A DNA stretch of 63,801 nt, the filler included, from Stramenopiles sp. TOSAG23-6 (lineage: Eukaryota): assembly GCA_900128565.1 (NCBI GenBank). It is 6 parts of 6 records of this genome, joined end to end, with 100 filler letters (N's around TTAATTAATTAA, not from the genome) between each part and the next. Parts side by side here need not be neighbours in the genome. Positions count along the whole stretch, not along the records: positions 25,139 to 37,464 come from LT636206.1; 5 more parts are not named here. One strand, written 5' to 3'. Shown piece by piece: positions 1-63,801 of this stretch (positions are counted from its first letter, which is position 1; each line of letters begins with the position of its first letter). Below the pieces are notes generated by a model that was not told the origin of the DNA, made no database searches, and saw nothing but the letters and a program-made list of their open reading frames with translations. Made by a program: the position numbers and the translations under genes.

Positions 1-55
1 GTACGAAATTTTGTACCTAACGAATTTTTTTTTGAAATATTTTTCCAAAATACAT

Positions 56-1845
56 GAGATTGAGAGATCAAGTTGATGATTGGGTTGCGCGAGGAACTAT
101 AGAAGCTAGTGCTGGCGAAGCAATTAAGCAAGTCTCCCTTCACCCAGAATGGCTCGATTTAAATGGACGTACGTTTTCAAAATTGATTTTTTATGTTTTA
201 TTATTTTTTTTTGTATGAATTTGTTTTCGTACGAAATTTTGTACCTAACAATTTGTTTTTTGAAATATTTTTCTACAATACATGGACCTTTATTTTATTG
301 GGCGCGGCATCTGCAATGGGTCCTATCGTAACATTACTTGATCATGGTGCACATGTCATTGCTGTAGACCTTTGTGGAAGACCTCAGCTTTGGAAAAGAT
401 TGTTTGAAATCGCGGAAAATTCATGTGGAAAATTATCATGTTTGTTTTCGTTATGAATTTTAAATTTATTTTTTTGTCTGAAAATTTTGTACCTAACAAT
501 TTACTTTTTGAAATATGTTTTCAACTTGCATTCCCATTACAAGCGGAACCAACCTCCCGAGAAGATGCATGTGATATTTCGTGGCTTGCAAATAATGCTG
601 GTGCTAACTTATTATTACAAGCTCCTCAAGTTTCTCAATGGCTATTGGAAGGGAAGACTGTTCAAGGTAAAAGTCTCCTAAAGGACGAACATTCACCCGT
701 TACTATTGGAAACTATACGTATCTTGATGGCGGAAAGCATGTACAGCTCTCATTAGCATGTGATTCTATTATTGAAGCTGTATGCCGCTCAAGATTTGAC
801 GTTTCAATCGCTTTTCTGTGTACCCCTACAGATTGTCACGTTATCGAATCAGCCGCATTCGAAAGTGCAAAAAAGAAGCTCCTTGAAGTTTCACTTTGGC
901 AATCTCTCTGGGATTCGTTAGGCTTCCTAAAAAGCAACAGTTCGGTGGATATGGTTGTCGAAATATCCGATGAAAAATCTTTGCATATGGTCGACGGACT
1001 AGTTTTGGATCAAGGTCCGAATTATGCATTAGCAAAACGATTACAACACTGGAGGGCAATCGTTGCTCACTCAAAGAAGCACACAGTCAGCGCTAATGTG
1101 GCACCGTCAACAGCGACACTTTCTGTAGTAAAGAATAAAAGTTTTGCTGCCGCATATAAGGGTATGCATATATTTCAACCTTTGGAAGTGTTCTATCAAC
1201 ATACTTCTAATGCTGTTATGGAAGCGTTACTCATATATGATATATCTTGTGAGAATTCTCCAGGAAATGGTCGAAATGCTAAAAAATTAAACAATCCGTT
1301 AGAACTCTTCAAATATGTACGTTTCCATGATAAATTTCAAATATTATTTTTTCGTACGAAATTCCGTACCTAACTATTTTTTCTAAAATATTTTTTCACA
1401 ATACATGGTTCATTTCATGGAGGTGCTCATCGATGCGCTTTCACGATTGGGTCTATTGGTATCCCCTCTGCCGTGAGTCATTACATATCCGTTTACTGGT
1501 TTAAGATATTTACTATACTTTGGCTTGCTGCTGGATGTTGGTTTTCATCATACATTTCAAATTTAATTTTTGTGTTTTGACACGAAATTTTGTACCTAAT
1601 GATTTTTTAAATTTCTCGGATATTTTTTCACAGTACATGGTGTTGGGGGATTTTCGATGAAACTTTGGAGTATGTGGCTAATGAAGATTACCGAACTTTC
1701 CTCGCCAAGATTGGTCTTGCTGAAGTTTTGTATGAAAATAAAGGTTCTGGTATGTTCTGGTAGTCTGGTGTTTCATTCCTTGTTGAGATATATTTTGTAT
1801 TTTGCAAACAATGAAAAATACAGAAAACAATTGAATGGCGAATGA
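56..1845 (+). CDS. Conserved uncharacterised protein with a Rossmann-like LLGAASAMGP motif (5' partial, 5 exons)
   Basis: Introns at <1-55, 169-283, 440-531, 1317-1406 and 1533-1638 join WLDLNG-R-TFILLGAASAMGP, GKLS-F-PLQ and ELFKY-GSFHGG in frame. Confidence 0.8.
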
Positions 1846-2029
1846 ATGATCACTTATACAAAAAAAAATGAATGGCGAATGAATGATCACTTACCAACTC
1901 AAGGAAGTAAATTTTTCAAGTAGTACTTGTTTTATTCATCTTAATAAATTATTTTCGTTGTTGTGAATTTTTTCACAGTTCGAAAGACTTTTGAATCTCA
2001 AATGTATTGAAAGCCACATTCAAATTTCT

Positions 2030-4553
2030 TCAATATTCTTCCATGCGTTTAATCATATCCTTACCACATTTCCCACATGCTTCTTCGATAGCTGCGCTGA
2101 GTAACGCAATCATCTCATATAACTTTTGCCTTCCTTGGTTTCGCGGATTAAGCATTATAATATCGTGTACTGTAATCATGTATTTTGGAAAAATATTTCA
2201 AAAAAAATTCGTTAAGTACAAAATTTCGTATGAAAAATAAATTCGAAATTGAAAAAAAAATAAAACATACATACCACTCATGAAATCGTCATTTACTTCG
2301 CAGATTGGTGCCCTTTGGGCGAGAGATCTCAACTGTCTTAAAACTTGAATGGCATACCTCGCAAGTTGTTCTTGTGCAAATGTAATTATATCATTTTTAG
2401 AGACTTCGGGTACATAATGATTAGTGATAAATTTTGTTTCCAATGTATTTTGGAAAAATATTTCAAAAAAAATTTTCAATTTGTTAGGTACAGAATTTCG
2501 TACGTAAAAAAAATGGAATTCGAAAAAAAATAAAACATACATTTGAAACGTCGGAGACTTCGGAGAAATAAGGCAAAATTTCGTTCCACAACTCGCGTAA
2601 GATTAGCTGCTTTAACCAACATGACGTCATTGATTGCAGTTTCAAGATTGATGAAATTGTAACCCAATGAAGTTTCTAATTCACGAGATTCCTGTAAAGA
2701 TTCAATATGTATTGTGAAAAAATATTTAAAAAAAAAAAAAATAGGTACGTAATTTTTTTTCAAAAAAAAATTGAAATTCATAAAAAAAAACCCTTAGGTA
2801 CGAAATTTCGTACAAAACCATAATGTAAACGTACACGAGCGACAGCAGATTCCATGGCTAAAATCCGTCTTTCATTGATCTTCCGTCTTTCTCTGTCAAT
2901 TTCATGTTGAGTTTCGATTACACCAATCTCATCATTACTAAAGTGATGCTGAAACATGTATTTTGGAAAAATATTTCAAAAAAAAAAAACTTAAAATCAT
3001 TAGGTACAAAATTTCGTACGAAAAAAAAATCGATTTTTTTGTAAAAAAAAAAATAAAACATACATTTGTGAACCTATGGAACCAAGTATGGATAGATCAT
3101 CATTCGACATCATACTTGTTGGTATGTTTTGTGAAAAATATTTCAATTGTTTTTTATTAGGTACAAAATTCCGTACGAAAAAAAAATAAATTCAAAATTA
3201 ATGATGAGAATGTACATAGTAACATCGACATCATCACCATGAAGAGAAACATTATTCTCACCGTCATCATCACAATAATTATTACTGTATTGTCGCCTTC
3301 TCCTTAATATAGCACGATCAGAGTTACCAAGTCTGCTTTCCAGTATTACAGATATTTTGTGAAAAATATTTTTTTTCATACAAAAAATTGTTAGGTAAAA
3401 ATCTAAAAAAAAAAAAATTACAAACTCAAAAAAAAATCTTTTTTGTTTAGGTACAAAATTTCGTATGAAAAAATAAATAAATTTGAAATTCACTATGAAA
3501 ACGTACATGCGTTGCGTTTTCTAGACCGAAGAATACCATTTGAATGAACATTTGAATGAACATTTGAATGAACATTTGAATGAACATTTGAATTGGTATC
3601 AAGAGGAGGGGCACTCAGCACATTCGAAGTTGAATCCGTACCAAATTTCGTACCTAACGATTTTCGTTTTGAAGAACAATCAGGAATATTTGGAAGAGAT
3701 TTGTCAGCTATTAATGCGGGTGGTGGAAATGTGAAATTCGGCTCAATTTCTCCAGAAAAAAATGTAGAACTATTTTCTGAATCAGTGGAACACATGGAGT
3801 CATTGCGTGATTTATCCGAACGAAATGCTGCGGGAAAAGCAAAACTGTCATATATTGTGAAAAAATATTGTAGAAAAGCAAATGGTTATAGGTATACAAT
3901 TTCATACGAAAAATAAATAAATTTGAAATTCAAATTTTCAAACGTACATCATCACCCGCTAGAGCTGCTGAGAAAAATTTCGCACTGCTATTGGATGATT
4001 CAGAATTCAGAGAATCTGTGCGTGTTTTCATACTACTACCAAAGCTTTGAAACTTTAGAGAATCGTCATATATATCAGTCAAAGTTTCTATTTGATCATC
4101 TTCTTCATGTTTTCCAATTTCAGCTTCTTCATAATTTTCATTTCGAGAAAGAGTTCGATCTAAGCAACCACTAGACCGACGACGCGACGAAGATACAATG
4201 CTGGATCGTCGGCGCTGTAACAGTTCATCAATTTTCTGGACAGAGCTTCGTCGCTGCAATAGCCCAGCAGTGGTATCAAGTTTGTGGCTAGATCGGCGGC
4301 GCTGTGAAGTTACCTTACTTTGGTCAATTTTATGACTAGAGCGTCGGCGTATTTGTCTTGGATCATATTTTTCCGATGTCGCTATTTGTGTACTCGATCG
4401 ACGTCGAGCAGCAAACAATGCTGCCATTGCTACCACCTTGAACTTATTATCTTCCGGTTCTGGTTCTACAACTGGCATTTGGTCAATGCATACTGGAAAT
4501 GGGAGTTTCCCAGAACTGGTCAAGGAGTTTCGATGAATACTGCCCCCCTGCAT
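2030..4553 (-). CDS. Hypothetical protein, 8 exons, with RRSS-rich N-terminus
   Basis: Introns 3850-3947, 3352-3506, 3124-3215, 2956-3063, 2707-2834, 2443-2540 and 2178-2270 (all GT..AT) give one continuous frame ending KRMEEY-stop. Start codon uncertain. Confidence 0.75.
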
Positions 4554-5133
4554 CTAAACGATTGATATTCTTACAGCAACTTTACTTCTCTCGCATAGCA
4601 AGCATATGTCTATATCGAATTAATCCACAAAAACTAAGAAAATACACGGCGGCGGTTCCAAGGAAAACAAGGAATAGTGTCATACGATTCCAGAAACAAA
4701 AACTACAATAAATATATCAGTTGTGACAAACACACTTCACAGCGCAATGTATAATCCTTTAAGAATAATCAATATCCGTACGTATCAGGCAAGTTGGACA
4801 AAGCGAGTGATGTTTTAAGTTGTGGGTTATATCAATTTCTATCTGACTCCTTTTGACTTGTTTCCAAAACCAATGAAGATAGAGAAAGGTAGGTAGCAAA
4901 TGGAAACAAAAACTAACGTTCGAACTGAATAGTAGGTAGTAGGTAACACGAAATCGACATAAATTTTAATCGTAGCTTCTGGACATGAACCACGATACCG
5001 AAGTAAATATATTCAATTCTTTTTATCTTTTCTATCTGTTCAAAACTTCAAAAAATAAAAAATGTAAAACATTTTTATGGTACAAAAATAAATAATTTTT
5101 GCAAAGGACAATACATATTTTCCAAGGTATAAT

Positions 5134-8100
5134 TTAATATGTTTCAGTTTTATCCATCCCAATATCCCAAACAACAACATTTCCCTTGTTTGTAACTTCT
5201 CTGGTGTGTAATTTATTATCCTTGACTTCCGTGATATCTGGAGCTTCGAGGCCTGGCATAGCTTTTAAAGTAGATATAGCCGCACTACGATGTCCAGCAA
5301 ACCAAAGCACATCATGTCGGTCTAATAATGTCTCAGGTCCAATGGCATGTTCAACAACTCCATCACGTCCACGTTGTCGAGCAACCAGAAATAAACCTGG
5401 TAAACCTCGGAGACCAGCATTTTCAACAGTTTGACCCTGTAAAGATCTACTTGATGCAGGAATATATTTTGGGTCTTTCATTTCACTGTATGAGCGGACC
5501 CTCATTGCAGCCAATAAATCTTTTGGTCGAACCACTTCCTGTTGAATTAGATTTTCATTACTTCCTACATATACATCATTTGTCGTTGCATTTTGACAAT
5601 ATTGGGATGTTTCAGAACATATCTCCTTCTTTGATGTATTTGATGTCATAGTGTTAATTGTAGTTTCTTTTACAATTTGTAAATCTTTACCAATTTTCTT
5701 TTCATTCGATCGTTGAACTGAATATTTCTTTAGTTTTTGAAATACACTACGTGAATCATGAGCAGGGGTACCAACTTGATTATTTTGTTGAAAATCATTA
5801 AATATTATCAATTCTAAATCACGCTTCGTAGCAATATTATCCCATGAAAATCCTGCACCTATATTAATTAACAATACATCGTGTGGTTCAAAAATTGTAC
5901 GCCCAATTGTACCCCTTAGAACAATGTTGCTACGAATTATTGACAATATCGATGCATTATATTGCCTTCGGAAGTTAATCTCTTTTGGTGTAACTCCAAC
6001 AAGCTTATTAAGAGAAGTATCCCGTATACGAACTTGAAGTATGCGAGAAAGTACAGGGCTAGGGTTATGAACCAGACCATGTAATGAACCTGCGTCAGTC
6101 TCGCTTTGAGAATCATTCTTAGCCACTCTAGCACCAATGCGACATACTGCATCATGAAGAGAAAGAAACCAAAGGTTCGGATTGAGAGGACCAGAACATT
6201 TTTGCCACTCTTTTATGACAGATTGATTATTCATAAAACCATGTTCTTCATGTTTATGTTTTTCCGTTTGCACAATCTTGTGTAAATAATTTGCATCGTA
6301 TGCCCGAGCACGATACAGAATCTCCCTACAGGATGCATTCCAGCCACAAAAATATAGCTTTACTCGACGAGCAGTGCAATACAGATAAAATTTTTGTAAC
6401 ATTACAATTGCGGCAGAATCCAAATGTGTAACACCGGAGAAGGAAAGTAACATATGAAAGGAATCATTCGAATCGTCAAAGGCTCTAGTTAAGGGTGTGT
6501 TGTCTGTACCAATATTTATGTTATACGAATCTACCTTGGACTTCTCTATCTGTTTTTCATCTTTAAAATTTCCGGAATACTTTTCTTGAACTTTCTTATT
6601 ACGCACAATACCAAGTTCAAGTGCTGCCTGTTGCGAATGGTTTACCTTTTTTAATGACTTCGTATTATTTGCTATCAATGAAGTCAAAGCAGTCATCAAA
6701 GTATTTTCGCATTCATCGGCATTAGCAAAATTCAAAGGCCCAGTAATAAGATATATACCCAAACAACTGTCAGTGTCGACCAATGACCCTTCACTCGGTA
6801 TTGATTGTACAAGACGTTTTGCATCTGGAAATCTTTTAAGTTCTCTATACAGAGTAGTATTAGGTATTTTCCCTAATTCAGCAATGCTGATAGAATTATT
6901 TCTCAGTGTAAGTACAACCAAAGCTGCAGCAATACCTACGGATAACCCCAAAAATACACCAAAGCATATAGTACATATAAAAGTTATAACCCACAGGAAA
7001 CAATCCCCTGCTTTAATCATTAGAAGTCTATGAGGTGTACCGAAATTAAGTAATTTAACTAAAGCTATAATGATGATTACTGAAAGTGTAGCCTTCGGTA
7101 ACGAATCAAGTAGTGGAAGCATGAAAAATATAAGAATAAGCATAATTGCCGCATTTACAAAATTATGAAGCATCGTAACCGCATTCAAATCTAATAAAAT
7201 TGCCGAGCCCGAAAAGGAGCCACCTACTGTCATACCACCGAAAAAACCAGATACTACATTTGCAAATGCTAGTGCACGAAGTTCCTGCGACGAATCGAAA
7301 GATGCAGTAGTATTAATATTTCCCATTGTTTTTTTTGGATCTATAGAAGAATTTTTCGAATGTTTGGTTTCTTTGCACGCATTACGTTTATCGAGTTGTT
7401 TAGCCGGGTGTTTGTGATACACTGCTTGTTGTCGAGTTTGCTTTTCTCCATTTTTTAGACTTTTTCCTATGGTAGTTGTTAATATATAATTCAAGACCGC
7501 TACAGTTATTGCATTCAGAATGACGTCATAAATCATGTCGATACTTTTTGGATAAGTAATTGTTAAACCAGTAGGACATGCTCCTACGACGGCCAATCCT
7601 CGACCATTTAACGCTAAAACTTTGCTTATTACAGTAGATAGTATAACTAATATAATTGGACCTGGATCTGGGGAATGTGGAGAAATTTTCTTTACCACAA
7701 ACTTTGAAATGATTAATAAAAGAAAGCTTAAAAAGCTAACAAGAGTTGTTAAGAGACAGATTTGTTCAATATTTTCAACTATCTCAATAATCGTACTGTG
7801 AAATCCAGTGTGTGCTTTCAAAGGAAGGCCCACTATATGTTTCAACTGTGATCCAGCAATGAGAAAAGCTGCCGCGGTGGTGAAACCTCCAAATACACAT
7901 GGTGGTATAAATACTACCAGGGCGTCGGCACCTAGTATAGACAATAGTAATGTGACTATTCCTACGATCATTGAAAACGTAGGAATTATGGCGATGTTTT
8001 CCTCAGGAGTGCGATCTGAACTAGAAATCGCATCACCATATACCATAGAAATTAAAGCTGCAGTACCAAGACTCAAGTTGTATTTGGTTCCAAAAATACC

Positions 8101-8607
8101 ATAGACTAAACAACCACAGAATGCCGAATAAATGCCGACAACTGGTGGAATATTAGCAATCATCGCGTGTGCCATAGCTTTCGGAACAATGACGAAGGAC
8201 ATAGTTATTCCTACAATAGTGTCATGCAAAAGGTTGTTACGGAAGTCATATTTTGGTATCCATGAAAGTACTGGGATGAGGCGTAAACAAGTAACTCGAA
8301 CGCCTTGACGGCAGCAATAGTGGTTCTTACATCCCGCTTGAATGAATTCAGTTATCGTTCGCAAAAAAAACTGAAAGTATTGATTGATAACATAGAATGC
8401 ATTATCTGGTAGCGTATCGTGATAGTATTTGGAAAATTCAGCTTCGGTTGCTAATCCAATATTCTGTTGTTCACCTTGTTGTTCAAGTTGACAAGAAGGC
8501 TTCCTGTGGTGGATTTGAGAAGACCGAGGTTGAATAGCTTTCGGTATTGTTATCTTTTTAGATCTACTATTTGAGTGTAGCAAAGTCATATGGGAAGGAA
8601 TTAGCAC
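5134..8607 (-). CDS. SLC26/SulP anion (sulfate) transporter with STAS domain and two C-terminal TrkA-C-like domains
   Basis: 1157-aa intronless ORF. GITMSFVIVPKAMAHA...PPVVGIYS SulP signature, GPLNFAN...LSFSGVTHLDSAA STAS, and GQTVENAGLRGLPGLFLV...DVLWFAG TrkA-C-like segment. Confidence 0.9.
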   Translation of the reverse strand: MLIPSHMTLLHSNSRSKKITIPKAIQPRSSQIHHRKPSCQLEQQGEQQNIGLATEAEFSKYYHDTLPDNAFYVINQYFQFFLRTITEFIQAGCKNHYCCRQGVRVTCLRLIPVLSWIPKYDFRNNLLHDTIVGITMSFVIVPKAMAHAMIANIPPVVGIYSAFCGCLVYGIFGTKYNLSLGTAALISMVYGDAISSSDRTPEENIAIIPTFSMIVGIVTLLLSILGADALVVFIPPCVFGGFTTAAAFLIAGSQLKHIVGLPLKAHTGFHSTIIEIVENIEQICLLTTLVSFLSFLLLIISKFVVKKISPHSPDPGPIILVILSTVISKVLALNGRGLAVVGACPTGLTITYPKSIDMIYDVILNAITVAVLNYILTTTIGKSLKNGEKQTRQQAVYHKHPAKQLDKRNACKETKHSKNSSIDPKKTMGNINTTASFDSSQELRALAFANVVSGFFGGMTVGGSFSGSAILLDLNAVTMLHNFVNAAIMLILIFFMLPLLDSLPKATLSVIIIIALVKLLNFGTPHRLLMIKAGDCFLWVITFICTICFGVFLGLSVGIAAALVVLTLRNNSISIAELGKIPNTTLYRELKRFPDAKRLVQSIPSEGSLVDTDSCLGIYLITGPLNFANADECENTLMTALTSLIANNTKSLKKVNHSQQAALELGIVRNKKVQEKYSGNFKDEKQIEKSKVDSYNINIGTDNTPLTRAFDDSNDSFHMLLSFSGVTHLDSAAIVMLQKFYLYCTARRVKLYFCGWNASCREILYRARAYDANYLHKIVQTEKHKHEEHGFMNNQSVIKEWQKCSGPLNPNLWFLSLHDAVCRIGARVAKNDSQSETDAGSLHGLVHNPSPVLSRILQVRIRDTSLNKLVGVTPKEINFRRQYNASILSIIRSNIVLRGTIGRTIFEPHDVLLINIGAGFSWDNIATKRDLELIIFNDFQQNNQVGTPAHDSRSVFQKLKKYSVQRSNEKKIGKDLQIVKETTINTMTSNTSKKEICSETSQYCQNATTNDVYVGSNENLIQQEVVRPKDLLAAMRVRSYSEMKDPKYIPASSRSLQGQTVENAGLRGLPGLFLVARQRGRDGVVEHAIGPETLLDRHDVLWFAGHRSAAISTLKAMPGLEAPDITEVKDNKLHTREVTNKGNVVVWDIGMDKTETY

Positions 8608-8853
8608 GCGTAAAGAAAATGACGACAGGCTTAGAAATAAGGCATTCCCAAATTTATAGCGTGGGGTTTTCTTCTTTCAAACTTGTGGAAAGCTACTACA
8701 AATTAATTTTCTGTGTAGTACATATCCAATAGGCTTAGGAGTCAGTTTTGAAGAAGGACATCCATCACAACGCCGAAGCGCCGATTTTGATTTCGGCAAA
8801 ATTTCGCGACCGATCGATTCGCGAAACTTCGTCGAGCTCATCTGTATTTTGAA

Positions 8854-10770
8854 TTGAGTATCGATTCGCGCAGTGACTCCAAAATGCAAGCTCTTCAAAG
8901 CGATGCGAATAAGCGTGTAACGACACACTCTGATGTTGGGAATCTGTGTGACACTATAGTTTCTGGTGTTGACGACGAGGTAATTGTTCGCTCAGTTAAA
9001 AATAAATGGCTTAATCAACGCGTAAAGGTGTTGTGGACTGACAAAAAATGGTATAAAGGTACCGTAGTCGCTTATAACAAATTAGATGACAAATATGATA
9101 TATCATATGACAATGGTAATGCGAATTACATTCGTCTTCCTCAGCCAAATGTTGTACTTCTTGGAAGTAAATCACCTATCCAAAAAAAACTATCTAAAAT
9201 ATCTAGAGCTACCCCTCATTCGAACAGTCGTATTAAAAATAACGATAAGACTTCTGATTTACTCCTAGGTTTCTCTATTGGCGATATCGGTGCAGCAGTA
9301 TCTGCTCTTCGTCGTGATTTGAACAAAAAGAACGAAACGCCAAAAATAACCAGATATAAGAAGGGCAAGACGAAAAAGAGAAAATCTTTGTGTGTGGATA
9401 GTAAGAATAATTATAACAGTGTAAAGAAAAGAAAAAAGTGTAACCCTGGAACACAAGCATCTTTCAAAATTCGCTCTGGTAATAGTTTTGCAAATATTTC
9501 TTCAGAAGAAACTTTTGATATTGATAATTCTCGTAGACTAACCCGGCGTTTGTTTTCTATTAAAGCTCGTAAAGCACGTTCTAAGCATTGGACGTCGAAT
9601 CATTATAAGTATGAACCTCTTGATATTTTAGGTCGGAAAATTCGTCTATGTTTCGTTCGACAAGGTAAAAGACGAAAATATAAGACAAAAATATTTCCAG
9701 ATAGATGTCCAATTTTTGATAGAGATGATATAGTTAAGAACCAAATGCAAATGTATGCAGCGCAAAGGCGTTTTCCACATATGAATCCTCAAAATTATTA
9801 CCCTAACCCTAACAATTATAACCCTAACAATGCACATACTCAATATATGATGTATCAATCGTATGGAAAGGTCAATCAAAGTATAAATAATACTGATTTA
9901 TATACAAGACCAATGAGACATGGTAGTATAGTTCACCCTGACTATAACCCAAATCATATAAATATGGATTCTTCAATTGGCGTCTCAAATAAACCAGAAT
10001 TTAGTAGTAATGTACAAGTTGCAATACCCAAAGGTATCTCAAATGGTACGGCGTATGCAACCTATAATGAGTCAAATACATCAATAATGAAAGATACTCG
10101 ATCATGTGAAGGATCGAGAGTTCATGGATCATTTACATTAGTCGATGGTGAAGTGAACCGAATAAATTATCCTCCGAGTTTGTTTTCAGCTGCTCAAGGA
10201 TCACTATCTCCAGGATCTAAAGAAATATCTCCAGGATCTAAAGAAATAATGAGTAGCTCAAATAGTAATGACAAGCAAGAAATAATGAGTAGCTCAAATA
10301 GTAATGACAATCAAGAAATAATGAGTAGCTCAAATAGTAATAGTAATGTAAAAAGTGAAGCCCAAACTTCAATTTTGCATAGGAGTAAAATAGACAATGG
10401 CACTGGTACTTTTGAAACTTCAAAGAATCATACTATAGAAAAAAACAAAATTTTATCTGAGAGTTCAGAAAATGTCAAGACTACAGGAAATAATAAAAAT
10501 GCTGAAAATGTTTCGCAAAATGAAGAAGAAAATCAACCAAATTATCCCCAATTAACTGCACTTGCTCTTTTTATTTCGAAAATTGCACCAAAGAGAGGTA
10601 TCCACACGGCTCAGAGTGCAGCACGCCATATACTTCATCAGTACGCTTTGCATTGGCCAGATTTACTCGAAGATTTATCGTCAATTTACGATGGACCCGA
10701 TGCTTACAAACCGTTATCAGAGCTCAAAGCTACTATTAGAGCAAGCAATTTTGAAAAATTGGTATGTTGA
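8854..10770 (+). CDS. Tudor-like domain protein
   Basis: 638-aa ORF; QRVKVLWTDKKWYKGTVVAY...YDISYDNG is Tudor-like. Probable ATG at 8884. Confidence 0.7.
   Translation: MSIDSRSDSKMQALQSDANKRVTTHSDVGNLCDTIVSGVDDEVIVRSVKNKWLNQRVKVLWTDKKWYKGTVVAYNKLDDKYDISYDNGNANYIRLPQPNVVLLGSKSPIQKKLSKISRATPHSNSRIKNNDKTSDLLLGFSIGDIGAAVSALRRDLNKKNETPKITRYKKGKTKKRKSLCVDSKNNYNSVKKRKKCNPGTQASFKIRSGNSFANISSEETFDIDNSRRLTRRLFSIKARKARSKHWTSNHYKYEPLDILGRKIRLCFVRQGKRRKYKTKIFPDRCPIFDRDDIVKNQMQMYAAQRRFPHMNPQNYYPNPNNYNPNNAHTQYMMYQSYGKVNQSINNTDLYTRPMRHGSIVHPDYNPNHINMDSSIGVSNKPEFSSNVQVAIPKGISNGTAYATYNESNTSIMKDTRSCEGSRVHGSFTLVDGEVNRINYPPSLFSAAQGSLSPGSKEISPGSKEIMSSSNSNDKQEIMSSSNSNDNQEIMSSSNSNSNVKSEAQTSILHRSKIDNGTGTFETSKNHTIEKNKILSESSENVKTTGNNKNAENVSQNEEENQPNYPQLTALALFISKIAPKRGIHTAQSAARHILHQYALHWPDLLEDLSSIYDGPDAYKPLSELKATIRASNFEKLVC
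10240..10348 (+). repeat. Coding tandem repeat, 36-nt unit x3 (EIMSSSNSNDxQ)
   Basis: AAGAAATAATGAGTAGCTCAAATAGTAAT occurs three times. Confidence 0.9.
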
Positions 10771-10866
10771 ATGATTTTCTAATATTTTTGTTGACTAAAG
10801 CGATTTTCTATACATAAATATCCACAAAACTCAAATAAATATAGCTAAAAAGATTAAAAACGTTTT

Positions 10867-12445
10867 TTATTTCATTCTTGTTCCCGCCCAAATCATCTTT
10901 TTTTGGGTCGTGGTATCATGGGGAGATTTTTTACCACGTTGTTTTTGTATACCAACCAGTCCTTCACCAACAATGTCAACTCCACGAATTCTTTTTATTT
11001 GTTTCACCCCCGAAAAGCCACGCCCAAAAGGATCGTTTGCAGTTTTTTCTCTGAGAACAGAGCCTTCTTTGTTGACTACAAAGGCCACAGCTCCACCGGG
11101 TCCACGTATCCAGGAATCCTCGGTCATAGGAAGTAACCGAGGCGAATTAATGTCAGGATCAATAAATTGTTCATACCCAAAAACTTTTAATAAACTTGTT
11201 ATATTTGTTTGTCTTGATACCCACACTCGTTGTTCCCTGGTATAATGATGAAGATTTTTCCCAATCACGCCACCAGTTCTGGGTTTATATACACCAATAT
11301 TTGCACCAGAGTCATCAGCCCCTCGATCATTTGATGACTCCTTTTCATTAGCAGAGTTTTGCTTTACAGTTTTATGAGCACTCGCATGTTCTTCCCGCGA
11401 GAGTTCTTCTGCCATATTCACAGCTCTCTCTCGAATATTCGCCAATCTACTCAAATTACCATCAGATATAAATTCAGCTATTTTATCCACAGCTTCCTTT
11501 CTAGAATCCAAATTTACTAAATCTTCAAAACGAATAATTAATAAACCACCTCGGAGACCTTCCCGAATTGTATGTTCACCTGGCTTACTCAAAATAATGC
11601 CATCAGGATCATGAGAATTTTTAGCGAGATTTAGCCAAAAATGGTGAAATTCAGCCCAAATATTCATTTCTCTGAAGACCATATCATCCCACACATATGT
11701 TGTAAAAAAATATTTTACATTTAATTTTTTTGTTAGATACATTTTGTTTTGAAAAAATTGAATATACATTCAATTTTGAAAACATATATCTCCCCATCTT
11801 TTCATTGAATACTCTGAATCCTTGACAGTTTTTGTATGCGAAGATGTTAATATAAAATTGAAGTAGCTATTGACAGCATCAAATGGATTTCTTATCACCA
11901 ATATTGCTCTATCACAAGAATACAATTTCCAGCCTGATCTTTCGGGGAAGTGGGTTTTTACAACCTCGACATTGCTGTTCACGGAACCCTCCCCCATGAA
12001 TCCCTTTTTACGAAGAGCAACACTTAAAGCACGATCAGGACGGACATCACTCCCAGTGACATTTCCTGTGATACGTTCCACTATACTACGGGTGAAGCTA
12101 TTACCTGATCGCGGGAAGCTTGTTAGACTTATATGTCCGCCATAGCGTTTCAATTGGTCATTTGTTATCATCTGCGACGACGCTGGGCCTAATTTCTTTT
12201 CAACACAAATGTTATCTTTTTTCTTTGTAAAAAATGAGGGAATTGGCGGAGGCAAAAATGGCAGTGTTGGCATGTTTGCCAAAGTCTGTGAATGTAATCC
12301 AAGTAAGTTATCTTCAACTTTACACAAAGCTGAATGAAGACGACCATAATTGCGACATATTGCTTGTAGCTCTAATAAAAGAGAAATAAACTCAGGACGT
12401 AACGTAGCAATGCCGCGAGCACCTGGAATTTCAGATCCTTTCATC
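10867..12445 (-). CDS. Sulfotransferase-domain protein, WSCD-like (5' partial)
   Basis: SFPRSGNSFTR 5'-PSB loop, VKTH, and LVIRNPFDAVNSY 3'-PB motif. Intron 11695-11787; upstream intron 12446->12500 is cut by the contig end. Confidence 0.85.
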
Positions 12446-23920: not shown

Positions 23921-24802
23921 TTGCAAGACGTACACAAGACTCATGAACTCGTCATTCAATCAATGAACAAAAATGCATGTGCTAGTAAGAAGGTGCGTAG
24001 TTCAAATATTGCACTGACCGAGGCATATGGCAGTGGTGCTTCCACAGAGCTTACAACTAGAGGTGTGTGCGTTACGCATCAATCATGCGAGAAACATATT
24101 TTTGCTGCGGGGTTAGCATTTGTTCTCAAAAGCATTGACCGTATGCTACTATTACCTGGACCTATGTCGTCTTCGCCTTCTATGCGACACTTTTTACCAT
24201 TTGCAATAACACGAGGATACATTGAAGAAAAGGAGGCCGAGCATCGGAATGATTTCTTGCTACCAATATCACCAAGTATAGAAGCAGTGTTACGAGTGAC
24301 ACTAAAAAACAAAGTCGGTGATATCCTTGTAGATACACTAGGTAAAGATGCTGAAATGACAGAAATGACTGCAATTACAAGTGAACCTCATCCAAACGCA
24401 ACACCACAAGCTGTTCATAGTGATAGTGAGTGGCATGGAGAAGATACTGAAAACAAAGTTCAATTAGTCACAGTTTTTGTAGCTTTACATGATATTTTAG
24501 ATGAATCAATGGGTCCTACTCAATTTTGGCCAAATACACATGCACCACATTGTTTCATTGACGGGAAATGGAATGCACCTACACCTGTAATAGCAAAAGA
24601 AACGCCACATACTTGGTATCCTCTCAATGCAGGTGATTCTGTAGTAATGAATCCTTGCTTATGGCATTGTGGTGGTGCAAATACATCGAATATGCGAAGA
24701 ACACTTTTATCTTTTTCATTTACAAAATCGAAACCAGTGGAAAAGAATGATTCAAGTGCTAGTGATGATATAAAAAAATGGAGACTCTGTGATTTTTTAT
24801 GA
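23921..24802 (+). CDS. Phytanoyl-CoA dioxygenase (PhyH) family 2OG-Fe(II) oxygenase
   Basis: QAVHSD, VALHDI, MGPTQFWPNTH, AGDSVVM and WHCGGAN...RR motifs. Confidence 0.85.
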   Translation: MQDVHKTHELVIQSMNKNACASKKVRSSNIALTEAYGSGASTELTTRGVCVTHQSCEKHIFAAGLAFVLKSIDRMLLLPGPMSSSPSMRHFLPFAITRGYIEEKEAEHRNDFLLPISPSIEAVLRVTLKNKVGDILVDTLGKDAEMTEMTAITSEPHPNATPQAVHSDSEWHGEDTENKVQLVTVFVALHDILDESMGPTQFWPNTHAPHCFIDGKWNAPTPVIAKETPHTWYPLNAGDSVVMNPCLWHCGGANTSNMRRTLLSFSFTKSKPVEKNDSSASDDIKKWRLCDFL

Positions 24803-25204
24803 AATATTTATAATATATATAAATTTCAAATTGAGAATTTTTTTGCTTTACTACAGGTTATAACTTAAAAGTATTAAAATGTTTATAAAACAGAAATCAA
24901 TTCATTCTAAAAATAATAGATGGTATGAAATTCATATTTATTTATTTCTTTCACTTTCAATTGAGAGTATAATAAAAAATAAATATTTCATCCATTTGTT
25001 TTTGTTTGTTTTTGTTTGACGTCTTTTTACACTAAAAANNNNNNNNNNNNNNNNNNNNNNNNNNNNNNNNNNNNNNNNNNNNTTAATTAATTAANNNNNN
25101 NNNNNNNNNNNNNNNNNNNNNNNNNNNNNNNNNNNNNNGTTAGGTACAAAATTTTTATAAAAAAAAAATTCGATTTTTTTGTTAAAAAAAAAAATAAAAC
25201 ATAC

Positions 25205-25630
25205 ATAATTGTTTACTTGTACAGGAGATATCCCGCGAATATTCGCATAAAAAACCATAACTTCCCAAACGGTCAATGTGTCAAACAATGCATTTGCTTG
25301 AGGACAAAATCCAAACCCAAGCATGTATTTTAGAAAAATATTTCAAAAAAAAAACTTAAATTTGTCAAGTACAAAATTTTCAAAAAAAAAACATTTGAAT
25401 TTGAAAAAAAATTAAACATACATATCTTCCCTACTCATAGAATATATTTCTCGATTATTCACATAACATTTTCCACTTGTTGGTGTTAATTGTTGCATTA
25501 GAATGGATAACGCTGTCGTTTTACCGGCGCCATTTGCACCCAAAAGTGAGAAACATTCACCTTTTTTTATACGCAAACTTAAATGGTGCAAAGCCAATGT
25601 ACCCTCATATCTTTGGTTATTTTGAGGATC
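25205..25630 (-). CDS. ABCA transporter nucleotide-binding domain, two internal exons (partial)
   Basis: GECFSLLGANGAGKTT, GFCPQ and LFDTLTVWE. Intron 25323-25421. Confidence 0.85.
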
Positions 25631-25700
25631 ATGTATTTTGGAAAAATATTTCAAAATTTTCTTAAAAAAAAAAAATTTGTTAGGTACAAAATTTTTTTAC

Positions 25701-25737
<37 letters not shown>

Positions 25738-25757
25738 AATGCATCATGAAAATGTAC

Positions 25758-26468
25758 AAGGCACGCGATCTTTTTGTTGAGTTGTGGTATCTGGATCACA
25801 TTCCACGTTGCGACAGATAAACTCAATTAAAACCGACATACCACCACAAGCAACCAACTTTTTACGCGATGAAGTACCTCCCACTATTATGTGTGTTTTT
25901 TTTCAAAAGCAATGATACAATAATGAAAAACTGGTAGTACTATATAAAGTTGTAGAGAATATGGAAAGTTGTAATACATACTATAAAACTCAGCTGAAAA
26001 TTCACGCATTGCCTTCTGTCTTGCCAATAAAGTATTCTGTCTAGTGACCACTTTACTCTTGCCATATGCATATTGACTTCCATGCAGCAATGTTGCTCCA
26101 GCGCCTGAAGGCCACGATACAATCGAAAGGTGTCTGAGAAAGCCCAACTCCTTTGGTCGTGGGATGTGCCCATATATTTTATTTTTCATCCAGAAATAAG
26201 TTTTACCAGGACGAACATTATTCGAAAAGGAGTTTCTAGTGTCAGGGGGTTTAAACTGTCCAAATCCTATGTTAGTTCTAACTATTTTATTCTTCTTTTT
26301 CTTCGAGCTTTGAGCTCTTCGTTGACAAACCTCGCGATGACCATTCTTCCAACCTAGACGTTGACACTTTTTACCGCAGTAGAACTCACTCTTACATCGC
26401 GCGCAACATAAAAGATCTACGGTAATCTTTCCACAAACATTGCAACATTTTTTATTTGCTTCAGACAT
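25758..26468 (-). CDS. MYND zinc-finger protein (3' structure uncertain)
   Basis: CNVC...CARCKSEFYCGKKCQRLGWKNGHREVC. A probable second exon at about 25758-25888 encodes an ARM-like RKKLVACGGMSVLIEFI. Confidence 0.7.
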
Positions 26469-26539
26469 GTTTTATTCAATGAGAAAAATGTGACTTCTAA
26501 TCTTACATATAAATCACAAGGAATAAATACAGTAGCTAG

Positions 26540-29500
26540 TGCTTTCTCGGAAACGGATCTAAATTTAGACTTTGCGTCTAGATTTAGACGCATTTTCGTA
26601 GTTATTTCATACATTAAGTACAAGCACTTTCATACAACTTTTTGTACCTAATGAACTGCAAATGATCTGAAGCGCACGAAAATGCTGCTCTTTCTGACGT
26701 GGCATAAATTCTTCGTGGTGAGTCAAACCTCTTTTTATGACAGGTAGCAAAATAGAACTTTTGCGTCTAGATCTAGACGCACTTTTCAACACTCTTCCAA
26801 CCACTATTGAAGTAATATTTGATAATGACAGTAGGATGAGTCCATCCCAACACCAGTATCAGCCAAACCCGCGTGGTTACAGCTCCGGGGATACTCGGGA
26901 TGCCGCACCTCAGAGTGCACAAGATTGTCAATCTCTAAATGGCCAAAACTGGAGAGATGTGCTTCTACAAATCCCACATGAGTCCGGACCTGGAGATATT
27001 GTGACCATCCTATTTGAGCAACATCCATATAAACTTACCCTACCGCCCACATATACATGTGGAACTCGTTTAGTCGCTCGATTTCACCTGGATAGCTCGA
27101 ATAAGCCAGTTAAAATTCAATACTACGATTGTAGTACTAACAGAAACAACAAGACTACTAGTAGCAGATCATCCTCAACGCAATCTACACATAACTCAGT
27201 GAGTAATTACCAAGTAGAAGGCTCAAAAAATTGTACCAATCACAGAAGACCTATTTCTGAATCGATTCCACAATCTGAAGCTCGTAGCGCCAATACTCTC
27301 AATAATAATAGCACCTCTACGTCTAATGTCACAGCAGAAGAAAGCAAGAGGAAGAAGCCATCTAAATTTGGCCCTGGTGTACGTTGTTGTAAAAAGAAAC
27401 CACCAAATGTTTACTATGGTAACATTCATAGCGGCATTACAAGGGGTGTGTGGAGGGTTCAGTGGGATAATGGCGATGAAACTCATACTAAGAGTAATAC
27501 TATACGAATTGCTGAATACGGCGAAAGTGTCAATCCGAATGAAGTTGGTCATTATGTAAATCCACTTGCAGATGATGGGGACCAAGTTGGGATTGGTGAA
27601 GTAGTTACTGGCGAAGAACACCGTCATTTTAATATGATGCTAAATGACTTATCCGATTATGACTCAGATGATCCAGACTTTCGTCCTGAAGATAATCAAA
27701 GGAACCAAAATATTGCTGATTGGACTGCAAGTCTACAAGATTGGATTGGAAAGGAAATCACTGTTAATAATGGTAATAAGTGGACTGTTGTTGGTTCGTC
27801 TGAAAGCGATGTTTTGAAATGGACTGGTGAAGGTGGCGGTACAATTGATAAATCTAAGTGGACAGACGATATAAAGAAGGGAATGAAGCCTGAGATTCCA
27901 GGACTAGATTTTAGAACTGGCAAAGTAAATCTACTTGATTCATTTCTAAAATTCTACCCAGGAGACATAAAGAAACACGTTGAAAAAGTTAATGCCAAAA
28001 TTAAATCAGATAGTAATGCGTCTCTAATATCTGAACACGAGTGGATGACGTTTTGGGGTCTAATTCTTGCGGCAACTAACTTTGTTCCCAACGGAGAGAA
28101 ACTATGGGCAACAACTAAACCAGATGTGTCTTGCTCCGGAATTACAGATTTCTTTAGGGAAATGATGCCACTTTCTCGCTTTAAATTGATCAAACGATAT
28201 TGTACATATGCGTTTGCTGGCGATGACGAGGACGATCCATGGAATCCAATACGTGGATTAATCAATGACTTCAATAAAAACCGACTTGATAGTCTTCTTG
28301 TTAGTTGTATTGTTGTTCTTGATGAATCTATGTCAGCGTTTCGCCCTCAGACTACAAAGAATGGTCTTGGGCATGGTATTGAGATACCTCATATATCCTA
28401 TATTGAAAGAAAGCCAGAGCCGCTTGGTCATGAAATGAAAGATAGCGCGTGTGCTCAAACAGGGATAATAATGCATATCGAACTACAAGAAGGTGCCGAA
28501 TTAATGGCTACCAAAAAATACGCTGAACGACTGGGAAAATCGCCTGGAAAAGTTCTTAGAATGGTGACTGGTGCGCTAGGAATTGATGAACCCAGCACAG
28601 ATCAGAGCGACAAGTCAAACAAGATTCATGAGCATCGAAAACACGTAAAAGTCATTCTAGGTGATGCGGATTTTGGTAGTATTCCTGCTGCGGTAGCGAT
28701 AAAAAAAGAAACTGGAAGAGAAGTTATTTTTGTTGTCAAGACACAACACACTGGTTATCCAAAGAAATTTTTATTGACGCGACTCAAATATGCCCCTGCA
28801 GGTATGTCAATGGTTCTAACATGTACTGTCGATGGAGTTGAGCTTGTAGCCGTGGGATATAAGTACAACTACAGCAAGGTGCTATTTTTTTTGATGACAA
28901 AAGATGCTGGAAGTACATTAAAAGGAACCCCCTATGAACAAAAGTTTACTGATTGTAACGGCTGCCAAGCGAAGCGACTGATTCCTAGGATGATTGCACT
29001 CTCCCGATATTTTAAATACTGCGATCGAATTGACTCGCACAACCACGCTCGTCAGAAGTGTCTTGCGCTTGAGAAGAAATGGGTAACACAATGCGGTTGG
29101 TTCAGGCTTTCAACAACATTAATGAGTATGACTTTTGTTGATTGCTTCAAAGCTATACGATATGGTGTGTGCAAGAATCACCGATACAAGACGGCAACAA
29201 ATAAAGAAATGGCGGATATTTTGGCATATGATTTATGTGATGTTGGCGGGAAAAGATTTGAAACCACGCGACCGTGTCCTACAGGCCAAAGAAAGCGAAA
29301 ATGGAAAAGGAATCTTTCTCGAGAGTTTCTTGAGAAGCACTGCCACCGTCAGAAGAAGTCCCGTGGTAAGAAGTCCTGTAGATCCGCCCAGAAACCATTA
29401 GAGCCAACTTTAGATTTCAATAAGCACATGCTTACGCGTTCTAGTCAAAAAAGATGTATTTGGTGTGCAAATGCCTATGGGATAGTTAATAGAGTTCAGA

Positions 29501-29810
29501 CGATATGTTCCAATTGTCAAGTGGCCGTGCATGGAGTTACTGGTAATGATCACGATATACTTGGCTGCTACGAGTTGCACTTAAAATACGGCATCCCTTC
29601 AAAAAATTCATGGAGGTCAGAGTATAGAAATGGGGAAGTAGTTGTAGGAGATAATAAGTGGAGTAATGATCCAACGTTTATTCGAGGAAAGAATGAGCTG
29701 TTAGCTCACAATAATATCCCAAAAATCGAGTAGTAATAGGAAAGTTTTAACGAGTTTTAACGTTTATTTTTTTNAANAAAAAAAAAAAANGTGCGTTTTC
29801 CGAGAAAGCA
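26540..29810 (+). mobile_element. Full-length piggyBac-like DNA transposon with 14-bp TIRs, flanked by CTAG
   Basis: TGCTTTCTCGGAAA (26540-26553) and TTTCCGAGAAAGCA (29797-29810). CTAG at 26536-26539 and 29811-29814. Subterminal palindromes TGCGTCTAGATYTAGACGCA at 26573-26592 and 26762-26781. Confidence 0.88.
26737..29733 (+). CDS. piggyBac-like DDD transposase with C-terminal Cys-rich domain
   Basis: 998-aa ORF. DDPWNPIR, VLDESM, RKPEPLGHE, LGDADFGS, DRIDSHN, and CIWC...CSNCQVAVH...CYELH. Confidence 0.88.
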   Translation: MTGSKIELLRLDLDALFNTLPTTIEVIFDNDSRMSPSQHQYQPNPRGYSSGDTRDAAPQSAQDCQSLNGQNWRDVLLQIPHESGPGDIVTILFEQHPYKLTLPPTYTCGTRLVARFHLDSSNKPVKIQYYDCSTNRNNKTTSSRSSSTQSTHNSVSNYQVEGSKNCTNHRRPISESIPQSEARSANTLNNNSTSTSNVTAEESKRKKPSKFGPGVRCCKKKPPNVYYGNIHSGITRGVWRVQWDNGDETHTKSNTIRIAEYGESVNPNEVGHYVNPLADDGDQVGIGEVVTGEEHRHFNMMLNDLSDYDSDDPDFRPEDNQRNQNIADWTASLQDWIGKEITVNNGNKWTVVGSSESDVLKWTGEGGGTIDKSKWTDDIKKGMKPEIPGLDFRTGKVNLLDSFLKFYPGDIKKHVEKVNAKIKSDSNASLISEHEWMTFWGLILAATNFVPNGEKLWATTKPDVSCSGITDFFREMMPLSRFKLIKRYCTYAFAGDDEDDPWNPIRGLINDFNKNRLDSLLVSCIVVLDESMSAFRPQTTKNGLGHGIEIPHISYIERKPEPLGHEMKDSACAQTGIIMHIELQEGAELMATKKYAERLGKSPGKVLRMVTGALGIDEPSTDQSDKSNKIHEHRKHVKVILGDADFGSIPAAVAIKKETGREVIFVVKTQHTGYPKKFLLTRLKYAPAGMSMVLTCTVDGVELVAVGYKYNYSKVLFFLMTKDAGSTLKGTPYEQKFTDCNGCQAKRLIPRMIALSRYFKYCDRIDSHNHARQKCLALEKKWVTQCGWFRLSTTLMSMTFVDCFKAIRYGVCKNHRYKTATNKEMADILAYDLCDVGGKRFETTRPCPTGQRKRKWKRNLSREFLEKHCHRQKKSRGKKSCRSAQKPLEPTLDFNKHMLTRSSQKRCIWCANAYGIVNRVQTICSNCQVAVHGVTGNDHDILGCYELHLKYGIPSKNSWRSEYRNGEVVVGDNKWSNDPTFIRGKNELLAHNNIPKIE

Positions 29811-30006
29811 CTAGTACGGTACCAGGTCGAGGTCATGATGATGACACGAATAATCGAAATCGGAATAATGATGTCAAAATCGAATTTTACGGGTCAAAAA
29901 NAAAAAAAAAAAAAAAAGGCCAGTCCATTGGATTTGGCCTCTCTCTCCGAGAAGTGTCGCCGTGCACGCACTAAGAGCGCGAAACACAAACTATTTCACT
30001 AGAATC

Positions 30007-31344
30007 ATGCCTTCAGCCCCTGAATCATTTGTTCCACCCGTGACTGAACACGCTCAAGGTGATAAGCATCAAATTATGGACGAACCTAAAGACGTTGCTG
30101 TTACCAAAGCTAGTGAAGAAATTGCCAAGGTTACTCAGGAAAACACTGAGAAAATTGCTGTACCTGAAGCTACTGAAGAAATTGTAGAAAAAGTCGAGGA
30201 AAAAAATGCTGTACCTGAAGCTACTGAAGAAATTGAAGAAATTAAAGAAAACATCACTAAGGAAGTGACTTTACCTGAAACTGCGAAAGAATTTGATGAA
30301 AAAACTCCTGAGAAGGAAGTTACAGAAGAAGTCGTAGAAGAAAATGCAACGAAGAATCGTAGTGGAAGCTATCAGTCTTTGACGAAAGAGGAATTACTCA
30401 AGGAAGCTGATCGTATCCGTGCTGAAGAACAAAAAAAGAGAATTGAAGGAGCCAAACAGCTTCAGTCATTGCACAGTCAATGGGAACAGGAGATTAAGGC
30501 AATGAGCCCAGAAGAAAGAGTTAGTCAACTCACAGCGCTGAAGGAGGCAACTACTTCCATCAATACTCAGTTGAAAACAATGAATGCTCAGGAGAAAGAA
30601 GTTGCACTGGCTGCTCTCTCTGAAGAAGATATTCTTCAATATCGTAAATACAAATTCTATGAAACTGTGCAACTTGAACTTGAACTTAAATCCAAATTGG
30701 CTGCTTTGCCTCAAGCTGACAGAACAGCATATGTGAAGGATATCATGACGCAACAAGCTGAACTTCATAAGAAACTTCAAACAATGACTGACACAGAAAA
30801 AGAAGATTATTTATGTAATATGACAGAAGAAGAACTTAACTCTATCAGAAGGGCTCGATTATTGGAATTGATGTTTAAGCAACAACAAAAAGCGATGCAG
30901 CTTCAGCAAGGAGATGGAAAAAACATTCAAGTTCAAATTCCTGAAAATTGGACGGAAGGTAAAAATCTCGTTGTTAATATTCAAGGCCAACAGTTAAAAT
31001 TGGCACCTCCAGCTGGCTCAAAACCAGGACAAATCTTAACTGTTCGCATTCGTGCTCCAGCTACCGCCGCTGCTGGTAATACAGCGGGAAAGACAAATGT
31101 TGAAAAATTAAGAGAATTGATGTCAGAGGAGAAGGGTCTTGTGGTTCCACCACTTAAAAAAAACGAACCTGAAATAAAAAACACAGAAAGTGAAGAAGTG
31201 AAACGTCGCCGTAAACGCAAGAGAAGAAAGGCACGTAATGCAGAAAGTTCTTTAATGACAGATGTGGCTGTGATTGGTGGTTTTGCAGTCGTAGCTGCTG
31301 TTGGATATTTAGCAGCTAGGCGAATTTTTGGTCGTTCAAACTAA
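30007..31344 (+). CDS. Hypothetical acidic coiled-coil protein with C-terminal tail anchor
   Basis: Long intronless ORF; hydrophobic VAVIGGFAVVAAVGYLA followed by basic residues at the C-terminus. Confidence 0.75.
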   Translation: MPSAPESFVPPVTEHAQGDKHQIMDEPKDVAVTKASEEIAKVTQENTEKIAVPEATEEIVEKVEEKNAVPEATEEIEEIKENITKEVTLPETAKEFDEKTPEKEVTEEVVEENATKNRSGSYQSLTKEELLKEADRIRAEEQKKRIEGAKQLQSLHSQWEQEIKAMSPEERVSQLTALKEATTSINTQLKTMNAQEKEVALAALSEEDILQYRKYKFYETVQLELELKSKLAALPQADRTAYVKDIMTQQAELHKKLQTMTDTEKEDYLCNMTEEELNSIRRARLLELMFKQQQKAMQLQQGDGKNIQVQIPENWTEGKNLVVNIQGQQLKLAPPAGSKPGQILTVRIRAPATAAAGNTAGKTNVEKLRELMSEEKGLVVPPLKKNEPEIKNTESEEVKRRRKRKRRKARNAESSLMTDVAVIGGFAVVAAVGYLAARRIFGRSN

Positions 31345-31567
31345 AACTAGTCCAAATTAGTTGCAATTTTAGTATAATATCGCCATATTATCCTAGTGCA
31401 TAGTATATAGAATAACATTGTATATCACGGCAAGTTTTCTTTGGAGTTGTTTTGAAATGTAAAACAAAAAAAACACTCTTGGAAAATGAATGCTGGAAAA
31501 TCAATAAACTTTTTCAAAAAATAAAAAAGATTAAAAAACATTTGTCTCTTTTTATGATTATACAAAC

Positions 31568-32346
31568 TTATTTGGAAATCTCATTTTGTGTTTTTCTTGC
31601 ATTTTCTAATATTGAAAAAAATCTCTGTCTCCAAGCTGATACCATATCTGATGTCTCACGACGAATAGCTTCCTGTGCTTTCTCATATGAGCTAATATTG
31701 ATAGATAGTATTTCTGCGTATCGGCAAAGTACTGTGGAAAAATATTACAGTTTTTTTTATTAGGTACAAAATTTCGTACGAAAAAGAAATAGGCAAAAAA
31801 ATAATGAAAACGTACAACATATCCACCACAGTCATAACCATTTGTTTGCGATGCGCATTCCATTCGTTTAAATGCAGCCTCGTCCTTAAAATTACATGTT
31901 TTATTGATTATAACTGCCATCTCTTTGGCAATGGTTTCATTAACACTAGAATATGCAGAATCATAATATTCCCACACTGCATCTTCGTCAGATGTCGCTG
32001 ATAAACGATTTAGTACCAATAAGCTCCAGTGTGTTCCACCATTAGGTTGTCGTAACTCCCTATTATTATTCACGGGTATAAGTGCTAACTGTTTGGTGTT
32101 TAATTGAAAATGTTCAAACATATCTTTAATATCTTCATCATCTGTTTCTTTTATTGCTAGAGGAACTAAACCTGGGTGGAAAAATGCAATCGAAGAATCC
32201 TTACTAATACTATGCTGCAAGTATTCAAAGAACGCCCAAATGCAGTTATCATTGAGCCAATTTCCGGGTTTTAAAAGTGCTACATCGTCATTCATTAAAT
32301 CAGCAGAGTGAAAAGTAACGTAGAGATGTTTGTCGCGAGTCGTCAT
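31568..32346 (-). CDS. SENP8: SENP8/NEDP1-like Ulp1 (C48) protease
   Basis: WLNDNCI, GGTHWSLL, YYDS, QTNGYDCG. Intron 31727-31815 (GT..TT) continues YV-CRYAEIL. Confidence 0.85.
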
Positions 32347-32548
32347 GACAAAAGAAAATACGTAACAATAAAAAAGGTAGTACTTCTAAAAATGTCTTTA
32401 AAATTCGACAAGAGTTTTTGACACCAAACAAACCCTAACCCTAGCTTTTCGTTTTTTGAACGCACCGGTCGTAATAATACATTGGAATCTCAAGTTCAAA
32501 AAAGTTTGAAAAAACAACGTTCTTTCAGAGTGAAACACAAGACTTAAT

Positions 32549-34429
32549 ATGAGTGGCGCAGGCTCTGGATTGTTCGGAACAAACAATGGAAGTTTTTTTA
32601 AAGCTCCACATTGGGTGGATTTGGAAAAACGTCCAGGGAGGACAACTCAAAAATCACCAAAATGGATTGATTGGGTAAAATCAGTTTTTATGTTGAAGCA
32701 TATTTTGCTCTCTCCCAACTTGATATGGCTTTCCTTTGCAATTTTGGTGTATTTATTTTTCCCATATGATTTGGAGGCGGCAAAAGAGTGGCAAGTAGGG
32801 TGGGTTATGCATCGTGCATTGCTAAACATCGCAATTCTGTTCATCTATTATGGTTTTTGGTTTGGCACGTTAAGAGCAAATGGGCTTGGTTGGGGAAAAC
32901 GAAAGTTCAACGTTCAAGATATCACTTCGACGTCTGTAGTTTTTCATAATGTATATTATAGTTTTCTTGGGACACTACAATGGACTGCATGGGAATGCGG
33001 ATTTATGCATCTTTATGCTACCGGAAAGCTGGCATACGTATCTGATGCTGAACTATTTTCTACCCCTTCCAATGCTGCACGAACATTAATTTTTACAGCA
33101 GCAGTACCGGTGTGGAGAGGATTACATTTTTATGCGTCACATCGTTTCATTCATATGAGGGCAATTTATAGATATGTACATTGTTTACATCATCGTAATG
33201 TTGATATCGAACCTTTTTCAGGTCTCTGTATGTACGTTTTCAAAATGAATGTAAAAAAAAAAAAATGTACCAAAATTTGTATGTAACAGAAAATTTGAAT
33301 TTAAAATATTTTTCATAAAACCTGCATCCAGTGGAGCACCTGTATTATTTTTCGTGTTTGGCTCCGTCTCTTTGTGTTTTAGGAAGCCCATTTCATATGT
33401 TATGGAACGGTATGCATTTACTACTCTCACCAGCAGCAAGTCATTCGGGTTATGAGGATCATGTTTGTTTTCATCATTTCAATTTTAAATCGTTTTTTCG
33501 TACCAAATTTTGTACCTAACAAAAAAATCAATTTTTTGAATTTTTTTTTCACAACACATACACAGAGTGATCAGTTTCACTATCTGCACCATCGTTATTT
33601 TGAGTGTAACTTTGGATCAGCGTCTTTCCCGTTGGACAATTTATTTGGTACATTTAGAAGTGTTGTAGGAATAAAATCAAATGTAGAAAATAAAATTGAA
33701 CCTAACCCTGAAGAGAACCCTAACCCTAAAGAGAAAGAATTGATTGTAAAAACAAACGACAAGAATCCACTGCATCGTCGTAATGTCAATGTACGTTTTC
33801 ATTTCAATTTCAAATTATTTTTTTTTGTATTAAATTTTGTACCTAACATTTTTTTTTTGAAATATTTTTTTGCAATGCATAAAACAAAACTAAATGGACT
33901 AAATAAGAATGAAAAAGGAAATATTACTGAAAAATATGCATCTAAAAAGGAGAAACCATCTCGTTCATTAACACTTAAAATTCCCTCAGGTTTTTATGTC
34001 TATTTTATGCTTACCAGTGTTGGATTACCACTGCTTCTAATAGACTCGTTCAATAATACTATTTTTATGAAAAGTTTTGGTCTTTCAGATTTTTGTCTTC
34101 CACATTTAATTGGATCAATTGTTGCGTTTGGTCCATTGGTTTTAGCAGCTATATTAGTTGTGCTGACTGGTGATAAACTAAGTTGGCGTTGGCCGTTTCA
34201 TCGTGAAGTGATAATTGGAAAGTTTGGAATGCATTTGATAGTTGGTTTTCTTGTGGGTGTTTTACCTGTATTTCACATAATCTCTCTTTTATTGTCATCT
34301 AAAACAAAACAACATGGATATGGTAACTCTAGCGATAACAGTTGGGTACTTTCTAAAACGTTCCTTCCAGTAACAACTAGTACATTTGAATGCATGGCAA
34401 TTCCCTTATTTGAACGATTTCGTCAATGA
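32549..34429 (+). CDS. Fatty-acid hydroxylase / sterol desaturase family protein
   Basis: His boxes HRFIH, HCLHH and HYLHH. Introns 33232-33323 (GT..CT, restores FSGLCMHPVEH), 33463-33559 and 33791-33880. Confidence 0.85.
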
Positions 34430-34711
34430 ATGTTTAGAAAATGCGCAATATCGCCGACGCCAACAACTACAATAATGTTAATATAAGTTTACAGACAAGC
34501 ATGAGAGTGGTCAGAAGAAGAATTCGAAGAGACTTATTTATTGTTTGCAACAATATATATGAATTTTTTAAAACTTTGTATGTTTATTAGATTAAAGAGA
34601 AATATTGAAAAGTAAGTAAAATTGTGTTTGTAATTATTTACTGGCTATTTTTTTTTTTTTTGGTTTCGTACGAAATTTTGTACCTAACAATTCTTTTTAG
34701 ATTTATTGAAT

Positions 34712-35452
34712 TTATTCTTTTCCAAGGGGCCATTTTACTCTTTGATCAATAAGTGGCAAGACATTTTTATTGTTTTCATCCATTTGGTAAGGTCCAACCA
34801 ATTCGTCTCTTTCAGACGTTTTGTTCTTTTTTTTAAATATTGCATTATTATAGAAACGTTCTCTACAGTTTCCATTTAATAAACATTTTGGTGTACATGC
34901 ACCTTCAGTGATACAATTAAGGCAATCATTTGTTTCCAAGCGATAGTGAAATTTTACATTTGAGCCATTTCGTTTTCGTAATGGTGGTGAAATTGAATTC
35001 ACTCTTAAATCTTTGTATTCGAATGGAGGAACCGACAGTGCTGGCATATAAGGATGATCTTCTTGCGAAGGGTAATAATTAGATTTATCAATATCATTAG
35101 TGATACCTTGTTCACGACCATAAAGAGCTTCGGGTCCTACACGAAAAGCAGCCTCATATAATGATGACAACTTTTGACATTGCGGGGCACACGAGTCACT
35201 AAAAATTTCTGCACATTTTACTATAAATTCATAAGCAACATTAACAGTTGAATGAAAACCCTTCTTATCATCAAAACCTTTCCAAATATTTTCAGTTAAC
35301 CAAGTTTTCATCGCAGTATACGTTAGATCATTTTTATTCATTTTTGCGTCAATATTAGACTTCATATCACCTTTTACTACACCTATATTACTTTTCAACA
35401 CAAGTTTCTCAGAATTAACATCTGTCAAGTAGTCTAGTCTAGGGTCAGGTCC
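34712..35452 (-). CDS. Hypothetical protein, terminal exon (5' missing)
   Basis: Open frame GPDPRLDYLTDV... begins right after a family-type acceptor at 35453. Confidence 0.55.
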   Translation of the reverse strand, partial: GPDPRLDYLTDVNSEKLVLKSNIGVVKGDMKSNIDAKMNKNDLTYTAMKTWLTENIWKGFDDKKGFHSTVNVAYEFIVKCAEIFSDSCAPQCQKLSSLYEAAFRVGPEALYGREQGITNDIDKSNYYPSQEDHPYMPALSVPPFEYKDLRVNSISPPLRKRNGSNVKFHYRLETNDCLNCITEGACTPKCLLNGNCRERFYNNAIFKKKNKTSERDELVGPYQMDENNKNVLPLIDQRVKWPLGKE

Positions 35453-35633
35453 AAATATTGTAAAAAAATATTTTTTAAAAATCAGTCAGTACGAAATTTT
35501 CATTCATAGTAAAAAAAAAAGAAATCGGAAAGGGTTCGGAAAGGGTTTTTTTTTTTTTTTTTTTTTTTTGGTAAAAAATTTTATACGTAAAAATTTTTTT
35601 TTACTAAAAAAAAAAAATTTTTTTTTTTTTTAA

Positions 35634-35664
<31 letters not shown>

Positions 35665-35738
35665 TTTTTTTTTCGTACGAAATTTCGTNCCTAACAAATT
35701 TTTTTTTTTTTTTTTTGAAATATTTTTACAAAATACAT

Positions 35739-35793
35739 GAATGCTATGAAAGACTGGGGTGGAGCTGATAACCCGCAATGTCCAGTGCAATAA
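35739..35793 (+). CDS. Short terminal exon ending in CaaX-like CPVQ (5' missing)
   Basis: NAMKDWGGADNPQCPVQ-stop follows a family acceptor AAAATACAT at 35738. Confidence 0.45.
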
Positions 35794-36002
35794 CACAATA
35801 ACACGATAAAACTCAATAATTTCTAAAAATTAAAATGAAACATTTTGAAGATGATATTCTTTTCTTGTTTATAAAGAAAAGTATTACAAAACGCTATATA
35901 AGTTATTAATTATATTGCGTTTCAACGACTTCAGATGTTTAATTTGTTAATCATATATTGCGTTTCAACGATTTCAGATGTCATGCTTATAAACAAAATA
36001 TA

Positions 36003-37399
36003 TTACAAAGCTCTAGCTGATTTATGCACGGGACAGCCCCAACATCCATATTGAGTTTCAAGCACTCCTTCAGTTTTTTCAGGTAGTTGCAACACAGGTT
36101 CTCGAATAAGTCTTTTTATTTCTTTTTCAGTAAATGCAAATACAATGACAGGTAATGCTTTTGTATCACTCAAGTATTGTGAAAAAATATATTTTTTTGT
36201 ACAATTTGTTAGGTACAAAATTTCATACGAAAAAAAAAATTATATTGGACATTTATAATAAAAACATACATGGTAACATCACCTCCTTTTATTCTACGTC
36301 CAAAACTAAATGCTTTACAGAACACTCCTTTTGGTTTCAGCATCTGATTAAATTATGTGAAAAATATTTTATAAAAAAAAAACTTAAATTTGTTAGGTAC
36401 AAAATTTCGTACGAAAAAAAAACAAAATTGAAATTGATGATGAAACCGTACAATATCCCTCAGCCATTTTCGAAATCCAATTTGAAATGGATCGAGTTTT
36501 GCAAAAGGTATACATCCATAAAAGAACCAGAAGATTGGTAATAAAATCGATACTATCATTAAAAAGCAATGAAAAACACGACAAACGTCGCAATGATGAC
36601 TTTTCTTTTGGACTTTTAATAATTGTTGCATTGAAATTTTCCATTCTTCTTCCGTCACATGTATTGTGAATTTTTTTTTTTTTTAATAAAAAAAATCGTT
36701 AGGTACAAAATTTCGTATAAAAAAAAACATTTTTAAAAATTTTTTAAAAAAATTAAAAAAACCTACACCTCTGGCTGCTAGAGGGTTTGGTACGGAATGA
36801 AACCACTCTTCATCTTCCATGTGAGGTTGAAAACCACCACATCGACCAAAAACAGCAACGCAATTATTTGTGTCATTTCCTTCAATGACAAAACGAGAGT
36901 TTGAATTTTGCCATAATTCTGGACCACACAAACCTGTCTCATTATCAATTTCAGACCCTAACCCTAACCTCTCATCCATAGAATTATTTTTTTCAGGTTC
37001 CTGAAGATGTGCAAATTGAAGAAAAATACTTTCTAAATTATTCTGACCACACATAAATGACGCAATCTTATGAGTATCTTTCAGTTTCTGTAATTCTCGG
37101 TATACTACAGGCAGTGAAAATGTATCACACATGTATTGTAAAAATTTTTTTTTTTTTTTTCCGTAAAATAAAAAAAAATCGTTAGGTACAAAATTTCGTA
37201 CGAAAAAAATTAAATTTGAAATTAATTGTAAAAACGTACGATCCAAGTTGTGCAGAACAAAATTTCTTATCATGTCGTTTATCCATCTTTACATTTGGAC
37301 ATAATTTCTTTAATACAGGAATAACATTATCTGCAACATCGTAACCCGGTTCCATTGTTACAGTGCAGGTATATCCTTTTGCATATTTTGAAAGTAGAT
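36003..37399 (-). CDS. ABCA transporter C-terminal part with extension (5' partial, 5 exons)
   Basis: LLSKYAKGY and QNNLESIFLQFA ABCA regulatory motifs. Introns 37131-37239, 36659-36765, 36350-36451 and 36172-36269. Confidence 0.75.
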
Positions 37400-37564
37400 A
37401 TGTATTTTTGAAAAATATTTCAAAAAAAAAAAAAAAAATTGTTAGGTACAAAATTTCGTACGAANNNNNNNNNNNNNNNNNNNNNNNNNNNNNNNNNNNN
37501 NNNNNNNNTTAATTAATTAANNNNNNNNNNNNNNNNNNNNNNNNNNNNNNNNNNNNNNNNNNNN

Positions 37565-38040
37565 TTTGTATTTTAATTATGCAAATGAAGGAAAGAGGAC
37601 AGCCTCATTTGTGTGCGGGTTTGAATCCTGATTATTTTGTCAGTTGTGTTGAAAACTTGGAAAGCTTACTTAGAGCAGACAAAGCTGTCACATATTGGCT
37701 TCGATCAGGTTGTATGCATTTAGACCGCGAGGGGCCTGAAATTGTAAAACCCTGTCCTGCACATGTACGTTTTGATTTTTTTTGTGTTTAATTTTCATAC
37801 GAAATTTTGTACCTAACAAAAAAAATCAATTTTAAAAATATTTTTTCATACGAAATTTTGTACCTAACAAAAAAAATCAATTTAAAAAAATATTTTTTCA
37901 TTATACATGCTATCTGCGCATGGGTGCCCAATTTATTTGAGGATGTCGGAATTGTCACACCAAGAAATGAACTCGCACCAATGTGCCCAAGAGATTTTAA
38001 GTATTTACCGAGAATTCCAAGAAAACAAGCCACTCAATAA
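37565..38040 (+). CDS. Hypothetical protein, last two exons (5' partial)
   Basis: Intron 37765-37908 joins KPCPAH to AICAWVPNL in frame. Confidence 0.6.
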
Positions 38041-38343
38041 ATGATGTAATCACTACAAAACAATTAGTATTAATTTTTTATTTTTTGTGCAATTTTTATT
38101 CAGTTTAACTTTTTGTGTTTCGTCTTGCACAAAAAATCTTTTGCTTATACTTAGTGGTAGCAAATTGGACATGATGAAAATTTATTAATTTAAATAAACG
38201 AAAACAAAAACAGGTTTGTTTCGCAAAAAACAGAGTCAAGTGCGAGTCAAGTCAACTGAGAATCAATTCCAATTGGCAATTTCTGCTATTGATTTGATTG
38301 AAAAAGGTAGTGGAACAGGATAATATTTGCGAGTACTAATACT

Positions 38344-39414
38344 ATGGACTTTAGCTCTTCGACTTGGTCTGATGTGACGCCATTACCTCAAGATGATGGT
38401 CCGGCTCCAGTATGTAGCATTGCTTATAAGCCAGCTTTTAGTACAGCAATGTCATATTTCCGTGCTCTTCTCGCCGTAGAAGAAGTGAGTGAGCGTGCAT
38501 TATCACTGACTCGTCATGTCATTGGACTAAACGCTGCAAACTACACCGCTTGGTACTATAGGCGCGTATGTCTTTTTTCTCTGAATAAAGATCTTAATGA
38601 GGAACTCGACTATATAGATACTGTGACTGTGAAAGGCTCAAAGAATTATCAATTGTGGTACCATCGACGCGTTGTAGTAGAACGACTTGGTGACTGCACA
38701 CGTGAACTTGTGGCAACTAGTGAGCAACTTTCAATGGATGCCAAAAATTATCACGCTTGGACACATCGACAATGGGTTCTCAGACATTTTGGATGTTGGG
38801 AAGATGAGTTGAAATATGTTGAAACTTTGATTGATGATGATGTTCGCAATAATTCCGCTTGGAACCAGCGTTGGTATGTAGTAAGTCACACGAGTACTAC
38901 GGACAATGAAGAAGAAAATTCAGAAACAATCAACAAACAATCTGAATTTATTTCTCCTCAATCTGTAGTACTTTCCCCTGATGTCAAACTTCGTGAAATC
39001 GAGTATACACTTCGTCAGATTGAGAAAGCCGTCAATAATGAATCACCATATGCATATTTGCGGGGTATCGTTTTAGCTCATAATGGTGAAAATTACGGCA
39101 AATATTCAGAATTCCCAATAATTTTGGAGACTCTGCACCGTCTTCGATTTTCTAAATCTGCTGAAGATGTCAATCAAAATGTCACAGAGACTGAAACTGA
39201 ATCATTTGATTCTAACACATTGAAAGATTCATGTGCTCCATTATTAGCACTTTTAGTTGATATTTATATTCAAGAAAAAAACAAATTACAAATTCAGGAA
39301 ATTTGTAAAATTTTAGGCAACGACGTGGATAAAATGCGTGCTAAGTATTGGATGCACATTGCTAGAAAATATAAAAATGACANGGAATGTACTCCTAATT
39401 GTACGAGTCACTAG
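38344..39414 (+). CDS. FNTA: Protein farnesyltransferase / geranylgeranyltransferase-I alpha subunit
   Basis: WSDVTPLPQDDGP and PPTA repeats NYTAWYYRR, KNYQLWYHRR, KNYHAWTHRQW, RNNSAWNQR. Confidence 0.93.
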   Translation: MDFSSSTWSDVTPLPQDDGPAPVCSIAYKPAFSTAMSYFRALLAVEEVSERALSLTRHVIGLNAANYTAWYYRRVCLFSLNKDLNEELDYIDTVTVKGSKNYQLWYHRRVVVERLGDCTRELVATSEQLSMDAKNYHAWTHRQWVLRHFGCWEDELKYVETLIDDDVRNNSAWNQRWYVVSHTSTTDNEEENSETINKQSEFISPQSVVLSPDVKLREIEYTLRQIEKAVNNESPYAYLRGIVLAHNGENYGKYSEFPIILETLHRLRFSKSAEDVNQNVTETETESFDSNTLKDSCAPLLALLVDIYIQEKNKLQIQEICKILGNDVDKMRAKYWMHIARKYKNDXECTPNCTSH

Positions 39415-39611
39415 CTATGAAACTCACGTTTTGATATAATAAATGATAAAATAAAATTCAAACTAGTTTCAACTTTAAAGTTTCAACTTCCAGAAAGTCG
39501 AAGTGTACCCGGTACTCCGGACGTGTCACAACAGAAAAAAATTGCACTTTCATCAAAATATGTGTTTCTTGCGCTTGACACAGCACACAAAAAAACATTG
39601 ATTGCATTCCA

Positions 39612-40727
39612 ATGGCCTCAATACGAGGAATAAAAAAAATGACACCTCTAATGAGAGGTCTAGGGGCTGCCGTTTTCTCTGGCTTATCTGCTACAACTTT
39701 TGGGTTGGGTGTATGGCAATTTAAGCGTTTCTATGAGAAAGAAGACCAGATTATTGCTAGGGAAAGTCTTCTCCATGCACCAGTGAAACCAATTTCAAAT
39801 TTACTTATTGATGCGCTGACTGAAGGCAATCAAACTGATATAGACACTCATACCAATCAAAGAGATATTGAAATGCCAAATTCAATTGATTTCACGTCTC
39901 AACTCTTCAAAAAATTCCGTTGTGAAGGCAAATTTGAAGATGGCGTTGTTATTCTTGGACCTCGGTCACCACCAAAACACACGGATATTTATGACAACAA
40001 GAAACCAGGATCTGCATCTGGTTTTTATATCTTTTCACCATTCCGATGTAATGATGGGCGTTTTATAGTTATATGTCGTGGTTGGATTCCTAGGAGTGAA
40101 ATAAACAGAAATCCTGCCACAAAATGGAAAGTTTCAGAAGATCCTCGACGGGCTTTAACTACTACTGTGACTGGTGTGTTGAGAAATACTGAAAAAAAAG
40201 CACGATTTAGTCCAGATGCAGAAATATCGAAGAATCATATGAAGCCCTCACGATTCTATTGGCTCGATATAGATGGTATTGCTACTACATTAGGCATTAG
40301 ACTAAGAAATTCATCACCAGTTCCTAAAAAAGAAAATAGTGTTGTTGAAGAAGATGTTTACATAGATTTGTTACCAAATGGAGAAATATACGATACATCG
40401 AGTAAACATACTAGTAAAACAACATGGTTTTCGGGGTTGTGGTGCGTATTCACCATTCGTGTTTTACCTACTATTTTTTTTTGTACCAAATTTTGTACCT
40501 AACGAATTTCAAATTTTTGAAATATTTTTTCACACAATAGGGGGACATCCACCATAGATAATAAGACTATTGCTATTCAATCGAACGATTTTGTTCCTAT
40601 TGCAAAACCACTCGATGCACACAAAGATTTTTATACAACAACGTTTACTCATGCTGGCTATTCTGCAACTTGGTTTAGTTTATCTTTTTGTTGTTTTGCA
40701 TTAACATTCTTGAAGTTTAGACGTTAA
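39612..40727 (+). CDS. SURF1: SURF1/Shy1 cytochrome c oxidase assembly protein
   Basis: TFGLGVWQ and ICRGWIP. After intron 40442-40540 (GT..AG) comes HAGYSATWFSLS. Confidence 0.9.
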
Positions 40728-40832
40728 AATATCTATTAGTTTAGTTTAGTTTTTTCACTATAAAAAATCCTATCAAATTTCAAATATAACAATGTAAAAA
40801 ATAGTAAAAAATAGTAAAAATCCTGTATATAT

Positions 40833-42026
40833 TTATTTATGATTCCACCCATAATCTACACCCACTAAATCGAAAAAGGCTTCATTATGTGGTCTAAAAA
40901 AATCTCTAAGTTTCTGCTTCAATTTAGGATTGAATGGTTTTTGCCAAGCTTTACGTCCGCGTTGCTCGGCAGTGTTTTTAGGTGCTGTATCGCTGATTAC
41001 GTGTGGTGATACACCAATATGCCGAAACACTTTATTAAGTTCATTTTGACAACTTTCCGATGTCCTCAAATCGTCGCTATTGACAATGAGAAGTTGGTCT
41101 CGAGAAAAATGCCTGAGCCAAAGTTTGATCTGAGCATAATATAATCCTCTGCCTACCCAAGAATGAGCACCATGACCATTGTTTGGTCTCTTATTGAAAT
41201 AATTAGTGCCAAGAGATGAGATAACTTTATCATCGACTAGCTTTTCATCGTTCAGACCTGCTTGAGCTAGTTCTTCCAAATCTTTTTCTACTAATTCTTC
41301 CATAGTTTTTGGAAATCCTTCACTATTCAGAATTTTAAAACTTCCTCTCATTCTTTTTACAACATCATTACCTTCTGGGTCTATAGTCATATTATAATGA
41401 GAGTATACACGATCAACTGGGTCTCTAACTACTATGACCAACCTCACATTTGGAGTCAGAGTTAGTATTTTCGATGCCAATGACTCTCCGTATAAAAGAT
41501 AACTTGGGGTGGCTTCACCAGAAACTAATATTCTTTGAGGCGCAGCTTCAATCATCTTGGTAACTGGAAATAATTGTAAATATACTCTTCTAAGATCTAA
41601 AGTGTTTTTTTTCGGTATTGTTCCCTCTTTTTCTTGAACTAGCTCAGAATTAGAAGCAACACTACTTTCAATACGTTCACAAGGTTTACTCAATCTCCCA
41701 TTACTATCACTAGAATATATTGTATTATCACTGTAGGTAGCATCAAATTCCATTGCAGCATCCGCGAGAGCAATCTCTGGAGGCATCAAACGGTGACGAA
41801 TGGCTTCAGACCAACGCCAGTCAAAGAAATGAGTTTCCTTGCGTCGAGCACTTAGAACATTTGGATGTTGACAGACATAGTCATACAACGCTGTTGTTCC
41901 GCATTTCATGACACCCAGAATAATAAACCGAGGTACGTTGTCAAGAAAACGAGGTTTTGAGGGTATGACATCGTTCAGAGTTCCAGTCATTCTCCAATAT
42001 TCAACAATTGACAATAATATTGACAA
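40833..42026 (-). CDS. Sulfotransferase, heparan-sulfate 3-O-sulfotransferase-like
   Basis: FIILGVMKCGTTALY, KETHFFD, GEATPSY, VRDPVDRVYSHY, LRDFFRPHN. Start codon uncertain. Confidence 0.88.
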   Translation of the reverse strand: MSILLSIVEYWRMTGTLNDVIPSKPRFLDNVPRFIILGVMKCGTTALYDYVCQHPNVLSARRKETHFFDWRWSEAIRHRLMPPEIALADAAMEFDATYSDNTIYSSDSNGRLSKPCERIESSVASNSELVQEKEGTIPKKNTLDLRRVYLQLFPVTKMIEAAPQRILVSGEATPSYLLYGESLASKILTLTPNVRLVIVVRDPVDRVYSHYNMTIDPEGNDVVKRMRGSFKILNSEGFPKTMEELVEKDLEELAQAGLNDEKLVDDKVISSLGTNYFNKRPNNGHGAHSWVGRGLYYAQIKLWLRHFSRDQLLIVNSDDLRTSESCQNELNKVFRHIGVSPHVISDTAPKNTAEQRGRKAWQKPFNPKLKQKLRDFFRPHNEAFFDLVGVDYGWNHK

Positions 42027-42285
42027 TAATTTGAACTGGCTTGGTATATACTATAAAGTACTACTGTATGTAAAAATTCTGATTTCAATCAGACTGGTTC
42101 TTTAGGTAACAAAATTTTATACGAAAAAGAAGTCAGTCTAGAATATTCGGATAGATTCATCCTCGTGTTTTGTCCCTTTGTTCTGCGGTGTCTTCTGTCG
42201 TTTATAGTCGTATTGGAGACACACAGTGGCCTAGCCTCAATTTCTGTTTGATCCCAAGTTTTAACGCTTCCTAAATCTTATCAAA

Positions 42286-43155
42286 ATGCCAACCCGTGCA
42301 CGTAAAGAAGAATACTTCGCAAAGCTCGAGAAACTCCTCGATGCACACACCCAAGTCTTCCTTGTCCATGCCGACAATGTTGGTTCCAAGCAGCTGCAGC
42401 ACATTCGCATTGCCCTCCGTGGCGTTGCTCAAGTTGTCATGGGAAAAAATACCATGATGCGTCGTTGCATTTCCAACTGGCTCATTAAGAACCCAGAAAA
42501 TGAAATCGCTAAACTTCTTCCTCATATTATTGGAAACGTTGGTTTCATCTTCTGTACTGGTCACCTCGCAGAAGCTCGTAAGGTTATCCTTCAGCACGTT
42601 GTCCCTGCTCCTTGTAAGGCTGGTGTTCTTGCTAACTGTGATGTATGGGTACCAGCAGGTCCAACCGGTTGTGATCCATCTCAGACCAGTTACTTTCAGG
42701 CTCTTAACGTCGCTACCAAGATTTCCAAAGGTCAGATTGAAATTGTCAGTGACATCAAGGTCTGTAACGTGGGAGAACGTGTTTCCCCTGGTGCTGCTTC
42801 TCTCTGTAATCGCATGGAAATCAAACCATTCAAGTTTGGACTCCAGATTCAACAGGTATATGACAACGGTTCCCTCTTCAGTCCTGCTGTTCTTGACATC
42901 ACTGATGACGATCTTGTTTACAAATTCTGCCAAGGTGTTCGCAACATTGCTGCTGTCTCACTTGTTGTTGGTTATCCAACTCTTGCTTCCATCCCTCACT
43001 CTTTGACTAATGCTGTCATGCAGTGCGTTGCTTTGTTGCACGGAGCTGGATCAACCTACTCTTTTGAAAAGGCTGAACTTGCGCTTGCTGCGCTTCCAAA
43101 GCCAGCTGCTGCTGAGGAACCTGCTGCTGAAGAAGCTGCTGCTGAAGAAGAGTAA
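42286..43155 (+). CDS. RPLP0: 60S acidic ribosomal protein P0 (uL10)
   Basis: ADNVGSKQLQHIRIALRG, MGKNTMMR, GNVGFIF, TKISKGQIEI; strong codon bias. Confidence 0.96.
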   Translation: MPTRARKEEYFAKLEKLLDAHTQVFLVHADNVGSKQLQHIRIALRGVAQVVMGKNTMMRRCISNWLIKNPENEIAKLLPHIIGNVGFIFCTGHLAEARKVILQHVVPAPCKAGVLANCDVWVPAGPTGCDPSQTSYFQALNVATKISKGQIEIVSDIKVCNVGERVSPGAASLCNRMEIKPFKFGLQIQQVYDNGSLFSPAVLDITDDDLVYKFCQGVRNIAAVSLVVGYPTLASIPHSLTNAVMQCVALLHGAGSTYSFEKAELALAALPKPAAAEEPAAEEAAAEEE

Positions 43156-43607
43156 ACATCTCTTCTCTTCACTTGGGACTGTGTCTTGTTGGATTGGTAT
43201 GTTTAGTATTCTTTTAGTGCACAGGTGTTGAATTCTGATGTATATGTATCGATTGTGATGGTTTGAAAGTGTTGTTTTCATCATTTTTATTCTATTCAGA
43301 TTTTGTTTATTATACAGACGAAGGATATTTCTGAACGGTAAAACAATAAGAAGAAATGTCAAGAAAGTCTTTAATTATTTGATTATTTACTTTTTGATTT
43401 TTTCTTCTTTTAAACGACTTCCCGTGAGAGGTTTAGTTATATGTATAATCTGGAAAAAGTATGTTCGCCACTGGCAGAATTATATTTGTTTCATTTTAAT
43501 ATTAAATAAGAAATTTCTCATGAAATTAGATTTCTTTTATTTTATTTATTGGTTATAACTTGTTACATACGAAATTTCGTATGAAAAAATTAATTATTTT
43601 TTTTTCT

Positions 43608-46600
43608 CTAGGGTCGTTGATTGTTTACTATATCAGCTAACGATCTCTGTCGAGGAACTTTCGGAGCATCACTTTTATGTAGTGTTATTTTGGTCTCCTC
43701 AAAACCATCAGCTCTGAGTCCTTCAGATGCAATATTTTGTGCGGCCAACTCTTGTGCACACTTCAAACAATTGCCAAAAACAATATGATGTCGACAGGAT
43801 AGAGTTCCGCTAATAGGCGCATCTAATTTACGCTGTACAAGTTTGTCTTCCTGCGATGGTTGTTGTACATGTTTGTGTCCTTTATTAAGTGGGGGTGCAT
43901 CAGGGTCAAGTGTACAATCTTCTGCTTTAAATCCGTACTTATTGGCCTCCTGTCCTTCCCAAGTCAACATATGCCGCCCTTTCCAGTCATCAATGTGAGT
44001 ATTTTGCACTTTTTCAACTTCTTTAAGTATTTCTTGCTTTTTCTTTGCTAATACTTCCACAGAAGTTTTTGCATATTCGTGTGCTGTACCCATGTTTGTT
44101 GTAGCTTTAGCGTGTGCTCGAGCCTCTGCCATATGGCGAACAGCATTCTGCTTTGCGTTCACAATACTTTTCATCAAAATAGTTCGCGAGCTTCCGACAA
44201 TGACAATATTTTTCTTTAATATCGCTTTTTCCTTTCTTAAAATTGTTGATACATCACCAACTTCTTCCGTTTGGATTCCACGAGAAACCACGGGGCGTTT
44301 GCCGAGTGCACGCTTCATAAGCAATTGCAATCGCTTAGATTGTGCCAGGGTCTGTACCTTTGTCAATTGTTTCGCTTTATTTATTTCTTTTGCTCTCTTG
44401 TAATGATCTATGACGATGGTGTGCTTTTCTTGTAAATCATTGCAATAATTGTTCCAACGAATATCGGTTAAACTTCCAGTATTTCGGCGAGCAAATTGAC
44501 CTCGCCATATTGCAAATAAAAGGCCCAAAGTTATTGTAAAGATATTGAATATAATCATCGCAGTTGCTGTTCTATCTAGAAGATCTGAATGAGAAATTCC
44601 GAGTAATATCAATAAATATCCTACAACTGCCAAAAGCAATTGACCAAGTACAGCAATTGATTGTAAAATATTTAGTATCGTTGTCACGTAAGGTTGTTTT
44701 TTTACAATGAAAACTAGATATATACTTTGTAATGATATGGTGATCAAAACTGGAAATTCGCTGTGCCCTTTTATTAGTGCTCCAATCAAAAGTTGTCTGA
44801 TGCAGTCTGCAACAGGAAAAAATGCACGCCAACCAGGTTTAAACTCATCGCCCTCGAAAAATGGTGCCGGGGGCTTCAAATGATGTAGCCACAACAAAAT
44901 CACAGGAGCACTCAGAGCAGCAACTGGTAAAAGCACAAATGACATTGTAATGATGGCAACATGCTCTGAGTTGTAACACTCTATGCGGAAATCTCGTTTA
45001 AATCGTAGAATGCTGTCGATCTCACCATTATCAATGTGCATGGGAACATCAATACAGTCAAATGTTTCGTAGCATAATCTACACACTGGTATATAAAACA
45101 TTATCAAAGCAAGACATGATGAACTCAATGCGAGGGAGCGCCAGTGTGATGCAGTTGCAAGAAGCTCTACAACGTATCGATCCCGCACAGCTAGTGGTAC
45201 ATCTCTTCCATACCCCGACTCGGCGTCAAATCCACACTCTCTCAGTTTTAAGAATAGTTCTGCTCGTTCCCGTCTCTTCTGTTGCATTAAGATATCCTGA
45301 GCTTTCCAGTCATATGCGCCTGGTTTTGCTCGGCGGGGACCATCAGGGTTAATGTAGCGAGATACGGTTGCTGTCATGGGTTCAGGGAATGGCCATTCAA
45401 CCCCCGTGTTGTCTTTTTCTTTCGCAGATGCACGCAAAATTCTTCTTTCGTGAATTCGGCGTTTTTGTTGAAGTCTACTATCACAAATACACCAGAATCC
45501 AATCACTATTACAGGAGGAACAACCAATAAAATTACACACACTATGAGAAGAGCGCCAAAAGCTGAACCGCCATCACCTGTAGCACACCCAATAACAGAA
45601 AATAATGGGGATACAGGAAGATCTGCAACACTATCGAGGGATGTTAGAAAATCCCAAAGTTTGTACGGCCATGGTATTTGATATATATGAACCACTGCTG
45701 CCAAACATTGTATGTGTGCCCAAACTATTCGAAAAGCAGCCACTGATTCTCTCGCAGCCTGCCTTTGCTCTTTTGCTATTGTAATTGTTAAAGCTATGCG
45801 CAGCACCAAATGTTCCTGCTCTGATGGTGGTGGTTCAATGGCACTTAAAATTTCAGCATCTACATATTTTTTCTCCAGCAATTTTAATTTTTGTTTAGTT
45901 TCCTTTATGTCACTATACTTACTAATTTGTATTTTTGAAGTATTCTTTTCACATCTTGCACTTGAATTAACCGGTGTCTTTTTAATATCTTCATCATCTT
46001 CAATATTTTCTAAAACCAGTGTTTTGTGTTTAGCCAAAGCTTTTTTTCGAGATAATGCAACTTCTTTTTCACGCTTTAAGCGGGCATTTTGTCGTCGCGT
46101 CTGTAAAGTTTTTTTCTTTATCTTACTATTTTTAGAAGTCATTAAATTTGCCATTTTCTGGATCTCAGATGATCTTGAACTATTCCCCGCCCCCCTCGAA
46201 GCTTCTATGAGTCGTTTACGTTGTGAAGGGGTAACCACAAGACTTGCTCTGCGAAGTAATTTTATTTCATTTTCTCTTTGGACTTCCTCCCAATCTGGCT
46301 CTGCTTTTCGAGTATACCTAGAAATTCCTAAACTGCTCTCACCAAAAAAACTACGCCTTCGATTTGAAGGCGAGGGTGTCAAAGTATCTTGTGTGTGCGA
46401 AGGGCTAGGGAAAAAGCTACGTTTTATATTACTTTGACCTGGGGCGATCGCATTTGGTCTACGACTGTGACTGAAACTTGGAACTTCTGGTGCATCTAGA
46501 TCCAGAACTGGTAAATTTTTTACCACATCTGAAATATCCTCGGGAACCGCAGGTTCCTCGGGGATATTATCCAGGGTATCCGAATATGTATGCTCTAGTT

Positions 46601-49600
46601 TATCCCAGCCAGTTACATTATCTTTTAAACTGCTTCTAGTGCGGCTCACGATCGTTGTGTGTCGCAATTGATCAAACCCACGAGAAAATTTCTGTCGTTG
46701 TGCTAAGTCCATATCCAATGAATTTCTTTGCTCACTTGTTAGTTCAACAATTTGATCAATTTGTCTTTTAAATTTAACGTTACTCGGCATATTTTCCAGG
46801 AGTATTGCAAGCTGCGGCTCAAGGCCAGTATTTGAAAGATCCATATCAGAGATCCAATCAAGAACCTCTGCCGATAAAGGGTAATCTTTGATAGTATGAT
46901 TTGGGTTGACTGTTTCTGAGGGCTGTGTTTTATGTTTTCGGCGTCTGAGCAAGGATAATGCACGAGACATAAAAGATGTTTGGACCGGATTTAATGCAAG
47001 TCGCATTATGTCATGTTGAGGTATTTTTAAAAGTTTGTCCATTGCCTTGAGATTTTGGTCTTCACGTGGTAACTGCAAAAATAAAGTCTCTAGCTGAGCT
47101 TCGAGTCCGATGTTACCTAAACCATATGTCTTTAACCACACTGATAATTCAGGTAAAGTAGTAGTCTTACGCTTATTCTTCGGAGAATTTTCCCAATCTA
47201 ATTGGGCCGTGTGCAATAAATCAACAGTGGCTTTTGCAGATAATCGTTTATTACTCCTTTTGATATTGGATGGAATTTCTTCTTTTATTGGAAATTCAAA
47301 AACCTTTACATTTCCATTTGTTGGAGAAGTTAGTAAACTCCCAGCAAGTCGAAGCATCATAGTTTCTTTATATGATTTTTGACCTTTTTTTGTTTTATCG
47401 TTTAAACTTTTGAAACTCTGTAGATTTTGACTATGCTCGATATTGTCATTATTTAGACTATTACCATTTTGTGCCAGACAATCTTTTTGTTCTAAATGCT
47501 CTAAATGCAATGTTTCATTTGATTTAAATTTTGATTCAGAAGTGTTTATTGTTGTGTTTGTATCAGTGCTACTTTCAGTATCGTAACCACTGGATATCTC
47601 TAAAAGTTCATCGATTTCTGATATTAAATTTTTTTCGTTGTCTTGTTTAGTTTTATCTTTCTTTGGATCACCTCCGCCTCTAAGTCTCCGAGTAAGTGAC
47701 AAGCGTGTGTGCATTTTTTTCCTAGCAATATTTTTCTTGCTATCCTCAAGTACTTTTCTATCTTCAAGTTCTTTGGCACATCTGCGGCAATTTCTACCAC
47801 ACCCGTGCTTACATTTGGGATCAACGACAATGATCCCAGAATTCGCAAGTTTTATCTTACGATTTCTTTGAGAATATTTCTGAACCCTCATTGTTGTTGA
47901 CACTGCTTGTGAAGTTTGTTGGTGTATCAACGACCGAGATTGTAATTTTGACATGCGTGTGGCTTGAATAGGATCAACATAATTCACATTAATTGCCACC
48001 TTTCGCTTTTCTTCTTGTTTACAATTTGTTGTACGATTCAGAGAGATTTTGTCTTTCTTCTTTGTACCCGTATGACTATCTTGAAACTGTAAGGATTTAC
48101 TCAATACATTTTTACGAATTCCAATTGCCTTTTTATTTTTTTGATTAGCTTTTCTCATCTGAATTGCCAATCTTTTTTTTGCCATACGTTCAAAGACAGC
48201 CTGGGGCGAAGTAGCAATTTTTGTTTCATTAAAGCGCAACTTTTTTATGATATTGTCCTGTAATTTTGGATGTTTTCTATTATCATCAATATTTGTATTC
48301 TGAGATAAGTGGCGTTTCAACAACGCTTTTTTAAATTTCAAGCGTTTTCTTGAAATAGGCCGAGAACGCGATTTCGTATTTGTCTCAGGTGTAACTTCAC
48401 CCTTATTAAACTTCAATTCAGTTACTGAATTTTGTATTGCATTAATCTTCTTCTGTTCTGCTTCTTCAGCCTTTCTTTTCTTCTCCGATGTTTCAAAATT
48501 TTTACGTCGAACTTCTTGGGCCAATTCAAAATTTGCAATACTTCCATGAACTACAGTTGTAATCCAATCATCAGCTTCACGTAAATGAAGGTCTTTGATG
48601 GCCAATGTGTGCATTTCTTGGTTACCGGGTAGAGCAGCCGCATTTTCTGGGCTACCCGTATTGAAATCAACGACCATTTGTTGTGCATGAAGTCTTTTCC
48701 TATTTACTTTTGACCTTGCTTTCGCTGCATTACTTGTATTTATATCTATCACTGTTGATAAATCCGAATCTTGTGTATCTTTCCGTTGCCTCTTCTGGAA
48801 GTTTATCTCCTTCTTTAGGGCAGCACTCTCACGGATCATTTGCTCTTGTTCCTCTTTCAACATGCGCTTGCGGGCCCACTCAGCTATAATTTGACATTCA
48901 CTTCCAGCGGCCCATCCACTGCTTGGCAATGGTGCTCTCTTCTTAACCCGTAAGCACTGTATCTTGTTTATTTTAGGATATTCTGCAACTTGAGGTTTTG
49001 GACCAAATACGCCAACAACATTTGCATCATGTTGATCGAGAAACTTTTTACGAGCTCTGACTTTCTGCTCTTTTGTAAGTTTAATCTCTACCTTTTTTCT
49101 TTTACCTGCAAGATTTATTCTTCCAGAGTCAAGGATATCAAATGAAACAATAGTTGCTTCCGGTACATTAGAACATTCAGGGGTTACTTTAGTAGATGCA
49201 TTTTTCGACCTAAAGTTCATGATCACATTTATAATCGTTTTACAAAAATATGAGATAGCTAAGTATGAATTTTTGAAACAATGTATGAAAAATGACCAAA
49301 TATTATGAAAAATATATGGTATCCATCCTCCTGCAACTCTCACATTTCGTTTTAGCCTCACAAAGTATAGTTCTAAATCTAATGATCTATCTTCTACATG
49401 AGAAAGCCATGCAATAAAACTACCTATGTCATGTTTTTTCAAAATGTTAGATAAGTAGATCATGTGTGCTACACCTAAATGAGATGATAGGTATTCAATT
49501 AATAAGATTGGTAATACGAAAATGAAAAAGAGTCCTAATGCAGCCCCACTAAAACGACTTGCCGACAACCCATCACATTCAAGACATCCGCCATACACGG

Positions 49601-49887
49601 AAACAAACCCCGATGCACAGTGACCACACAGTAATTCCGACCCATTATGTCCCATTTTGCAAATTGATGTCCCATTACATGGTGTCTGTTTTCTATTATT
49701 CCAGAAACACGAAGTAAATTCTAATGCAGCATAAGATGTGTAACTAATATTTGCTGCTTTTGCTTCTGATAGAGAAATCGGCGAAGCAAAATCCGTCAGG
49801 TTCTTCAATTCCGCCATAACATTAAGCAGTTTAAACCCTGGCATTGTACCCCACGCTGGAAGAGCTCGTGGCGCGATTGGGCCTCGG
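43608..49887 (-). CDS. Very large multi-pass membrane protein with Cys-rich ectodomain and long cytoplasmic insertion (probably 5' partial)
   Basis: 2078-aa intronless ORF. GHNGSELLCGHCASGF, TM cluster after FRIVWAHIQ...IPWP, FDC...DFRIECY, and KQPY. The frame stays open to the contig end. Confidence 0.8.
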
Positions 49888-50041
49888 NNNNNNNNNNNNN
49901 NNNNNNNNNNNNNNNNNNNNNNNNNNNNNNNTTAATTAATTAANNNNNNNNNNNNNNNNNNNNNNNNNNNNNNNNNNNNNNNNNNNNAATTTTGTACCTA
50001 ACAATTTTTTTTTTTTTTTGAAATATTTTTCCAAAATACAT

Positions 50042-53000
50042 GTACGGTTTAATAGTATTGTTACACGAAAAGTTCTCCTAATCGGATCTGGAGGTTTATC
50101 CATTGGACAGGCTGGAGAATTTGATTATTCTGGTTCACAAGCCATCAAAGCTTTGAAAGAAGAAGGAATTGAAGTTGTTCTAATCAACCCAAATATTGCA
50201 ACTGTCCAAACCTCAAAAGGCTTAGCCGACCACGTTTATTTTCTCCCTGTGAAACGAAAGTTTGTCCTTGATGTCATCGAAAAGGAAAAGCCTGATTCTA
50301 TTCTTGTTTCAATGGGTGGACAAACTGCTTTAAATGTGGGTGTTGAAATGTGGAGAGCGGGAGATCTTAAACGATTAGGAATTCGTGTTCTTGGTACTCA
50401 AATTGATGCAATTATGGCTACTGAAGATCGTGATGTTTTTGCCCAAAAACTCTCTGAAATTAATGAAAAAGCTGCTCGTTCTATGGCTGCTGAAACTGTT
50501 GCTGATGCTGTAAAGGTTGCTGCTGAGATTGGTTACCCTGTGTTAGTCCGTGCAGCATACGCTCTTGGTGGTCTTGGATCTGGCTTTGCAGAGAATGAAA
50601 CTGAATTGCGTACTCTTGTAAAGAAGGCATTTTCTACTAGTAGTCAAGTTATCATCGATCAAGATTTGCGTGGATGGAAAGAAGTTGAGTATGAAGTTGT
50701 TCGTGATTGCAATGATAATTGTGTTACTGTTTGCAATATGGAAAATTTTGATCCTCTTGGAGTTCATACTGGTGATTCTATTGTGGTCGCACCATCACAA
50801 ACTTTAAGCAATGCTGAATATATGAAACTTCGTGAAGTCGCTATTAAGGTCGTTCGCCACCTTGGTGTAGTTGGTGAATGTAATATTCAATATGCTTTAG
50901 ATCCTAAATCTGAGCGATACTGTATCATTGAGGTCAATGCGCGGCTCTCACGATCCTCAGCTCTTGCTTCAAAAGCTACTGGATATCCTCTTGCATATGT
51001 TGCTGCGAAATTAGCTCTTGGCAAAGATCTTGTAGCGATTCGTAACTCAGTGACTCGGACGACAACTGCATGCTTTGAGCCTTCTCTTGATTATGTTGTT
51101 GTGAAAATGCCTCGATGGGATCTTAAGAAATTTTCTCGTGTTGATCAATCTATTGGTAGTGCAATGAAATCTGTCGGTGAAGTCATGGCTATTGGTCGAA
51201 AGTTTGAAGAAGTCTTTCAGAAAGCTTTGAGGATGGTTGATGGTGCTTGTACGGGTTTCGGTTCTAAACGATCGCTTGAAGCAATTGAAAGTCAAACAAA
51301 AGAATCCTTAGAGTATGCCTTAAAAAATCCTTGTCCTAGACGCGTGTATCATTTGGCATCTGCTTTTCAACGAGGATATACTCTTGAACGATTACATGAG
51401 CTTACTCATATTGATCGATGGTTCCTTTCAAAGTTGCGAAATATTCATCAAATGGGAGCGGCTCTTTCCAATCGTTCTTTGAATAGTCTAACTGCTGGAG
51501 AGTTTAAACTCTTAAAATGTCATGGCTTTTCTGATCCTCATATTGCAGAATTGGTTGGTATTACGAACCAGTCTGGATTAGATGGGTGTGGTCCAAATGG
51601 TGGAAGTACTGTACGTTTGATTTTTTTTTCAATTTCGAATTTATTTATTTTTCGTAAGAAATTTCATACCTAACAATTTCTACAAAAAAATATAATCATT
51701 TATTTCATGTACGTACTGCTCGTAAAGCTCTAGGTATTATTCCGTATGTCAAACAAATTGATACCCTTGCTGCTGAATTCCCAGCACAAACTAATTATTT
51801 GTATATGACGTATAATGGTTCAGAGAACGATTTGACTTTCAATGATGGTGGAGTTGTTGTACTTGGTTGTGGTGCGTATTGTATTGGTTCATCCGTTGAA
51901 TTTGATTGGTGTGCAGTTAGTTGTGTCCGCGAAATCCGTGCACAAAAAAAAGAAGCAATTGTCATTAATTTCAATCCAGAAACTGTATCAACTGATTATG
52001 ATGAAAGTGATCGGTTATACTTTGAAGAATTGTCATTAGAACGGGTTCTTGATATATATGAACTCGAAACGGCTGAAGGTGTTGTTGTATCTGTTGGTGG
52101 TCAAATTCCAAACAATCTCTCCACGCCACTTCACACTAATGGTTGTACAGTTCTTGGAACTCCAGTAGAATGCATTGACCGTGCTGAAGATCGAAACAAG
52201 TTTTCAGCAATGCTTGATGAAATTTGTGTAGATCAACCTCGATGGGCTTCACTTACAAGTATTGATGCTGCGCGAACATTCTGTGCTGAGGTTGGATACC
52301 CTGTTCTCGTACGACCTTCATATGTCTTATCTGGTGCTGCTATGCGAGTTGCATCAAATTGGGATCAAATGTCAGAATTTATGAGTAATGCTGGGGAAAT
52401 TAGTCCTGATTATCCCGTTGTCGTATCGGAATTTATTAATGGTGCAAAAGAAATTGAGTTTGATGGTGTCGCTAATAATGGAGAAATTCTCAACTATGCT
52501 ATTTCTGAACATGTTGAAAATGCAGGTGTCCATTCTGGCGATGCAACATTGCTGTTACCGTCACAAAAGTTGTACACCCAAACGAAACGTCAAGTTCAGA
52601 GAATCGCAAAGAAAATTGCGAAAGCTTTAAACATTTCTGGGCCATTTAATATTCAGTTGATGGCACGAAGTAATGATTTGAAAGTTATTGAATGCAATTT
52701 ACGTGCCAGTCGTACTTTCCCATTTATATCGAAATGTTTCGACCTAAACTTTATTGCACTTGCAACACGTGTCATGCTCGGTCTTCCTGTAAAACGTTTA
52801 AATGTTAATGAAAACGATTTGGACTTTGTTGGTTGCAAAGCTCCCCAGTTCTCTTTCACGCGCTTACAGGGAGCTGATCCAACTACTGGTGTAGAAATGT
52901 CATCTACCGGCGAAGTTGCTTGTTTTGGTGTAGATACTTATCAAGCGTTTCTCATGGCAATTATGTCCGCTGGTTTCAAGTTGCCAGCAAATGGTGGTAA

Positions 53001-53466
53001 AGGCAGTAATGTGTGTCTTTCGATTGGTCCCAAAGATGGCAAGAAAGAGGTTGTTCAATGTGCGCGTACACTTGTTGAATTAGGCTATAATATATATGCT
53101 ACAAGTGGAACTGCTGCATTTTTGAAAGATCACGGTATTCCTTCACAGGTTGTTCGTCGTCCTATGCCTGAACTTCATGAGGGTCGAAGTGAAAGCATGG
53201 ATGATTGCGTCAGTGAAGAAGGTGGTAGTGGAAATGTCCTTGACTTGATCAAGGATAATAAGTTTACTCTTGTTGTTGTGATCCCTAATGCAACATCCAA
53301 GTATAGCTCATCATCTGGATACAAAATGCGTCGTGCTGCTGTTGATTTCAGCGTTCCATTAATTGTAAATATGAAGGTTATGACTCTACTCTGCCAATCT
53401 CTTAAAAAAGTGAAGAAGTTTGACATTGTCTCTATGGCTGAATTTCATTCGAAACATCGTCTTTAA
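50042..53466 (+). CDS. Carbamoyl-phosphate synthetase, synthetase (large-chain) domains, 5' partial
   Basis: [51 protein letters not shown] domain, then stop (no DHO/ATC fusion). Intron 51611-51708 (GT..AT). Confidence 0.95.
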
Positions 53467-53628
53467 ATTACAAAATTAGTATTTGTAATGTTTCGACCAT
53501 CCCGTTTTTTAATATTTTCGGGGTACAAGAATGAATAAACTACAATCGTAAAAAATAATATTGTTTAATTATAATCAACACTTGTGGCTCGAAATGAGTA
53601 TATATATATGGTAACTGTTTATTTAACT

Positions 53629-56600
53629 TTACACTAAAAGAGACCTTTTCTTTTGCTTTACTTTTGTCGAAACTTTTCTCGTCTTCATTCGTTTATTAGA
53701 CCCCTGTTTTTGAGGTTTGGATTTCTTCTTTTGCGGAAATCCATTTGCATCAAAAGAAGCTAGAGTATCGCGACCTAATTTATGACCTCGTATTGTATGT
53801 GCCTGATATCTTCCATCTCTCGTCCCTTCTCTTGTCCAACCTCTAGGAGTAGTAAAAAAGGGGTCATTAGATGAAGTTGCCCGCGTTTCTGTTGAATTGA
53901 ATACTACAGGGGAATAACGATTTCGTGGTGTGCTTCCTTCCACTGCATCGTTTTCCATTGTTCGTTTTTGCGAAATCATTCTCATCTTTGTAGCCTCTAG
54001 TTGCTTTCTGTGTAGTTTCTGTGCAATCTCTAAGGCTTCTATCCGATTTGTTCCTTCGTCGTATTCAATGTTTTGCTTATTCGATTCACCATGAGGGATT
54101 TTATCTGGAAAAGTAAGACCAATAATATCAGTATTATTTATGATCTGGGCAGGTCGGCGTTGAAAATCAAGCATTTTCACTTCATCGTTTTCAGCCAATT
54201 GTTGTTTGAGTTTTTTTGATTCCTCTAACTTTAATAGCACAGAATGATCTTCTGCGCCTAGATGAACTCTTTCGTCATGAAGTTCTTTTTCAGCATTGGC
54301 AATTACAATCTCAAGCTCTGTCATTCGATCCAACAGTTGCATTCGTGAAGTGCTGAGGATTCTTTCATCTGCGTTAATACTAGTATATTCGTCTACTTCT
54401 TTGTATTGGTTTATTCGCGCACGAGACACTGGGCGTGACACTGGGGGTAACCATCTGGCTCTTATATTTGAATAATACTGACTGACAGGAAACAACCCAC
54501 CCCCAGTTCGCTGGAATTCTTCATCTACTTTTTCTTTATCTCGAACCCCCCTTGAATTGAGCTGCAACAACTCTTTAATCTCTATCATAATAGAAGGGTC
54601 TGTTAACTTTGTACTCGGTATATTCAGGTTCGTTAATGATACATTCCTGTGTGCTAAAATTGATCGAAACCAAATGACGCTATCATTGCTTATACCTGAA
54701 TTGTTGAACAGATTTAGAGAAACAAGATTTGTATTTCTAACTAGAGCTTCTGCTAACTGTGTCCCTCCAATATCTGTAATTTGATTCGTGCCCATATCTA
54801 ATATAGTAAGACTACAATTTGATTTAAGAGCACCAGCTAGATATTGGGTTCCTTCGTCTCCAATACCATTATTAGCCACAAGTAAAGTTTGGATGGTACT
54901 ATTCAGTTTCAAGCTACTACCCATAAATACCAAACCTGCATCTCCAATATCATTACGCCTCAGATCCAAGTGTAATAATCCTTTGTTATCACGGATAGCA
55001 CCAGTGAGACTCAAGGCTCCTTCGGAATCAATTGAATTTACCGATAAATCAAGGTGGGTTAAAGAGCGATTCATCCTAATTCCGATACTACCTTCTCTAA
55101 TAGGTCCTTTCCCAATATTATTGCACTGCATAGATAAAGTCTTCAGACCAGTATTATTCCTTAATTGTGCCAAAACATAATTTACACCATCGTGTCCAAG
55201 TCTATTATCCGATAAATTAATTGAAGTGACACAACTTTGGCAACTTAGAGCATCACCGAGAGCTTTTGCACCTGCAGGGCCGATTAAATTACATCGTAAA
55301 TCTAGAGAAGTTATACGGCAACTATAATAACGCTTCGATAGAATTGTTTCGCCTGGAAGAAGTGTTTTATACAGTGGAAGGATTTGAGAAAGTGCAATTA
55401 TACCAGCATCGCCAACCTCATTTAGTGGTATTTGTAAATCTGTAAGACTTTTATTTCTGTATTGCATCATTGTTTCTGCCAATAATTGTAGACCGTTATT
55501 CTTTAAACGTTCGCTTGGTGGAATGCAAAGCTTTACTAAAGACGGATCTTTTTCTCCAAGTCGATGTTTCCACATAGTCCAGAAACCCCCAACTCCATCA
55601 GATGTTGTCGAATGGTACACATGTGAACCACTTTTCGTCTTTACTCTATCATTGGGATTCATGCGTGTTTGTAGCAAATGTTGCGGAATATTTGGAATAC
55701 CAACATCTGTCAATGTAGCTTCCATTGTAGTATTTCTTTGTAAGGATTTCCCTCTTTTTAGTTTTTCATTTTTATTATCCAAGCCTAATTTTAACAAAGC
55801 CTCTGCTTTTCTATTTAATTCTTCAACCTTTTGGTGCTGAAGATTTCTACATTGTTCTTTCTGTTTTTTCTCGATTTCAAGAGAAATATATTGATTACTG
55901 GTATTTTTCACCTCGGTCTGTTTTGCGCTAGCTTTATTAGTTTCATTTACTTCCTCTTCGCCTCTCTTGAAAGACACCTTCGAAAGAGCATTATCATTAC
56001 CAACGTGGCCTATTACTCTCTGCCATGTGTCACGATATGGTATTCTCATCTGAACAAACATCGGATCATCTGCCACGGCATTTCGAGATTGTGCACCATA
56101 ACCTGTTCCTAACCGGCTCTGTCGGCCTTCTAATGCTATCCGTTTACGAAGAGCTTTTAAATCTGGTCGAATATTAGATCGTAATAATGATCCTTTGAAA
56201 TAACCTGAAATGTCTTGTTTTATACTCAACTCTTTTTCATTGCGTAATTTTGTTTTCTTATTAAAATCACTTCGTTGACCTTGTTCTTGCAACCAAACAA
56301 AAGATCCTTTTAACTTCCAATGTCTCCAATGTTTGAAGAGAGTGCTTATCATCTCTATAGATTTCAACTTGGATACATTCACTTTGTTTTTCTTTTTTCG
56401 GGATCTTAATTTTTCTTTTTTATTATCATCAGATTTTTTATTTTCAACACCTTCTGTAGATTCCGGATCTGGTATACTAGTAGTTTTCATATTACCTAAA
56501 GCCTCTGCTATTGCATTACTCTGAATCGATGCCAGGTGATCTCGAGCTACACGAGCCCTCTCGGGACAACTTGTTTTCCTTCTTCGTTCAAGTTGCTTTT

Positions 56601-57522
56601 TTTTCATTTTCTTTAAAGCAATTAATCTTTTGTTTTCATGCGCAATTCTAGCTCTCTCATTAGCTTCGGCATCTCTCAAACTTTTCATGGAACCACTCTG
56701 GGATAATGCTTCAGCTCTACGTCGAGCCGCCTGCCATTTAAGTTTTCGAATTTGTAAACGTCTCAACTCAATCTTTTTTTTATAATATAAATCTAAGTTA
56801 CCATGTGACTCTTCTGTAAAATTCTCCTGATGAATATGTTCATTGATGTTATTGATAACATGATTATTTCGATCACTCAAGGTATTTTTCTTTGTTGATT
56901 TTGATGACTTTCTAGAAAAAGAAGAAGTTAAAGGTTGATTAGAAATCCCACAATTACGGATGCCGCCTAGTTTAAAAGGTCGCAGTTTCGTTGTTTGTGG
57001 AGTTTTTGGTAAGTCGCCAAAGTCTGGTAGAGCTCCAGAAAGAAATGCACCTTTGGTAAAAGGCCTGTTCTGTCTATTATAATTAACCATAATCTCATAA
57101 TTTCCAAGCTGGGCAAATTTATTACTCTCACGGAATTCACCAGAGCAAGTGCTAGAGCTAGTGCTATCAAATATGTTTCCCCCGTCTGTTTCATCTATGG
57201 GATATTTTGATCTTGTCCTTGGTACATTCAATAGTTTTCTCAGTCGCGTGGGAGCTCTTAGTGGCATTATAGTTGTTTTAGTTACATGATTGTGGTTATT
57301 CCACAATGTAAAGTCAGTTTCGACTGGAAATACTTTAATGGGTACATATTGGTTCTTTGGTGATGGTATCGACGGCATTTGGATATGTACTTCTGTTATT
57401 TCTGGTTCTGTAACACCCGTAGACGCTCTCGTAGAATAAACATTTCTTTCTGGCAATTCGAAATTTTCTAACTTTCCTCTGCCCCCTACACTTGCGAGAG
57501 GGGCGGGTGCTGATAAAAACAT
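53629..57522 (-). CDS. RNI-like leucine-rich repeat protein
   Basis: 1297-aa ORF with tandem 28-aa LRRs (LxxLDLxxNxIGDxGAxxL). Confidence 0.85.
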   Translation of the reverse strand: MFLSAPAPLASVGGRGKLENFELPERNVYSTRASTGVTEPEITEVHIQMPSIPSPKNQYVPIKVFPVETDFTLWNNHNHVTKTTIMPLRAPTRLRKLLNVPRTRSKYPIDETDGGNIFDSTSSSTCSGEFRESNKFAQLGNYEIMVNYNRQNRPFTKGAFLSGALPDFGDLPKTPQTTKLRPFKLGGIRNCGISNQPLTSSFSRKSSKSTKKNTLSDRNNHVINNINEHIHQENFTEESHGNLDLYYKKKIELRRLQIRKLKWQAARRRAEALSQSGSMKSLRDAEANERARIAHENKRLIALKKMKKKQLERRRKTSCPERARVARDHLASIQSNAIAEALGNMKTTSIPDPESTEGVENKKSDDNKKEKLRSRKKKNKVNVSKLKSIEMISTLFKHWRHWKLKGSFVWLQEQGQRSDFNKKTKLRNEKELSIKQDISGYFKGSLLRSNIRPDLKALRKRIALEGRQSRLGTGYGAQSRNAVADDPMFVQMRIPYRDTWQRVIGHVGNDNALSKVSFKRGEEEVNETNKASAKQTEVKNTSNQYISLEIEKKQKEQCRNLQHQKVEELNRKAEALLKLGLDNKNEKLKRGKSLQRNTTMEATLTDVGIPNIPQHLLQTRMNPNDRVKTKSGSHVYHSTTSDGVGGFWTMWKHRLGEKDPSLVKLCIPPSERLKNNGLQLLAETMMQYRNKSLTDLQIPLNEVGDAGIIALSQILPLYKTLLPGETILSKRYYSCRITSLDLRCNLIGPAGAKALGDALSCQSCVTSINLSDNRLGHDGVNYVLAQLRNNTGLKTLSMQCNNIGKGPIREGSIGIRMNRSLTHLDLSVNSIDSEGALSLTGAIRDNKGLLHLDLRRNDIGDAGLVFMGSSLKLNSTIQTLLVANNGIGDEGTQYLAGALKSNCSLTILDMGTNQITDIGGTQLAEALVRNTNLVSLNLFNNSGISNDSVIWFRSILAHRNVSLTNLNIPSTKLTDPSIMIEIKELLQLNSRGVRDKEKVDEEFQRTGGGLFPVSQYYSNIRARWLPPVSRPVSRARINQYKEVDEYTSINADERILSTSRMQLLDRMTELEIVIANAEKELHDERVHLGAEDHSVLLKLEESKKLKQQLAENDEVKMLDFQRRPAQIINNTDIIGLTFPDKIPHGESNKQNIEYDEGTNRIEALEIAQKLHRKQLEATKMRMISQKRTMENDAVEGSTPRNRYSPVVFNSTETRATSSNDPFFTTPRGWTREGTRDGRYQAHTIRGHKLGRDTLASFDANGFPQKKKSKPQKQGSNKRMKTRKVSTKVKQKKRSLLV

Positions 57523-57819
57523 AGTAATCGAGTCACCAAACTGATACAGTAGTGTGAGACTAATACTACTAATCTAGAAACCAGGGACCAATGATATCAT
57601 AAACAAATTATGGTTACCGGAGGTAGTATATTTACACGACTAGCTACTGTAAGACTTAGGTATAAGGTAGTACGTATCTTTTTACAGTTTCAAATTCAAT
57701 CAGTTTTTTGAAGCTGTCAAAAAAATGGATGACGTTCGGTTGATGTTTTCGAAGTTTCGCGTTGCAGTACGAGACGAGACTCGAGAGGACCTCGTTTTAC
57801 TTTGATCAAATTATTGAGT

Positions 57820-60800
57820 ATGCTTGAGGGGCAACCCGAATGTCCTTCTCGTAGGAAGAAGCAACCCGAATGTCCTTCTCGTAGGAAGAAGCAACCCGAA
57901 TGTCCATCTCGTAGGAAGAAGCGTAAGCAATATGTATTTGAACTTGAGCTTGAAGATCCAACAAACTGGAAGTTTGTGGAAGCTTCTGCCCGCTTGTTAT
58001 TACCTAGTAGTGTAAATTGGGGTTCGGCTAAGCTATTGACTGGAACATTTGGAGATAAGTTGTTGTCTATATCTGGTGAGTGTTCTAAATCTGTATCAGA
58101 GGATGCAGCCGATCTACTTGAAAAGCTTGATGGTGTGATAGATGTAACGAAAAACAAAGTATTTGGTTTACACTTCAACAACCATAGTTCTGAAGTGCAG
58201 AATGACAAATCCTTAGCAAATGATAGTTTAAGTGAATTACCTGCTCCAATGGTAAAACCAATGGTAGCTTCAACATCACGTCAGCGACATCGATCTGTAA
58301 AGACAAAATCTATTCATGGAACCAAATCTCGGCATTTGTCAAAAGCAGAGCTTCGAAGAAAAAAGGAGCGGAAGCGTAAGAGTAAAATGGAAAAAAAAAT
58401 AGTTAAAAAAAGAAGTTTCGAGCAGCTTCGAAGTATTGTTTCTCATCGCATCAAGCAACTAGAATCTTTACATAGCCTATTAACAGATCAAAAAAATATA
58501 CACACAGACATAAAAGAATTGCGAGTCACTGGAAGTGCATACGTTTCTCAATCTCTATGTGTTCGCGGCACAGTTACAATTGGCACTGGTGAGCAGTCAG
58601 TCACCAGGAATTTGAATGATATATCCGATACTTATTCTTGGTACAGGTGTGTGAAAGATTCCTATGATATTCACGACAAACAACAACCTGTTGGCGTTGG
58701 GCAAGAATATACTCCTACTACAAATGATATTGGGTGTAAGCTACGTGTTATTGTTATTGCAAACATTAAGGCCTCTAATACCAAGAAAACAATTTTGTCT
58801 CCTTTAATTGATATTAGTCCAGACGCAAGTCATCGTATTTATGATATAATACACTCGAGGATAGATGTAGATTTTCCAGTTAAACAATTGACAATTAATG
58901 AAGAAGGTCAAATCGATGAAAACACGAATAATAAATGTTCAATAGTTATTTCAAAACATAAAGTGAAATTTCGCGTCGATGGAAAATCTGTATGTTTTTA
59001 TTGAATTCTTTATTACAATTTCAATTTTTTTTTTTTTTTTTTGGTACCTAACAAAACAAATCAAATTTTTGAAATATTTTCCTAAATTACATGTAATAAA
59101 ATCTGAACGTTTTGAAGGTCATAATTATTCTGAACCTGATCCTTTTCATAGTTATGGTATAACTTTGTGTCTGACGCCTGTTGATTCTAAGTCACATTGT
59201 TTACAATTAAGAACCTATATCAAAGAAGATGTACTTTTTATCACGAATTTGAAATTTATTTTTTTGTACCAAATTTTGTACCTAACGAATATTTTCAAAA
59301 CAAAACAAAATATTTTTTTCACAATACATCGTGATATTCTGATTATGACTTTGAATGCGATACATGTAGGATTTTCATAATGAATTTCAAATCTATTTTT
59401 TTTACTACAAAAATTCTGTACCTAACAAATTTAAAATGTAAAATATTTTCTTACAAAACTATTTTTTTTTTTTTTTTGGTTTTCGTACGAAATTCTGTAC
59501 CTAACAAATTTAAAATGTAAAATATTTTCTTACAAAACATGCTCAAAGTAAACTGACGCATATTGCAAATGAAGGAACTTCTGAACCTGTATATCAACCT
59601 GGTAGTGGTATCCAACAACATAATAGTCATTACACTGAAAATTCAAGTGATTCCTCGAGAGATGTTCAACAGAAAGCAGCGGAAGAAGCTGCAAAATTAG
59701 TACAAATTACCCGAGATAAATTATCTCCTTTGGGACAATTATTACATAGTGGGTGCACATTGCGCCCATCGATTAAAAATGTAAAGCATAATGATGATGA
59801 TGGCGAAACTAATGATGATGGTAACAATGAGGATGTGGGGAATAAAGCCACTCCGAAAACACCAGTAAATGGTACACAAAATGGTACAAATACGATTGAA
59901 AGGAAGAATCATGAAAAAATTGAAATTTCAAAACCATTAACGTTTCAGTCATGGCTCTTATCTACGTTTGATGAAAATCAATTGAAAAAATTTGCTTCAA
60001 GTTTAAGTGAAAGTGGCGAAATGCCAGAAGATCATGTTGATGTTCTTCATTGGGCAATAGCTGGTGCAATTTCTTCGGGCAAAAAGATACTTGATAAAAA
60101 TGATAACGAACAACCCAATACTAATGATAACGAACAACCCAATACTAATGATAACGAACAACACAATACTAATGATAACGAACAACCCAATACAAATGAT
60201 AACGAACAACCCAATACTAATGAGATCCTTTTTAACAAAAAGGAATTTCAAAGAGATCCAAAATACACAAAGAAACGGCATACTTCATCACCGAAAGTTT
60301 CTCCGTCGATTATCCAACAGAATAAATTTCAATTCTCCTCATCTTTGAATAACTTGTTTAAAAGTCCGACACAAAAAAAAACGAGAAATGTAAAGAGATT
60401 ATTCAGTGAGAATTCGTTTAATAATTTATCTCCATTTAAAACTAGTCAAGAAACTGAGAAAAAAAGTCCAATTCCTTTTCCTTCCGTAAAAGTTGAAAAG
60501 GAATCGACTTTTCTTCAGAGTCCTCGGCCATTAAATAGTAATATACCAAAAACAATTCAAAGACAACTGTCAAATAGTAGTATATCAAAGACACTTCAAA
60601 GACAATTAAGTTTTAGTGGTCGAAATGTATTAAATGAAGGAATGAGCCCTATGCCTATAACAAAACCATCTACGTCATCAATGCCTTTTGAAAACCCTAT
60701 GCCTATAGCAAAACCATCTACGCCATCAATGCCTTTTGAAAAATACATGTTAACTCCTCGATTGATGAAAACATTTTCTGGTGTAAAAAAACAGAAATCT

Positions 60801-63801: not shown

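What the first reader, a model, noticed from the sequence alone, without database searches (positions are those of the whole stretch)
31727..33323. Acceptor appears to be set by a ruler: 14-16 nt after an AAATAT box, whatever the dinucleotide
Seen: the distance from the end of AAATAT (or a close variant) to the junction is 15 nt at 283, 531, 1406, 13581, 51708, 59092 and 59540 (AT), 12961 (AA), 18805 and 31727 (TT), and 23049 and 40540 (AG). It is 14 nt at 33323 (CT), 13194 (AG) and 36350 (TT). The branch-to-acceptor distance varies much more (about 34-55 nt). There is no normal polypyrimidine tract next to the junction (CCAAAATACAT). A few introns lack the box (33463-33559, 36659-36765). Inference: a factor or snRNA binds AAATATTTT and positions the 3' splice site, which frees the terminal dinucleotide.
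Basis: partly seen in the sequence, partly recalled or inferred. Interest (0 to 1): 0.8.

Follow-up and report, generated by a model that had tools for sequence, protein, structure and literature searches.

The report
Repeated introns that end without AG

Summary
All 15 junctions listed lie 15 nt (12) or 14 nt (3) after AAATAT or TAATAT, against 0.6% of positions by chance. The non-AG acceptors are real: the frame test supports exact removal in 24 of 30 copies. Homologues align without gaps across 9 non-AG junctions. One contig joint skips 31727-31815 exactly. In my set of 34 introns the ends are AT 24, TT 4, AG 3, AA, GT, CT.

The ruler is not shown. These introns are copies of one repeat: 48 profile hits in 64 kb, and a 21-nt 3' module 24 times against 0.12 expected. 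Linked 5'/3' variants mark subfamilies (p=2e-5), and 6 of 12 contig ends break inside the repeat. The spacing is therefore inherited. The junction follows the element's end when the spacing is 14, 16 or 13/16, and in 6 of 34 introns with no box. The last 10 nt predict it better than the box (25 vs 18 of 34).

Best reading: an introner-like family with a yeast-like 5' site and branch site and AG-independent acceptor choice. I found no report of it in five literature searches.

The parts
31727..31815 (-). Intron, element copy, GT..TT (89 nt). 5' site 31807-31815, branch block 31759-31780, TAATAT box 31742-31747, 15-nt tail 31727-31741.
   Evidence: A contig joint 31726->31816 skips exactly this stretch (X3, side 29, position ambiguous by 2). 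Frame test best at this end. Sub-features read. An unused CACAG lies 5 nt upstream of the end.
33232..33323 (+). Intron, diverged element copy, GT..CT (92 nt). 5' site 33232-33240, branch-like block 33272-33287, box 33304-33309, 14-nt tail 33310-33323.
   Evidence: Homologues align gap-free across the junction in 6 of 6 that span it. Boundaries are ambiguous only among TG..CC, GT..CT and TA..TG (read). Sub-features.
33463..33559 (+). Intron, element copy without the box, GT..AT. An in-frame CAG 6 nt downstream is not used.
   Evidence: the model ending at 33559 is gap-free, while the CAG alternative needs a 2-residue gap in 4 of 4 homologues. Frame test.
33791..33880 (+). Intron, element copy, GT..AT (90 nt).
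   Evidence: (136 codons against 13).
169..283 (+). Intron, element copy, GT..AT.
440..531 (+). Intron, element copy, GTTTG..AT.
1317..1406 (+). Intron, element copy, GT..AT.
2178..2270 (-). Intron, element copy, GT..AT (subfamily with the CCAAAATACAT end).
2443..2540 (-). Intron, element copy, GT..AT.
2707..2834 (-). Intron, element copy with an internal partial duplication, GT..AT.
   Evidence: Frame test (47 against 12). Module found.
2956..3063 (-). Intron, element copy, GT..AT.
3124..3215 (-). Intron, element copy, GT..AT, box at 14 nt.
3352..3506 (-). Intron, element copy with an internal duplication, GT..AT, box at 14 nt.
   Evidence: 68 against 36.
3850..3947 (-). Intron, element copy, GT..AT (variant box CAATAT).
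   Evidence: (118 against 46).
12868..12961 (+). Intron in the aldehyde dehydrogenase gene, GT..AA, with unambiguous boundaries. AGs 2 and 10 nt downstream are unused.
   Evidence: gap-free in 9 of 10 homologues; both AG alternatives give stop codons.
13005..13194 (+). Longer intron, GT..AG. Its 3' part carries the same module, with the box at 14 nt.
   Evidence: junction gap-free.
13230..13344 (+). Intron with a duplicated 3' module (candidate ends 13329 and 13344, 15 nt apart, both in frame). The distal end fits the homologues.
   Evidence: (8 of 8 gap-free with the distal end).
13471..13581 (+). Intron, element copy with 5' GAATGT (GA..AT; the position is ambiguous by 4 nt and AT..AC is also possible).
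   Evidence: 61 against 27; 7 of 7 gap-free.
13736..13829 (+). Intron, element copy without the box, GT..AT.
13944..14038 (+). Intron, element copy, GT..GT.
   Evidence: 5 of 5 gap-free; moving both cuts 2 nt upstream gives a stop.
14168..14283 (+). Intron, diverged copy, GT..AT, box at 14 nt.
   Evidence: (5 of 5 gap-free).
14442..14545 (+). Intron, element copy, GT..AT, box at 14 nt.
   Evidence: frame only.
17827..17942 (+). Intron, element copy, GTTTG..AT, box at 16 nt.
18805..18902 (-). Intron, element copy, GT..TT.
   Evidence: (62 against 11).
23049..23150 (-). Intron, element copy, GTTTG..AG.
25323..25421 (-). Intron, element copy, GT..AT.
36172..36269 (-). Intron, element copy, GT..TT.
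36350..36451 (-). Intron, element copy, GT..TT, box at 14 nt. The frame test is a tie; the end was settled by chaining frames by hand.
36659..36766 (-). Intron, element copy without the box, 5' GTAGGT, ..AT.
37131..37239 (-). Intron, element copy without the box, GT..AT.
   Evidence: (74 against 16).
37765..37908 (+). Intron with a tandemly duplicated branch block and box, GT..AT.
   Evidence: (tie).
40442..40540 (+). Intron, element copy, ..AG. The 5' cut is ambiguous among in-frame GTs.
51611..51708 (+). Intron in the carbamoyl-phosphate synthase gene, GT..AT. There is no AG between the branch block and exon 2.
   Evidence: (exon 2 starts where 11 of 11 homologues resume).
58990..59092 (+). 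Intron, element copy, GT..AT.
   Evidence: (95 against 9).
59231..59329 (+). Intron, element copy, GT..AT, box at 16 nt.
59366..59540 (+). Intron with a tandemly duplicated 3' half, 5' GTAGGA, ..AT.
   Evidence: 133/585 codons.
11695..11783 (-). Diverged copy (5' GTTTTC). The frame requires the acceptor 13 or 16 nt after the box, not 15.
   Evidence: 227 codons against 9.
25631..25757 (-). Element copy whose junction is unresolved (the frame test prefers -2/+1).
1537..1638 (+). Element copy whose junction is unresolved (the frame test prefers -2/+1).
35666..35738 (+). 3' two-thirds of an element, with intact branch block and 3' module. It lies between two minus-strand genes and is not flanked by plus-strand coding sequence.
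   Evidence: (only 17 open codons downstream).
1..55 (+). Element copy cut by a contig end inside the branch-block palindrome. The same happens at 12446-12500(-), 12601-12671(+), 25139-25154(-), 37400-37464(-) and 49988-50041(+).
   Evidence: 6 of 12 contig ends..

Best explanation
The introns of this window are copies, in at least two subfamilies, of one ~90-115-nt introner-like repeat.

Each copy carries:
- a yeast-like 5' splice site (GTAYGTTTT);
- a 22-nt block holding a branch site (CGTACGAAATTTTGTACCTAAC);
- a low-complexity A/T spacer;
- a 21-nt 3' module (AAATATTTTTCCAAAATACAT or its ..TTCACAATACAT variant).

Shown: the RNA product requires a cut just before GTAYG and just after the last base of the module. 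That base is usually the T of ..TACAT, and the cut does not depend on AG. The 15-nt box-to-junction spacing is therefore part of the inherited element sequence.

Inferred: removal is by the major spliceosome, using the element's own 5' site and branch site. The acceptor would be recognised AG-independently through the 3' module as a whole (U-run as a short pyrimidine tract, C at -3, T at -1), not by counting from AAATAT. How the element inserts is not established: no target-site duplication was seen, and the preferred site is ..AT|G...
For: Repeat family.
- 48 nhmmer hits (E<=1e-3) came from a profile built from 16 copies.
- The 21-nt 3' module occurs 24 times against 0.12 expected, 9 of them exact.
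- Similarity runs over the whole length, including a fourth block (AATTTCRAAT) between the 5' site and the branch block.
- The 5' variant GTATGTTT[TA]A goes with the 3' variant C[CT]AAAAT.. in 6 of 8 copies against 0 of 26 others (Fisher p=2e-5).
- 6 of 12 contig ends fall inside the branch-block palindrome.
- One copy with an intact 3' module lies in non-coding DNA.

Junctions.
- The frame test is strictly best at the element end in 24 of 30 copies; chance is about 1 in 3.
- The aldehyde dehydrogenase model is gap-free at 7 junctions.
- The fatty-acid-hydroxylase model is gap-free at 2 junctions.
- Exon 2 of carbamoyl-phosphate synthase starts where 11 of 11 homologues resume.
- A contig joint skips exactly 31727-31815.
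- Moving both cuts 2 nt upstream (an ..AC acceptor) gives stop codons in two introns.

Against a measured distance.
- The spacing is 14 or 16 in 8 of the 34 introns; 11695, outside that set, needs 13 or 16.
- Six introns have no box.
- The terminal 10 nt predict the site in 25 of 34, the box region in 18 of 34, both together in 32 of 34.

5' site: G 29/29, T 28/29 and G at +5 25/29.
Against: - Every intron I could find in the window looks like the element, so 'one family' cannot be told apart from 'all introns obey one strong signal'.
- Three relatives' proteins (P0121, P0122, P0134) diverge exactly at the 33232 intron site. That position may be old rather than a recent insertion.
- No target-site duplication. 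The exon's last two bases equal the intron's last two in 17 of 34, of which 16 are AT/AT. Among the 15 copies whose flank is not AT, only 1 matches.
- The terminal complementarity (81% of cells) shows no covariation (49 of 500 shuffles reach it).
- No autonomous partner was identified.
- Direct transcript evidence is one contig joint, in a run flagged 'RNA? (probably DNA)'. It could instead be an empty site in another strain.
- Three copies (25631, 11695, 1638) prefer a cut 2 nt earlier or 1 nt later.
- The even, high conservation of the 3' module fits a functional signal as well as youth.
Confidence: 0.7

Rival explanations
1. One reading: a protein or snRNA binds AAATATTTT and the second-step cut is made 14-16 nt downstream, whatever the bases there.
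For:
- In copies whose terminal motif has decayed (33323, 14038, 51708, 531), the site is still 14-15 nt from an intact box, and CATs 7-8 nt upstream are passed over.
- A distance-set acceptor is known for U12-type introns. In Physarum the branch motif lies 10-12 nt from the 3' site and the termini vary (passages of 10.1101/2020.10.12.336362).
Against: - The spacing is confounded by common descent.
- 6 of 34 introns have no box and are cut at the same terminal position. 33559 is confirmed by homology.
- At 11695 a cut 15 nt from the box breaks the frame (9 against 227 codons).
- The strict rule 'AAATAT+15' finds 16-17 of 34 junctions, against 25 of 34 for the terminal 10 nt.
- In the two-module intron the proximal module is not the one that fits the homologues.
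Confidence: 0.12
2. The likeness is not common descent. In this organism all introns, old and new, are held to unusually long splicing signals (5' site, branch block, 3' module), as in intron-poor yeasts or Trichomonas/Giardia, and so converge on one look.
For: - No intron without the motifs was found in the window.
- Relatives appear to have an intron at the same site as 33232-33323.
- Conservation is concentrated in blocks.
Against: - Linked 5' and 3' variants about 90 nt apart (p=2e-5).
- Spacers and T-runs are shared exactly among the youngest copies, and a 21-mer is exact 9 times.
- The assembly breaks inside the repeat.
- A copy lies in non-coding DNA.
- Roughly one intron per 1.3 kb is not an intron-poor genome.
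Confidence: 0.1
3. These are minor-spliceosome (U12-like) introns with changed motifs. Acceptor choice by distance and tolerance of non-AG ends are normal properties of that system.
For: - The 5' site is extended and rigid: 9 conserved bases, and GTATGTTTT differs at one position from the Physarum variant GTATCTTT.
- ACCTAAC resembles TCCTTAAC.
- Non-AG ends, including GT-AT, are known for U12-type introns.
- Physarum U12 introns look transposon-derived.
- Minor introns exist in some stramenopiles.
Against: - G at +5 in 25 of 29 and GTATGT/GTACGT are major-type, yeast-like signals (established knowledge, recalled).
- The branch-like block lies 33-57 nt from the end, not about 10-15.
- No snRNA gene is in the window to test this.
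Confidence: 0.05
4. The elements are removed from DNA (like ciliate eliminated sequences) or the junctions are artefacts (misassembly, wrong gene models).
For: - The only joint comes from a run flagged as probably DNA.
- A piggyBac-type transposase ORF lies at 26722-29733.
- The elements have inverted-repeat-like ends.
Against: - The elements carry a 5' splice site and a branch site.
- The complete copies with junctions that I could test all sit in sense orientation within genes.
- The standard genetic code gives long ORFs, and the best protein matches are stramenopiles, not ciliates.
- Nine junctions are confirmed by independent homologues, so the gene models are not the source.
Confidence: 0.03

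Closest known systems
Introner elements of Micromonas pusilla and Aureococcus anophagefferens (MITE-like, intron-generating transposons; review PMC11282704, sections 5-6 read)
   Same: Many near-identical short introns in unrelated genes, all in sense orientation. The element brings splice signals and has inverted-repeat-like ends.
   Different: Those have 3-nt target-site duplications and canonical GT/GC-AG ends, with one site co-opted from the duplication. Here no duplication is evident and 31 of 34 acceptors are not AG.
Non-canonical, MITE-derived introns of the tunicate Fritillaria borealis (Henriet et al. 2019, known to me only through the review PMC11282704, section 6)
   Same: Transposon-derived introns with non-canonical ends, removed by a spliceosome that has become tolerant of them.
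   Different: There the 5' end is the non-canonical one (AG-AC, AG-AT). Here the 5' site is a conserved GT with G at +5, and only the acceptor departs. The organisms differ too: an animal there, a probable stramenopile here.
Non-canonical introns and introners of Amoebophrya (PMC7789003, passages read)
   Same: A marine protist. Repeated introns with inverted repeats and short direct repeats at the borders, and more than 60% non-canonical ends.
   Different: Amoebophrya has no consensus dinucleotides at either end, predicted hairpins that join the ends, and no detectable U1. Here both ends have a strong consensus (GT..AT), a clear branch site is present, and no stable fold is predicted.
Expanded U12-type introns of Physarum polycephalum (10.1101/2020.10.12.336362, passages read)
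   Same: A rigid extended 5' site, probable transposon origin with inverted-repeat ends, non-AG ends including GT-AT, and an acceptor at a fixed short distance from an upstream motif.
   Different: In Physarum the 5' site is RTATCYTT, the motif is the branch site itself (TTTGA, 10-12 nt from the end), and only 0.8% of its introns are non-canonical. Here G sits at +5, the branch-like CTAAC lies 33-57 nt upstream, and about 90% of ends are not AG.
Euglenid nonconventional introns (review PMC11282704, section 6)
   Same: Non-canonical borders, no polypyrimidine tract at the junction, complementary ends, repeat-like border sequences.
   Different: Those lack GT and a branch consensus, depend on a conserved end-to-end helix and are released as circles. 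None of these features is seen or testable here.
Budding-yeast type major introns (GTATGT ... TACTAAC ... YAG; recalled, from no call)
   Same: The 5' site (GTATGT/GTACGT), a TAC(C)TAAC branch site, and a long, variable distance from branch to acceptor.
   Different: Yeast needs YAG for the second step. Here the equivalent triplet is CAT (C at -3 in 28 of 34, T at -1 in 30 of 34).

Membership tests
Introner / MITE-derived intron family | Many introns in unrelated genes alike over nearly their whole length | tested here: met
   48 nhmmer hits in 63.8 kb. Alignments. The 3' module occurs 24 times against 0.12 expected.
Introner / MITE-derived intron family | Subfamilies: linked variants at distant positions, showing descent from master copies | tested here: met
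   The 5' type against 3' type table is 6/2 against 0/26, Fisher p=2e-5.
Introner / MITE-derived intron family | Terminal inverted repeats | tested here: inconclusive
   Seven terminal positions are complementary in 81% of cells. They are short and AT-rich, and show no covariation (49 of 500 shuffles reach the value).
Introner / MITE-derived intron family | Target-site duplication flanking the element | tested here: not met
   The exon's last 2 nt equal the intron's last 2 nt in 17 of 34 (16 are AT/AT). Of 15 copies with a non-AT flank, 1 matches.
Introner / MITE-derived intron family | Copies outside introns, and presence/absence polymorphism | tested here: inconclusive
   One partial copy lies in non-coding DNA (35666-35738). 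One contig lacks the 31727-31815 copy, but it may be cDNA.
Major (U2-type) spliceosomal intron | 5' GT with G at +5 | tested here: met
   G 29/29, T 28/29, G at +5 25/29. 33 of 34 start with GT.
Major (U2-type) spliceosomal intron | Branch consensus CTRAY upstream of the acceptor | tested here: met
   A GTACCTAAC-like block (at most 2 mismatches) lies 33-57 nt from the end in 32 introns. Its use as the branch point cannot be tested here.
Major (U2-type) spliceosomal intron | Acceptor YAG preceded by a polypyrimidine tract | tested here: not met
   AG in 3 of 34. The last 10 nt are A-rich. A U-run of 4-7 nt lies 9-11 nt upstream.
Minor (U12-type) intron | 5' site RTATCCTT | tested here: not met
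   The consensus is GTAYGTTTT, with G at +5 and T at +6.
Minor (U12-type) intron | Branch site TCCTTAAC about 10-15 nt from the acceptor | tested here: not met
   ACCTAAC lies 33-57 nt upstream. No such motif sits at 10-15 nt.
Minor (U12-type) intron | U11, U12, U4atac and U6atac snRNAs present | not testable with these tools
   No whole genome is held. The Rfam scan of the window found only an LSU rRNA fragment.
Structure-defined non-conventional introns (euglenids, Amoebophrya) | A stable helix joining the intron ends, and no conserved terminal dinucleotides | tested here: not met
   RNAalifold predicts 0 pairs. Single folds have z-scores of -0.36 to -1.49. GT starts 33 of 34, and T ends 30 of 34.
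Distance-set acceptor ('ruler' from AAATAT) | The box is present and the distance is constant in all functional copies; spacer indels move the cut relative to the exon | tested here: not met
   Exact box at 15 nt in 17 of 34, at 14 or 16 in 8, and absent in 6. At 11695 a cut at 15 nt breaks the frame. The junction follows the element end.

The most novel reading that the evidence does not exclude
This lineage, probably an uncultured marine stramenopile, has a major spliceosome that no longer needs AG at the 3' splice site. GT..AT (..TACAT|G) would be its dominant intron class genome-wide. The class would have been spread by an introner whose 21-nt 3' module, not the terminal dinucleotide, tells the second catalytic step where to cut, possibly with a positional component measured from the U-run/AAATAT part of that module. 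If so, it would be the first organism in which a canonical 5' site and branch site are paired with a non-AG acceptor as the rule rather than the exception.
Probability: 0.45. Interest if true: 0.85.

Novelty: new variant of a known kind. Interest (0 to 1): 0.64.

Why it matters
The AG at the 3' splice site is among the most constant signals in eukaryotic genes, read both by U2AF35 and by the catalytic core in the second step. A free-living organism in which about 9 of 10 introns keep an orthodox 5' site and branch site but end in CAT, CTT, CAA, CGT or CCT would be a natural experiment on how the acceptor is chosen.

It would add a fourth, different case, after Fritillaria, Amoebophrya and Physarum, to the idea that bursts of intron-making transposons go with relaxed or retuned spliceosomes.

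There is also a practical consequence. Gene finders that insist on GT-AG will mispredict most multi-exon genes of this organism, and probably of its relatives: three homologues in public protein sets read straight into an intron at a shared site. That affects the protein catalogues built from marine metagenomes.

Tried and rejected
Searches and look-ups that gave nothing.
- Whole genome and earlier findings: not available.
- Public runs: four seawater or plankton metatranscriptome runs hold small shares (0.06-0.11) of 29902-35688. All are contigs.
- Read laying gave only one joint on an element. Most exons had depth 0-5, so the lack of further joints says nothing.
- A second joint, 34541->34648 (X3), runs into the repeated interior of an element copy and could be a strain variant or an assembly chimera. 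It is not interpreted.
- Two scans of JGI metagenome contigs. An exact 20-mer of the branch block gave 0 loci. A gapped branch+box pattern gave 21 loci, none a real copy: the best nhmmer E-value was 1.4e-4, covering only the pattern itself.

Protein tests that were uninformative.
- A protein search with the 149-aa ORF 13288-13734 found nothing.
- Pfam exon by exon was too coarse to place junctions.
- Pfam on exon 2 of the Ulp1-like gene, in either frame, found nothing, so the TT against CAG choice at 31727 rests on the joint and the frame.

Structure.
- No consensus fold.
- No covariation in the terminal complementarity.
- Folds are no better than shuffles.
- So 'the ends are brought together by a helix' was dropped as the main mechanism.

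Alternative rules for the acceptor.
- AT..AC reading (both cuts 2 nt upstream). It gives the same mRNA in the 16 copies with AT on both sides, but it is rejected as a general rule because it gives stop codons in introns 13944 and 14168.
- 'First CAT after the branch'. Rejected: upstream CATs are skipped at 33323, 14038, 37908 and 51708.
- 'First AG after the branch'. Rejected: 6 of 31 non-AG introns have an unused AG between the branch block and the junction, and in the listing 16 have one within 12 nt downstream.

Other.
- The piggyBac-like ORF as the element's transposase was not pursued. The known hallmarks of that family (TTAA target) are recalled, not tested, and are not seen at the element's ends.
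- A search for introns without element likeness, through ORF breaks, was too noisy to be conclusive.

Full report
WHAT THE WINDOW IS

The 63.8-kb window is AT-rich (28-40% G+C). It is made of six contigs joined by N44-TTAATTAATTAA-N44 spacers.

It carries ordinary eukaryotic genes:
- sulfate permease;
- SRP68;
- carbamoyl-phosphate synthase;
- an aldehyde dehydrogenase;
- a fatty-acid-hydroxylase-family protein;
- a Ulp1-type protease;
- the prenyltransferase alpha subunit.

The carbamoyl-phosphate synthase is 60-64% identical to its best matches, which are oomycetes, Cafeteria, labyrinthulids and other stramenopiles. The only public runs holding parts of the region are seawater or plankton metatranscriptomes. 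I therefore take it as an uncultured marine protist, probably a stramenopile. That placement rests on one protein.

THE OBSERVATION

All 15 junctions in the finding were re-read. Only 0.6% of positions in the window have an AAATAT 14-16 nt upstream.

The branch-block-to-junction distance is 33-57 nt (sd 5.4). The box-to-junction distance has sd 0.54. The boxless introns exist.

Two corrections:
- The end is not free. T is last in 30 of 34 and C is at -3 in 28 of 34.
- The box is followed at once by a U-run of 4-7 nt, a short pyrimidine tract 9-11 nt from the junction.

ARE THE NON-AG JUNCTIONS REAL?

Frames. For copies with a recognisable 5' site, removing the stretch from G of GTAYG to the aligned last base of the element gave the longest open frame on both sides in 24 of 30 cases, compared with shifts of -2 to +2. 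There were 2 ties and 1 offset caused by my projection, which lands on the ACAT end. Three cases prefer -2/+1 (25631, 11695, 1638). Chance would give about one third.

Homology.
- The spliced aldehyde dehydrogenase model aligns without gaps at seven junctions. These include GT..AA at 12961 (9 of 10 homologues), GT..GT at 14038 (5 of 5) and the GA..AT intron 13471-13581 (7 of 7).
- At 12961 the AG 2 nt downstream and the CAG 10 nt downstream both give stop codons.
- Within the finding's own coordinates, the GT..CT junction at 33323 is gap-free in 6 of 6 homologues that span it.
- The junction at 33559 is gap-free, whereas the in-frame CAG 6 nt further on would cost a 2-residue gap in 4 of 4.
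- In carbamoyl-phosphate synthase, exon 2 must begin at 51709, where 11 of 11 homologues resume. There is no AG between the branch block and that point.

Reads. One contig of run X3 joins 31726 to 31816, which is exactly the element. Its shorter side is 29 nt, its position is ambiguous by 2 nt, and the run is flagged as possibly DNA. It is either a spliced cDNA or an empty site. Either way it defines the same unit and passes over a CACAG 5 nt upstream.

The alternative of shifting both cuts 2 nt upstream would make most copies AT..AC. It gives stop codons in two introns, so GT..NN is the general rule.

In my set of 34 introns the ends are AT 24, TT 4, AG 3, AA 1, GT 1, CT 1.

WHAT THE INTRONS ARE

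They are copies of one repeat. A profile built from 16 copies finds 48 hits, about one per 1.3 kb.

The copies share four blocks:
- the 5' site GTAYGTTTT;
- AATTTCRAAT;
- CGTACGAAATTTTGTACCTAAC;
- the 21-nt 3' module.

A/T runs join the blocks. The 3' module alone occurs 24 times against 0.12 expected, 9 times exactly.

Evidence of descent rather than convergence:
- The 5' variant GTATGTTT[TA]A goes with the 3' variant C[CT]AAAAT.. in 6 of 8 copies and in 0 of 26 others (p=2e-5). Linkage over about 90 nt indicates descent from different master copies.
- Six of the 12 contig ends fall inside the palindromic branch block, as expected of a high-copy repeat, or of a palindrome, in a short-read assembly.
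- There are internal tandem duplications (37765-37908, 59366-59540, 13230-13344, 2707-2834, 3352-3506).
- Fragments lie in untranslated or intergenic DNA.
- One copy with an intact 3' module lies between two minus-strand genes (35666-35738).

Intron density is very uneven. There are nine introns in the 2-kb aldehyde dehydrogenase gene and none in ORFs of 1003-2107 codons.

What I could not show:
- A target-site duplication. Exon flank and intron end agree in 17 of 34, almost all AT/AT. The preferred site reads ..AT|G...
- A partner transposase.

One fact cuts the other way. Three homologues from other organisms diverge exactly at the 33232 site, reading on as if into GTAC(G)... So that intron position, or the habit of inserting there, is shared with relatives.

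RULER OR INHERITANCE?

Because box and junction belong to one inherited 21-mer, the peak at 15 nt is expected without any measuring. The informative cases are the exceptions.
- Where the U-run is one base shorter or longer, the frame-preserving junction moves with the element's end. It is 14 nt at 3124, 3352, 14283, 14545, 33323 and 36350, and 16 nt at 17942 and 59329.
- At 11695 a cut 15 nt after the box leaves 9 open codons, against 227 for 13 or 16 nt.
- Six of 34 introns have lost the box and are still cut at the same terminal position. 33559 has homology support.
- In the intron with two modules, the proximal one scores better on every weight matrix, but the distal end is the one that aligns without a 5-residue insertion in 8 of 8 homologues.
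- Leave-one-out weight matrices find the junction in 18 of 34 from the box region alone, 25 of 34 from the last 10 nt alone and 32 of 34 from both. The strict rule AAATAT+15 finds 16-17.
- The greater spread of the branch-to-junction distance is explained by the spacer, 11-24 nt of A/T runs up to 12 long.

On the other side, copies with a decayed terminal motif but an intact box (33323, 14038, 51708, 531) keep the site and pass over upstream CATs. So neither part is individually required, and a positional contribution cannot be excluded.

STRUCTURE

- RNAalifold finds no consensus pair in 21 copies.
- The terminal complementarity (GUA with UAC at -5 to -3, UUUU with AAAA) holds in 81% of cells. 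It shows no covariation beyond shuffles.
- Six single folds are no more stable than shuffled sequence (z -0.36 to -1.49).

A helix that sets the cut, as proposed for euglenid and Amoebophrya introns, is therefore not supported.

HOW IT MOST LIKELY WORKS

Shown: exact removal of the element from GTAYG to its last base, irrespective of AG.

Inferred:
- The major spliceosome uses the element's own yeast-like 5' site (G at +5 in 25 of 29) and its CTAAC branch site.
- The second step accepts a site marked by the 3' module (U-run, C at -3, T at -1) instead of YAG.

Rivals:
- strong convergent signals without common descent (about 0.10);
- a U12-like system (about 0.05). Its appeal is that distance-set, AG-independent acceptors and GT-AT ends are documented there (Physarum). 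Against it are the 5' site and the 33-57-nt branch distance;
- DNA-level removal or artefact (about 0.03).

COMPARISON WITH WHAT IS KNOWN

Transposon-derived introns with non-canonical ends are described for Fritillaria, Amoebophrya, Polarella/Symbiodinium, Physarum and euglenids (review PMC11282704, sections 5-6 read; PMC7789003 passages; Physarum preprint passages; minor-intron survey passages). None combines a conserved GT 5' site and CTAAC branch with a predominantly ..CAT acceptor.

Searches:
- Five full-text searches found no report of GT..AT as a dominant class, nor of such introns in stramenopiles.
- A sixth search was used to locate the single-cell genome paper on uncultured stramenopiles (PMC5778133). 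A find for 'intron', 'splice' and 'canonical' in its text showed that it mentions introns only in its methods.
- The mirusvirus paper (PMC12768974, passages) reports canonical GT-AG.
- I did not read Gozashti et al. 2022 or Henriet et al. 2019 themselves.

I therefore file this as a new variant of a known kind, an introner family with non-canonical borders. It fails the membership tests for U12-type and structure-defined introns, and the YAG criterion of ordinary major introns.

LIMITS

- Only 64 kb of one assembly was available.
- Transcript evidence is a single contig joint.
- Three copies are unresolved.
- The organism's snRNAs and splicing proteins are unseen.
- The insertion mechanism is unknown.

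Noticed in passing
12501-12600, 25039-25138, 37465-37564, 49888-49987, 62296-62395: The window is six contigs joined by N44-TTAATTAATTAA-N44 spacers, so neighbours across a spacer are not necessarily linked in the genome.
   Followed up: partly
61832-62237 (-): The 3' end of a eukaryotic large-subunit rRNA (Rfam RF02543, 255 bits) runs into a contig end. It could be used to place the organism.
   Followed up: no
26722-29733 (+): An uninterrupted 1003-codon ORF has a piggyBac-type transposase domain (PF13843, E=1.4e-18). It contains no element copy and has no evident link to the intron repeat.
   Followed up: no
P0121, P0122, P0134 (homologues of the gene at 32549-34429): Three database proteins from other organisms diverge exactly after the residues that precede the 33232 intron, and read on as if into an unspliced intron starting GTAC(G). 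Relatives seem to have an intron at the same or an adjacent site, and public gene models there look mispredicted.
   Followed up: partly
43608-49931 (-), 53629-57573 (-), 5134-8676 (-), against 12601-14680 (+) and 2178-3947 (-): Intron density is very uneven. ORFs of 2107, 1314 and 1180 codons have no element, whereas the aldehyde dehydrogenase gene has nine introns in 2 kb and the gene at 2178-3947 has about eight.
   Followed up: no
13471-13581 (+): One element copy has GAATGT instead of GTATGT at its 5' end, yet the junction is confirmed by homology. The cut is ambiguous over 4 nt, so GA..AT, AT..AC and others give the same mRNA.
   Followed up: partly
34542-34647 (+): A contig of run X3 skips these 106 nt in the 3' region of the gene ending at 34429, while another contig of the same run covers them. 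With the cut moved by 1 nt the skipped piece reads GT..AT, but its right side is repeated element sequence, so it may be a chimera or a strain variant.
   Followed up: partly
36191-36446, 34655-34910, 36959-37214 (depth table): In two RNA runs the summed contig depth over element copies is 1000-6000, against 0-5 over exons. This fits a very high copy number of the repeat, or abundant unspliced or excised intron RNA. It cannot be separated with contigs.
   Followed up: no
32435-32450, 33706-33735, 14180-14195, 16200-16212 (-), 36962-36978 (-): Telomere-like TTAGGG/CCCTAA dimers occur upstream of a start codon, inside exons and inside an intron. One X3 contig ends in such a repeat at 33735.
   Followed up: no
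62396-62470 (+): A contig begins with tandem repeats of a T-rich ~13-nt unit (..TTTTTTTTAGAAA..), followed by a branch block and a diverged 3' module.
   Followed up: no
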